A stretch of DNA of 64,000 nt from the NCBI GenBank assembly GCA_030704615.1, contig CM060731.1, positions 10,478,001 to 10,542,000 of the forward strand, written 5' to 3'. The first letter of the stretch is position 1. The number at the start of each line of letters is the position of its first letter. The stretch comes from Takakia lepidozioides. Lineage: Eukaryota > Plantae > Bryophyta. Shown in pieces: positions 1 to 64,000 of this stretch. The notes below the pieces were generated by a model. It was not told the DNA's origin, did no database searches, and saw nothing but the letters and a program-made list of their open reading frames with translations. Position numbers and translations under genes: made by a program.

Positions 1-1592
1 TGTCCTCCAAAATTTACTCGTAAACTTTGGATCGCGATCCGAGACAATATCCTTCGGGACTCCATGATGCTTTAAGACGTGGGCGAAGTAAAGTCGCCCT
101 GTCTCCTGCGCCGTTGCCGTCTCCTTGGTGGGGATGAAATGGCCCATTTACTGAACCTATCTAACCACCACCATGATTGCATCGAATCCTTTTGACAACG
201 GCATAGCAGTCATGAAATCCATCGAGACGCTTTCCCAAGTCCCCTTTGGAATCGGCAAGGGTTGTAACAGCCCCGCCCTTGCTTTTTGTACTCGCTCCGG
301 TTTTGTTGCATGTGGTGCATGTCTTGACATACTCCTCTGCCTCCTCCCTCAGTTTGGGCCAGAAATACTCTTTCTTCAGGAGTGCCGCAGTGCGCTTGGC
401 TCCGCTGTGGCCCGCAAGCGGGCTATCATGGCATTCTCTCAAGAGGCTGTCTCTGATCCCTCCCTTCGCCACGAGAGACGCTTTTGCTTATACCGGAGCA
501 GTCCATTTTGCAAGTGGAACTGCGATTTAACCCCCATCCTCAAGTCCTGCATCACAGACTTCGCCAGCTCATCCTTCCGGTAAGCCTTCCGGATCTTCCT
601 TTGGAGCGCCGTCTCGCCCTTGTACACCAACAAGAGCTGCTGCTTTCTACTTAAAGCATCGGCCACCACGTTGTTTCGTCCCGGTTTGTACTGGATATCC
701 ACGTCGAACACCGCCAAAGTATCTTGCCACCTAAGTTGTTTTGGGGACACTTGGGCTGCGTGGCAAAATACTTCACCGTGACATTGTCCGTGAACACCTT
801 CACTGGGTTGGAACAAACATAGTGGCGCCAAAGCTCAAGACAGTGCACCACCGCCCTTCATCTCTTTTTCGTGCGTCGGCCACCATCGCTCCACTTCATT
901 CAGTTTCTTACTTTCGTAAGCCACTGGACCGTTCATCATTGCATAAGTACACCCCCAATCGCGAAGTCCGACGCATATGTATGAATCTCAAATGGACGAT
1001 CGAACTCCGGGATTCTCAAGACTGGAGCTTCCGCCATCCGCTGCTTCATTCAGCAAAAAAGCTTGGCTTGGCACAAAATGTGTTCCATACCAGACTTTGG
1101 ATTACACAAAGGCCGACAGCGACCCCCGCGATCTTGGCGAAATTTCTCACATACTTCCGGTAATAGGAGCGAGTCCTAGGAAGGATCGCACTCCCGGGAC
1201 CGAAGTCGGAGGCCCCCAGTCCAAGATCGCCTACCTTTCTGTCATCCATTTTGATCCCATCCTGTGTAATCACATGCCCCAAGAACTCCACTTTCGTGAC
1301 CCCGAATTCGCATTTTGAAGCTTTGGCATACACCTTTCCTTCCCGCAACTTTTGGAACACCCTTTTGAGGTGCTCCAGGTGTTCCTCCTTTGTTTTCGAG
1401 TACACCAAGATGTCGTCGATGTACACGATCACAAAGTCATCCAACCACTCCTGAAAAAGGCTGTTCATCAGCGTGCTAAGGTCGCCGGTGCATTAGTGAG
1501 ACCCAAAAGGCATCACCAAAACTCATATGAACCATACCTTGTCCTGCACGCGGTCTTCTCCTCATCTCCTTCCGCCATCCGATTTGATGATA
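1..1592 (-). mobile_element. Ty3/Gypsy pol fragment (RT-RNaseH-integrase), sister copy interrupted by the next element
   Basis: ORFs with VYIDDILV (RT), LADALSRK (RNaseH end) and the HD..AGH..CxxC integrase Zn motif. Near-identical to ~4083-5676. Ends abruptly at the LTR start 1593. Confidence 0.93.
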
Positions 1593-3188
1593 TGTCGCGA
1601 CACCTCACTTCGGTAAATCCCCTCAGTCATAGTTACTCGCTTTGATGCGCGCGCCTGACTCCCAACCTGGCCGCCGGGCCAACTTGGAGCTTCGGCTGCT
1701 CACCGGGACATAACGGTCCCCTTTCGATTCCCTCTAAAACCCTCCACCTAATTGGGACTAGGAGAATTCCCTTTGGTAGATGGCAGTCCGGAACAGCTCC
1801 CCACTCTTTGGTCGCTTTCCGGCTCGCTCGCTTACTCACTAGTTTTTTGTCACCAACGGGCTTGCACCGTTCTCGGGGTTACTACTCCCTATATATACTT
1901 CTGTAGCTTTCCGCGGGGGTTTCACAACCAGCCATGCATTTTTATGGCGAACACCACGAAGACCCTCGATTCCGGTGGTGAGTCGCGTGAGTTTTGGGCC
2001 GCTCACCCCAGCCCCTATGGACCGTGATGAGTCCCAAGACTCCCCACGACTCCCACCACGAGGTCTCCGCCCCCATGGTGAGTCCTATGCCACCCCCACT
2101 AAGTCCCACTAAGCTACCACCACCCCTTGTGGAGCCACCCCCCGCAACCCGGTGTGCGGGGCTCCACCTAGTGAGCGCCTCCGCTTCCCTGAGTGCCTTG
2201 GGCACTCAAGGGTGCCTTAGCCCCCCATACCTATCGCTGCCGCTGTCCCCACCACAGGGGCAGCCCCTCATGTGTCCCGACCCCCTGCCCTCAAGGCAAA
2301 GGGCCGCGACACACACCCCTACCAACAGGGAGTCGATGTCCTCATCGACTTGTCCATTTTGGAGAAACGAACATCCAAGTTGTGGCGTCCCACATCAAGG
2401 AGTTTGTTTCTGTACCATTGCATCCCATGGCAAAGAACCAAACCCCACACTTGACTCTACTCTCCACTAGCTAGTTCGGCCGACTTCCTCTCAAGTCCCG
2501 GCCAGGGTGGAGCCTCTCCAGCTCCTCCCAGTGCACTCTTCTTGGCCTACTTCAAGGCCAAGGAACGATCCTCCCCGAGGATCCCTCGCCCTTTACTGCA
2601 ACAACATTGCTTCGATCGCTCATGATGCCGCTTTTGGCCATCACCTTTGAGCAAGAGTTCACCTGGAACCCTCTTTGACTAGGAAGATAACATTGAACCA
2701 ACCGTGCGCCCCAATCACTACAATTGGGTCCGCCTTGGAATGCTGGCCTGATGTACGGAACACGCCGAAGCCGCACTAACGACTTTGTCCCGAGGCTGCA
2801 CGATTATAGTACGTGAACGGAAGCACGTAGCTTCCTCCGCGTTAGCCCGCACTACAAGGCACCCCCTTGGTAGCGCAGTTATAGTACGCATACGCGCCAG
2901 GTGCGCACTAGCACGTGAACTCCCAAAGAAGGCGCAAGTTTCCTTGCCCCTTGGATGGAGTCACCCCGATTTCGGCACTGCGCAAACACACGATTAAACC
3001 CAATTTACCTCTCCACTTTTGTAAGCTAGCATGCATTCTACACACTAGCCAACCACACCATGCTTTCACCATTCCCAAACCAATAGGACGCACAATATTT
3101 GGACCCATTTCCTTATAACAAATTTTTGTACAAAACAAAGTTTTTGCAATCGGATTCCTGAGTCTATCTAAACCGGGCTAAGCATGCA
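1593..3188 (-). repeat. 3' LTR (~1.6 kb, TG...CA)
   Basis: Begins tgtcgcg and ends ...gcatgca. The first ~375 bp match 7858-8238. A polypurine tract abuts the 3188 end. Confidence 0.88.
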
Positions 3189-3209
3189 TTTCCTCCTCCG
3201 CCACGCTCC
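3189..3209 (-). promoter_or_regulatory. Polypurine tract
   Basis: Minus strand reads GGAGCGTGGCGGAGGAGGAAA immediately before the LTR TG. Confidence 0.75.
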
Positions 3210-3249
3210 AAGGTTGGGTCCCCATCAACGCTTTCTTTCGCTTTTTGAG

Positions 3250-6200
3250 ATCGCCCCTCGAAGCTGCAACCGCCTGGATGCGTTTCCCATTTCTGAGGCA
3301 CGCACCAAGATGCCTCCACATGATGAAGCCCTTCCATTTGACGAGATACTAACTCCGTTTCTCGGTTCTTGAACCTCCTCGACGTAAGATTTGCCTCCAC
3401 CTCGTACTCAGGTTCATTTTCATGATCCAACAGCATAGGTGGCGGACGCAACACTTGATGCCGATTCGGACGCGCTTCATCTTTGAAGTAAGGCTTCAAA
3501 AAGGGAGACATGGAATACTGGTGCACCTTGTGCTGTTTGCCGGCAGCTCAAATTCATACACATCCTCATTCATAACCTTCCAATGCGAAAGGGTCCGCAT
3601 ACGGAGGCACGAACTTCGGACTCACTTCCGGAGGTAGTCGGAATTCTTGATGTTCAACCCGAGACCTCTGTGCCTGCCTCAAACTTCACTTCCTCCGCTT
3701 CCGATTCGCCTGCCTTTCATACCGTTTCCTAGCTTGGCAATATTGTACTTTGCGAGCTTCAACAAACGCTCGCGTTCTTCCCGTACCGCCGCTACTGGCC
3801 GTGTTCCTCAACGTCCTGGGTGGCCCAACTTGTCGGCACCAGAGGTGCTTTTCCATAGACCAACACAAAGGGGAAACTCCCGTTGCGGAGTGTTCTGTGT
3901 TATTATAACAGAACTCGACCGCGTCTAAGTGTTCCATCCAGTCTGATTGGTCTGCCGACACGTAATTCCGCAAGAAATTGCTTCACTACGGAATTCACTC
4001 TTTCCGTTGGGCCGTCCGTCGTAGGTCGGAAGGCGGTGCTCATCTTCAGCCTCGTCCCCATCTTCTTCAAAGTGCCTCTCCAGAATTTACCTCGTAAACT
4101 TTGGATCGCGGCGGCGAGACAATATCCTTCGGGACTCCATGATGCTTTAAGACGTGGGCAAAGTAATGTCGCCCTGTCTCCTGCGCCGTTGCCGTCTCCT
4201 TGGTGGGGATGAAATGGCCCATTTTACTGAACCTATCTACCACCACCATGATTGCAACTCGAATCCTTTTGACAGCGGCATAGCAGTCATGAAATCCATC
4301 GAGACGCTTTCCCAAAGTCCCCTTTGGAATCGGCAAGGTTTTAACAGTAACACAGCCCCGCTTGCTTTTTGTACTCGCTCCGGTTTTGTTGGCATGTGGT
4401 GCATGTCTTGACATACTCCTCTGCCTCCTCCCTCAGTTTGGGCAGAAATACTCTTTCTTCAAGAGTGCCGCAGTGCGCTTGGCTCCACCATGGCCCGCAA
4501 GCGGGCTATCATGGCATTCTCTCAAGAGACTATCCCTGATCCCCCCTCCTTCGCACGTAGAGACGCTTTGCTTATACCGGAGCAGTCCATTTTGCAAGTG
4601 GAACTGCGATTTAACCCCCATCCTCAAGTCCTGCATCACAGACTTCGCCAGCTCATCCTTCCGGCAAGCCTTCCGATCTTCCTTTGAGTGCCGTCTCGCC
4701 CTGTACACCAACAAGAGCTGCTGCTTTCTACTTAAAGCATCGGCCACCACGTTGTTTCGTCCCGGTTTTACTGGATATCCACGTCGTCGAACACCGCCAA
4801 AGTATCTTGCCACTAGATTGTTTGGGGACAACTTGGGCTGCGTGGCAAAATACTTCACCGTGACATTGTCCGTGAACACCTTCACTGGGTTGGAACCAAC
4901 ATAGTGGCGCCAGAGCTCAAGCAATGCACCACCCCTCTTCATCTCTTTTCGTGCGTCGGCCACCGTCGCTCCACTTCATTCAGTTTCTTACTTTTGTAAG
5001 CCACTGGACGTCCATCTTGCATAAGTACACCCCCAATCGCAAAGTCCGATGCATATGTATGAATCTCAAACGACGATCGAACCTCCGGATTTCTCAAGAC
5101 TGGAGCTTCCGTCATCCGCTGCTTCAATTCAGCAAAAGCTTGGCCACAAAATGTGTTCCATACCCAGACTTTGGATTTACACAGAAGGTCCGACAGCGGC
5201 CCCCCCGCGATCTTGGCGAAATTTCTCACATACTTCCGGTAATAAGAGGCGAGTCCTAGGAGGATCGCACTCCGGGACCGAAGTCGGAGGCTCCCAGTCC
5301 AAGATCGCCCTCACCTTTCTGTCATCCATTTTGATCCCATCCTGTGTAATCACAATGCCCCAAGAACTCCACTTTTGTGACCCCAAATTCGCACTTTGAA
5401 GCTTTGGCATACAGCTTCCCCCTTTCGCATTTTGGAACACCCTTTTGAGGTGCTCCAGGTGCTCCTCCTTTGTTTTCGATTACACAAAGATGTCGTCGAT
5501 GTACACGATCACAAAGTCATCCAACCCACTCCTGGAAAAGGCTGTTCATCAGCGTGCTAAATGTCGCTGGTGCATTGGTGAGCCCAAAAGGCATCACCAG
5601 AACTCATATGAACCATACCTTGTCCTGCACGCGGTCTCTCCTCCTCATCTCCTTCGCCACCCGAATTTGGTGATAGCCGGAGCGCAAGTCGATCCGGCTG
5701 AAATACTTCGCTCGCTGCCAACCGATCGAGAGGTCGTCGATCCTTGGCAAAGGGTACCGGTTTTTTTATAGTCACCTTATTCAGAGCCCCCTGTAATCGA
5801 CACACATCCACAGCGTCCCATCCTTCTTGTCTGCAATAGCACCGGGGCTCCGTAAGGTGACTTACTCGGCTCGGCGGATGTACCCCTTTGACATTAGATC
5901 CTTGAGCTGAGTCTTCAGCTCGACCACTCTCTATGGCTCAACCGGTAGGGCGCCTTGGCAGCGGTTCCGATCCCGGTATCACCTCAATCTTGTGGTCAAC
6001 TCCTCTTCGCGGTGGCAAGCCGCTTGGTAAATCCTCCGGCATCACATCCTGGTATTTCTCCAAAATCCCCTTGATCCAATCTGGGCTCAACTCCCCATCG
6101 CCTTCTCCTTTCACTTCTCTAATGTAAAGCAAAAACTGGGACTTGTGTGCCTCCTCCACGGCCCACTCCTTTGCTGACAGAAGGTTTATTCGCCCTCCCA

Positions 6201-7802
6201 CGGATTTGGGCATTTCCGACACTCGTAAAACCTCGCCACCATTCCCACATGGCAGCGTGACTACTCTCTTGCGGCCATCTATGACCGCTCCGGATTTGCC
6301 CAAAAAGGTCATCCCCAAAATGAGATCCACTGCATCGATCTCGCAGATGGTGAAGTTCTCACGTCCCTCCCAACTCCCCAGTTGACGAGGAACATCAAAC
6401 GCCAACCTTGTCGCCAACTGTGGTTCTCCTTTGGCAGAACGCACCTCAATAGAGGCCCCCACGTCACTTGTCGGGAGTCCCAACTTTCGCGCCGCCGCCG
6501 GTGTCATGAAGGAGTGCGACGCTCCTGTGTCCACCAACAACGACACATTAGTTCCGGATATTATCCCATCCACGAACAATAACTGACTCCCTTTACGCAC
6601 GGCGCCAGTTTCCTGATACAACTCACAAAAATAGTCGCCTACCTTGCAAGTCCTGGCGACCACCGCTTCCACCAAGCGACTGATGGTATCTTCCGACAGC
6701 TCCGTGGTTGCTCGAGTCATGTTCAATTGTCGAGGTTTTGTGCACTTCTTGGCCATGTGCCCGGGCTCCCCGCAATTGAAACACACTCCATCAAAGGTCG
6801 CCTTCTGTCCGCCATAAGTTGCTCCACCCGCTTTTCCTTTCGAAGCACCGGGTGCCGCCTTGACGTGTGAAGGCCCTCCCTTCGATTTCCACGTGCCATT
6901 GTCGCCGCGTGGCCTATCCCACTTCTTTTCCGGTCGGAAGGAGTCACCTTCCTGACGGGTCTTCTTGTGGTTCAGCTCCGTACGGCCTTGTCTCTCACCC
7001 CTAGGGACATCCGAGAAACATTCAGCCCTCTCAATTGCCTCGTTCAAAGTCTTGGGTGGCTTCTCCTCCAACTTCCGCCTGGCCCATGGGGCCAGTCCCG
7101 CCACAAAGTTGAAGACCATTTCTGGTTCTGCCATGTCCGCGACTTCGAGCAACAGCACATTGAAAGCCTGGACATACCCCCGAATATCATCTGTTTGCTT
7201 CAAATTCCTCATCTTGTCCCGGGCAAGCCAGGATGCGTTGAGGGGCACAACTGTCTCTTCATCAATTCCTTGAACCCACTCCAGTTCAAGGTTTCCGGGC
7301 TTGGGCCTCGGTCGTGAAGGCGTTTCTGCCACCATTGTTGAGCATAGCCCCTCAAATAGGTGGGAGCCACTTCCACCCGATCCTCGTCACTCAACTTGGC
7401 CGCCCGGAAGTACTGCTCTAGCTCCAGGAGCCAGGTGTTGAGTGCCTTCTGATTTCGAACACCCTCGAAGGTGCCGGGTTCCTTAGGCTTCACCTTAAAC
7501 TTTGCCTTAGTGGAAGTGGCATTAGCCGCCTTCAACACGTCTTTCAACGTCCCGCCAAACTGCGCCAACAACCCTTCCCAAAAGGCTACCGGCATGGGAG
7601 GCATCTCTTGGTTTGTCGGAGCTCTCAAGGATTCCTCGGGCTCCGACTCCTCGGATTCCTCCCGCTCTTGAGTGGCCTCGTTTTCGGAAACATTCATCGC
7701 TTCCTCAAACGGCCGCCTCGGTGACACGTCGCCCCCATCGGGCTCACCAGGATCATCATCTTTTGGGCCGTTCCACTTTCGCTTTGGCTTGCCCGACCCC
7801 AT
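3250..7802 (-). pseudogene. gag-pol polyprotein (gag, CCHC, AP, RT, RNaseH, IN, chromodomain), many frameshifts
   Basis: CFNCGEPGHMAKKC; LVDTGAS; YIDD at ~5493-5505; YASDFAIGGVL; VVDRFSKMGHF; YEVEA.L..R chromodomain at ~3300-3410. Confidence 0.93.
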
Positions 7803-7843
7803 GATGAGGCCAATCCCAAGGACGATCGCGTACTAAACTCTAA

Positions 7844-7855
7844 GCTCTGATACCA
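7844..7855 (-). promoter_or_regulatory. Primer binding site (tRNA-iMet)
   Basis: Minus strand TGGTATCAGAGC, 2 bp inside the LTR end. Confidence 0.92.
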
Positions 7856-7857
7856 AG

Positions 7858-8238
7858 TGTCGCGCACCTCACTTCGGTAAGCTCCCCTTCAAGTCATAGT
7901 TACTCGCTTTGATGCGTGCGCCTGACTCCCAACCTGGCCGCCGGGCCAACTTGGAGCTTCGGCTCCTCACCGGGGCATAACGGTCCCCCCTTTTGTTCAC
8001 CCAAAGAACCCTCCACCGATTTGGAACCAGCGGGAATTCCCTTTGGTAGTTGGCAGTCCGGAACAGCTCCCCACTCTTTGGTCGCTTTCCGGCTCGCTCG
8101 CTTACTCACTAGTTTTGGTCACCAACGGGCTTGCACCGTTCTCGGGGTTACTACTCCCTATATATACTTCTGTAGCTGTCCGCGGGGGTTTCACAACCAG
8201 CCATGCCATTTTATGGCGAACCACCACGAAGACCCTCG
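7858..8238 (-). repeat. 5' LTR, truncated
   Basis: Matches 1593-1968 up to gaagaccctcg, then joins directly to a ParB-like exon. Confidence 0.88.
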
Positions 8239-11200
8239 GGAAGATGTTTCACGTTTGGGATGGGAACCACCGGTTGCTTGTATGGATGGCTGTTATTGGG
8301 AGGCTGCACTCATAGGAGGAAGAGTGGCATTACTCTGTTCGATCGATGGTGCTGGATTGTGAGGGGAACATGATGGGTCTTCTGACGGCAATGAATGATA
8401 TGAACATGTTGGTTTCTCATTCTACATGTTCCACTTATAGTTCCGTGGTTCTTTGATTAAAGTCCTTGAATTTCATTCTGACTTTCAGATATCATTCTGC
8501 AAAGGAACGAAGACATCGCATGTCAAAACGAGTCTGGTTCACACACTGTATAGGATACAAAGGATCGGGCAGATGCCCTTGACCAACTTCAAGACCATCA
8601 TTTCAGCAGAGACGTACAAGAAGTGCAAAAGCTCCAAGACATCGGAAACGTGGTACTCGTTGACACGTGAGGCTTTCATGGAGTACATGTATACGGTGAG
8701 ATACATCTTCCTTCATCTGCCTTTTCCATATTCCTGCTTCCACATGTTTGTTTCTGTTTGTTTCCCTCGCCCTTGGGTTGATGCAACTCTCGTGCATTCC
8801 CTTGCAGCAAGACATTGCAGATGCAGGGGAGCGTGGCAAACTGGAATACTACAGGTCAACCCCTGAGGAGAGAAGGACAGCAAAGGGGGTTGAGAGTCAC
8901 ATCCAAAAAGAGATGACCGCTACAAGAAGGACTATAATGAGTGCTTTTGTGAAGCAGTTGAGAATTGCCGACCCATCATTCGGATCGCAGTTTCTCCTGG
9001 AGATAAAAAACCATTATAACAAGCCAGGCAAGCCAAAGATGGCCCAGGAGAAGTTACACAAGTTGTCTACCGCCGTTGTGTCTTCAGAACAGAAGGTGAA
9101 GTGGCTACAGATATGGAACTCCGATCCCACAGTTAGGGATACCCACATGTTCCCCAGGCCGGAGAAAGAGAAGAAGACCCAGCATGTCATTCCTGTCAGT
9201 GACAATGTACTGGACACATGGCTTCACAAGGCCACTTACTGGAGCCAGGTGTGATGTCCTTTCCTGTGTCACTTTCTTTTCTCTTTTCCTGTCCTTCTCT
9301 TTCCATTGCCTCTGACATTCGCTGTGATTTTTTTTGGGTTCATTCTTGCATTTGAATTGTTTTGCAGTTGGAAGAAAGGGCACGGTCGGTTCTGCATACT
9401 CAGCTGGCTGACTATGGCATCGACATCACCGAAGGTCTCCTTCGAAGCATACATGAGGAAAAGGAGAGCCACAGTGTGGCACTCTTGTTTCTTTAGAGAG
9501 TTCAGCAAGGAGGGTGGCATCAGTCGAACACATGACCTTGACCAGCAAGAAAAATGAGAGGAAGCCTGGAAACGATGCCTTTACATGTGCACACCCTGGG
9601 CCGTTCAGGCTACTTAGTGTGCTGTGGTTGCAATGTACTGTGACGCATACAGTTTAAGGGGGTCTTCCTGGTGTGATGGAAAAGCTGAGATACAATAATT
9701 GCATTGCATAATGAGGCTGTCTCTGTTCCTGCAGGTACATAAAGTTTGTTCTCTTGGAAGAGAATTGCTTGGACAAACATCCAGATTTCGTGGACCTCTG
9801 GCTTGTCCCTGCTGGCAATCAGACCATGTTTACTACTGGGATCTTGCATGACTGGGGCCCAAACCATCTTTCTTCTTGTGGTTGGTATTTGGATTGCCCT
9901 CCTTCTGAGACCCCAGCTCCGGAGGTGTCTTTGAGGAGAGAGAATGAGCAAATTGCAGCCATTGCCGCAGCAACCGACCTCGACATTCATGAACGAAATT
10001 TGAGGACTCTTGCAGAGAAGGAGCCTCCCGCTCAGGATACCCCGGGTAGAGGTAGAAAGGCAAAGGGAAAAGATGTTGCTGGTGTTGTGGGGAAAGGAAG
10101 GGGTAGAGGGAAGGTGGCACAAGGGCAGGGAAGTGTTGCAGATATTGGCCCAGTGGTGCATGTCCAACAGACTCCACCGCATGGTAGGGGATCCGTGAGA
10201 AAGAACAAGGGGGTGGTTGATCCCAAGGACCCATACCATGCAGTGGAACATCCGACGAGGGTCATTCGCCCTACCAGGTTGGAGATGGCCAACGTCGGAT
10301 TCCTTGCCATGATGGAGTCCAAGAAATCTGATTACAAGGGCGAGCCATCACCAGTGTGGGAGAGGATTGTAGAGCTCCTCGGCACGGTGCGTGTTCTCTT
10401 TTGCTTCTTCTCTGCAGTGGGCATGGATCGTTTCAATCCTCTTGAGTATTCCATTGTAATTTTGTTTGCAGGCTAAAATGACCAAATCCTGGGTGAACGG
10501 GAAGGAGAAGCAATATGCAGCCGAACTCATAATCTTGGACATCCCTGATGGGTTGGCAGTCCCGGATGTCCCTCCATCAGGTGCTTGTCCGGGTTGGAAT
10601 GCTTTTGATGAGCGCTACTGGCGGTGGGTTTTCTCCTTTTGCAATTTTTTCCTGTCCGATGCAGGTGTTTTGGTGCTCATACAGTCCGCCGACGTTCGCT
10701 GTCGCCGTGCACTTGCCAGCTATTTGAAAGCCTCGGGCATGAGAGTCCTGAAGACATGGAATTGTGTGAACAGCATGTACCTTACGAAGGGGGATCGTCC
10801 GGGAGAGATGGTAAATTTGCCTTCTTCTTCCTCTTCTTGGTGGTTCTCGGATGGAGTTGTGTAGGTCGCTCGAACTCAAATGTAGGGGCCTGATTTTTGA
10901 AGCTTCTTAGTTCCTTCTGGATGTGTTGTTCGCAGACTCGTTTGTTTGAAGCTGTTTGTCTCGTCCGAGTGCATCCACCAACGACTCCGGCCGGCATTTC
11001 GGAGTTCGCCATCGCTCATGGGGGCAAGTTCATAGACGACAGGACAGATCCTCCCACGGATGACATGCACCAAACTACGTCGACAGCAACGTCTGCTTGC
11101 GAAGGGGGAATGGGGTTCCTTGGAGAGGGGCGAGGGAGAGGAGCCCGGCTTTCATTCAAACGATTGTGGAGTGCTGCACCTACACAGACGCCAGAGTTCT

Positions 11201-11913
11201 GGATTTGTCAATGGGCACAGGTTCGTCTCTTCAACATTCGGATTTCATGAGGTTTGATTGAGCTTGCACTTTCAGTACTTCCCACCGTTTCATATGTGTC
11301 TTCAATGTCTGCTTCCTTCATTCTATTCCACTGCAGGTGCTTCGTACCACGCTTGCAAGGCCAGTGCCCGACATCTCTTTGGGATTGAAGGGGATGCTGA
11401 GATTTACAAGAACCTCCTGATGGGTTTGGGTGGACACACTTCTCAAGTCCTTCCGAAGCCCCGTCCCGCTGATATTGATACAGGGGAGACTTCCGACAAG
11501 GAGTTGGACTCCGACTTTGCCTGTGAGTAAGTTCAACCTGTAGATGCTTGCATTGTTGTTTCAATATCAAGAATCACTCTTCTTGAGGCAAAGTTCACAT
11601 GGCAGACATCCTCTTCGTTGGACTTGTGTATTGCATATTGTGTTCTGAATGGGTTTTTGTCGACATGTGCAGGAGTCCACGTGCTTCCACTTGCCCTCCA
11701 GGGCTATCACACCTATTTGGACTTCTTTCCAGTCCTCCTCGGTCTTGCGTGCTACCTGTCTATGCGGAGGCACTCGCAACAAGCATGACCGTTCATGGCA
11801 CTCAGAGTCCACCCATCGACGGCCGTGGTAGAAGACGTGGTGTTGGGGCCAGAATCTTTGTGGATGACATAGCACAGGAGGTCGAGACTGATTCTGATGA
11901 CTGTGACACTTGA
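8239..11913 (+). pseudogene. Multi-exon ParB/Srx-like domain + beta-class N6-adenine/N4-cytosine DNA methyltransferase-like gene (5' truncated)
   Basis: GKMFHVWDGNHRLLVW at 8239-8286. ELIILDIPDG (motif IV-like, ~10523-10552) followed by W..F...LSDAGVLVLI. Then PWRGARERSPAFIQTIVECCTYTDARVLDLSMGTG / GT-AG intron 11221-11336 / ASYHACKASARHLFGIEGD, which parallels the HPTQKP..LI...T..GD.VLDPFMGSG.T..A....R..IGIE consensus. Exon boundaries are approximate. Confidence 0.8.
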
Positions 11914-12620
11914 TATGAAGTTTTCTTTTGGTTTTATTTGGGGCCAAATTTGAAATGGGATGGTTGTGTGTCTTTGTTGTCCTGTTTGCAATGTGTGCGT
12001 GGAATGCACATTAATGGGAACAAACTATTGTTGGAGATGGGGGTTGCATGGACTGTCCGGATTGTTCCTTCAATCTATTTAGTGTTTTCTGGACCTCACA
12101 GACTTGAGTGCATTGCAAAAACAAACAAACGACTTTGGTTCGTGTACAACATTCTCGCATCATTTGATCGTTGGTCTCCAAACCATTCCTGCTAGAAGAA
12201 TGGTTGGTGAATCCATCACGGTGAAGTCCACCTCATCAAAGAGCTGTGAGGTATTCTCAAATCTAATGAGCATCCATGATGCTCCCGCACATACCTGGCA
12301 TGTTCGCAAGGGTGGTGAGTAAGAAAAGATTTCGCAGGGTTCCGCTTTAGATCATGTCAGTGTGCACCTCCTCACGACGTACCCACATAAACTTGTGAGG
12401 GCTTGGTATGTTGATAACGTCGGCATGGATGCAATGGATACAATGGATGTAACATATCCACTCTGCATTCCCGGGAAATGGCTGATCAACCCGCAGAAAT
12501 AGGTGACACCCGCGGAAATAGGCCCTGTATGTATGCTGACGTGGCGTGAGCCTGTGCTGGGCTCACGATTTCCTGGGCTCACATGCTCACGCCTCCAGGC
12601 TCACGGAATAGCACCCCCCC
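8239..12620 (+). mobile_element. MULE-like element 0 (ParB-MTase arm, left part missing)
   Basis: Ends in gctcacggaatagcaccccccc (12599-12620), homologous to the ends at 19486 and 29425. Subterminal GCTCAC/GTGAGC repeats at 12545-12605. Confidence 0.72.
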
Positions 12621-12904
12621 GGAGAGCCACGCCCTTCAAGCGGCATAAGTCCCAGCCAAAATGGAAAAAGATCTCAGTTTTTTGGGGTACATGCCTCGAA
12701 TAGAAATTAATCCAAGATTAGCATCAGATTTAGAGTACGTATCGAGGAAGCCATGTGTCGCCAGCCCGAATAAAAACGGACGGCGGTAGACATTTAATGC
12801 CCAACTACGCAATTAAATGTCGGATGAAGCCCTCCCTGTCGGATGAAATATGACGCAACTCGGCCCAGAATTTCCAACGTAGAGGTAATTCGAAGCGCAG
12901 TAGA

Positions 12905-13625
12905 ATAGAATTCCGGCGCCGGATTTCCATCCTGCAGGTAATTCGGAGCGCGGATGGATGGAAATCCAGCGCCGGATTTCCATCCGTCAGGTACGGCGGC
13001 GCGCAAAATTTCCGTCATGCAGGTAATTCGGAGAGCAGCAGGATGGAAATTCAGCGCCGAATTTCCATCCTGCCAGGTAGGGCGTCTCGCGAAATTTCCG
13101 TGACGCAGGTAATTCGGAGCCGGATGGATGGAAATCCGGCGCCGGATTTCCATCCTGCCAGGAAGGGCGGCGCGCGAAATTTCCGCCACGCAGGTAATTC
13201 GGAGCCGGATGGATGGAAATCCGGCGCCGGATTTCCATCCGCCAGGTTGGTCGGAGAGCGGATGGATGGAAATTCGGCGCCGGATTTCCATCCTGCCAGG
13301 AAGGGCGGCGCGCGAAATTCCCGCCACGCAGGTAATTCGGAGCGGATGGATGGAAGTCCGGCGCTCGATTTCCATCGCCAGGTTGGTCGGAGAGCGGATG
13401 GATGGAAATTCGGCGCCGAATTTCCATCTGGCAAGTAGGGCGGCGCGCAAAATTTCCGTCATGCAGGTAATTCGGAGCGGATCAGGATGGAAATTCGGTG
13501 CCGAATTTCCATCCTGCAAGTAATTCGAAGCCTGGATGGATGGAAATTCGGCGCCGAATTTCCATCCAGCAGGTAACTCGGATCGTTGGCGGATGGAAAT
13601 TCGGCGCCGAATTTCCATTCGCCAG
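12905..13625. repeat. Palindrome array A (ATGGAAATTCGGCGCCGAATTTCCAT-type), 53/85-bp units
   Basis: GGCGCC-like cores at 12915, 12968, 13053, 13138, 13223, 13276, 13360, 13412, 13497, 13550, 13603. Confidence 0.95.
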
Positions 13626-13787
13626 GTAAGTCGAAGCGCCGAATTACCTTCCTGCAGGTAATTCTGAGCGTGGACTTGTTTTTCGGAGAAAAACAAACTA
13701 AACTGTTAGTTTTGTGGCTGAAGTTCACTTTTAGACACGTTTTTCATGGAATCCTTGACTGCTAGAGGGAAATCCGAGCGGCCTCGA

Positions 13788-14840
13788 ACGGAAATTCGGC
13801 GCCGTTTTTCCATCCTGGGAGGTTTTTATATCGTCCAGTTTTGGGCCTCACCACCCGACCGGACTTCTTTTGAGGGGTCCCGGATGGAAATTTGGCGGCG
13901 AATTTCCATCCGGGGGATGGTCTCTGTCGGACAGGTGCCGGCCTCTACGCCCGAGGCGACTTCGTCCGGGCGTCCCTTGTTGGATATTCGGTGCCGAATT
14001 TCCGTCCGGGGGTTGAAATGTGACGGCCAGGTGCCGGCCTCTCCCCCCTCCCCGACTGCATCCAGACTGCCCCGCACGGAAATTCGGCGCCGTTTTTTCC
14101 ATCCTGGGAGGTTTTTATATCGTCCAGTTTTGGGCCTCACCACCCGACCGGACTTCCTTTGAGGGGGCCCGGATGGAAATTCGGCGCCGAATTTCCATCC
14201 GGGGGATGGTCTTTGTCGGATAGGTGCCGGCCTCTCCGCCCGAGGCAACTTCGTCCGGGCGTCCCCTGTTGGATATTCGGTGCCGAATTTCCGTCCGGGG
14301 GTTGAAATGTGACGGCCAGGTGCCGGCCTCTCCCCCCTCCCCGACTGCATCCGAACGGCCCCGGATGGAAATTCGGCGCCGATTTCCCATCTGGGGAGGT
14401 TTTTATGTCGGCCAGTTTTCGGCCTGCCCCCCCGACATGACTTCGTTTGGGGGGGCCCGGATGGAAATTCGGCGCCGAATCTCCATCCAGGGGATGCTCT
14501 CTGTCGAACACGCGCCGGCCTCTACGCCCGAGGCGACTTCATCCAGGCTTCCCCTGTTTGGATATTCGGTGCCGAATTTCCGTCCGGGGGTTGTAATGTG
14601 AGCGCCAGGTGGCGGCCTTTCCCCCGAGCCGACTGCATCCGAACGGCCTCGGATGGAAATTATGTCAGCCAGTTTTCGGCCTGACCCCCCGACACGACTT
14701 CCTTTGGGGGGATCCGAATGGAAATTCGGCGCTGAATTTCCATCCGGGGGTTGTTCTCTGTCGGACAGGTTCCAGCCTCTCTACCCGAGGCGACTTCATA
14801 CGTGCGGCCCCTGCTGGATATTCGGTGCCGAATTTTCATC
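13788..14840. repeat. Palindrome array B, 96-bp units in a ~289-bp higher-order repeat
   Basis: Cores at 13798, 13894, 13990, 14086, 14183, 14279, 14375, 14471, 14568, 14728, 14824. Spacer sequences recur every third unit. Confidence 0.95.
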
Positions 14841-15142
14841 CGGGGGTAGTAATGTGACGGCACGGTGCCGGCTTCTCCCCTTCAGCCGACATCATCCGGA
14901 CGGCCCCCCACTTTCTGACTGCATACCGTTTGCAGTTATTGCGCAAAGACCAGGGGCCGCATTCCTGAGACAAGGTTCATTAACACTCTGACTGTGGATT
15001 TTTGAGATAGTTGGCTCCTTGGATTTGGATCAGGCTTTGTCGCTCGGACAAATCGGCACCGCATTCCTTCCCATCGCTGCATCCCCCTTCTACCAGGGAG
15101 CTTGCCCCACGCCATTCTGGGAGTCTTGTGTGCACATCTCAC

Positions 15143-18100
15143 ATGGCAGAAAACCCGAGCGCTACAGTGTACTGCCCTCCTCACGAGCATAGAGCTTCAT
15201 TTCCATGCAGAGGGGACATCTGCCGGGTGATGGAGAAATATCTGTGCGTTCGATACCACCTGAAACCGGGGTCGGTTTTTTTGGAGGAGGAAAGGAAGGA
15301 CTCAAACGGCGTTGTTGTCGAGAGTATTGTTGTGCTCCACGACGATTTCGGCGATGGCAGGGAATGGCGAGTTCCACCATCGGACAATGTCATATACAGG
15401 GCTGTTGGGGACTTCATTTGCCCGCCAAATGCACCTTCTATCCTGGCGCCTTCCACGAAACAATCCGCGAATCAGAGAGTGGCTACCTCAAAGAGAGAAG
15501 TCCGCAACGAAGTAAATCCAGAGCCGAACCCATCCATGAAGACGAGCGAGAACCGGGTTGTTCACAACCTGTCCGACTCAGACGAGGTCATGGAAGTTCC
15601 GAGGTCGTCCTGGAGATCAGGCAAGTCCTCAATGGACGTCAGTGGACGAGGGAGTCATATTCCCAGCACGAGCACCGCAGTTCGATCTATTCTTGAAATT
15701 CTGCGAGGGCTTCACATGGAGGGACATCGCTCGGAGCTGGCCGGGCTGGACTACAACAAGTTTGCAATTAAATCGGTTACATGCCTTCCCGCAGACGTCG
15801 ACGGTAATATCTTCTTTGAGTTCCCTCCTCGGACGGACTACTCAAGGGCGTCCGGAATGTTGACAGATATGGATAGAAAACATGATGGTCATCCTTGGTG
15901 CGTCACCAAAACCACCAGCATGAAGATGCTCGATGGTGTGCGGGTGCGCTACGTTGTTTGTGCGGGCGCGTTGCGGTGTTTCTCCCCAACTTGCTTCCAT
16001 TTTAAATCCAGAGGTCACAGGAACGAGACCGATTGGACAGGCACAGCTCATCAACCATTTCGTGCTCAGGAGAAGGTTCCGAACTCCACATTTAAGTGTG
16101 CGCATTGCAAAGAACCACCACACTGCATGTCTATTTGTAATGCCAAGCAGTTCTATGTGTTGCACTGTTTCCCTGACCTCACCCGAGCTTACATACACGT
16201 TGGTTCCCATTGTCACAAATTGGCAAGGGGGAACTCGCGGGAGGCTGCCCACGAGGCAGAGCAGCTCGTTCAGGAGGAGGTTAAGTTGAGACCGGGTACC
16301 AAACCCAAACAGATACAGCTCCAAGCCGCCCATAAGATGGCCTTGGCTTGAATTATGTCGGAAGACGGCTCCGATAGAGTTCCTCTCAATGAGAAGGAAA
16401 TGGAGGCATTGCTGGAGTCGGTGTCCCACGTATGTTCACCGAATGTGCGAAACCACATTGTCTCATGCAAACAGAAAATTGGGCGTGGCTCGGATATGCA
16501 CTCCATTCTGGAGGTGAAGCGACGATGTGGATATGACTACATTCATGGAAGTAGGTTTCCAGGACAAGGGAGTGAGGCAGATCGTTGTTTCGTATTCAAA
16601 ATGTCCACGTGTGGACCTGGCAGCAGCGTCGAACTGGTCGACAGGATGACGAGTGGGGACTTGTCAAACAGTTGGGTCATGTTCGACCATATCAAGCGAA
16701 TTACAAATCACCAGTGGGTGACAATGGGTGCACATGTCTACGACACCCACTGCAGGATGCTAATGACAATTGCTATTTGTGAGATGAAAGGAGAGGACAC
16801 ACAATCGGAGATGCTTCTTTGGCAGGGAATAAACGAACAGATGGCCAAGGCGGGATTGCCCCCTCCCAATTTCCGTGGTTTCATGGCGGACAACGCACAA
16901 GCAAATTGGGCTGCCATCCGAAGGGTGTACGGGCAAGACCCCAATGTTCCCATGGAAGGCAATGAGAGATCTTGTGGGTTCCATTTTCTGTAGAGCCTTT
17001 CGCAGTACACAACCAGGCTCGTGGCGCCATATTTCAGAGAGGAGCACCGTTCCATGTGTCTTGCGTGGAAGCGCGCTCCCACCTTGGATGATGCAGAGAC
17101 ACAGTTTGCATGTATATGGGCTTGGTGGACATCGTCAGGTGCTGTAAGGAAATCAGACGAGGGAGCAATGGTCAGTTGGCTAGCATGGTGACATTATCGT
17201 TTCCTCCAGTTCGGCGACTATATGCGGGAGGTGAGTTGCACGAATTCGCGTCCCGTTGAATATTATTCTTGGCATTATTTGTAACTTGCTTGTAACCTCA
17301 ACATGTGCTTGTGCAGGAAATGTGTCTCGACTCCGACACCGACATGCCCACGACAAACATGGCCAAATCAGTGCATTCTTCCTGGCGTGCCTCCTCTGCT
17401 GCGCATCTGGTGGACATCCTCACTGCCACAACGGAGGACATTGTGAAGTCAATTATGCAGCAATGCAGGTACAACGAGTTCTTGAAATGGAAACAGTGGG
17501 GCTTGGGGCTGGACAGGCAGGAAATGCTGATGCGGACTGCCTCCAGATCGAAGAATCCTCAAAAGTGGGCAGCGGCCTTGCGAGAGGGCCTTCGGGACAC
17601 GCCATTCCTTCGAAGAGGCCAACATTCGGAAGGAGATGTTCATACCCGTCCAGTGAGACGAAGACTTGACGAGGCACCTGGCGGGGAAGAGGATTCATGG
17701 CGAGCTGACAAGAATATTCGCACGCTCCCTCGTGGTCCCGTGATGTTGCCCGAGGAGGTCTTGTCGAGCACCACAAGTCCTGCACGTTCAAGATCGTCAT
17801 CTCCTTTGAGCACAGGGCACGTGCCCGAGGAACATAACGAGCCATCTGTAGTAACGCAGTACAACATACCCATTGTGGAGACAAGAGTGTCGGAGTCACA
17901 GTGGAGAATTGTAAGGACATTGCCGGCATTTTGAGGGAAGTGTTGCGCCATTCGGGTGGGTACGAGAGCACGCTGTGGTGAGATGATTCGGAGGAACCCA
18001 CACGGTGCTGTACCTGCACCTTGTTTCAGCGGCAGATTTTTGACTCCCACATTTGCTCATGCCACAACGCAGACGTTTTGATTCTGTAGGCACGACATAA

Positions 18101-18690
18101 TGACCTATGTATTTGGCAAGCCCAAGTACGGGATTCAGGGAATGCCGGAGCCTCCGGGCGTCTGGCCTGTTGCACCGGGTTGCAGCCTCTCTCAGAATGA
18201 GGCGGATGCTCTATCTGCAGCAGGATTTTGAATGGTGCAACGCACAGATGTCCCGGCCCACGCATTTCCAGTTCCTCAGACCCAGCCATTGCAGACTGCT
18301 CGGTCCAGTAGAGACGGATTGGACAATTCTGCACATCCCATAATGCGATTCGGAAGAGTGAAGAGACGACACCCTCCCAACAAGTTGAATGAGACTCGGA
18401 TTGCCAATGCTCTTGGGATGGCTTGCACTATTCAGAGCTCCGTGGACGTACCTCCACCCGGCCTTGGGCGTGTTTATCGGACGATTGAAGTGGAGCCGAC
18501 TTGCAATTGTACGGACTTCTCGTTGATGGAAGCAAAGAAGGGTTCAAAGTATTATCCGTGCAAGCATCTGTATTACATTTACCTGAAGAGGTTGAGGATG
18601 AACGTGACTATTGATGACTTTATTCATGCACCGGCGTTGAGCGTGAATGAGCTGCACAAACTCCTCCTTAGGGATTCCAGAAATCATTGA
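15143..18690 (+). pseudogene. Mutator-like transposase with N-terminal GCM/WRKY-like Zn domain and C-terminal SWIM finger; intron 17231-17316; premature stops
   Basis: W..T...CAGALRC...C...CxxC...C...HVGSHCH; WVMFDH (D1); FMADNAQANW..RRVY (D2); CGFHF; TTNMA(K)SVH (E region, here K); CNC..F...PCKH SWIM. In-frame stops at 16349, 16991, ~17189, 17932 and ~18079. Confidence 0.88.
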
Positions 18691-18847
18691 TGGGGCAAAG
18701 GGAATCCTCCATATGGATATTTTCAATTGCATTTTCATGTATCAGACTTTTTTTTTGCAGTGTAATGAAATGCACCCCAAAACTCCTGGAATGAGGCAAT
18801 ATTCCATTCAAACTGAGATCCAACAGAAGCAGTTGTGGGGCCATTTC

Positions 18848-19242
18848 TGGAAAAATGGCGCCAAATTTCTCTATTTTGGGCCGAAAACTGGCTAAGTCCC
18901 AACATGCATTGGTACCCATGTGTCTGGAAAAATGGCGCCGAATTTCCCTATTTTGGGCCGAAAACTGGCTAAGTCCGAACATGCTCGGGAACGATGTCTG
19001 GAAAAATGGCGCCGAATTTCCAGTTACATGGCCCAGAACTGCCCAACATCTGTGCAATCCCCGGTACCATGTACCGAAATTCGGCGCCACATTTCCAAAT
19101 TTTGGGCTTACACACCTGTCATGAGGGGACCTATAGCCGCGGAATTCGGCACCATTTTTCGCCAGAGAGACTTATTACCGCGAAATACGTCGCGATTCTT
19201 TCCGGTTACGGACCCTATTACCGCGAAATTCAGCGCCATTTT
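18848..19242. repeat. Palindrome array C (subterminal)
   Basis: Cores at 18857, 18934, 19008, 19083, 19148, 19232. Confidence 0.85.
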
Positions 19243-19663
19243 TGCACATGTCGCTGGGAATTGGCATGAGCGGAAGACGAAATATCATGAGCACAACTCT
19301 CAAAACTACAATTTCCCCTTCAAGGTGCCGAATAATATATTTGTTTTTTCTGACACATTCCATTAAATTAATGTTTTATAATGTTTTTTATTTTCGAAAT
19401 TTGTATTTCTGCTCATGAAAACCGATTGTCTTGCTACTCCGCTCATGCCGCTCATGCCGCTCATGCTCATGAAATAGCTAACCTCCTCTCTGTTACCCTG
19501 CCATGGAAAAAAAAAAAAAAAAAACAACATGAAAATATGATACAAAAACAACCAAATTTCGACACAGCAATCCAATTTCCAGTTCATAGAGTGCATGACA
19601 GTCAAGAACATTGTCTATTTCGGCGCCGCAATAGGCAGTACACAAGGATGTAGTTGTATACTT

Positions 19664-20545
19664 ACAGATTTATATCCGCCATGGCACCCTTCAGCAGTCC
19701 TCTGTCCCTCACGTCCACCTTCACAACAATGCAGTCCACCATGTAATGCCAATTGATATCTTGCGGATGCATTTCAGCAATGTACTCTGTCCAGGCAAGC
19801 ATCCTGTGGTTCCCGTCCCAAACGAAGAACATCTTCCCTGCCATGTGTGCGAATGTGGGATTAGTCTTCAGAGAGGCTTCAAACTCGGCATTTACAGTGT
19901 GCCAGTGGGGGCTCCAATTCTGAAGCTCGACCTCTGCAGTGGGGCCCCTTGTGACACCGTGGTCATTCTCAATGGAAACGTAGAATACTGCCGACCCCCG
20001 TCTGTACCCCTCTCTGAAGTTGTGCTTCAGTCAATCGATGTCCCCTGGCAGTGCTTGTCTTACAACTGGAAGGCTAACCATGCGACACAAAGGAACTTTG
20101 AGGTTCTCCGGATACACCATGGAGCCCAAAACGCGGCCTATGTTGCTATGAGTCTCTACCAGGAACCTGTTTGCTGCTATGTTCATGTCTCGTGCGCTCA
20201 TGAGTATACCTGCCATTAGTTTCTTACTTCTATCACCTCTCTCACTTCCCTCACCCCTCTCACCAGCCTGTCTACTGTCCTGGAGGTTTTGCTCCTCCGC
20301 AAGCTCCAGCAGGTTTTGATCGTCGTCAAGTCGCACCACGTTGTCGTCATCTGCTTCTGTCAGCTCAATGGGCCGCCCTTCTCCAGATCCGAGTCTCCAG
20401 CGGCCTCCACCGCATCCGTGTTTTCTGAAACTGCCTGCAAACCCAATATCTCCGCTTCCAGTCTCCCAAGTGGTTGTACTGGCGAAGCCATAGGCTCTTT
20501 CTGCTTCCTCGGCTTCCGGACTCTAGGTGGGCTTTTCTGAGGCAA
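19664..20545 (-). pseudogene. ParB/Srx-like domain gene, 5' exon(s) (paralog of the gene at 8239)
   Basis: Read through a CGA>TGA stop at 20031-33: VPLCRMVSLPVVRQALPGDID*LKHNFREGYRRGSAVFYVS...GKMFFVWDGNHRMLAW...AMADIN, then a GTAAGT donor at the same position as the GT at 8408. Further upstream exons probably extend to ~20930. Confidence 0.82.
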
Positions 20546-21184
20546 TTTCTGAGGTGTTGAATGAGGAGTTGTCTACCTCGATGCACTTCCACCTTGCGAG
20601 CGCAGCACCCGGGCAGGAGTATCCAAAAGTGACTGTGTTGGCTCGCCCCCATGTGATCCCTCTCCAGCTCCCATGTCAAACAAACAGGAAAACATGACAC
20701 ACTGCACGCAAAAAAAAAGGTATAAAAGGAATAGTGCGTATGGAGTGCTTCACATCCGCGAAGCATGAATCTCTCACTGGTGGACGATCCAAGTCTCCGG
20801 ATAACGAGGTCTGCATTTCTTGCATGAGACGGAGCTTAAGACGTGTCGTCGGTGGCTTCCCAAAATCCCGCGTCCTCCTTCTCTGCGCCGGAATCGCCTG
20901 ACCTTCTATAAACTCTATGCTATCACTATGTTGCATAAGGAGAGGAAACGCAGAAGAATGTCACTGCAGAAGGGCAAGGAGCGAGAGAGCGAAGCGGTGG
21001 AACATGCAACCACTGTGCACGAGCAGATGCGTAAGCAGCCACGTCTCCCGAAGCGTTGCCACCGTCCACCACTTTCTGCTGTATGGGTATGAAGAGATTG
21101 CGACCCTTGACACGTTCGCACGGATGAAGTCGGCTGGAATACGACGCGTGCCTGTTCAAGCCACCAGTAGAAGACGCTTTATCC

Positions 21185-22610
21185 CAATTGCGGCGCCGAA
21201 ATACCGTTCCGTTCACCGGATGCTGTTCCCGGACCAGCCGGCATTGAATGAACTATCCACACATCATGAAACCCAACCGCCATGAAATTCCCCTGCCTAC
21301 CGACATTCAACAGTCAGGTCATCAGCGGACGGATGAATTTCGGCGCCGCAATTCATCGCTTCCCCAGTCCTCATCCGTCATGAGCAAACCTGTCAGTCGG
21401 ATATCGGAGCCGGAATTAATTCCGGGACAGTGGAGACGGCTGCACTTGGGCACATTTCATCCATATTTCGACGCCGAAATTCATTAAGAATATCTCCGTC
21501 CGCGCGGAGACGAGGTGAAATCATCCATATTTCGGCGCCGAAATACATCCAGCGCGAAGACTAAATCGGCACCATGCTACGCTTTGCCGCCATCATTGCC
21601 CCTCACGGTTGCTGTCCATGCCTGTTGGACTTGCCATGTATGGACTGTTTAGTATATTTTCGGCGCCGAAATTATACTTTATGTGCGGCAACGTCCTGTA
21701 CGAAAAATGACCACTTAATGGATACTGTCAGTTTCAAATGAAAACAACGGCTAAAATGCAATTAATTTTCCCCCAACATGAAAAAATATCCCCTTTCGTC
21801 ATTGGATAACGGCCTTTTGAAAAACATAAGGGGTTGAATGTGCCGATTTCTCCATTTAATGCAGAATATTCGTGTTATCTTTGTCTGAATGGGTTATTTC
21901 AAACAAATTTCGGAACCTTACATCATCCAGAAGCAAGAAGTAAGTGTCGGGTTCGGACGAATTTCGGCGCCGAAATTCATCCGTCGCATAGAAAATGTAT
22001 TATTAGAGTTACCCTTTGCGGACAGTAAGGATGAATTTCGGCGCCGAAATTCATTGCTCGCGAAGAAAAAAGAAAATTTGAAGGGAGGACTTTGGATGAA
22101 TTTCGGCGCCGAAATTCATCTGTCGCAAGGAAAAATAAAAATGAAGGGAGGACTTCAGATGAATTTTGGCGCCGAAATTCATCCAACGTCGTCCCTCCAA
22201 CAATTTTTTTCCCATGCGAACGATGAATTTCGGCGCTGAAATTTATCTCTACTGTCGATTCAGAATTACTGTCATTCGGATGTCGGCACCGAAATCCGGA
22301 CACGTGGTGAAGCATGACTGTAATCACGAACACATTCATCAGTATTTCGGCGCCGAAATTCATCCCTTATGTGCAGAGACAATTTCATGAAGAACATGTT
22401 CATCTGAATTTCGGCACCGAAATCCATCTGTCGGGTGCTTGCTCAGTTTCATGAGGTGAACAAATTTCGATTTCTGTCGCCAGAATTCATTCCGTGGTTC
22501 CAAATCTGTTGCATGACAGAGATATTCATCCAGATTTCGGTGCCGAAATTCATGAGAAGGCCTGATTTATTGTAGCCCAACTGGTGGTACATCGCAATTC
22601 AGGCACCCAA
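21185..22610. repeat. Palindrome array D (GATGAATTTCGGCGCCGAAATTCATC), between the divergent genes
   Basis: Cores at 21342, 21406, 21470, 21534, 21662, 21912, 21966, 22040, 22105, 22168, 22232, 22285, 22349, 22413, 22476, 22539, 22602. Confidence 0.93.
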
Positions 22611-22800
22611 TATCCAATGTGAACTTGCTGTGGTCATCCGTATTTGTAACGTACGTTACACACCTTCATCCATACGTGCACTGATCACCCATCCTGTTGG
22701 ATACAGAATCCTCCATAAAATAATTGTGGTATTATGTAGGACACACTCTTCTCATTGCAGGACTTCGCTGCGGAGCGTACCGAGAGTTGCAGTCTTCAAC

Positions 22801-25800
22801 ATGGACTCCCGTGTTTGGGTAAACGTGTACTTCCATCCTGATTATCTGAAAGCTAAAATACCCTGCGACCAAGGATTTGCAATTGTCACTGAGCAGTACT
22901 TGTGTGTGAAGTTCGGGCTCCGCCCTGGAACGGTGTTTTTGAAAGAGGAGACGAAGGATGCTTATGGAAATTTTCTGGAAAGTGCCTTCATTCTGCATGC
23001 AAATTTCGGAAAGGGCAAAGATTGGCGGCTCCCAGCTTCTGAATCCATCCGGTACAGTGCAATTGGTAAAATCATGCCTAAAGAGTTCCCACGCTGGAAC
23101 TTGGTTGATCCTCCTTCCACAAGAGGGTCTGGCGTGCAAGATGTGAAGTCTATCATGAAGGATGTGGGCACCTCTTCACAAGCAGAGAAGCCCAAACATG
23201 TGAAAAGGGAAATCGAGGAAAACAGGGAAACAGTCGTCCACGACTTATCCAGTGACGATGAAGACTGTATGGTCCTTCCATCGTATGTTTCGAAGTCGTC
23301 CGTCACTAGTAGTGTTCAGAAGTCGGTAAACAATGAGCACACACCCTCCGACTCAACTTCCGTCCGCTCAGTAATCGACATATTGTGGAGGATGAAGACA
23401 ACGGGTTCCCGCTCCAGTGACCTTCTTAGGCGATTACGACAAAACTCCAATCCATTCTGTGGAAACTTTGCCTGAAGTTGTGGATGGGAATGTTATCTAC
23501 AAGTTCCCTCAAGTACCGGCAAGCGTAGGCCCAGACGGCATGCTGACAGGAATTAACAGGAAACATGACGACCACCCTTGGTGTGTCACCAAAACTTCAT
23601 CGTCCAACCTGGGTGATGGAGTTCGAGTGAGATATGTATTGTGTGCTGGGCATCTTAAATGTTCTCAAGCACATGTTACCACTACACGAGCAAAGGCACC
23701 CGGAATGAGACAGACTGGATTGGCAATTTGTCGACCTCATTTTGGCCTCAAGGTAGAGTTCCTGCAGGGACGTTCAAGTGTGCCCATTGCAACGCAGCCC
23801 CTACGTGTATGGCAGTGTGCAACGCCAAGCAGTACTACGTCGGGACCGTCGGCCCAACGTGCACGAGAGCATGCATTCTCATCGGAAAGCATGACCACCC
23901 CGTCGCCAGAGGCAATTGCAGAGTCGCTTTTCAACAAGCCCACGATATTATCAAGGAGGAGGTGAGGTTGAGGCCGGGAGCAAAAAGCAGATACAGCTCG
24001 CATCCCACTACAATAGATCGCGGTAGTTATGACTGCCAAACCGTGGTAGTCATGGTTTTCATGACTTTGACCATGACTGCACCATGTTTTTACATGAAAT
24101 TGACCTCCTGCAGTCATTCATACGACTGTAGTCATATGAACGACTATCTAAATAGTCGTCTGTATGACTACATGGCTCCGGAATGGGCGGAAGGCTGGTC
24201 AACGACAATTGACCAGATTTAGCTCACCATTCATAGTCATTTCCATGACTACAATGTACATGGATGAGGTTACATAGTCATGATGACTACTAGGGATTTT
24301 GTAATTTGGTGTGTATAATACAATTAAAACACCATATGATTATATGAATGACTAATGGGTGTATTGGGTAACAGGTAGTGAACTATAATTCTTATAATAA
24401 AGAGGTTGTAGGTTCAAACTCCTCTAAGTACAATCAAATGGATAAGATGGCCTTAGGGTTAGTAGGCGAGCTAGGGATAGCACGTGGTACCCTAGATGGA
24501 CTGCCACATGGTTTTTTCATTATTATAAAATGCATTATGCCACGTGGCACAATGCGGTGCGACACGGCGTTTGACACATGTTTTTATTTTGTTAGTTTTT
24601 TTTTAATTTAATTTAATTTTTTAAATCAATTGCGCCTCGCCACGTGGCGCGGCAACGGCGGCTGCAGTATGGTATATATGACTGCAGTGAGAGATATCAC
24701 TTGGTTCATATGACTGTAGTCATCCGGACCGTACCATCATGTACTCATTGTATTGACTTGGTTTGCTCGACTTAAAGTCATAGAAGTCATATGTACCGTT
24801 TATGACTGCAGAATAGTCATATATACAGTCATAAATACCGCGATATGTTGTAGTATCCGTACATAGAATTGCAATTGGCAGAATAATGTCGGAGGACGGA
24901 AGCACAAGAGAGAAGCTGGGTGAGGGGGACATGAAGGAGCTGCTGGAAGCTGTCTCCCATGTGTGCAGCCCCAATGTCAGGAACCACATTGTCGGCTGCA
25001 AGAAACGAATCGGAAGAGGATCAGACATGTAGTCCATCTTGGAAGTGAAGCGCACATGCGGCTACGACTTTATCCAGGGCAGCTTTTTTCCCGGTCAAGG
25101 CTCGGAGACGGACATGTGCTTCATATTTAAGATGTCAACGTGCAAGCTGGGGAGCGGTGTCGATTTGGTGAAGCAGATGACCAGTGGAGACCTCTCAAAT
25201 TGCTGGGTCATGTTCGACCACATCAGACAAATTACCAACCACGATTTGGTGACAATGGGGGCACATGTATATGACCCACATTGCAGAAAATTGATGACCA
25301 TTGCTATCTGCAAAATGAAAGGAGAAGACACAGATTCGGAGTTGCATATGTGGCGCGGAATTAATGAGCAAATGGCGAGAGCGAAGTTGCCCCCTCCCGA
25401 TTTTAGGGGCTTCATGGCTGACAATGCCCAGGCGAACTGGGTTGCAGTGAGAAGGGTATATGGGGACGACCCAAAGACTCCAATGGAAGGTAAGGAGAGA
25501 TCTTGCGGGTTTCACTTCATGCAGAGTTTGACGCAAAATACAAAAAGGATCGTGGCGTCACGCCACCGGCATGATCATATCAGTATGTGCCTTGCGTGGA
25601 AAAATGCGAATTCCATCGACGAGGCGGAGACCGAGTTTGCAACCATATGCGTCTGGTGGGTGTCTTCAGGGGCAGTGGATGTGAAAGATCAGCCAGAACT
25701 GCAAACGTGGCTTGCATGGTGGCACTATAGATTCCGCCAGTTTGGAGACTACATGAGACAGGTAACACATTTTGTACTTGACAATTGTTCTGTTTTGTGC

Positions 25801-27272
25801 TACGACATTCTCCACAATGAGTGACATTTCTTTAATTTCCTTCAACAAGACATGAGCTTGGATTTCACGGATATGCCGACGACGAACATGGCCGAATCGG
25901 TGCACTCTTCCTGGCGTGCCTCCTCTGCGGCACATCTCGTTGACATGTTGACAGCAACAACAGAAGATATTGTGAGGGCCATCATACAACAATCTCGTTA
26001 CTACCAGTTTCCGGGAGGAAAGCAATGGGGTATCGGACCAGGCAGGCAGGAGATGCTGATGAGGGCGGCGCATCGTTCGACCGATCCCCAAAAATGGACT
26101 GCTGCATTGCGGGAAACAATAAAGTCAACGCAGTTACATAGTCGGGGGAACTGCCTGGAGGGCGATGTCCGTAGCTGGCCGGTGAAGAGAAGAATTGAGG
26201 ACATGCCAGGAGGCGACGGTGATTCATGGAGATCAGATATGAATATCCGCACTCAACCTTGGGGCGCAACGATATTGCGTCCCACGCCTCCTCCCAGCAT
26301 GACTCGTACCCCCTCTCCTGCAGCATCCATGGAATCGCTGCCAGACTCGGGACAACATGCCGAGGATGAGCATGCTGCTCCTATTATCCTTACCCAATAC
26401 AACATTCCAATCGTGGAGCGAGATGTGTCGGCCTCGCAATGGAGAATTGCACGGACCCGTCCGTCATTTCGTGGCAAATGTTGTGCTGTTCGTGTCGACA
26501 CCAACCAGAGATGCAATGAGATGATTCGGAGGAGCCCGCAGGGCGGTGTGCCTGACCCTTGCTTCACAGGGAGATTTGTGTGCGCAAAGTTTGTGGAGGC
26601 CACACTGAAGGAGTTTTGGTTCTGCAGGCACGACATCATGTCGTGTGTGTTTGGCAGGCCCAAGTATGGTGTACAAGGCATGCCTGAACCCCCAGCAGTC
26701 TGGCCTGTGGCAACTCGTACAGATCTTACCCTGGAGGAGGCAGACGCTTTAGGAAGTGCAGGGTTTCGACTGGTGGAGAGGCAGACATTCCACAAAATCC
26801 AATTCCTAGTCGTCATCCTCCTCCCACGAGAAGCTCTTCGCCCCGCATACAGGTGGGTGACCCCACGGCTTGGCCCACCCATCGGTGGGGGAAATTGAAA
26901 AGACGGCGGCCACCAACAAAGGCGAACGACACCAGGATGACCAACGCTCTTGCAATGCCCTGCATAGTGCAAGGTTGCAGGGATGTTCCTCACCCCGGGA
27001 TAGGGCGCATATTTCAGTTGTCAACAGCCGGGTCTGCTGCGCGCAGTGTCGTGTATGCAATCACGGTTTCTCAGTACCCAGCTTGCAACTGTGAGGACTT
27101 CCTTGTTATGGAATCGAAGAATGCAGCATACGTCCCCTGCAAACAACTTTATTACATTTTTCTGAAGCACATGAGTTGCATATCCGCAGTGGACGTCTTC
27201 ATCCATGCTCCAACACTAAGCTTTAACGAGCTGCACAAGGCCCTACGGCAGGATACAGGTCGGACTGCTTGA
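22801..27272 (+). pseudogene. Second GCM-like/MULE/SWIM transposase (diverged paralog), interrupted by a CACTA insertion
   Basis: Colinear with 15143-18690: HPWCVTKT, CAGHLKC, WVMFDH, FMADNAQANW, CGFHF, TTNMAESVH, CNCEDF..PCK. Intron donor at 25762 is in the same position as 17231. Confidence 0.88.
24006..24855. mobile_element. Non-autonomous CACTA (En/Spm) element
   Basis: TIRs CACTACAATAGATCGCGG / ccgcgatatgttgtagta; 3-bp TSD tcc (24003-05, 24856-58); ATGACT/AGTCAT subterminal repeats. Removing it rejoins the transposase colinearly with copy 1. Confidence 0.92.
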
Positions 27273-27958
27273 CATTCCACATTCGGGAAGGAGAAAGTGG
27301 CAATTATATTACATTCATCTTCTTGCACCCTATTTTTTTGTGAGGAATTATACACTTGGTGGTGCCGCACTGCCATGGCTCTAGGTGCATTTTGGTGCCG
27401 CAATACATGAGAATGTGGTTTTTGGCCGTGAATGGCATGGGCATGTTTTTTTTTATTTTGGTTATGTCTATAAATGGATCCGAGGAAAGCATACATTGTG
27501 TGGAGATACACGGACATTGTGGCCTATTTCAGCGCCGTTATTGGTCTATATACTGCATAATGCTTCCTTGTTACTGCTCTTCATTCAATTTGTGGTGATT
27601 TCGCAGCCCATCCTGGCATTTTCGTCCACCTTTATGAGAAGACTCCGATTTGCTACCAATACATCGTCAGTGTTCTGCAAATGTGATGCCTTTACAGGAT
27701 TGCTAGTTCTGTGTCCCAGTGGGAAGGGTCCTACTGCACATTCCAGCATTTGCATACTGCACCTTGTGCACATAGCAATCCATACGACAAAGGACACGTC
27801 CCAGCATACTGGTAGTGAATTGCAAAAAACCTTAACAGAAGATTATCCAAGCATGTATATTCCCCATATGGCACAGGGAAGCTACTTGATTTCTGAATCA
27901 AAATGTATGTGCCATGAGTGTCGGCGAGTCGAAACATGTCTACTCTAGCATGCAAGAC

Positions 27959-28510
27959 CTATGGTCCCCTCGCCCAAGAAGAAGGAACTCGAACTGGCCT
28001 CTCAAGGACCTCCTGAGTGACTAGGTGCCGATATTTGAACAAAATGTCAGCGGTTTCTGTCGCCCGGTTGAAACTAACGAGGATGTCGTGTTTATCGATA
28101 GTGCCCCCTTTGTAGAAGGACATTTTCACAATGGGCCCTGTGTTCCTCTCCTCCTCCTCCTCATAACTGAAGAGAATGTCCCCATTTTCCGAGCCAGTCC
28201 GTCCACGCGTGAAGTTTTCACCTATGCACTCATCATACGTCCACTCGCAACAGTTCCAGCGATACAGCAACGCTGTGCGTGATCTGTTCGGCTCCCACTC
28301 AAGCGGAAAGTCCAGGTCCATGATGCGCAGGAACCACCTGCTCCTCAGCCGGGGTCCAGGAGAATCGTGCAATCCTGGAAGAAACTCCATTGCTCTCAGC
28401 TGGACAAGTCGAGGATCGTCCCTGTAAACATCTAGGAAGACAATGATGTCGTCTGCTTTCGGGACAATGACTCCCGTCTGGCGTCGATAGATGTGATTCG
28501 GGCACAACAT
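27959..28510 (-). CDS. Hypothetical protein (~183 aa), cargo ORF of element 2
   Basis: Uninterrupted ORF of globular composition between the transposase and the subterminal array; no recognisable family. Confidence 0.45.
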   Translation of the reverse strand: MLCPNHIYRRQTGVIVPKADDIIVFLDVYRDDPRLVQLRAMEFLPGLHDSPGPRLRSRWFLRIMDLDFPLEWEPNRSRTALLYRWNCCEWTYDECIGENFTRGRTGSENGDILFSYEEEEERNTGPIVKMSFYKGGTIDKHDILVSFNRATETADILFKYRHLVTQEVLERPVRVPSSWARGP

Positions 28511-28749
28511 GGCCTCACGACACAACAAGAACACAGAGCAGGGAGGAGATGGGCACAGCAGAGAAGAGTGAAGAGCAAAATGAGAGCGAGGCCGGCGGAA
28601 GAGGGATATATCATTGTTGCACTGCCAATGTCGTATGCAGCAGAACTTCTATTTCCTCCGACATGTGTGCTTTTATTAGACAAATCCGCACCAGTTTCAG
28701 GACAGTTTGCAAAACTCCCTCACCGTAAGGCGGATATTTGCTCTCCGGA

Positions 28750-29157
28750 GCCCAATTTCGGCGCCGTTATTGGTTGCACTCCCCAGCCTTCAGCCGGATA
28801 TTTGGTTTCCGGACCCCAATTTCAGCGCCGTTATCGGCTGCACTCTGGTGGCTTCAGCCGAGTATTTGGTTTCCGGGGCCCAATTTCGGCGCCGTTATTG
28901 GCTGCACTCCGGAGGCTTCAGCCGGGTATTTGGTTGGCGGAGCCCAATTTCGGCACCGTTATTGGCTTCACTCCCGAGCCTTCAGCCGGCTATTTCTTTT
29001 CTTGTGCCCAATTACGGTGCCGTTATACCCAACCATCCTGCACTTCTGCAACAGTACTATCCACGGTTATAGGTCGCCATTACGTTTTCGGAGTCTGCAA
29101 ACCCGGATCCTAATTCCGCTTGTGTCCCTTCCTCTGGGGTAATTTCGGTGCCGTTAT
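28750..29157. repeat. Palindrome array E, 64-bp tandem units (AATTTCGGCGCCGTTATT)
   Basis: Cores at 28760, 28824, 28888, 28952, 29016, 29147. Confidence 0.92.
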
Positions 29158-29524
29158 TGCCCAGAATTCAGTTTTTCTATGACCTGGCCTGGCGGTCCAT
29201 GAGCTTGGGCTCCAAGTCATGAGCGGACACTGGTACTTATGAGCGGAGTGCTTCCAGCATGAGCGCGGAAATCTTCGAAAACCTTCTCTTCTTATACTAC
29301 TTTCGATTATTTTATAGTTTTGGGCCCGAAAAAAATCTGTCGAAATTCCAAGTGTGTTACTTGGCGGCTCATGGGTGAGCCATGCCCGCTCATGAGCTCA
29401 TGAGCTCATGGAATAGCAACCCCCCTTGCTGCTCTGGGGATTGCCTAAGGGTCAAGGTCTCGTGCAAGTAAGCTGACAAGCAGTTCTGATCCTCATAATG
29501 CAAGACTTCAGTGAGTTCCACGGA

Positions 29525-30595
29525 ATAGACCATCTACCCATGGAGGTTTCTTGTAGTTATTGATCCACAGGGAATCATAGGTAATCTTGTGCTTGAAATT
29601 TGGCCCTCTAGGATGAATCTGGACCCACACTCTATCCCTGCTCCTTCAGCTATCCATGCCCCTGCATAAATCATGCATTCATCCTTGTCTTGCTGCTAGG
29701 AGCTAACAATGACAGCCTAGATTTGTTCAGCTAGGAAACACCCAACTCAGCTTATCACACTAGTTCATATGCTCAATTGCGCCTGCTACTCTCTGAAATG
29801 TAGCAGGCATTCACCTTTTTGCCTCGGTTGTCCCATCATTGACTGGGGGCAGAAAAATATTCATTCCACAGCTTTTCCTCATGTCTGTTACTTGTTTTTT
29901 GATACTTTCCTGTTGTCACATAGCAATATCATGTCAAAGTCACTCCAAACTAGATTCACTCAACCAGCTAACTTGTAGAATTCAACATGGAAATTTTGGG
30001 CCGATTCTGATAAGAGGGAAAAACAGGGTGAAATGTGCTGAAGAAGATGCTTTCATTAACAATGTCTGATTTTATCAATTGTGCCGTTGCTGTCAGTTGA
30101 CCATCTACCCATGCAAGTTTCTTGTAGCTGCATACTTAATGCGGAGCTTGAAGTCTGGCCCTCTTGAGTGAATCTGCACCCACACTCTATCCCTGCTCCT
30201 TCAGCTATCCATGACTCGCACGAATCATGCATACAACCTTGCCTTGTTGCTAGCAGTTGACGATGACAGCCTAGACTTGTTCTAGGAAGCACCCAACTCA
30301 ACTTATCACACTAGTTCCTACGCTCAATTGCATCTGCTACTCTCTATAATCCAACAAACATTCACCTTCTTGCCTCGATTGTCCCACCATTGACTGGGGT
30401 CAGAAAAGTATTCAATCCACAACTTCTCCTCGTCTATGTTACCTGTTTCTGATACTTTCCTGTTGTCACATTGACAGAATCATGTCGAAGTCACTCCAAA
30501 CTATCAAAGCTTCACTCAACCAGCTAACTTGTAGAATTCAGACATGAATAATTAGGGACGATTCTGATAAGAGGGGAAAACAAGGTGAAATTGAA
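29525..30595. repeat. Degenerate ~560-bp tandem duplication, partial third copy at ~31270-31420
   Basis: gaccatctacccatg at 29528/30099; ttcactcaaccagctaacttgtagaattca at 29954/30511; gaatctggacccacactctatccct-like motif at ~29615, ~30170, ~31292. Confidence 0.8.
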
Positions 30596-31549
30596 GAATG
30601 TGCCTTCATTAGCAGTCATTAGCACATAACTATGAAAGCTATCAAAACATAACTGTTCTAAAGCCAGACATTTTAACACACGTTTATGGATGAAACTCAT
30701 GAAAAGCACTTTGCAAAACTACAAAACTTACAAAACACCTCTCAAACCAACCCAGTTCCAAACAACAAGAACCCTTCTAGATGATACACACTTTGTTTGC
30801 CATATCCAACGCATCATAATTAGTTGTCAGCCTTACATAAGCCTTCTCCAGCCCATCAGGCCTGTTGCACAAAATTGCAGCCGGGTGTAAGAATTGTAAG
30901 AATTGAGCCTTGAAAAAAATAATCAATCATGGTAATCTTAGGTTGTCGCCCACACAGGGTGTGAAGGTAACTCAGGCAGGGCTACTTCAAGCCTACATGA
31001 CAAGTGGATTCTGTTTCAGAGTGAAAAGGATAGCGTAGCATTCTGGCAGGCAAAGAATTGGTATGCTCTTGAGAAAACGAGCGGTATACTTTGTGAGGGG
31101 ACTCCAAAGGCACTACAGCTTGTGGATGTACCATCATGCCTACCATGACAAAGAGGTGAGAATCTGTGAAAAGCCTCACGTCAGCAATGAAGACAACATA
31201 TTCAGTCCAGATCATACCTTATCAAAGTGTTAATCTTCTTTGTATGGATGTTGATCGTACATCTTCTTCACTTGAAATCCGGTCCTCTTATGAATCTGGA
31301 CCCACACTCTATCCCTGGTCCTTCAGCTATCCATGCCTGTGTAGAAACCATGAATACATCTTCAGCCTTGCTGCTAGCAGCTGACACTGACGACGTGAAG
31401 TTCTTTGAGGAAACACCCCAACCCTATCTACAGTAACGTCAAAATCACTACAAACCACCATAGATTCACCAACGAGCTTCTCCACATCTACGTTATGTGT
31501 TTTTGGATAATTCTTGCTGCCACATTGGCAATAACTCCAGGTTAGGCTT

Positions 31550-34130
31550 TAGGGCAGTGTTCAGGCTGACATCTAGTACATTTCCAGCTTTGACTATGTC
31601 ACCATGAACCAGTAAACAGATGCAAAGAGCAAAGGAGAATGTAATTGCCCGATGTCTAAGCATCGCAGCTCCATGCATGTAAGCCCCCAAGCATTTCTGA
31701 TCCTCGTAATGGAGTAGACCTAGAGGGGGTTGTGTCCAAAACTCTAGAGGTTTGGTGCCCAAAGACTCTCCTTGAAAATGAGGTTAGACAAAAACTACCC
31801 TAGACTTGTTTTCAATCTATGACAAGAGCAAAGACCCGATCTCATGATCTCAGCAAACACCCCTTTATAATGTCACCATGGACCTTATAATTGTCCTTTT
31901 CTAGGGCTGCCAAGCTTGCACATACAATGTGCATTGCAAACACAAAGAAACCTGATGTGGTCAATGGGCTAAACACACCTTAATTCATGCACCATTTGCT
32001 TAGAGGTCTTCAAGGACTCCATCCCACTGTACGTATCCTGCAATCATGGGCTCCATGATCATACCACATTTTGTTCAGCCATATTGTTGAACACTCCCTT
32101 AATTGCATCCCACATTTGGCATACATGTACACGGCATTGAGTTCATCAAATCCTACAACAGCCCACCATCGCTGCCCACTGCTACAAACTGCCACAAAAA
32201 CAGTTACACAAGACTTACAGATGATTGGTGGAAGGCAAGGCCCCTCGCCATGGGCTAGATTAATTGTATGTTGCAGCCCAGAACAACGACGGGAAGTCAT
32301 CTAGGGCAGCAAACCCCATCTTGGCAGCGTCTTTTGTGTGAGAGAAGTCAAGCTGAACCTGCTCATCATATTGAGTGGGATGGACCAGATGTAAAGCTAC
32401 CAAGCCAACCACACTCATATTCGCACTCAAGCAACATAAGCTGGAGCCATTTTCAGATTATGAGTACCCGTGTTTTAAGAATACTCCTTCTTCAACTTGC
32501 GGTGAACGGGCATAAAACTTCACAATGTGCAGCAGTTAATGGACCAAGATGCGGAGCTGAACTGGGTATCTAGTTGGGCAATGCTAGTTTCAAACCCCTG
32601 CGTTTCAAAGATCTGGCTTGAATGGGCACACTCCGGCAGTGGAAGGCTCACGGAGTAATGAGTTTGGGCTGATATGCATGCTGACATGCCATGCCGGTGC
32701 AAAGAACAACGCTCTGAGTGGTGATTGTGATCTCAAAATCTGCCCCTGCATTCAAGCTGATTTCTCTCTCGAGCATAGCCACCTTGTGGATGTTCCAGCC
32801 AGTGTCCAAAAACAGCTCAAGTGCAAGACAACAACATCAGCAAGGCATGGTTAGGTAAGCAAGGTCATGGTGGAGAGGCATTTGAACTCTCTGAACGTAA
32901 TGTGGTCGGACTTCACCCCTCCCACATCAACTGCTCATAGGTCTCCAAAACCTGCAATCCCCGCCCCTGTTGTGCATGTCCTGCGATCATCACTTTCCAC
33001 GACACCACATTTCGCTCAGCCATTTTGTTGAACACTCCCTATCCAGAAGGGTATTGTTCAGAATGACATCTACCACAATTCCAGCTTTGACGATGCAACC
33101 ATGGACCTCTTTGCCCTTCTCTAGCACGCTCGCACATGCACTACAAACACAAATAAACGTAATGTGCTCGGGCTTCACCCCCTAGACCGACATCATTTGC
33201 TCATAGGTCTCCAAAACCCGCAATCTCCGCCCATGTTGTGCATGTCCTGCGATCATCACGTTCCACCACACCACATTTCGCTCAGCCATATTGTTGAACA
33301 CTCCTTGTCCACAAGGGAATGCTCCCACGTTTGGCATACATGTCGACGAGGTATTGTTACATCTGGTACAGTTCCAGCTTTGACGATGTCACGATGGACC
33401 TCTTTGCACTTTACCAGGTCTCCAAGTCTCCAGGGCTGCCAGGTTTGCACATGCATTGCAAACACAAATGAACATGACCCGGTCAGGCTGCACCCCTTCT
33501 CGCAACATTTGCTCATATGTCTCCAATGCCCTCATCCCGCACACATGCTGGCCATATCTTGCGAGATTTAGCGTGTTCCATGAGACAACAACTCGTTCAG
33601 CCATGTTATCAAACTCTCCCTTCGCAACTTCATAGGTCTCCAAAGCCTCCATCCCATGTCCCTGCTGTGCATACCCTGCAAGCATCGCACTCCACGACAC
33701 TACATCTCGGCAAAACAGGCTGAAATAGGTCGAAGAAGAAGGTGCCCTCACCACATTGTCCTCTACCTTGTGTCATGACCCATTGCGGATTAGACTGACC
33801 ATGAACCCAAGAAGACCTCTTGTGCGTGCTGCTTGTATCTGTAGTCAGGTAATGTGGGATTGGTCCGTAAGAACCACCACGGTGCAGCTGAGCGGGCAGA
33901 GATTAAAGTATGGGCTGCTAAGACCAAGCTGATTCCCCCCTTGTGATCATCAGGAAGAGTACCAAATCATGGTACAAAGGGGAGCCAAGAGCCCACATTT
34001 GCACATAATGTGCCCCTGACGCCATAAACGCTTGCAACAACAGAACATGGGCCTCAATTTGGTCTTCGTCCTTCTCATATCACTTGCTCGTCTCTCTCCC
34101 AAGCCTCCATCCCTCTCCCAACACTTAGAC
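31550..34130 (-). pseudogene. Degenerate PLS-type PPR gene fragments
   Basis: ITFICVCSACASVLEKGKEVHGCIVKAG, DVVSWSAMLAGYAQQGHGMEALE, MYAKCG; motifs resemble the gene at 56.6-59.3 kb. Confidence 0.8.
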
Positions 34131-34509
34131 AAATTCAGGCAAAGGACAAAGTTACTCTTCCACCCTTAGATCATTTTACATCCGACGATTAGAACAATCT
34201 CTATGAGCCACAGAAGCCCTAAAATACATTAAAATATTCCACGTCATGAGCCATGTGGAGCATTTATAAAAATTCCATTTTTGAATAGGGTGTGCAATGA
34301 ATGCCTAGTTGTTAAGAGTCGTTCTCTAGTGCTTAAAACCACTTGTAATTGTTGTTTTAAGAAAAAAAAACAATTTACGTAATTGAATTAAATCGCCGCA
34401 AATATTGCGCCGACTGCGGAGTCATTGATGCAACTTCTATCTGCCATTAGAAATGCGAATTTATCCGTTACGACTGTGCAGTAGTAACAAACATCTCAAA
34501 GTTGTTCCT

Positions 34510-35646
34510 TCAGTGGTTTTGGACATGCAGTCGATTTGGAAAAGACACGAATGCTTCTAGTGCTTGTAGAAGATCGTGTGAGTCTGTAGTGTAAGTGGCT
34601 ACCACGACCATATGCCAGTGTGTGGTGCCCATAATCCAGTAGTCCACATGTGTCGGGTCTGATCCCCATTCACGGACCATGACAGCGCCAGTAGGAAGAC
34701 CATCAAGCCAAGTGTTGGCTCTGTACCTATATACTCGTTCTTCTTCAAACTTAATCGCTGGGTAGATGACCAAGTCACCTTCTGTTGCTTGGGCTTGTGC
34801 TGCAGGGATGTCGGAGAGCATTTGATGGTATCCAATGTCGAGCAATCCTCCATGTCCAAATAGCATGAACCGTAGCAGGGTGGCTCCTTGTCCATGGATG
34901 AATTCGTCCAACCATAGCTTGTTAATTCTGTGGTGCTGGCCAGCGTGCGTAGTGGCTCCATCATGGTCTTCGAAGCAGATGTCTTTGGATAGTCCAAGCT
35001 CCCGCCAGAGCAGGGGCTCTCCTCTTAGCAACTTTCTCTTGATTTCTGTGGGGGGTAATTTGTAGTTGAAACGTTGGTCAGCAATTGCTGTGACTCTGCT
35101 GAGGGCTGATGTAGGTGGGTACCGTCCCCATTCAAGTGTCTGAGATCTGGCCTTGGAGGTTAGTTTGTTGAACAGTATGTCAGTTGCCAAGTCGGCCAGT
35201 ACTTCAAACCTATCTAGCTAGACGTTGTCTTCTGCTGAGAACTCAAAGATTCCAATCCATTGTGCTTGATTTACTATCGTCGGTTACCATGAGTCGACAA
35301 TATGATGAAGTATGCTCTCCTCGTCTTCTAGCACTTGGTCTTGGAAAGGATATAGTCCTGGTGGGTAGTTAGGAATTGTATCAGAAGATTGGGGACCAGT
35401 ATCTGATGATGGTGCGTGTCGTGCACAGAATGCGTTAAAAACTCTTTCTTCCTCAGTTGAGTAGCCTGTTGGGTATTCCTTGCTTGTATTATTGTCTTCA
35501 GATCCGCTGTGAAGTGAGTCTTGTTCTTGGTTGTTGTGATGTGTTGTTGGAATTGCAAGCGCTGCGCCTATACCATTTGGGTGTATGAAGACTCTGGTTG
35601 TGTTAGCGTTCCTGCCATATGGATGTTGTGCGTTGTTTCGTATCAT
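34510..35646 (-). pseudogene. Orphan ~378-codon ORF with two nonsense changes
   Basis: ORFs 35284-35877 and 34510-35190 share a frame, separated only by TAA (35284-86) and TAG (35218-20). Confidence 0.5.
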
Positions 35647-36997
35647 AGCTGATAGCGGCGCGTTGATATGCAAATTTCGTGCAGAGTTGCTGCTGACCGT
35701 TCTGACGTGATTGTCCAAGTCAATGGAGATAGTGAATCGAGGGATCAATATATGAATAGAGACGTTTGTTTTGTTTTGTTTTGTTTGTTTGTTTTGTAGA
35801 TTTGAGAGGTCCCAAACTACGGGGGCCACCCTGAGTGCTTGGTACCATTGGAAAGCCCTCAATGAGGAGGGGTGCACTGACTTGGTCTCATGATTTTTGG
35901 ACCAGCAGTGTGGGAGATGTTGAATTTCAAGTAGTTTTGGTCTCTGGATTCACAAAATAGCAAAGTGGGCTTTCCTGGGACAATGATCGGAGCCTCGACA
36001 GGTGAGATATCAAGGACAAGGTCTCCGGTTCAAATCAGGTCGTAGGTTCTGTTAAAAATGATTAGACTTAGATGACTCAGATGACATTGGACACTTGGGC
36101 CAACGACACAGGCTACCCTAGTACATATGATTCAACAGAAGCCTTTGAGTACATTTTGTTTTGTTTTCAATAGGAAAGCGGACATAGGCCCTTTTACTCA
36201 AACAAAGAAGAGACCATTAGTCGGTTGCTGGTAAATTCGCAACGATATAGTTCTATTTTTTACATTGCACAAATGTAAATGAGGGTAAGCACAAAAAAAT
36301 TGTATCATTACACATACCCATGCTAGCTTGGGTTCATCAATCCTCAATACGGGTCGACTAAAGCCGAGTATGAAAATAGTTCATACTTAGACTGGTATGG
36401 TAGGTAGGCGGGTAGGTGCAATGTTCAAAACCCGGGGTCCAGGGTATAGCCGGGGTATAAGCCCCGAAACATACCCAACTGGTATACAATACCCTTACTC
36501 ATACCAGTGCACATACCCCGGCCGACTGGCACATACCAGTACAACACTGGTGTCCACTGTCCACGAGCCTTGTGCTCGGCACATAGTGGGGTTAGTTTGC
36601 AAGAGGTTATTTTTTCCTACCAAGTTGTGATGTCTAGTTTTGTGCTTGGTGGAGATGCGGCGCTCCTCAACGTGTGCACAGAAATAGCAGGGAAAATGTA
36701 GCTTAGAATGAGCATGCAACGAAGACCAAGGTACCCGAAGAGGAACTAGTCTTGTAAAATAGGAACGTGACACCTACAAAAATAGTCTGAAATCCACTGT
36801 ACAACAGTACAAGACACAAAACCTTAAAACCTTACACAAAACAAAAGGTCGCCACTGCTTGGACCACAAGGAAGAAGAGCAAGGCTGCATATGTCCAGCC
36901 TGCATCACCTGTACTCAAGCACACACGCAAAGTTAGACAACTGTTCTGCCCTTGACGTTCAAGTTACAGGTGAGATCGAAGACCAATTTGCTGTGAA

Positions 36998-38080
36998 CTA
37001 GGGAGTCCACATGCACCATGGGAGGAGTCGAATGATGCTGAGGAAGTAACATGAACTTCCGACTATGAAGTTTTCAGTTATGAGGTAAGGACCCTCAATG
37101 CGCTTCGAGGATTTGGAAACAATTTTCCCCAGCTGGACACGGACACACATAGTCTGGCCCACCAAGAACTCTTCTGAATATTGAACTTTCATGTTGTAGT
37201 TGCAAGCATGCACAACCTGCGCCCGAACAATATTAGTCCTGGCCTTATTGACAAACTGAAGCCTTTTGGAAAGCATGGCATCCACAAAGTGTTGCCAATC
37301 AGCGGGCTCTGCTATGGGAGCCAGCAATGGAGTATTATGAAGAGAAGTTCGAGCCTTTCTACCATAGAGAAGCTCAAAAGGAGAATACCCGGTGGTAGAA
37401 TGAACAGAAGTTTGATAAGCAAAAATCAAAGTGGGTAAAGTAGTGTCCCAATCACCCAATCTAGTGACCCTGTCTTCTCGAGAATAGCACACATGGTATG
37501 ATTGAACCTTTTAGTCAAGCCATTGCATTGAGGATGATAGGGTGCTATCATTTATGCTTCACACCAAGATTGAAGCACACAATCTGCATGAGCTGGTTAC
37601 AGAATCCAGTGCCCTGATCCGTTAGAATTTCCAAGGAATAGCCATGTCTCAAGATGATCTCGTTGAAAAAGAACTGCGCCACTGCATCCGTATCCTTAGC
37701 AGTCAAAAGTTGAACCTCAACCCATTTAGTTAGGTAATCAGTTGCTACAACTATGTAGCAATGTCCCTTCAACGTAGGATTGAGTGGCCCAACAAGGTCT
37801 AATCCCACCCTGGCAAATGGGTCAGTCGCCGGGATGGATTGCAAAACAAGTGAAGGACGGGCTCTAGGAAGTCGAGTTTTGGCATGACATTCCATACATC
37901 TGGAAACATAATCAGTAACATCTTGAACCATCCCCTTCCAATAGCTCTTGAAGTTGTTTCAGGGTACGAGTGATGCCCAGGTGTCCAGCAAAGGCAGAAG
38001 CATCATACAACTCAAGCAGTGCTGAAACTGAGTCCCTATTAGGAACTTCCATAGCATGGATCTGACCTTCCAAGGCAATT
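36998..38080 (-). mobile_element. Ty3/Gypsy integrase fragment (different family)
   Basis: AGHLGI..CMEC; PFARVGLDLVGP; VATDYLTKWVE; ILTDQG; [15 protein letters not shown]; GPY. Confidence 0.9.
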
Positions 38081-38662
38081 CTCATGAACAACTTTCCTTC
38101 ACGTTCCTCACATTAGGGAAAGTGATAGTTGACCCGTCGTTGAGTAGCCTTGGATATGCCTGCCAAATGAGTGTCGGTCATGCATTTATGGACCGGAGTA
38201 GAGCCGAATGTAATTGGTTCTCCATACCTGTACACTTAGCAAAACCAGAGAACAATGGGTTGATGTGAGGATATTGGAGTGTCCGCCCCTGTGTTCTCCT
38301 ATAGCATATAAGTCTCACACCACATCTAGTTCTGATTATGGAGGTAACAGGCAAGGCATTACAACACAGGTCCTAAGGGGATAAATCACTTTATGAAGAT
38401 ATGCAAGAATGAAGAGCACGAGCCTAAGCTAAGAAGCCACAACCACTCTGAAATATGCATATGAGATCTGTTGCACACCCCACCACCCAGAAGAGAATCA
38501 ACCAGGGTCAAATGTCATGAGATCCCAGCTATCCAGCAAGGCAATTAGCGGTCATTTAATTAATTCTGGACTTGTGGCTTAAATCCGGACCAAACTTAAT
38601 ATATATTTGAATTAAAATTAATTGAAATATTGATAATATCATGGTGTAATGTGTGATTGAAC

Positions 38663-39808
38663 CGTGTTAGGAGGGTATATTGATTTTTTCTACCCTCAGG
38701 GTAAGGGTATACATGATTTTGGGGGTCAAACTTATCCTCAGGGTAAGGGTATAATCTATTTTTTGAAAACATTTACCCTCCGGGTAAGGGTACATATAAA
38801 TTTTTGGTAAACATAGCACCCACATATACCATGAGGGTAAGGGTAATTGCAGGATAATGGTACCATTTTTATATCCTCAGGATATCCCAGGGTAATTATA
38901 AAGGGTAAATTAATTTTTTAAATTTTATTTGTGAATTTTATTAAGTACTTAGAATAAAGCTTTTTGTTTTTTATAAGAGGGACAGAGGCCCTACAAAAAC
39001 TTTATTGAAGTGGCAAAATGAGAACAGAGAGGAAGGAAAAATAACCTCCTAAGGGACCGTAAAGGCGTATCACATGGGGAACACCCAGCACTGGTAGGGA
39101 GTTGGGGGGGAAAGCAGGAGTTAACTAAGAACCAAAACCTCGGTGGGGGGAGAGAATTGCCAGAGGGCCTAGGTGGCATTTCCTATATAACATTTCCCCG
39201 TTATATAGAATTTAACGGGATATGCCTTTTATTTATATTTTTGTTTATTTTTTATGTGGCTTACGAATAGCAAAATTTTAGCCCTCATTTATGCTCCTCT
39301 AATGGCCCCAAAATATAATAACAAAACAACACGTTTGATCATAATGAGGTCGCTTTGCACCATAGATAAGAGAATGGCGGGTACCGAGGAAAGAGAGAGC
39401 GGCAGTCTAGCACACGCTTTTTCCAAGGAGAGAGTGGCAAGGACCGGTTTTGGAGCACAAGCTGCGAAGAGGAAGACCAACGAAGGGGGGAAAAAAAATA
39501 AAAAAAAATGCTAGTGTTTGCCCTATCTACTAGCAAATACCACACCTAAACCTAAACCCCTAGTAATCAAATTATTATACCCTTCCCTATTACCCGGCCA
39601 TTGAACAGATTTACCCTCGGGGTAAGGGTATCCTTCGAAATTTCAAACCCCAGGGTATAATCCATTAAGGGTATAACAAAAATAATTACCCCTGACAAGG
39701 GTAGGATAAGGGTATTTTGGAATTTCCAGGGTAGGGTATATCTATATACCCTTATTGGGTTTTACCCTCAGGGTATAATGGCAGAAAAAAGGTATCCTCC
39801 CAACACTG
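38663..39808. mobile_element. Non-autonomous hAT-like element
   Basis: TIRs c(a)gtgttaggagggta / tatcctcccaacactg; 8-bp TSD gattgaac (38655-62, 39809-16); many AGGGTA/TACCCT subterminal repeats. Confidence 0.85.
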
Positions 39809-40129
39809 GATTGAACTTTGTGAAATTACAGGTGATGTCATACTTGTTTCAAAATGTGTCATATAAGAGGTCCATTTGACATTGAAGTGCTTGTGAAGTA
39901 GCAGTACTGAACAATTCATTGAACGTCCACTTGGAAGTCAAATGATGTAATATTACATTATGTAATCACGATAAACAAATGGGTCGCATCGAACATGGGG
40001 CAGACTCCTACTCTACCATACTCGATACAACTTGCTAGTAATTTTATTGATTGAATCTTCATATTAAGCACAATGTTCACATACCACGCCATTGGAATGA
40101 ATCATGTTTTGGATGTGACAAGGGCAGTA

Positions 40130-40235
40130 GGCTGGAATCTCCGGATGATTTTTGGTAGGTTTCTAGGGGCAATTTACTGCAGCTGGGTGCCCAAAATTGG
40201 TAAAAAGTCAAAAAAGGGCTTGGGAACTTTAAGGG
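40130..40235 (-). mobile_element. Inverted end fragment of the piggyBac-like element at 60188
   Basis: Reverse complement of ~60188-60292, ending ...aaggg followed by TTAA. Confidence 0.85.
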
Positions 40236-40559
40236 TTAAAGACAATGATACGAATGGAAAGCTCTTCAGAGAGAGTTTTTTTTTTTTTTTTGGGCCCTAT
40301 CCCAAAAAGTTGAATCACAATGCATAAATTCTAATGGCACCTAGAGGGCTCAATGTTAACAAATTGTGCATCATTGTTCCCATTGTGGTTCATCCTTGGT
40401 ACTCGTAACCATTTTAAGTGATAAAGATTCCATTGGAAAGCTCTTAATGTTCTTTATCTTTTTGCAGTTGGAGCAATTTTCAATATAGTATATCTCACCC
40501 TAACTCTATTATTCCATGTTCAACATACCTCCCCCAGCTCCATACCCCTAGCCTTTCCC

Positions 40560-42080
40560 GCCCACCTTGACTATTTACTTGTACGCACATGCGGCATGAA
40601 GGTCACCATTTACCCGCACCGAAACCCCCACCTCCCTTCCACTATCCCTATAACCTTGCATTTGGCCTATCCCCCAAGATTAACCCAAGCAAGGCCTGGA
40701 CAAGAGCGCTAATGTGCCCTTCTGATCCTTTTCTTATCCGAAACCACCTATCTCGCCCCTCCTCCCACCACCATCACCCGGGCCGGAACCTCATTACAAC
40801 CATCGTCAATCTTGCTATCTCCATGGACACCCTGTCCACTTTATCAAAGTTCGCTCACATATCGGTATTAGCGGCAATGAAGCGGCCGACCTCCTCGCTC
40901 AAGAAGGTGCTTTCAGATCCCCAGTAGATCCCACGAATGATCCTATGCACATTGGGCACACCCATCCATTCTGACTAATACACCTCGTACCAGATCTCCC
41001 TGAACCTCGACCAATACGTAACCTTTTGACCATACTCACTCGTGAAGCCAACAAAAAAGCCCTAGCGTCTATCAGCTGCACCAAAGTACACATAAAAAAA
41101 TGAACTTAATTCATCGTACTCCGTCATAAGCTGTCAAACTACTTCTGGCACACCAAAGCCGCAACCGAATCTACACAAATACGACAAACACTCAAATTCA
41201 GATACGCTCAGTATATAGGCCACCAACGCAAACACATTTTCTGACCACGCCTATACTCATCCCCACATTGCTTACTTTGCTCACACACCCATCAGGTGCA
41301 TGACATCTGGCCTTACCTCCTCAGCTAATGTACCCACCAGCCTGTCATCCATGGACTTCGTATAACTCGACATAACCACGCAGTTTGACACATTCATAAA
41401 CTCCTGATGCACAACATTGAAATCAGATATTGGTTCTCACTCAAGTCTAGCACCTACCAAGACAGACCCCCAGACCATAGTGTCCCACCATGGTTATTCC
41501 CATGTGTATGCTCCCACTCACCCTGCATTTGCCCTGCCTGACTATGCCCGGACATCTTGCTTGTCCACGATTTACCTATAAACGCACCCCCGTCCATTAC
41601 TCCGTCCCCAAACCTCACCATCCACTTTGTCGAATTTACATACTGCCATGATCGTTATCCCAATTCCTCCACTTTAAACAAACGACAGAAATATGTTCCG
41701 CTCATCCTCGCAACTCGCCAACGAGGTTGGAATACCGGCCCACTAACCGTCATCACTGTTGGAACTCGACATTTACAATGCCGATATTATCGCAATATCC
41801 GAAAACTTTAATATCCTTATCTCTTCCATCCATAAATGCTTCAAGGCGATCCACCTCACGACGTTCTACTCCCTCATAGCTATTATCACTAATAAGCGGC
41901 AACTAGAATCCAACCCTCTCGGTAGCATATGTACCCCTATCCTTTGGTTACCCGGTATCCCCTAGACACATACAGGCCTAGCCTGCTTTCTTATAGGGCC
42001 CACCCCCGAAAGGGGGCAGTAGCCGTGAGGCGAAATGACTCTTAGTTACGCGGATTTCGGCCGGAGTCTTCTCTCTCGTA
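40560..42080 (+). mobile_element. 5'-truncated non-LTR retrotransposon with RNaseH, CCHC and restriction-like endonuclease (Dualen/RandI-like)
   Basis: KVRSHIGISGNEAADLLA (~40846), CLLC..RHN (41268-41376), PDILLV...FVEFTYC.D...KRQKY (41549-41694). Confidence 0.75.
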
Positions 42081-42085
42081 CTTGA

Positions 42086-42263
42086 GTAGGTAGCCCAATG
42101 GTTGGGTGTTTGTGCCTTGTCTGTACATAACCTAGGTGATCCTGGGTTCAATCCTTCAACATGTGCCTTCAGACCGTCCATTGGGCCCTCAATAGCCTGT
42201 GTGTTGAGCAGTAGGCTCTGTAAATTCACTGGATGTTAAAGAACCTTTATCTTTATCTTTATC
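42086..42263 (+). mobile_element. tRNA-derived SINE-like sequence with (TTTATC)n tail
   Basis: A-box-like TAGCCCAATGG, B-box GGTTCAATCC, tail tttatc x3; no clear TSD. Confidence 0.45.
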
Positions 42264-42651
42264 TCTAGAGTTTATCTACTTGCCAAATAATTTGAGTGAT
42301 TCAATTTGTAGTTGAAATAATTTTCAAATTAGATTTCATCTAGCTAGGGTAATTTGAGTGTAAAGCAATAGGTAGCTAGTTCATTTCTCTTTGGGGAAGC
42401 TCTCGTGTACCTAAGCATCGTGTCACAACATGCATTGATGTCCACCACATATTCTAAGCACACAATCCTAGAAAGCTATGCTACAACCTTATTGGCCAAT
42501 CGTGGTGTACCGAGCCTACTCTGACACATTCCAAAAATAGGTGCACCATTATAGATGTTCTGCACAGCGTTTTGTGTTCTCACCTTAGAGTCCAAGTAGT
42601 GGTGTACACGGGACCTCTTTCCTTTTGGATGTGAGCTCCACCATGCGTTCC

Positions 42652-42656
<5 letters not shown>

Positions 42657-42692
<36 letters not shown>
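42657..42692. repeat. (TA)n microsatellite
   Basis: Direct observation. Confidence 0.95.
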
Positions 42693-42694
<2 letters not shown>

Positions 42695-45687
42695 CATCTT
42701 CCGAAGGAAGCGTAAAATATGGTGTCTTTGGCCAAAGGGTTGTTGCTTTCAGTAGGGAGGTGGACACATTTGTGACACCAATAGTGGATTGAACCCACAA
42801 CCACTTCCAAAGTCCTATGTGCCCATTACCACTTGGCTACAACTTGGTTCTCTACATCCTACCACATTGATACCTAGGTTCAATGCTTGAAGGCCATGAC
42901 ATTCTATGTTCAATGCTTCAACACCATGAGATCTTGGGTTCAATCTCCAGCTCCATGATATCTTGGCTAAGTTCATTAATCAAAATGTTAGAAGCTGCCA
43001 ATACTTGCCAGATAGCTGAAGAGTAATTTCAACCCATAAAGTCTTACCCATTTTCTTCTACCAGTTTATTTAGAGTATTTTTATTTGTTTTTTTTTGTGT
43101 TAGTGAAAACTAATAAAATCGTTGGATTTTAGTTCAAATATGTGAATACATTGCTATTTAATCTCCCGGACTGATAAATATTTTAAATCTAATTAAATTA
43201 AACAAATATATTTTTAAAATAGAACCGGAACCGGTGGTTTTGATTAGCAACTAACCGGTAACCGGAACTGCCCCAATGTTTAAAAGTTGGATCCGGAACC
43301 GGCTCAATAAAAAAAAACCGGAACCGGATCCGGAACTGTCTCTTGAAATAATTGTGGAACTAGAACCGAAGGTTCCTTTACAAATGCAAGAACTGCCCAA
43401 CATTGGTAAAAACCAGCTCAAAACAGGTAACAAAGATTCATAGGCCCTTATGAGTCATAGTGTTAACAAGATCAAAGCACGACACCCTCAGATCATTTTG
43501 TATAACAAATGAGGATCGTCGATTTTTAAGCACACCGCTACCTACTAGAATTCATGTAGCAATTTTTTTAAAAACTAGCAAAATGAACCTTACACACTCA
43601 CCAAAAATGAACCCAAAAATGAACCCATTTCACCGTTGAGTATGGAAGATTACTTGGTCCTAGAGGGGATTTTTTTTTTTTTGGGGGGGGGGGGGGGCGG
43701 GGGGCAGTGTTGACCAACCAATTTGAGGCGAATCTAAATTTTTGTTGGGTGTTTCTCCCACATATTCCTAATGCCAAAAAAAAAAGGGTTAAAAGACAAG
43801 TTTAACATGGAGCTGCTTTGTATGTGTTTTTGTGGGGGTGAAACTGCCCTCATTACAAGGACTTTCAAAAGTGACGTCTACCTCCACAAGAGCCTATAGA
43901 AAATGATGAAAACCCTCCACTGAGGGAGCCTGCCAACTTATCCCATTACATCTAGGAGCATGCCCAGCAGGCGCTCTATCTGGCGCGCTATCACCAGATT
44001 AGCGGCCGCCGAGATCGCGCATCCCCGGCAGCACCTCCATGCGCTTCAAAATGGTGAGCCTCACCAAAAATCGTCGCACTCCCACGCTATCTTCCTGCCC
44101 TTTGGTGTGTGGCATTCTCCCAAACTACGTACCGCTCAGCCTCACACGTAATGACGGGTGGCAAGGCAGGTGGCAGGCCACGGTCACCTCAGCTTGCGCC
44201 ATTACTCCCCTTTGGTCATGGCGTGTTGTTGCTAAGGCTCTTGCCAGGCGACGCGCGCTATCTATCTTGCCTACCATACAGCCAACATGTAGCCCAGTAG
44301 TAAGGGCACATACCCTCTCACGAGTGGTTGTGGGTTCAATGCACATGATGGAAGTCATTGCGGTGTCCACCTTCCCACCGGAAGGCAGTAGCCCTATGGG
44401 GTCAAGTGACACCATAAGTTATGCTTGCTTAGGCAACGCGTCCACCTTTTTTTTTTTCTTGCCTCTCTCACGAGCATAGTGATAGTGTGCGACAATTTAG
44501 TGAGCCTCTGCTGGGCATGCTCTAAGCCCTTGCCAAATTACACGTGTAAAATTTGGAAATTTTGCACCTCAACTGTTGTCCAACTGACCATCGTGTGAAG
44601 TGTCCAGTCTGGTGGCCTTCATGTCACAGGGCACAAGTGGACGTCCTGTCGGCCCCGGCATTGCAAATATGATATTCCTGCCAACATGTGGCCCACTTAG
44701 GGCTGGCCACGCAAACTGCATGGCCCTCTCCGACATGCAAATGAATTTGAGCTCTTCATTCTTGGGAATATGTGAACGTGGCAAAATTTCTCCGAATGGC
44801 ATGCTGCCAATTGGAGCACCTCTGCCATATCGTCAGCTCTAATATTGCTGAAGGAACAAAGTGAAAGGCGCCTCGGAATGGCCAGGCGCCTCCTCCTGGC
44901 AGGATGAAACTTCCCGAAGAGCCAACAACTTCCCGAGGAACTTTCTAGACTGACTCGGCCTTCCCTCACCGCACCTGCTCCCAAGTAAGTTCAACAGCTG
45001 TCAGTTTGTGGTTGCTCGCGCAGCCGATGCTCTTGAAGCTTCCCCAAGCGTGGTCACCGACGCGTCATCGGTGCTTTTCGTCCACCGGCTGCACATCCGT
45101 CTCCGTTTTCATCCGTCGTGCCCGAGACCGTTTGTCCACCGCCGGCGCCTTCCCGAACCTTCCCGTACCCCGGGGCCGGATACCGTCTTCTCCGGTCGTA
45201 CGTCATTGGGATTTCCGGTCACAGACTTAGGGTAGGGTATTTTAGTCTATTCCTTTTCAGTTTTTTAGTTTACTTTTAGTAAAGATTACTACAGGTTAGA
45301 AAAGAAAAGATGAAATAAAAGTTAAGAGTATCCCGTTACAGAGTAGCCTTTTAATTTTAGTCTGTTAATTTTAGTTTATATTGTTATTAAGTTAGATTGT
45401 ATTTTAATCTCTATTTTACGGTAGTTTAATTCTAGTCTACTATTTCTATTTAATTTTTTTCTTAAGTAAAGGTTACGCTGGGGCTGGTGTTTACTTGGAA
45501 TAGAAAGTAAATGGATGCGATTTACTACAGGTTAATTTGGAAAAGATGGAATAAAAGTAAAATGTACAGAAGAAGGCAGAACGACGACCGGCTATGGCCG
45601 GTGGGGGGTGAGGTTCGGCGAAGGCCTCGTGTTTCTCGAGCAGCTCCTTCGCCGTCTCTTGTTTACTTTTTCTTTGCTGTTCTGCGT

Positions 45688-45695
45688 TATATAAG
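45688..45695 (+). promoter_or_regulatory. TATA box of polyubiquitin
   Basis: TATATAAG ~160 bp upstream of the ATG, followed by a CT-rich leader. Confidence 0.6.
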
Positions 45696-45842
45696 CGCAG
45701 GCCTTCGCTCTCTCTTATCACTTCTTACTTCCTTGGGAATTGTAGAGCGCTCTCTCACAGTTCTCTGTCTGCTCTCATAGCTTTCTCTCTGTGTAGTGCT
45801 AGAGTGTGCGCTTGTAGTTGTTTCTGTAAGATTGTAATTTGA

Positions 45843-47906
<2,064 letters not shown>

Positions 47907-49716
47907 GCTTCATAATGGGAGTATTTACACAATAAAGCATCTTTTTCCTTATATGGCTGTCCACACTTCGTGAGTGTTTCCTATGTATGCTCCCAGTTCA
48001 TGGACTCCATCATTTGTTGTTATGTTTATCCACACTTATGCACACTGAGTCTATGTGAGGATGTGCTTGTGTAGCAACAATCTGAGTAGATAAAGCAGGA
48101 GGGATGCAGGGAAGGGTTCGAGAAGCGTTGGTATGTTTGAGAATGTTAAAAGTGAAAACCCTAATAATTTGTTGCACTCTGTTACGGAATTGATTCTCAT
48201 GTCTAGTGATGTGGGGAGTGCGCCTGTGGATATGTATTATATTGGACATATATTTCACTGTGTCTAGCTCCCTGAAGTAAGCCTGGTAACCTCCCTGCAT
48301 TCCCCAAATGTGTAAAACTGATGGACGTTAAATTGCAACTTCATGTCGCCCAGTAGGTGGTTACTGGTATGCTTCTGCAAATTTTGTCCACCAAACTGTA
48401 TTATTCTTCTCACTTCAATCTCAGCAGAGACAATAGGCACCTGAAGGACTGAAGCTTGCTGCTTTGGATGTGATCCTTTGCCAAGTACTTGGTGAACAAT
48501 TTCCAGTAGATTCAGCTTACTGTGCCAATTGCAATTTCGAAACACTAACAGTTGTGCTGTCGCTATGATCTGTTTGTGTTTCCCATACAATTCCTTGTCT
48601 CAAATGCAAAAGCTAGAAAGGTTGTGTGATCAGGCGCGGGTGATCGTTTTGGAGGCATTTTTCGAAATCATCACGAGAAATTTTCTATGATAATATCTGT
48701 TCAAGATTAGCGAGGCTTCAAAGCCTCGATCAGTAATAAGTGAGGCTTCAAGGGAGTGGTATTTTAGCGTCACAGCCTCCACGAAGCAGATGTTGTCTAA
48801 TCAGTGGGGTTTCTATGCAAAGACAGAATGGTGCTATTGCTCCATAGAACCAGCACAAAGACACCAAGTAGAAATGTACAGACTTAGAATGAAACCTGGA
48901 AATGAAGAAGACGACGATTATCACTGGCAATCAGTGCACAACTCTCTATGTAAAACTTGGATTTTGGAACCAGGAGTTGGCCATTTCTGGCGACCCGCCC
49001 GAGCGAACAGTCGGGCTGCGGGTGAGCTAGGCCACGCCGCCCTTGGGTCCACTGGGTGACCCTTGGAATAGTGCAGCGACAGGTTCTGCTATGTTTCACC
49101 GGGTGGGTCTCAGGGACGGACAAAACAGCGGGCGACAACAAAGGCTATGTATGACCCATTTGATAAACCTTGTCCTCCTTGACAGCAATTTAACAAGAAA
49201 GTCCATCCAACTGCGTCGTCAGCCGGGAGCCGAAACCGGGTCAACTGCTAGGCAGGCAATTACTCTGACCGTTGGACTACAAACGCGAACACATGCATGA
49301 TGGCTTATCGAATGGAATTTGAACTCTTAATACGATGTATTAAAACAACTCGGTTAAGGTGTTTGTGTTAGGTTAAACGTGTTTTGATTAAAGGACGCGG
49401 AAATTTTGAAATGAAGGCCGTTGAGTTGCTCTGTTATAGATCTTCCGTCTGCCGTTGTTCTTGTAGGGAGACGTTGCGAGAGAGGAGAGACTTATAGACG
49501 CAATTCAGGAGTTGTGGTGCATCTCAAACGCCTTTGAGCATGTGCGAGCAGACAGTGTGAGTTACAGCCGAGAGTCACTGAGAAAGGAATCCAGAGACAG
49601 AGAAGAGTCCCATTGACGTGAAAGGACCCGGCTGAGTGAGTGCCTCCTTAGTCTGGGTGTGTGAGGCGTGGAAGGGTTGACCGGTCGGTTCTTGCTTGTA
49701 ATCTGAGATGCTGTGA

Positions 49717-52700
49717 ATGATGAGGAGCAGCATGCAGATAGTAGTGGTGAGCGCTGTGGTGGCGTGTGTATTGTTCTTTGGACATGTCGGAGGAGTAGGG
49801 GCTTCGCACTTCTGCCAGGAAGTCATTGAGCCCCTGGGCTATGGATGCACAGAATACACGGTACGCATTTAAATTGGCTACCGATTGTGCATAATGCTCG
49901 GGCCATATGTGACCTTATACTACTAGATTGCTGTGCATAGTTTGTTCGAGTTGCTTGTGACAGGCTTCAAATCGTGGCCTGTTTATTGGTTAATGTTTTC
50001 CAAATCCCAGTCACTGGCAGTTTATAAGAGAGGTGACGTCTACATGCAGTAGGCTTCATCATTTTGACTCCATGAAACACTCGGTACATAGATTCAATGC
50101 GAATTCAATAAATTCAATGACAGGGGTTCCGACCATTACTTCTTACAGGGTGCAGGCCTGAATTTTATTGATTTCCTACACCTGTAGTTGGTGTCAAAGT
50201 CATGCACCTTCGGAACCCGTTCGAAATAAAGAGATCGTGGCTGGTCTAGTATTTTGTGGCGTTCATGTTCTTGAGCGACTGTGCAGTGTACGCTAGATAC
50301 AAGTGACATCCGTCCAGCTTATTGAGTTTTGCGCTACAATGCGTTATTTTAACCAGCCATGCAAAAAATTCATGCCATATAGCAATGTCAGATTTCATCT
50401 TTTCAAAGGTGGCCATAAAGTGTGCTCATGTATGCTCATAACGGTCACTGGTCGTTGAATGATGCTGGTGCTGAGAAGCAGGTGGAAACAGATGACGGAT
50501 TTGTGTTGGTGATGCATCGATTGGCTCTTCACTCATTTGCAAATGAAAACGTCACAAGTAAGTCAGGCGTATTATCCGCACATGGTCTTGCGGGAACGAA
50601 ACATAGTTTCTCAAAGTCACCTGAGCGCAATAGTCCGGCAGCAAAGAATGATATAGGAAAGTCTGGTGACCGAGGGACACCGCAGGGCAAGGGCTTGAAG
50701 TCACATGAGCCTGGCAAGAAGGTACCGGCAGAATCATCTCAGTCACCTCGAGATAAAACACCTGTAACTAGTCCGGCACCAAAGAATGATACAGGAAAGT
50801 CTGGTGCACCGCAGGGCAAGGGTTTGAAGTCACCTGAGCGCAAGAAGGCACCGGAACCATCACCTAAGCCACCTCGAGATAAAACTCCTGCAACTAGTCC
50901 GGCACCAAAGAATGATACAGGAAGATCTGGTGACCGCGGGACACCGCAGGGCAAGGGTTTGAAAAACTACACTGCGAATCCAGGGGTGAGGCCACAAAAT
51001 TTCATGCTAGTACAAAATCAGGGATAAGTGCCTATATTAGATGCCTGGCCCGGCATATTTCGAACGACTTCTGTAGTATGAGCCTTATAATGTGAATTCT
51101 CGGGACTAGAAAGTCACTGTATGCGAAGGAAGTATGCCAAGTACACTATACACTGCCGCATGTTAAGAGTTGAGCGTGCATAAAGCCAAATTTGTGGTAA
51201 CGTTATGATATCCCATGCTGCTGTCCAGAATTCAACTTGCTATACATCTAGCAATATGCCAGAGAGCTATTATGCATCCGTGTATGGAGCCTTGACTCTA
51301 GATTTAACAAATGTTGTTTAAGATGACCTGGGAAATATGTGTCCTAATTTGTAACGTAAAGTACATTTGTATGTAGTTGCCAACATTGGCATCAACTGCT
51401 TGGAGTTTGGACATATATGAACCTTGAAAGTGGCTTGTTGTGTACAGGCAGGAAAGGGTGAGCCGGTCCTGTTAATGCATCAAGAATTCCTAAATGGTCA
51501 AAGCTGGTTCCAGTATGTGGATGACGAGCATGCCGGCAACCTGCTGCCAGTAATGCTGTTGAAAGATGGTTTTGATGTGTGGGTAGGGCACCAGCGTGCC
51601 ACTTTCTGGGGGCATGACCATGTTATTCTGCGTTTCACACAGCAGGTAGGCTACACCGCCACTTTTAACGATCCAACCTGCACGGGGTTTGTTTTGTACT
51701 TTAGTTACTTGCGGGTTGCAAAAAGGGATTAACTGTGGCAGAACATCAGTGCCACAGAGTATCACTTCAGTTTATTTCGAGTCCTGCTGTGCCAAGTCAG
51801 TTTGCGCACGAGATTAATGATTAATGTCGGATAGGTACGTACGTTGCATCCAGATAGGCGAAGCTTATTAAATGAAGAAGAGGAAGCATTCGAGATCCGA
51901 GTCAACTTCTAGAGCTCTAGATGAGTGAAGGATGACCAGTCTCTGCCGGCCTGCTATATGGACTGATTTTTGTGTGCCAGTGGCATTTTGTCAACTCATC
52001 TCAGAGCATTCATGGCCCACTGGTTGGTCTCCTGGCTCCTGCATGTAGGCCTTCTGGAACTGGACATGGGACCAGCATGCAGAATATGACCTGCCTGCAC
52101 AGCTTCGCTTCATCAATGCTGAGACGAACCAAACTGTGCACTACATTGGCGTGTCACAGGTACGAACTGGTGCCGTGACAATTGATATAAGTCCAGCGAT
52201 GTCCGCATAGGCATGACATTTAGGGCCTCTGTCGAACATTGTTTTATCAATGTATAATTGTCTGTGCACCATCAAACTGGCTGAACCCAAGCTAGTTGAC
52301 TAGAGCTGTGCAGGCCACTGGAACTGGAACTGTGATTATTGTCCATGGATTTTGGAAGATCATGCATTGTAGAGATTCCAAATTTGTTGATACCCCTTGC
52401 CTCTGATCAGTACTGGTCGCTCTATACTTCTGTTTTTTTTAAGAACCATCTGTGGCACGTATAGTCACATGTACAAGCGGAGCTTTCCCTTATTGGAGTG
52501 ATGTGAACTTCTGCCGAACATATATCGATCAATTCACTTTTGTCGGGCGCTGTTTTGCAGGCAGCCACTGTGGGAGCCGCAGGTGCAACAAATAAGAACA
52601 CAGTACCCATGATGCGGAGCCTCACATTAATTGGGCCCACTGCATACCGCGGGAACACCAACTCTCTTCTGCTGGATGCCTGGGCTTACTTTTTTGGGCT

Positions 52701-54504
52701 CGCACTGGACTCGGTAGGGATCCTAATGGTTGAGGAACCAGATCTCAAAATTCATGAACATTAAGTTGATGAGTTCCAGATTGCAGATTCAAATACGAAT
52801 TTTTCATATACTGGGAATTTAATTGGATCCTTCGAGGATCACAGACTGCTATTTAGTACTGAAATTGTCTGTTGACAGTGGCAATTGCGTTAGACCATTT
52901 GCACCTGCTCGAACGTAGTACTTACCATATGTGGACATCTGCCTTTTGGATCGTGAATATGACTTTGTGACCCTTCATATCTCCTTCATGTGCAGCAATA
53001 CTATGAAACCGGCTTTCAGAACGGAGCCTTCAACTATTCCTCGTGAGTATCCAGCATCTTAATAGCTCTACATTTGGTTCATCCATGTTGGTGACAGCCC
53101 TTGACCAGTGGCAGATGAACTGGACAAAGCACACTTGAGTCTAAGTCACTTTCAGAGTCTTGAGTTTTCTCGTATGTGTGATTCGTGGTTGTGCAAAAAC
53201 TTGCTACTCTAGAGGCTTTAGATATTCATCGTGAGATGGTATCTTGCAGAATGTTTTCAATGTCAAAGTCCCCAATACAGGTCCCATACAGGTGCGTCCG
53301 ATAGGACTGTATAACGGTCCTTTCAATTTGTCATTGTTCGTTGGGCTGCCTCGGGAAAAAGCAGATTACTGATGCCCCGGTGTCATTTCTCTGACAGGGA
53401 GTTCCCACCAGGGCCCATTGAAGGTGATGGCCTTACTGGTCTCGCAATTGGCCTGATATCAGGTACGAAAATGCAGCTTGTTGTTTACATGTGGGAGGAA
53501 TGAAATACAATGATGCTTAAATACAACGTCCGCCTAAAAACTCAAGGAGCTTATGTTGGCATCAAAAGACAGAAGAAAACGGAATATGGGCCACACTAGA
53601 CGTAGACAAATTCCCTGTACATATGCACCAGGAGGGTAGGCTTGCTTGAGGTAGCTGTGTATAAGTGTGGCCGTGATTTTCTTTTGTGCCACATGCTAGA
53701 CTGTTATGATGATCAGAAGGCTGTTTCATATCATGGCATGTCATGGATCCAAAACCAGCGAAGCCCATGTTTGCAAGGGCATTGTGCAAGTGGCCGAGTC
53801 TTTTACATTCTAATGACTACATACAACTTTTACCTTTCAACTGCTGCAGGCCCTAATTGCTGTCTGGGAACGGGTGTCATCTCCTTTGAAAACGGCTGGG
53901 ATGGCACCACCTCCTTCAAGAACCTTTTGCACTGGCAGCAAGGTCTGATATCGCTGACAGAAGACACCGAGTCCATGAAAATCATTTCTTAACATGCTGA
54001 GTCTTCACTGGTTAAATAAACCTCAATATGCAATATTGTTGATAAAGACAGTGACGAGCGTAGTACGACGTCCAGCAACTACATGGTGATTGTCACACTT
54101 GTAATATAAAAGCCAAGCAGATGAGATGTATTCTTATGTGAGTGACTTGCGATCACGGATCTTCATGTGTACCAGGAATCAGGCGGAATAGCTGGGCCCG
54201 TTTTGACTATAGTAGTACCAACGGTGTGGCATATGGACGACCGACACCCCCAACCTATAATCCTGCGCTAATTCCAGCATCACTTCAAGTGCTCGTCATC
54301 TTTGGCGGCCAGGATTGGACTGCTCCTCCAGAGGATGTAAGGATTTTCATGACCCAGATGCAGCGGCCACCTGCAAGGGTGAGCTTGCCAAACTACGCGC
54401 ACTATGATCTCAGCTACAGCGCAGCCCGAGAAAGGGATGTCTATGTGCCGATTCTCTCATTCCTGGAAGGCGCTCACATTTCCGTCCAGCCCATCATGGA
54501 CTAG
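49717..54504 (+). CDS. Secreted triacylglycerol lipase-like alpha/beta hydrolase (acid lipase family), multi-exon
   Basis: Signal peptide exon 49717-49860 (C...IEPLGYGCTEYT); exon from 50482 VETDDGFVLVMHRL; PVLLMH; GFDVWVG; FWNWTWD..AEYDLPA; HYIGVSQ/A; KNLLHWQQ; FDY..PPTYN; GGQD; YAHYD. Confidence 0.88.
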
Positions 54505-56626
54505 TTCGGGCTCAGATGATCGCACTTCCCTGTTCAGATTGATTTCATGATCTTCTCGAATTTTTGAGGATCAAAGTGTTCACATCGTAATCTGGACAAT
54601 CTGATTTTACTAGAATCTTGGTCGTGAACAGCCTTCGGATAGCAAATGAACATACTGAAATCATCACTTTCAGGACACGCTCAAGTGCTACCAAAAGGCT
54701 CTGGGCAAAGCCCAGGTTATTCACGAGCTTCTCATATCCTTGAGCACTTATAGATACATGTCAGGCCAAAGGGATAGGTAGTCTGAAAGTTCCACTACCA
54801 TGTACAGTATTCAGTTTATTATTGAACGCGCTTAAGCGATTTTGTCCCAAGAGCTGAGCATAGAAGCATGCAACCGTTCAACAAAAGATTTTATTGATCA
54901 GTCTGTGGAGATTCTGGCTGTAAGGCTTGCAATGTGTGACTCTTGGCTTCTACCTTCTTGCACGGAGAGGTATGTGTTAGCATAGAACATTTCATAGATG
55001 AATTCTGTTGATCTATTGGTCCTGCATCCGTGGATATTGTTGGATGGCTCTACCCTGGAGTCCGCATCGTCTCCATTGAGGAAACAAGGAAGAACCCCAA
55101 CTCCAAGAGGATTATAGAGCCAAGGAGAGGCAGGCTTTCGGATTATGTGAAAACAATTCGAGTGTCAACCTCATGACAATGATGGGGACAGTGATGGCAG
55201 CGTGCTGCAACACTCTCCTGAGCTCGCAGGGAGACGCCATACCTCATGCCTTTTCTTCTCCTGTGAAGGAGCGGGAAGCCTCACAGCAGAGAGTCCAGGG
55301 CATGGCTGTGGAGCTGAAATGGGCATCCAGCTTGGAAAATTCCGGCCCCGGCCTCTTGCAAGTGATGCCTCCCGAGCCTCGGATGTCGGAGAAAGGTATA
55401 GGTCTACATGTAATCTTTGCGAATTTTATTGTGGGTCTCTACACTACGCGCGTCGGAGCCATCAGGCTCTATAATGTGCTCCAGCAGAAACTGCGTCCAT
55501 GTTGGTAGAAGTAGTCCTTTCTATGGTGAGTGTAACGGACACCCTCGAGCTCTTTCAACATCTCTCCTGAAATTTATGAAGTACTTGATATGTTTATTTT
55601 GTCCTCACTGATTGCCTCACAAAGCATAGTCCATAGGTCCTGTGGGATACCCTCATTTTGGCGAAATAGCTACACATTTTGAGTTCACTCCTCAAAGTGG
55701 AGCAGTGGTTACAACCATGTGGAGCACAATTTTATGGTCTCTCTGTAGGGTGCAGAGCAACAATTACCGGCCACACTGAGGGATGGACAAGGGAGGGATG
55801 TCAACGAGGGATGTCCAATTATGATATCAATTGACTGTTTCCTGGTAACGTTGGTTATCACATGGCGTAGTCCTCCAGCGAGTTGTGGGGTTTCTACCCA
55901 CCAGAGTATGGACCCTCAGCCCACAAACTTTATACAGACACCAATGTGAGGCAGAAGAACAACACAGTGGAGAACAAATAACACCATAAATAAACAACAG
56001 AAATAAACATTGCAACTTGCACCGAAAGCTCAGATAGTTTATTGGACAAAGAAAACCCAAAGAAACATAGAATCGTACCCTGATGACCCCCAGTAGTACT
56101 ATCGCACGGGAAGTGATTCTCAAAGTTGGACAGCTTTGCTTAAATAGAGAAGTTTTAAGAAGGCCTGTGTTAGCCCTTATCAAAAAGACTCGGACAAGTA
56201 AGAGGTACTCAAGATCTATGTTCAGGTGGTGTTTGCATGCAGGCAAAAGAAGGAGCAGAGATCCGCTCTGGCAGAAGTTCTACAGATTCTTCAGAGTGGT
56301 GGGACACGAAATGTGAGGATTCATTTAGGACATGAAGAGTTTGTCTAGGAGGGCTTGTCACTGAAACTGGCATGATGATGTTTTGTGGACAGGATTGTTC
56401 CCAATTGCTTACATCGGTGACATTGTTGCTTTTTCTCTCAAAAGAGCAGAAAAAAAGAGCTTCTTACTGTTGCTGGTCTTTGGTTGTTCTTGCTTGCGAG
56501 TAGGCCATAAAAGCAGGTCACTCAAGGTTGTTCCCTGTTGTTTGAAAGATGCTTGGAGCTTTCCTGGTTTGTGCGAGGCTGTAGTCGAAGCTCTGGTTAC
56601 TCAGCCTCCACTTATTGTCTCTACAG

Positions 56627-59267
56627 AGAAGTCCCAGTTCACCAGACTTCAGACATATACGCAAAAAGGACGACCTTTGGGTTGAGGGTTGGTCTAACCC
56701 TCCATGGGTGAAAGCTAAGCTAGCTGCCATAGTTGAAGGTCAAGCACAATGTGTTGATGTGAGGACACTATGTATGGCAGGACGAGTGAAAGAAGCCCTG
56801 CATGTTTTGAACCAGCAGGATATTTCAGCAGACACCAAAACTTACGTCTGTCTCTTGCGTGAGTGCATTCACATGCAAGACCTAGCCAAGGGAAAGCAGG
56901 TGCATGCCCACATTATCTACAGTGGATACAAGCCAAACATCTTTGTACTGAACACCCTTGCCAATATGTATGTGAAGTGCGGCAGCCTAGTGAGTGCACG
57001 CCTTGTGTTTGACAAAATGCCTGAACGAGATATGTGTACATGGAATATAATGATGGCAGGATATGCCAAGCATGGGTGTAGTAGAGAGGCTGTTGAGATG
57101 TATGAGCAAATGATACAGGAAGTGGTGACACCCAATAGGGTCACTTTCATTGTTTGAAGGCTTGTGCCAACCTGGCAGCCCTGGAAAAAGGCATAAAGGT
57201 ACATGCTGATGTTATCAAAGCTGAAATTGGGCCAGATGTGGTTCTGGAGACTGCCCTTGTTGACATGTATTCCAAATGCGGAAGCATGAGGGATGCACGT
57301 CAAATGTTTGACAATATGTCTGGACGAAGTGTGGTCTCATGGAACGCCATGATCGCAGGGTATGCTCAGAATGGGTGTGGTATGGAGGCTTTCGAGATCT
57401 ATGAACAAATGGTAGTGGATGGGGTGATGCTTGACAGGGTCACGTTCATTTCCGTCCTCAAGGCATGTGCGAGCCTGGGAGCCCTGGAAAAGGGCATAGA
57501 AGTGCATTCTGACATCATCAAAGCTGGAATTCCACAAGATGTTATTCTGGAAACGGCCCTTGTCAATATGTATGCCAAATGTGGGAACTTAATGGATGCA
57601 CGTCAATTGTTCAACAGTATGGCTGAAAGAAATGTGATCTCATGGAACGGGATGATCGCAGGATATGCTCAGCATGGTTGTGGTCGGGAGGCTTTCGAGA
57701 TGTATGAGCAAATGATACAGGAAGGCATGACACCTAACAAGGTCACCTTCATTTGCATTCTCAATGCATGTGCCAGCCTGTCGGCCCTGGACAAGGGCAT
57801 ACAGGTCCATGGTCATGTGATTAAAACTGGAATTGCGCCAAATATTATTCTGGAGAATTCGCTTGTCGACATGTATGCCAAATGTGGGAGCATAAAGGAA
57901 GCGCGTCGAGTCTTCGACAATATGGCTAAAAGAGATGTGGTTTCATGGAATGCAATGATAGCAGGATATTCTCAGCATGGGTGTGGTAAGGAGGCCCTTC
58001 AATTATTCGGAAAAATGCAACAGGACAATATAGAGCCGAATGTGGTCTCTTGGAGCATGATGATTGGAGCATTTGCTCAATGTGGGCGGGCTATGGAGGC
58101 TTTCAAGATGTATGATCAAATGATACAAAAAGGGGTGGCTCCCAACAATGTCACCTTCACATGTGTTCTCAATGCGTGTGCCAGTGTGGCAGCCTTGGAG
58201 AAGGGCAAACAGGTCCATGGCGACATCATTGAAGCTGGATTTGTACCGGATATCAATTTGGGGAGTACCCTTGTCGACATGTATGCCAAATGTGGGAGCC
58301 TAAAGGATGCACGGCAAGTATTTGACGATATGACTGAACGAGATTTGGTCTTTGGAGTGCAATGATCGCAGCATATGGTCAACATGGGTTTGGTAAGGAG
58401 GCCCTGAAACTATTTGAACAAATGCAACAGGAAGGCTTGAAGCCGGACAATATCACCTTTGTTTGTGTTCTCTCTGCTTGTAGCCATGTGGGCTTAGTGC
58501 ATGAAGGACGTCACTACTTTGGTTCCATGAGTCAAGATCATGACCTCACTCCTGCAGTGGAGCATTTTGGGTGCATGGTGGACCTGCTTGGCCGCGCTGG
58601 GCGATTGCATGAGGCTGGGGACTTTATTAACCAAATGCCACTTCAACCAGATGCTGGGGTTTGGGGGGCCTTGCTGGGTGCCTGCAGAATTCATGGCGAT
58701 GTGCACATAGCAGAACAAGCAGCAAAATGCCTTCTCAAGTTGGATCCATTGGACGCTGCAACTTATGTGCTGCTGTCGAACATCTATACTGCTGCTGGCA
58801 GGTGGGACGATTTAGTGCATGTTAGAAAATTGATGCAGGACAGAGGTGTGAGAAAGGAACCAGGGCGGAGCTGCATTGAGGTAGACAATCAAGTGCATAC
58901 ATTCCTTGTGGATGACAGATGCCATGGACAAATTGAAGAAATCCTTGCTGAGCTGAAGAGATTGTTTGGGCAGATGAAGGAGGCCGGGTATGTGCCTGAC
59001 ACAAGCTTTGCATTGCACGATGTGGAAGAGGAGGTAAAGGAATCTTCTCTTTGCCACCACAGTGAGAAGCTGGCCATTGCTTTTGGGCTGATCAGTACAC
59101 CCCCAAGGACACCTATCCGCATCGTCAAGAACCTTCGGGTTTGTGGTGACTGCCACACTGCCTCCAAGTTCATCTCAAAGATTGTCGACCGAGCCATAGT
59201 TCTCCGGGATACTAACCGCTTTCACCATTTCCAAGACGGGGTGTGTTCTTGTGGGGATTACTGGTGA
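56627..59267 (+). CDS. PLS-class PPR protein with E/E+/DYW domain (organellar C-to-U editing factor); two frameshifts at ~57150 and ~58350
   Basis: P-L-S triplets; PGRSCIEV (PG box); HHSEKLA; KNLRVCGDCH; CSCGDYW. Start codon and 5' exon uncertain. Confidence 0.92.
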
Positions 59268-60187
59268 AGCTAGCAACATACATCAAGTGTGTCCCCTCAA
59301 ACAATGTGGAAAGGTGATAGTCTACCATTATTTCTGTAAGCAAATAGTATGTTGCAATCATTGAATGCGACAGTGAGCTTTCTGTTGGTAATCATCATTG
59401 AACAGAAAAAGTTGTGGACAACCTTCTGGCAAAGTTGTTGACAGATGGGATAGAACTATACATATGGAGATCCGGGAATCAAAAGTTTGAATCATCAGAC
59501 ATCCCAATGCTTATGGACACCTATTCCTTTTGCTGGCCTGATGGATCCCAGCTGTCCATTGATAGGAAGTGTTGTCCCCAACATCGCTGCCTGTGGTGAG
59601 ATTTAATTCTTCATTCTGATGAATTTCCTGCTCTTAAAAGCAGCTGTTCTTGGACACTTCAAGCTAGAAAGAGGAGTGAGGATTGGAAAAGTCAAAGAGT
59701 GGGGGCAAGTGTGCTAATCCCGTCTCTTGGATGTGGAACAGAAAGGCGGATCAATTACTTTGAGATGCGAGTGTGGAATTAGGGGGGTTGCAATTATAAT
59801 GATGAGGTTGGCAATACCTCACCCAAGTATTTTGCCTCTGGGATTAAGGGAGGTGACCGCATATATTGAAGTCCATGGTGGTCACCATTGAAGTCCATGA
59901 AACAATTTCATATAATTAGACTGTTACTTCACCGATAGCACTGTGAAAGATAGAAAACCAGGCTGCACCCTTTTGGAATTTTAGCTCCAAATGCAGGATT
60001 CACATGGTTGGAAAAGGGAAACATCCTGTCACAAATCAGGCCCCCTAATTATAGTGACAGGAGAAAATAATCTCTTTCAAAGTAACCTCGCCATGAGGCT
60101 CTGAGCGCAAGGCTGAAGTGAAGTAATGTAATACCCGACAAGGTAACAGGATTTGAACCCAGAATCACCTGTAGTGTTATAACTTAA

Positions 60188-61175
60188 CCCTTAAGTTCCC
60201 AAGCCCTTTTTTGACTTTTTACCAATTTTGGGTACCCAGCTGCAGTAAATTGCCCCTAGAAACCTACCAAAAATCATCCAGAGATTCCAGCCTTATAGCA
60301 ATGGGCCCATCTCATTTATGCATGACATACCAAAAAATGAGCCAAGTCCACCGTGCAAATTGTGAGATTATAACGTTGGCCCAGACCTCAAATATCAGGT
60401 CCCAAAGAAAAAGTGAGAAAGAAATTGGTTTGACCAAATTAAAACCTAGCTTTATCCAATTTTGCTTGCCCCAAGACCCACCATTTCCAAATCAATAGTG
60501 GAGTGGCTATGACCCAACTAAATTGCAGGTCCAACTGATTTTTTCACCTATGGTTGCTATTCATGCAATTACATGGGGGTTGAAATCTCAAAATTGACAA
60601 GAGAAAATGTGCCTCCAAATGAAGTACTTTTTTTTCTACAAATTTTTTAAAAGCCAATGGTGGATGTGTGTATGTAATGCTCACACACCACAAGGTGAAG
60701 TGCTTTTTCCAAAATTGCTAATTTTCTGCCAAAAATGGCCTTTGGAGTGCAATCTGTTTTTGGCTTGTTTACATGCCACGTCAGCGGTCAAAAAGTCCTT
60801 TTCAGGCCCAAAACGTGCCAAAAATGGCCTTTGGAGTGCAATCTGTTTTTGGCTTGTTTACATGCCACGTCAGCGGTCAAAAAGTCCTTTTCAGGCCCAA
60901 AACGTGCCAAAAATGGCCTTTGGAGTGCAATCTGTTTTTGGCTTGTTTACATGCCACGTCAGCGGTCCACAAGTCCTTTTCAGGCCCAAAACGTAAATGA
61001 GATTGTTTTTTTGTAGGTCGTTTTTTTTTTTTTTTTTTTTTTATTTTATCATACTCGAGACAAATCCCTTGTTATTAAAGCTTCAGGAGTGAGGCCCATC
61101 AGATTAGATCTGCAAAAATTAGGTCGAACTGCAAATTCAAAGTGACCCGATTCAGGTCGCTTGGGAACTTAAGGG
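60188..61175. mobile_element. Non-autonomous piggyBac-like element
   Basis: TTAA flanks at 60184-87 and 61176-79; perfect 17-bp TIRs CCCTTAAGTTCCCAAGC. Confidence 0.8.
60727..60994. repeat. 89-bp tandem repeat x3
   Basis: Units start at 60727, 60816 and 60905; near-identical. Confidence 0.95.
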
Positions 61176-61313
61176 TTAATCGCGATTTCTCACTTACACC
61201 CACATTTAGGGGTTAGGAAAAAAGTGGATCCATGAAATTAATAACTATGCTCGATTTAAAACAAACCGACATTTTGGACTGCTAGGAGTAATGGAGTGCA
61301 TAGGAACAGTTTC

Positions 61314-61387
61314 TGCTCCCGGCGGGGTTCGAACCCGCGACCTTCGGCTCATAAGACCGATGCTCTAACCAACTGAGCTACGGGAGC
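61314..61387 (-). tRNA. trnI-UAU: tRNA-Ile(UAU), intronless
   Basis: GCTCCCGTAGCTCAGTTGGTTAGAGC...CTTATGA...GGTTCGAACCCCGCCGGGAGCA cloverleaf. Confidence 0.96.
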
Positions 61388-61657
61388 TCACACACTTTCT
61401 CTCTGGAGTTAGGACTATATACTGACTCTTATGTCAGGATCAGCCCCCCTCTTGCTTCCTTGGCAGTGGACACCAATTGCTATGTTTGTTTGCTTGATTT
61501 TCCACAGCCACCAACTATGTATAGGCACCCCTGTTCCAGAGGCCGTTTCCCACGTAGGATCGGGCCTGTCCTACGTGGGGCTCACCTTTTATGCCAGAAC
61601 ATGCGTGTGTGTGTGGAGGTGTTGAAGCAGATTTGGTGCGAGTGCGAGAGAGCAAGC

Positions 61658-62077
61658 ATGGCAGCCTCCTCTCTGCTTCACTCTGCGCAGCTGCCCACCT
61701 TTTCGTTCTGCAGAGCTGCAGAAATCACAAAAGAATCGAGCCACAGCTTCACCCAGCTTGCCACTAGCCATGCCATGAATTCAGCCAGGAATTCACCTTC
61801 TTTCCACACTCCAGAATATTGCTCCGGGAATGCGGTGGCTACTCAGAGACGGGTGGGACGATTTTGTGCATTTACGAGACCTACAGAGTTTCCTTCTGCG
61901 ACGAAGAGGTTACGAGCGAGAGTTTCAGAAATTTTCCCCGTGCCAGGTTCAGATTTTCGTTGTGGATATTTGAATTCCCCAGGGAAGTTTTGGAGGGTAA
62001 GGATGCGGGGAGGCCGGCAAAGAGAGAGGCGCATCTGCAAGGCGCGAGGAGGATTTGAACAAGATGAGAAAGGCGAG
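61658..62077 (+). CDS. First exon of a gene with a probable plastid transit peptide (continues beyond)
   Basis: MAASS start, Ser/Arg/Ala-rich, RRICKA-type cleavage motif, GT donor after GE. Confidence 0.5.
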
Positions 62078-64000
62078 GTCGAATCGGGCGCACATATTTG
62101 CATGTTTCCACTGCAGTAGGTCTTCTTCTCTCTATGTACGAAGGTGTAAAAGTAATACGTATTATTTGCGGTCCTCATCACCTCAGTCCCTTCCCACTTT
62201 CGACTCCCGATTCCTCTACAGATCCTCCTCCTCTATCCCGTTTTATTACTTTATGTTGTGTGTATGTGTTGTTGACCCTCTCCATGTATCTATGGATTGC
62301 CGATTGTGAGAACTTGGCAATTTGTCATGGTTTATCTAGATCCCTCCGGCTGGTGTCCAATCAGAGAGGGAGAAAGTAAGGGAAGAAGCGACAGGTTGAG
62401 TGTATGAATTACTTTTGCAGAGAGAACAGACGATGGTTCTCCTGAGTCTCTCTTGGAGCGATCACTTTGTGTCCTCCCCACGTCGCATATCCTCTGCATT
62501 ATCTCTCCATATTATCTTGAATCTCTCTAGCTCACCTCCCACTCACCTTACTTGAAGAAATGAATAATCAACCATGGACAATAAGCTTTTTTAATCTGTT
62601 TGGCAAGCTTCTAAATGAGTGATATGCACTTGCCAATGTCCACTTTACATTCAGGGGTCAGTTTTGAAGCTACATATGCATGAAGTATTGTGTCAGGGAA
62701 ATAGACACATGCACTTTCAAGTGTTGATCTATTCATGTAGCTTGCGGAAGTCGACTGTTTAATCTGAATTTCACTACTGCAGGAGCTCGTGTTTGCCGAC
62801 AGAAACTGGCCAACTCCATGTGAGCTTTTCTTCTAACCCTAAACACCTTTTGAGTGTGTTGGCACGGAGTTGTAACGTCCTGAAATCTACCCTTAGCTTC
62901 TTCAAGGCCAGAGGCTTTCTGCTTCTTCACCTTTGAGCAATGTAATTGTTGTGGCTTGGTCTCTTAGCCTCAATCTCCTCCACTGCCCTTGAGGGCATAG
63001 TCTCTACTGAACCCTCCTGGAGCTGGTTGTGGAGTTTCTATCCACCAAAGCATGGAAGCCCAGCCTGAAGTTGCCATTGCCTCACACACGACAAGTTTTT
63101 ATGCATAACTAGTGTAGATATCACGCTACAGAACTCTTGAATGTTTATTTCCTCGAGCCCCAAGTGTGGCCACAGATCAAACACTTCAATCATAAGGAAA
63201 AGTGCACAGAATGCAAAGAACAGTGGACAAAAGAGAGAGGAAGAGACAGAAACAGAGACAGAGAACCAGGGGGTGGGTTGCTGATTCCTCTGTATGTCTT
63301 AGTTGTAACCTTCCCTTAAGCATCTTGTTCTCCACTGTGGTGAGCCAGTCATGGGTGATAACCAGGTGACACTTATTGTCAAATTGCTACACTTACTCAC
63401 AGTCAATCACAATCTGTTTGCAGGGATTTGAGTGTTGGTTGAAGAGACTCAGTGCCAATACTGATGGTATTTGCCTGAACATGCATATCCTATGAACTTA
63501 TTTTTTTGCGACTGCCAACACGCTCAGAGGCACTTGTCCGCGTGCAAACTCGACAGCCCGGTTGCAGGGTTATTTATTTTAGTTTGTATAGACCTATGTA
63601 TACCACAAATAACATGTATAGGGAAGGCATCCGCCCCTCACTCTGGGTTGTGTGCAAAAGTAGAGAGAGAATGTATTCAAAAGACTTTGTTTGCTGTAGC
63701 CTTGCATCCATAGACCCCGCACCCTGTTTGGACGGAAATTTCATAGGGAAAATAGGCACTACCTTTGTGAGGGGCTCACTCGAGTAGTCTGACTTACCTT
63801 GGTACAAACAATTAGTTTGGGCTTTCCAGATATCCTCTAGAAAGCCTTTCACACACGCATCAATCTGCTGTGTCAGCAGCCCAAAAGTTAGACCCCCACA
63901 GGGCCAGGCCTTTAGGCTCAGCCTTGAGATTTTCAAAGTTGGTGAACAGAGGTGCAGGAACCATGTTCGTGATGTTCTCGAAGAGGGCCACTCTCTGGTG

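Follow-up and report, generated by a model that had tools for sequence, protein, structure and literature searches.

To our knowledge, most of what is known of bacterial-type amino-methyltransferases in plants comes from Marchantia sperm. The Takakia lepidozioides locus described here raises the question of what such a domain may do when its catalytic motif IV reads DIPD in place of DPPY. The domain occurs in a 64,000-nt stretch of the genome (hereafter, the window), in which the domain-coding methyltransferase (MTase) exons span 10472-11526 on the plus strand. The original prediction proposed three readings of the missing aromatic residue, namely decay private to this copy, a change of chemistry common to the whole family, and a catalytically dead DNA-shielding protein.

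MTase exon 1 (10472-10810, +; 339 nt, with AG and GT borders) encodes motif IV (LIILDIPDG), the conserved Trp-Asn pair and motifs V-VII, and the GAT codon of DIPD is located at 10547-10549. It is followed by an intron (10811-10935, +) and by exon 2 (10936-11220, +), which carries WRGARER at the position of motif X (HPxxK), contains a 1-nt frameshift at about 11072 that was not among the features of the original prediction, and ends within motif I (DLSMGT; VLDLSMGT-G). The spliceosomal intron claimed to interrupt this SAM-binding motif was confirmed as a 116-nt GT-AG intron of phase 1 (11221-11336, +; VLDLSMGT/G), which has an identical position and phase in the relative L003 and is missing in the X11 and X12 contigs. 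Exon 3 (11337-11526, +) reads GASYHACKASARHLFGIEGD and supplies a helix and motif II (FGIEGD), yielding ...HLFGIEGD; an acidic, low-complexity last exon is predicted at 11673-11913 (+) from sequence alone.

The upstream part of this accessory gene comprises a remnant of the GNHR ('ParB-like') exon (8238-8411, +; 55% identity to L003, with a stop at 8313-8315), exon 2 (8490-8695, +; 33% to L003, with a GT donor at 8696), exon 3 (8808-9248, +; 32% to L003, with GT-AG borders, its L003 counterpart being split by a further intron), exon 4 (9368-9609, +; with a stop and frameshift near 9421 and an uncertain 3' border) and exon 5 (9735-10386, +), where a brief conserved start is followed by a low-complexity linker. 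The GKMFHVWDGNHR exon at 8238 is the 5'-most exon present. A truncated Ty3/gypsy-type LTR (7857-8238, -), which aligns to an LTR copy at 1592-1968, is fused directly to it, and in the window the gene lacks its 5' portion, cut off at this junction; the X7, X11 and X12 contigs have different letters from the window upstream of 8238-8241. At the junction itself (8232-8241) the letters CTCG are shared with those preceding the GNHR exon in an X7 contig, which suggests a microhomology deletion. Positions 1-8238 of the window contain Ty3/gypsy-type elements in minus orientation, which are nested and decayed and include two LTR copies.

The window copy is a pseudogene, with one stop, two frameshifts and a 5' end cut by the LTR element. 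These lesions are private with respect to the other copies compared, since one extra base at about 11072 was present in 4/4 runs, five extra bases follow 9421 in X6 and X7, and X6 has C at 8313 and is free of the stop. Around motif IV, the region 10485-10615 (131 bp) was represented by 275 contigs in X1, seven in X5, five in X6 and none in X8 (organism B); the summed depth of X1 at the GAT codon was about 230,000, which is not a copy number. Four sites within this region vary at more than 5%, none of them inside 10547-10549, where X1, X5 and X6 showed no variant at 5% or above, a T at 10547 included. Copies of 80% or greater similarity therefore mostly read DIPD. No RNA run was listed as containing the window copy, which says nothing about its expression.

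The assignment of the domain to the beta-class amino-MTases was borne out by profile match, by HHalign and by the motif register. A profile of the family exons (25-row alignment) matched H. pylori M1.HpyAVI (5hek/5hfj) with E 5.5e-5 across some 160 residues. When the family was compared by HHalign with a control set of 42 beta-class enzymes from prokaryotes and viruses, the match reached 97.7% (E 1.5e-12, 207 columns), versus 2.8% for the reversed control, and the alignment placed DIPD on DPPY, WRG-RE on HPTQK, DLSMGT on DPFAGS and GIE on GIE. In this alignment the hydrophobic core is better conserved than the active site, and the order IV...X-I-II is collinear with that of the prokaryotic enzymes, in agreement with the IV...I order originally noticed. 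With the MTase part of the relative P0027, all rows listed among 30 named Atlas hits were PF01555, the top match having a score of 0.94 and 173 shared features. An alignment-based structure model, whose input included two retained introns, reached pLDDT 49.9 and pTM 0.29; Foldseek placed MTases in its top rows at weak values (E 0.04-0.1; best VIA Z 6.7), and a single-sequence model reached pLDDT 44. Searches with single exons retrieved no significant match from Pfam (best family piece, E 0.049), from PDB sequences and the protein collection or, by tblastn, from phage and plasmid sequences, and the same was true of a metagenome scan with exon M1 alone. A viral match (L001) was discarded, being a reverse frame of an unrelated ORF.

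To place the window copy among its relatives, metagenomes were searched with the GNHR exon, which gave 72 loci in 48 groups, many of them on short contigs; one or more MTase exons follow downstream in 23 of the 72, exon 1 is seen in 15 and motif IV in 12. Six more protein clusters (P series) were contributed by a profile search. The family alignment has 14 rows, several of which are decayed copies, and 13 of them cover motif IV; open frames are found in L003 and in the P0018 and P0024 clusters. Motif IV reads DIPE in four rows, EVPS in two, and DIPD, DIFE, DCPV, DCPM, EVLS, EVFS and IVPR in one each. The fourth position is aromatic in 0/13 family rows versus 42/42 controls (Tyr in 41, Phe in one), a set for which YhdJ was the seed and which may be biased towards DPPY, and the catalytic pattern (D/S/N)-x-P-(Y/F/W) occurs in no family row. 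The second position varies in the controls too (DIPY in four, DLPY in four, DAPY in three and DVPY in one of 42); by this comparison 'DI' for 'DP' is ordinary and the sole unusual point of the motif is the missing aromatic, the loss of which is family-wide as judged from the aligned rows. Among the three readings first offered, private decay thus falls and family-wide loss stands (0/13), and this loss favors a dead protein over a Marchantia-like 4mC writer.

Motif X begins with HP in 38/42 controls versus 0/9 family rows, and the motif I variants of the family (DLSMGT, DWNAST, DVNAGV and DVIVGT) are partly inside the control range. The motif IV Asp/Glu, the motif II acid and, in most rows, the second Pro are retained, as is the Trp-Asn pair after motif IV in 11/13 rows. 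The SPPY motif of the eukaryotic 4mC writers DN4MT1 and N4CMT is absent from the family. When motif IV was masked, the best-scoring controls were still the phage enzymes with DIPY or DVPY; in a quick tree, subject to a long-branch warning, the seven family rows group together (99) and sit beside these five enzymes (96). An old ancestor of D[I/V]PY type may be regarded as a lead, not a result.

The MTase exons had also been predicted to be spliced to a 'ParB' exon. The link between them stood, on the evidence of L003 and the X11 and X12 contigs; the ParB label was not confirmed beyond the level of a motif. L003 is an intact gene of nine exons and eight GT-AG introns (984 codons, no internal stop, DIPE), with its introns at the window positions, in phase 0 on both sides of MTase exon 1 and in phase 1 in motif I. 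X11 and X12, which come from two studies and are RNA by guess, each have one contig (2253 nt and 2005 nt, respectively, with a similarity of about 83%) that spans 8241-8311 and, after 482 intervening letters, 10934-11222; of the 30 letters after 11222, 26 match the start of exon 3, as counted by eye. These contigs consequently represent a paralog that has no motif I intron and has the GNHR exon on the same contig, which points to splicing in this paralog, a processed DNA copy being the alternative.

Several variant gene forms were encountered. MTase exon 2 lies soon after the early exons, and exon 1 went undetected, in L037, L038, L051-L054, L065 and L068; the 482-letter gap of X11 and X12 is far below what the full gene would need and fits this list of shortened forms. 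The subfamily P0006 and P0024-P0027 has no intron separating MTase exon 1 from exon 2 but apparently keeps the one in motif I. The two MTase introns of P0018 contain no stop and maintain the frame, giving a read-through ORF, and the exon-5 homolog is inverted inside the gene in L027, L028, L044 and L056.

Purifying selection acts on the MTase domain. Exon 1 gave a dN/dS of about 0.19-0.22 when L059 was compared with L071/L070, and values of about 0.5 for the pairs L047/L027 and L059/L061; saturation affected most of the deeper pairs. Pairs of GNHR exons gave about 0.03-0.3. In the read-through proteins P0018 and P0010 the MTase exons are identical at 159/165 positions versus 38/54 for the in-frame introns (p 6e-7), and a similar excess of exon over intron identity was found in three further read-through pairs. 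These figures indicate that the fold is being kept.

The N-terminal domain of the protein carries a DGNHR motif. Searches with the GNHR exon for ParB/Srx homology found no match in Pfam or PDB; there was one PHROG ParB-like match (E 0.38), and HHalign against a YbdM-type set of 68 sequences gave 0.15%, with the motif alone aligned. No relative was detected with the GNHR profile in viral and prokaryotic genome contigs by pattern scans, which are insensitive. The ParB label would thus apply at the motif level only.

The surroundings of the gene point to a mobile element. A decayed MULE-like transposase with a C-terminal SWIM finger is located at 15011-18690 (+) and a second, related one at 22576-27270 (+). 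The SWIM match of the former has E 0.0013 and 18.7 bits versus a cut-off of 19.6, and its DNA is 67% identical to the copy at 24921-26712. The Pfam MULE domain was not matched in the window transposases; the one at 15011-18690 contains what we take to be the D..D..CxxH..E (DDE/CxxH) pattern. A DDE transposase with a C-terminal SWIM finger would agree with the architecture given for MULEs in the available text of PMC1702500. A second GNHR exon (19665-20186, -) is divergent from the transposase at 22576-27270 and is cut near the terminus at 19490.

Three right-facing element termini were recognized, at 12545-12625 (+; GCTCAC subterminal repeats and then GAATAGC, at 12599), 19440-19490 (+; at 19465) and 29375-29430 (+; at 29404). 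They are alike in having GCTCAYG repeats and RAATAGC (blastn E 0.001), the short terminus pattern with two mismatches having 0.82 matches expected by chance. Each transposase ends close to one terminus (19465 and 29404), and that at 12599 is about 700 bp 3' of the MTase gene. The minus strand of the window has no left-facing terminus within two mismatches and the window no target-site duplication (8-11 bp in MULEs), so the placement of the gene inside the element relies on one end; the other loci gave no convincing instance of the terminal motif. The simplest reading would be nested elements, each bounded by two termini that enclose gene, arrays and transposase in this order, with both genes pointing outward. 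This divergent layout of gene and transposase is repeated by the second GNHR exon and by L018/L063, and the same transposase family adjoins the GNHR exon in the window, L018, L063, L057 and L069. Among the loci longer than 5 kb the transposase is present in 4/32, probably two distinct places; one of five seeds of a transposase profile was out of frame, and its matches agree with plain tblastn. The family is likely carried by DNA transposons.

Tandem arrays containing the palindrome TTCGGCGCCGAA extend over 12850-14930 (unstranded; 14 matches; repeat families D5, D8, D10 and D11) and, in the interval that separates the second GNHR gene from its transposase, over 21180-22550 (unstranded; 13 matches). 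With up to one mismatch the window has 28 matches versus 0.11 expected, all in or beside the elements. Six copies lie upstream of the gene in L015, the one fetched locus that has the degenerate palindrome as an array. Between the second transposase and the terminus there is an ORF of 229 codons (27962-28648, -) with no Pfam match, possibly a further accessory gene.

On balance, these observations make it probable, by sequence comparison, that the domain belongs to a dead accessory protein which acts on its own MULE-like transposon element. An enzyme from a prokaryote or phage, probably with a D[I/V]PY motif, would have been captured long ago, and catalysis would have been lost before the family spread. 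The domain would end a spliced protein of about 1,000 residues that is predicted to transfer no methyl group; SAM binding may persist in view of the retained acid of motif II, and dimerisation is predicted as in beta-class enzymes. The protein is predicted to bind the CpG-rich palindromes TTCGGCGCCGAA of the element, and the bound arrays would stay open for transcription or transposition. This anti-silencing step, conceived by analogy with VANC, is proposed tentatively and at clearly less than even chances. Since motif IV drifts freely yet the core is kept, a pseudo-enzyme is the simplest reading. Models of related enzymes have the Tyr of motif IV stacking on the flipped target base (PMC10406627, in part), and the change of SPPY to APPA, in which Ser and Tyr are both mutated, abolishes activity (PMC8885841, in part). 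Against a dead accessory protein stand the scarcity of the transposase (4/32 loci) and of the palindrome array (one fetched locus, L015), the poor predicted structure (pLDDT 49.9), the palindromes, which could instead be transposase sites, and the kept Asp/Glu, Pro and near-invariant Trp-Asn, which could form a variant active site. A bolder proposal, which we consider doubtful, is that a phage-type MTase captured by plant MULE-like transposons had its active site rebuilt on Trp-Asn and would keep host 5mC off the elements' own CpG palindromes, acting as a shield that flips bases or as a non-canonical writer of 4mC/6mA; a bacterial modification enzyme would then have been turned to anti-silencing.

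Other explanations appear unlikely to different degrees. The dead domain could be a module for dimerisation or for binding proteins (the transposase or host chromatin factors), with no DNA binding of its own. Beta-class enzymes work as dimers (PMC10406627, in part), binding was proposed as the mode of action of inactive DIRS1 MTase domains (PMC4738411, in part) and the core is conserved above the active site; however, the positive WRG-RE[KR] segment, strongly conserved at what would be the nucleic acid or cofactor face, speaks against this option, which is unlikely overall. It is quite unlikely that the protein is an active MTase of altered design, in which Trp replaces Tyr and 6mA or 4mC on the element, or methylation of RNA or protein, blocks silencing by host 5mC. 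Intact members do retain the motif IV Asp and Pro and the motif II acid, Trp-Asn is present in 11/13 rows, DLSMGT resembles the control motif I variants DSCMGV and DFTMGS, and selection is purifying; but positions 1-4 vary freely (DIPE, DIPD, DIFE, DCPV, EVPS, EVFS, EVLS), unlike a catalytic motif, the HP of motif X is gone, and intact members have DWNAST or DVNAGV as motif I. It is improbable that this is a host gene family sometimes flanked or captured by transposons in a Pack-MULE-like manner and not a standing accessory gene: 28/32 long loci have no transposase in the available DNA, but the family has numerous divergent copies, most of them decayed (72 loci, 48 groups; in one run, 275 contigs across 131 bp), and the divergent layout recurs in the window and L018/L063. 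Private tat>gat decay of an ordinary DIPY writer is scarcely credible, even with the window copy broken at other sites and the best-scoring controls reading DIPY or DVPY, given that no T is seen at 10547 at 5% depth or above and that the aromatic is missing in 13/13 family rows, intact genes included.

The dead accessory protein can be compared with several known systems. Prokaryotic beta-class amino-MTases (PF01555; M1.HpyAVI, M.MboIIA, CcrM, E. coli YhdJ) share with the family the motif order IV...X-I-II and profile homology, whereas the family is without the motif IV aromatic and HPxxK, has a drifting motif I, contains spliceosomal introns and sits behind about 740 residues of other domains. 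MpDN4MT1a/b of Marchantia are likewise bacterial-type amino-MTases in a land plant, aligned with beta-class 4mC enzymes in the available part of bioRxiv 10.1101/2021.02.12.428880, and are described as having no extra domains in that of PMC8885841. According to the bioRxiv text they have TSPPY, are active and form a tandem pair of host genes expressed in sperm, whereas the present family is multi-copy and has no SPPY. The bdelloid N4CMT also combines a beta-class domain captured from bacteria with introns, domain fusion and a link to transposons, but it has SPPY and is an active, host-encoded silencer, while the family is likely dead and element-encoded (PMC8885841; PMC10406627; both in part). 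Membership in the DN4MT1/N4CMT group was rejected because the SPPY motif is missing.

Eroded amino-MTases kept by selection are also represented by the DIRS1 N6A-MTase, METTL14/Kar4 and the second domain of fungal clade 4 (PMC4738411, accessible text). The DIRS1 domain rides on a mobile element, as the family appears to do, but it is a group-2 (PCIF1-derived) domain within a retroelement polyprotein, whereas ours is beta-class and encoded by a separate gene beside a DNA transposase; entries for Physcomitrella and Selaginella in the same text are MT-A70, AlkB or other domains. VANC of the VANDAL MULEs is likewise an accessory gene of MULE type associated with element-internal tandem-repeat arrays (PMC5735166, in part); no homology to it is shown or expected, and an anti-silencing role of the family would be an extrapolation. 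The word 'methyltransferase' does not occur in the available portion of PMC6446971, nor 'methyltransferase' or 'ParB' in those of PMC13547354 and bioRxiv 2026.08.24.746577. No description of the family was found in the full-text literature searched, which leaves subscription journals largely uncovered; supplements of the bioRxiv papers might list plant homologs.

The family thus appears as a separate, old, multi-copy one, apparently travelling with transposons and kept by selection after loss of the catalytic aromatic, and it advises caution in calling such genes 4mC/6mA writers by homology alone. If the protein does shield or mark the CpG arrays of the element, it would be a counter-silencing factor of a novel kind for transposons, and might serve as a tool for epigenome editing.

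Elsewhere in the window, several dispersed repeat families occur at 29576-33709, an ORF of 235 codons with no Pfam match at 34513-35217 (-) and an 89-nt triple tandem at 60727-60993. The segments 40129-40234 and 60188-60293, 20 kb apart, form an inverted repeat of 106 nt (96%). Two further genes, which mark the host as a land plant, are presumably a polyubiquitin gene of nine 228-nt units (45843-47903) and a PPR gene with a terminal DYW (56585-59264).

Follow-up and report, generated by a model that had tools for sequence, protein, structure and literature searches.

Palindromes spaced at whole helical turns in nested Mutator-like transposons, candidate docking sites for a ParB-fold cargo protein

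The window, a stretch of 64,000 nucleotides from Takakia lepidozioides, contains two nested, high-copy, Mutator-like plant transposons, and their non-coding parts, promoter-side regions and an intron among them, carry 52 copies (of at least 12 bits) of a palindrome with the core TTCGGCGCCGAA. The spacing of these sites is quantised at whole helical turns up to about 160 bp, the cargo gene of the transposon family encodes a ParB/Srx fold and is arranged divergently from the transposase gene, and in related loci the palindrome occurs together with the ParB gene. On balance, we favour the reading that the phased palindromes are candidate docking sites for dimers of the ParB-fold cargo protein, that phasing is kept to hold the dimers on one face of the helix and that the assembly serves self-regulation or anti-silencing.

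The window was scanned with a symmetric 20-bp weight matrix at a threshold of 12 bits. All 52 matrix sites lie within 12912..29155 and shuffled windows (n=30) average 0.43 sites. The spacing lists also include two weaker in-register sites, at 13357 (9.9 bits) and 22473 (9.4 bits). Array A (12912..13611, element 1) has 11 sites in units of 53 and 85 bp (5 and 8 turns), with core-to-core distances of 53, 85, 85, 85, 53, 84, 52, 85, 53 and 53 bp; a half-site lies 32 bp beyond its last site, at 13632, and was the sole extra from a half-site scan. Array B (13795..14832) is upstream of the element 1 transposase gene and has 11 sites in 96-97 bp units (9 turns), grouped in a 289-bp three-unit super-repeat. 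Its distances are 96, 96, 96, 97, 96, 96, 96, 97, 160 and 96 bp, and the 160-bp gap can be read as two units minus 32 bp. Array C (18854..19240; 77, 74, 75, 65 and 84 bp) has six sites downstream of the same transposase gene, the last two adjoining a subterminal CCRCGG-ATAGG motif (19142 and 19226, minus strand). A single palindrome (19619..19630) lies in an intron of the element 2 ParB gene, near the insertion point of element 1.

The 16 sites of array D (21189..22547) lie between the divergent ParB-like and transposase genes of element 2 and are 150, 64, 64, 64, 128, 304, 74, 65, 63, 64, 53, 64, 64, 63 and 63 bp apart. Downstream of the element 2 transposase gene there is a pair of palindromes (27391..27539), 137 bp apart and off-lattice, and then array E (28757..29155) with six sites at 64, 64, 64, 64 and 131 bp and a subterminal CCACGG-ATAGG motif at 29061 in the same stretch. 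The remaining gaps are 195 bp (A to B), 231 bp (B to a lone site) and the 137 bp from 27391 to 27528; no two palindromes in the window are closer than 52 bp. The preliminary description had listed 52-53 and 84-85 bp for array A, 96-97 and 160 bp for B, 74-77, 65 and 84 bp for C and 64 bp for E. These were recovered, but the list left out the distances of 150, 304, 131, 195, 231 and 137 bp, and array D, listed as mostly 53-54, 63-65, 74 and 128 bp, holds only one spacing of 53 bp.

The proposal that the distances are quantised at helical turns is confirmed: 42 of the 45 neighbour spacings of 160 bp or less deviate by no more than 1.5 bp from n x 10.66 bp, as would 29% of the integers from 40 to 160, and the quantisation survives the merging of duplicated units. 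The off-lattice spacings are 77, 131 and 137 bp. A fit to the 13 in-phase classes gives 10.66 bp through the origin, or a slope of 10.71 +/- 0.06 with an intercept of -0.4 +/- 0.5. A small number of units, repeatedly copied, accounts for most spacings, so that the independent sample is about 8 and not 45. Merging the duplicated units gives eight length classes (53, 64, 74.5, 85, 96, 149.5, 131 and 137 bp), and testing these against uniform lengths, while scanning periods from 10.2 to 11.0, gives p = 0.003. A jitter null gives p = 0.006 for periods of 10-11.2 and p = 0.04 for any period of 7-16. When the long, off-lattice gaps of 195, 231 and 304 bp are added these values are p = 0.07 and 0.42, and the lattice is therefore local.

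Array D1 stays in phase across 470 bp (R = 1.0 at 10.68). In other genomic copies, as counted from contig depths that possibly reflect the source sample, 84 bp becomes 85 bp in 3400 of 6472 depth units and 150 bp becomes 149 bp in 3038 of 4599, in both cases nearer to the lattice. A dimeric protein bound on one helix face, as suggested previously, is the best reading of a quantisation that outlasts unit merging, but the lattice is not universal, since contig joints imply spacing variants of 45 and 61 bp and relatives have an array of 51 bp.

The transposase gene of element 1 (15143..18690, plus strand) is broken in this copy and probably has one intron near 17233-17318. It encodes a DIX/PB1-like N-terminal domain, a GCM-like zinc domain, a Mutator/IS256-like DDE core and a SWIM-like finger, the fold having been read from a model of the homologue P0004. 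The best PDB match of this model is the ISCth4 transposase (E 9e-4, ranks 1-4), which we take to have the IS256/Mutator fold, and the D, D and CxxH positions are conserved. The model also matches the GCM-DNA complex 1odh (E 0.004) and the DIX, PB1 and TDP-43 N-terminal domains (E 0.025-0.16), while the SWIM finger PF04434 has E 0.002 and 18 bits against a cut-off of 19.6. The transposase gene of element 2 (22801..27272, plus strand) is also broken, with a CACTA-type insert at 24006-24855, and its core is 64% identical in DNA to that of element 1. On a predicted IS256/Mutator DDE fold and a GCM-type N-terminal domain, the elements are classed as MULEs; the available part of PMC1702500 links a WRKY-GCM1-type N-terminal fold to MULE transposases.

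The right end of element 1 (19439..19486, plus strand) consists of GCTCATG repeats and then G(A)AATAGC plus 8 bases, and the ends of loci L014 and L071 resemble it. The right end of element 2 (29360..29425, plus strand) has GCTCATG repeats and GAATAGC plus 8 bases. A third end, that of element X (12475..12620, plus strand), is inserted into element 1 and has CCCGCRGAAATAGG twice, GCTCA repeats and GAATAGC plus 8 bases. Left of 12621, contigs of other element 1 copies run into different sequence. The window holds one end per element, and the left part of element 1 lies outside it. Judging from gene orientation, the ends of element X and element 2 would be the two inverted termini.

The cargo gene of the family is a divergent ParB/Srx-fold plus methyltransferase-like gene. 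The 5' part of the element 2 copy (19689..20835, minus strand, 5' limit approximate) has one in-frame stop, is divergent from the transposase gene and is cut in an intron by element 1. The element X copy (8239..11540, plus strand) contains introns, is cut on its 5' side by a Gypsy LTR and is the only near-complete ParB-methyltransferase gene in the window. The top Foldseek match of a relative, P0106, is Noc (E 0.014). Its top eight VIA rows are SerK, KorB, PadC, Srx, SbnI, a Pnob8-like ParB-N domain, Atu1540 and Srx (Z 5.5-7.1, 79-98 residues aligned, rmsd 2.7-3.8), and the next, unrelated row has 4.4. The modelled cargo domain is thus a ParB/Srx N-terminal fold by scores that are middling but consistent. 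The GxxR nucleotide-binding motif is present as DGNHR in both window copies, and DGNHR is the first D-G-x-x-R match in 75 of 150 homologues among the matches listed, many of which are fragments. The helices behind the ParB fold in the P0106 model, which ends before the later exons, match nothing specific as a helix-turn-helix. A ParA ATPase partner had no match among the 23 ORFs scanned, and Pfam, PDB sequences and longer homologues gave no name for the cargo protein.

In the methyltransferase-like part, motif IV precedes the SAM-binding motif I, which is the order of beta-class N6A/N4C enzymes. In element X, LIILDIPDG (exon 10478-10795), which we take to be motif IV, is followed near 11200 by VLDLSMGTG, presumably motif I. 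At the position of the catalytic (D/N/S)PP(Y/F/W) motif the window has DIPD, three decayed relatives have DVPS, NVPS and EVLR, and P0147 has DFPI. Given this degenerate motif and the lack of a Pfam match, the domain is filed only as methyltransferase-like.

Relatives were scanned by a fixed search for TCGGCGCCGA, with CpG decay allowed and symmetric arms required. The core is present in all five loci with the ParB-methyltransferase gene (12 sites in 87 kb, 0.4 expected) and in one of the 56 loci without it (a single site, inside a coding region; 222 kb, 0.6 expected). Nine of the gene-less loci have at least 2.5 kb of flank and no palindrome in them. Fisher values overstate this co-occurrence, because the five ParB-positive loci are probably two families, long and decayed, and many of the ParB-negative loci are short contigs. 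The sites were revealed only by the scan tolerant of CpG decay; the weight matrix from the window found no site cluster in 80 related loci. Neither the exact 20-bp pattern of the window nor the transposase alignment had a match in viral contigs.

In L027, L049 and L074 the site clusters lie inside the ParB-methyltransferase gene, adjoining the methyltransferase exon, and L027 has another cluster 0.7-1.4 kb upstream of the ParB part. Inverted-repeat arrays thus adjoin the ParB gene in these three loci and in array D. The gene runs opposite to the transposase in element 2 and in four of the five gene-bearing loci (L027, L049, L050 and L075); in L074 the sole ParB-gene match is on the same strand as the transposase. 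The palindrome arms differ between families and the core is kept. No palindrome cluster was found 3' of the transposase in the relatives, and the motif CCRCRGHHATAGG is present at each of the three element ends in the window; in seven palindrome-free relatives it lies 3' of the transposase. The earlier nomination of the ParB-like protein as binder therefore gains comparative support, as the palindrome follows the ParB-methyltransferase gene and other motifs mark the ends of transposase elements; against it, the element X gene has no palindrome of at least 12 bits in the visible 4.4 kb of that element.

Spacing in the relatives is mixed. Units of 127.5 and 84.7 bp correspond to 12 and 8 turns, the commonest array has an off-lattice unit of 50-51 bp (4.7-4.8 turns), and the upstream gaps of L027 include 195 and 134 bp; the relatives alone give p = 0.047 on three units. 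Most of the other repeat arrays beside related transposases do not fit the lattice (L010, 56, 47 and 103 bp; L057, 72 bp; L035, 16-38 bp; L050, 30 and 60 bp; L061, 54 and 41 bp). These arrays were left out of the counts because they have no palindrome and only that of L010 is assignable to the element.

The phase could have arisen without selection, if tandem amplification followed a small number of ancestral duplications or a bias, linked to chromatin, in where duplications and deletions end. The preponderance of copied units, the 64-bp unit common to both elements, the off-lattice units in relatives and the non-significant test with long gaps all fit this explanation, which we nevertheless consider unlikely. 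The classes of 53, 64, 74.5, 85 and 96 bp each deviate from the lattice by no more than 0.3 bp, and they cannot all be derived from one unit. A single 32-bp ancestral unit is ruled out, as 53, 74.5 and 85 are not multiples of 32 (64, 96, 128 and 160 are), and phasing by 21-nt small RNAs is ruled out by arithmetic, 53, 74 and 96 being half-multiples. Additionally, the other tandem periods in the window (41, 89, 126 and 303 bp), an informal control, are less close to the lattice, and the 63-65-bp length has been retained while most spacers of that length no longer align. The spacers had been called unrelated; most array D spacers indeed do not align, but three of them are direct or inverted copies, a TCATGA or GCATGA stands +38/+39 from the core in five of the C and D spacers of 63-65 bp, and B and C spacers align significantly through a motif read by eye as inverted. 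It seems highly improbable that the sites have no element-encoded protein as partner and instead form DNA or RNA hairpins, serve a host factor or position nucleosomes. Some can be lengthened to inverted repeats of 30-36 bp with good folding (z = -5.6 at a B site and -8.0 at one in L027), but the C and E sites fold no better than chance (z = -1.6 and -0.8) and yet their spacing is kept. A hairpin needs no helical phase, and conservation of the core with variable arms also argues against one.

Alternatively, the transposase itself may bind the arrays, its GCM-like domain reading half-sites and its DIX/PB1-like domain polymerising head to tail so as to favour in-phase sites, as a self-activator of transcription. 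DIX, PB1 and TDP-43 N-terminal domains polymerise, and the P0004 model matches these as well as the GCM-DNA complex. Arrays flank both transposase genes in the window, and two array C sites adjoin the subterminal motif. We regard this possibility as doubtful, since palindromes track the ParB gene in relatives, and the seven loci whose subterminal motif lies 3' of the transposase have none there. In the available part of 10.64898/2026.08.24.746577, the AtMu1 transposase alone binds and hypomethylates its own element, but the binding is at the terminal inverted repeats. It is extremely improbable that the binder is a VANC-like accessory protein encoded by the orphan ORF of element 2 (27959..28504, minus strand, 181 aa). 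Array E lies directly 5' of this ORF, but there is no homologue of it in 60 non-redundant related loci, palindrome-bearing ones included, and neither a protein search nor a Pfam scan gave a match.

Under the favoured reading, in which the cargo protein docks on the palindromes, a protein with two-fold symmetry would read a two-fold site, by analogy with bacterial ParB, Noc and KorB. Arrays would grow as site-containing units duplicate, and the units retained would be only those measuring 5 to 15 whole turns, because in-phase dimers would cooperate as may be the case at the 43-bp sopC repeats. The minimum spacing of 52 bp would suit a large protein footprint. The methyltransferase-like half would bind or shield DNA rather than methylate it, given the degenerate catalytic motif of all copies seen, and the transposase would turn to the GCTCA and CCRCGG-ATAGG motifs that mark the ends across the family. 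Most speculatively, the assembly might keep the divergent promoters and CpG-rich sites free of host silencing, as in VANC/VANDAL. The CpG observed/expected ratio is 0.93 in the spacers and 0.52-0.53 in host DNA; this is weak evidence of protection because the unrelated CACTA insert also retains CpG (0.89). Deamination at 33 of 162 core CpG positions shows that the palindrome sites have at times been methylated. The centromere or partition-type role raised initially finds no support, and a regulatory or anti-silencing role better suits the positions of the arrays. More tentatively, the cargo protein might be a ParB clamp that is gated by a nucleotide and joined to an inactive methyltransferase; as a domesticated parS/ParB machine it might load on the palindrome lattice, spread along the element and mask CpG from host methylation. 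If so, this would amount to anti-silencing by a sliding clamp in a eukaryote, with a single core sequence shared by distant plant hosts, and the system could be carried over as a tool to hold selected DNA free of methylation.

ParB cargo with inverted-repeat arrays is already known from algal transposons; the parts of the literature available to us contain no report of a helical lattice or of a land-plant Mutator version. In the Plavaka (EnSpm) elements of the red alga Bostrychia, inverted-repeat arrays lie beside the ParB-domain gene PAG3, for which binding and modification of the own element have been proposed; the main text does not mention helical or spacing, on which the supplements could bear (10.1101/2025.02.11.637652). 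Both systems, so far as that text describes Plavaka, are DNA transposons with a ParB-domain accessory gene and adjoining tandem inverted-repeat arrays, but PAG3 combines ParB with a 2OG-dependent oxygenase whereas the gene described here combines it with a methyltransferase-like part in a land-plant Mutator-like element. Sola1-1_Ec32 of the brown alga Ectocarpus has a ParB-like plus N4C/N6A methyltransferase gene with the same proposed role, and its main text does not mention palindromes or periodicity (PMC12477816). By description, the ParB-methyltransferase-type gene is likewise on the strand opposite the transposase; the transposase there is of the Sola type, whereas here it is Mutator-like and the catalytic motif of the cargo is degenerate. 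ParB-HTH fused methyltransferases, another group, are mentioned in the available part of PMC4738411 only in chlorophytes and chytrids, and ParB is not mentioned in that of a Marchantia 4mC preprint (10.1101/2021.02.12.428880).

The closest likeness in geometry is F-plasmid sopC/SopB, whose 43-bp repeats (four turns) are proposed, in the available part of PMC3177203, to place dimers on one face. Both have palindromic sites at whole helical turns, the protein partner here being a candidate; at sopC the unit length is fixed and the sites function, together with a ParA ATPase, in plasmid partition, whereas a eukaryotic transposon here mixes 5 to 15 turns with no partition partner recognised. The VANC motifs of Arabidopsis VANDAL elements are described as 8-9 bp, non-palindromic and changing between families (available parts of PMC5735166 and PMC10398659, the latter without mention of helical, spacing or periodic), in contrast with a palindromic core conserved between elements with ~45% identical transposases. 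The algal self-binding proposals, in the parts available to us, give no site geometry or biochemical test. The window now provides a specific site, a rule for its spacing (n x 10.66 bp) and, in a land-plant family of high copy number, an argument from co-occurrence, and together these make the own-element-binding proposal directly testable. If true, plant transposons would have a second means, besides VANC, of marking and protecting themselves, one borrowed from bacterial chromosome-segregation proteins.

Spacings between neighbouring palindrome cores follow whole helical turns within the clusters. There are 52 palindrome sites of at least 12 bits in the window, compared with 0.43 in shuffles, and with two weaker in-register sites added there are 45 neighbour spacings of up to 160 bp. 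Of these, 42 differ by no more than 1.5 bp from a multiple of 10.66 bp; the fitted period is 10.66-10.71 bp (10.58-10.74 bp array by array). The arrays are tandem copies and the spacings were therefore collapsed into classes. Counting each class once in each element leaves 14 values of up to 160 bp, for which p = 0.0002. For eight classes merged across elements, p = 0.006 (period 10-11.2 bp) or 0.04 (any period from 7 to 16 bp) under a jitter null, and 0.003 against uniform lengths. Significance is lost (0.07 and 0.42) in the harshest set, which includes gaps of 195, 231 and 304 bp, so the lattice is local to clusters. The whole-turn quantisation claimed in the preliminary description holds for most spacings of up to 160 bp. 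Among the best-supported variants listed from other genomic copies, the spacing of 84 bp is often 85 and that of 150 mostly 149, both nearer the lattice, and contig joints also imply 45- and 61-bp spacings, which are off it. Adding these two and three units from relatives to the merged classes gives p = 0.003 with 13 values.

Related loci came from one scan of metagenome contigs, in which the best 80 of 127 confirmed stretches gave 60 non-redundant clusters; L010 was added back for the CpG-decay-tolerant, end-motif and fixed core scans. Three loci (L027, L049 and L074) have a 50-51 bp tandem array inside the cargo gene, a unit of 4.7-4.8 turns, which argues against the lattice rule. Upstream sites in L027 are spaced 127, 195, 107, 134 and 128 bp, three of these five spacings fitting the lattice. 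In L005, which belongs to a different subfamily, a TGGCCGAAC-type array has spacings of 84, 85, 84, 142, 85, 88, 85 and 85 bp. Taken together, the local lattice is real and statistically supported; it is less strong than the raw counts would imply and is not universal in relatives.

The spacers had been described as unrelated between arrays and elements, and this is only partly so. In five 63-65 bp spacers of arrays C (element 1) and D (element 2), (T/G)CATGA stands at a constant +38/39 relative to the core (19119, 21378, 22385, 22449 and 22511). Spacers of array B can be aligned with those of array C, and three of the array D spacers are copies, direct or inverted. The (T/G)CATGA motif, which resembles the terminal GCTCATGA repeats, could be the site of a second protein.

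The surrounding DNA is that of a land plant, with PPR gene(s) (56870-58490), a polyubiquitin-type gene (45848-47869; 228-bp repeats, identity read from sequence) and a Gypsy retroelement. Positions 8239-29425 contain three DNA transposons of a single family, nested in one another, each with one visible end consisting of GCTCA repeats, then G(A)AATAGC, then 8 bases, at 12620 (element X), 19486 (element 1) and 29425 (element 2). Element X is inserted within element 1, and left of 12621 contigs of other element 1 copies run on with different sequence. The ParB gene of element 2 probably carries element 1 in an intron. In depth and variant tables from four runs, three of them from one sample that is possibly the source sample, both families have high copy numbers, the depth of element 1 being about 10 times that of element 2. 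One contig fuses 19485, the end of element 1, to 21010 in the element 2 promoter region, 180 bp before array D; this join and the nesting hint at insertion of these elements into one another close to the arrays. The Gypsy LTR element (1-8238) is inserted in gene X, within its ParB part; an internal stretch is duplicated (5-1592 and 4078-5675) and LTR-like copies are at 1593-1968 and 7858-8238. A non-autonomous CACTA-type insert (24006-24855) within transposase 2 starts with CACTACAA, has an inverted right end, is flanked by TCC on both sides and has its own subterminal ATGACT repeats. A 181-aa orphan ORF (27959-28504, minus strand) lies next to array E, which is on its 5' side; searches of Pfam, the 60 related loci and proteins gave no homologue.

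Pieces of the ParB-methyltransferase gene occur in five related loci, all AT-rich and decayed, and four of these loci share with element 2 the divergent arrangement of this gene and the transposase. These loci carry the same palindrome core with different arms, masked by CpG decay (9/75 core CpG positions intact, compared with 127/162 in the window). A fixed core scan found 12 sites in all five and one in 56 others, with the caveat that the positives probably represent two families and that many of the negatives are short. The three visible transposon ends share a second set of motifs, CCRCRGHHATAGG with GCTCA repeats, which seven relatives lacking palindromes also have 3' of the transposase; one further match, in L061, is remote, and shuffles gave six matches in all. 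On this evidence the cis-elements fall into two sorts: end motifs common to the family, and internal palindromes linked with the cargo gene. Additionally, a hairpin lies directly 3' of the transposase in L001, L002 and L056 (approximately 2622-2646, 3504-3528 and 2020-2044), with conserved GT(A/G)GTG and CAC(T/C)AC arms, changed on both sides in L001, and a fixed loop. It is possibly an RNA element.

The first domain of the cargo gene has 388 relatives at E <=0.001, and the model of one (P0106) falls within the ParB/Srx fold. The motif order of the C-terminal part is what we take to be that of beta-class amino-methyltransferases, and each of the five versions seen has a degenerate catalytic motif. 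Among 366 candidates, 30 are homologous to the transposase core (36-53% identity). The model of one, P0004 (mean pLDDT 72.6), matches the ISCth4 transposase and a GCM-DNA complex, and the transposase is read as Mutator-like on this basis. The model also weakly matches DIX, PB1 and TDP-43 N-terminal domains over the transposase N-terminus (15143-15440 and 22801-23100), which suggests a domain capable of self-association.

On balance we lean towards ParB-fold dimers that would read the palindrome and cooperate on one helix face, in-phase spacing lining them along the DNA, with self-regulation or anti-silencing of the element as the likely purpose. The earlier proposal of the ParB-like protein as binder gains from the palindrome accompanying the cargo gene (5/5 compared with 1/56 loci), less so as the positives are probably two families. 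Observed/expected CpG is 0.93 in spacers, 0.73-0.81 in transposase genes, and 0.54-0.56 in ParB genes, against a host value of 0.52-0.53; this retention supports anti-silencing only weakly, because the unrelated CACTA-type insert is also high (0.89). Binding of the arrays by the transposase instead is rather unlikely, yet a serious rival because the protein is predicted to bind DNA through one domain and probably to self-associate through another, and the AtMu1 transposase is described as a regulator of its own element (10.64898/2026.08.24.746577). Neutral amplification of lucky unit lengths seems slighter still as an explanation.

Searches of openly available literature found no report of helical quantisation in ParB-cargo arrays or of a ParB-cargo version in land-plant Mutator elements. 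For the dimers favoured here, the model is sopC, whose sites are likewise at whole turns (43 bp, four turns) and where the proposal is that SopB dimers sit along one face (PMC3177203). The functional analogue is VANC, described as binding motifs in tandem within the non-coding regions of VANDAL elements and as removing methylation (PMC5735166). Sola1-1_Ec32 of Ectocarpus is reported with ParB and methyltransferase cargo (PMC12477816). Red-algal Plavaka elements differ in carrying ParB and oxygenase cargo rather than a methyltransferase-like part; inverted-repeat arrays adjoin it, and homologous accessory genes are reported in Chondrus Mutator elements (10.1101/2025.02.11.637652). The window elements belong to this emerging class of ParB-cargo transposons.
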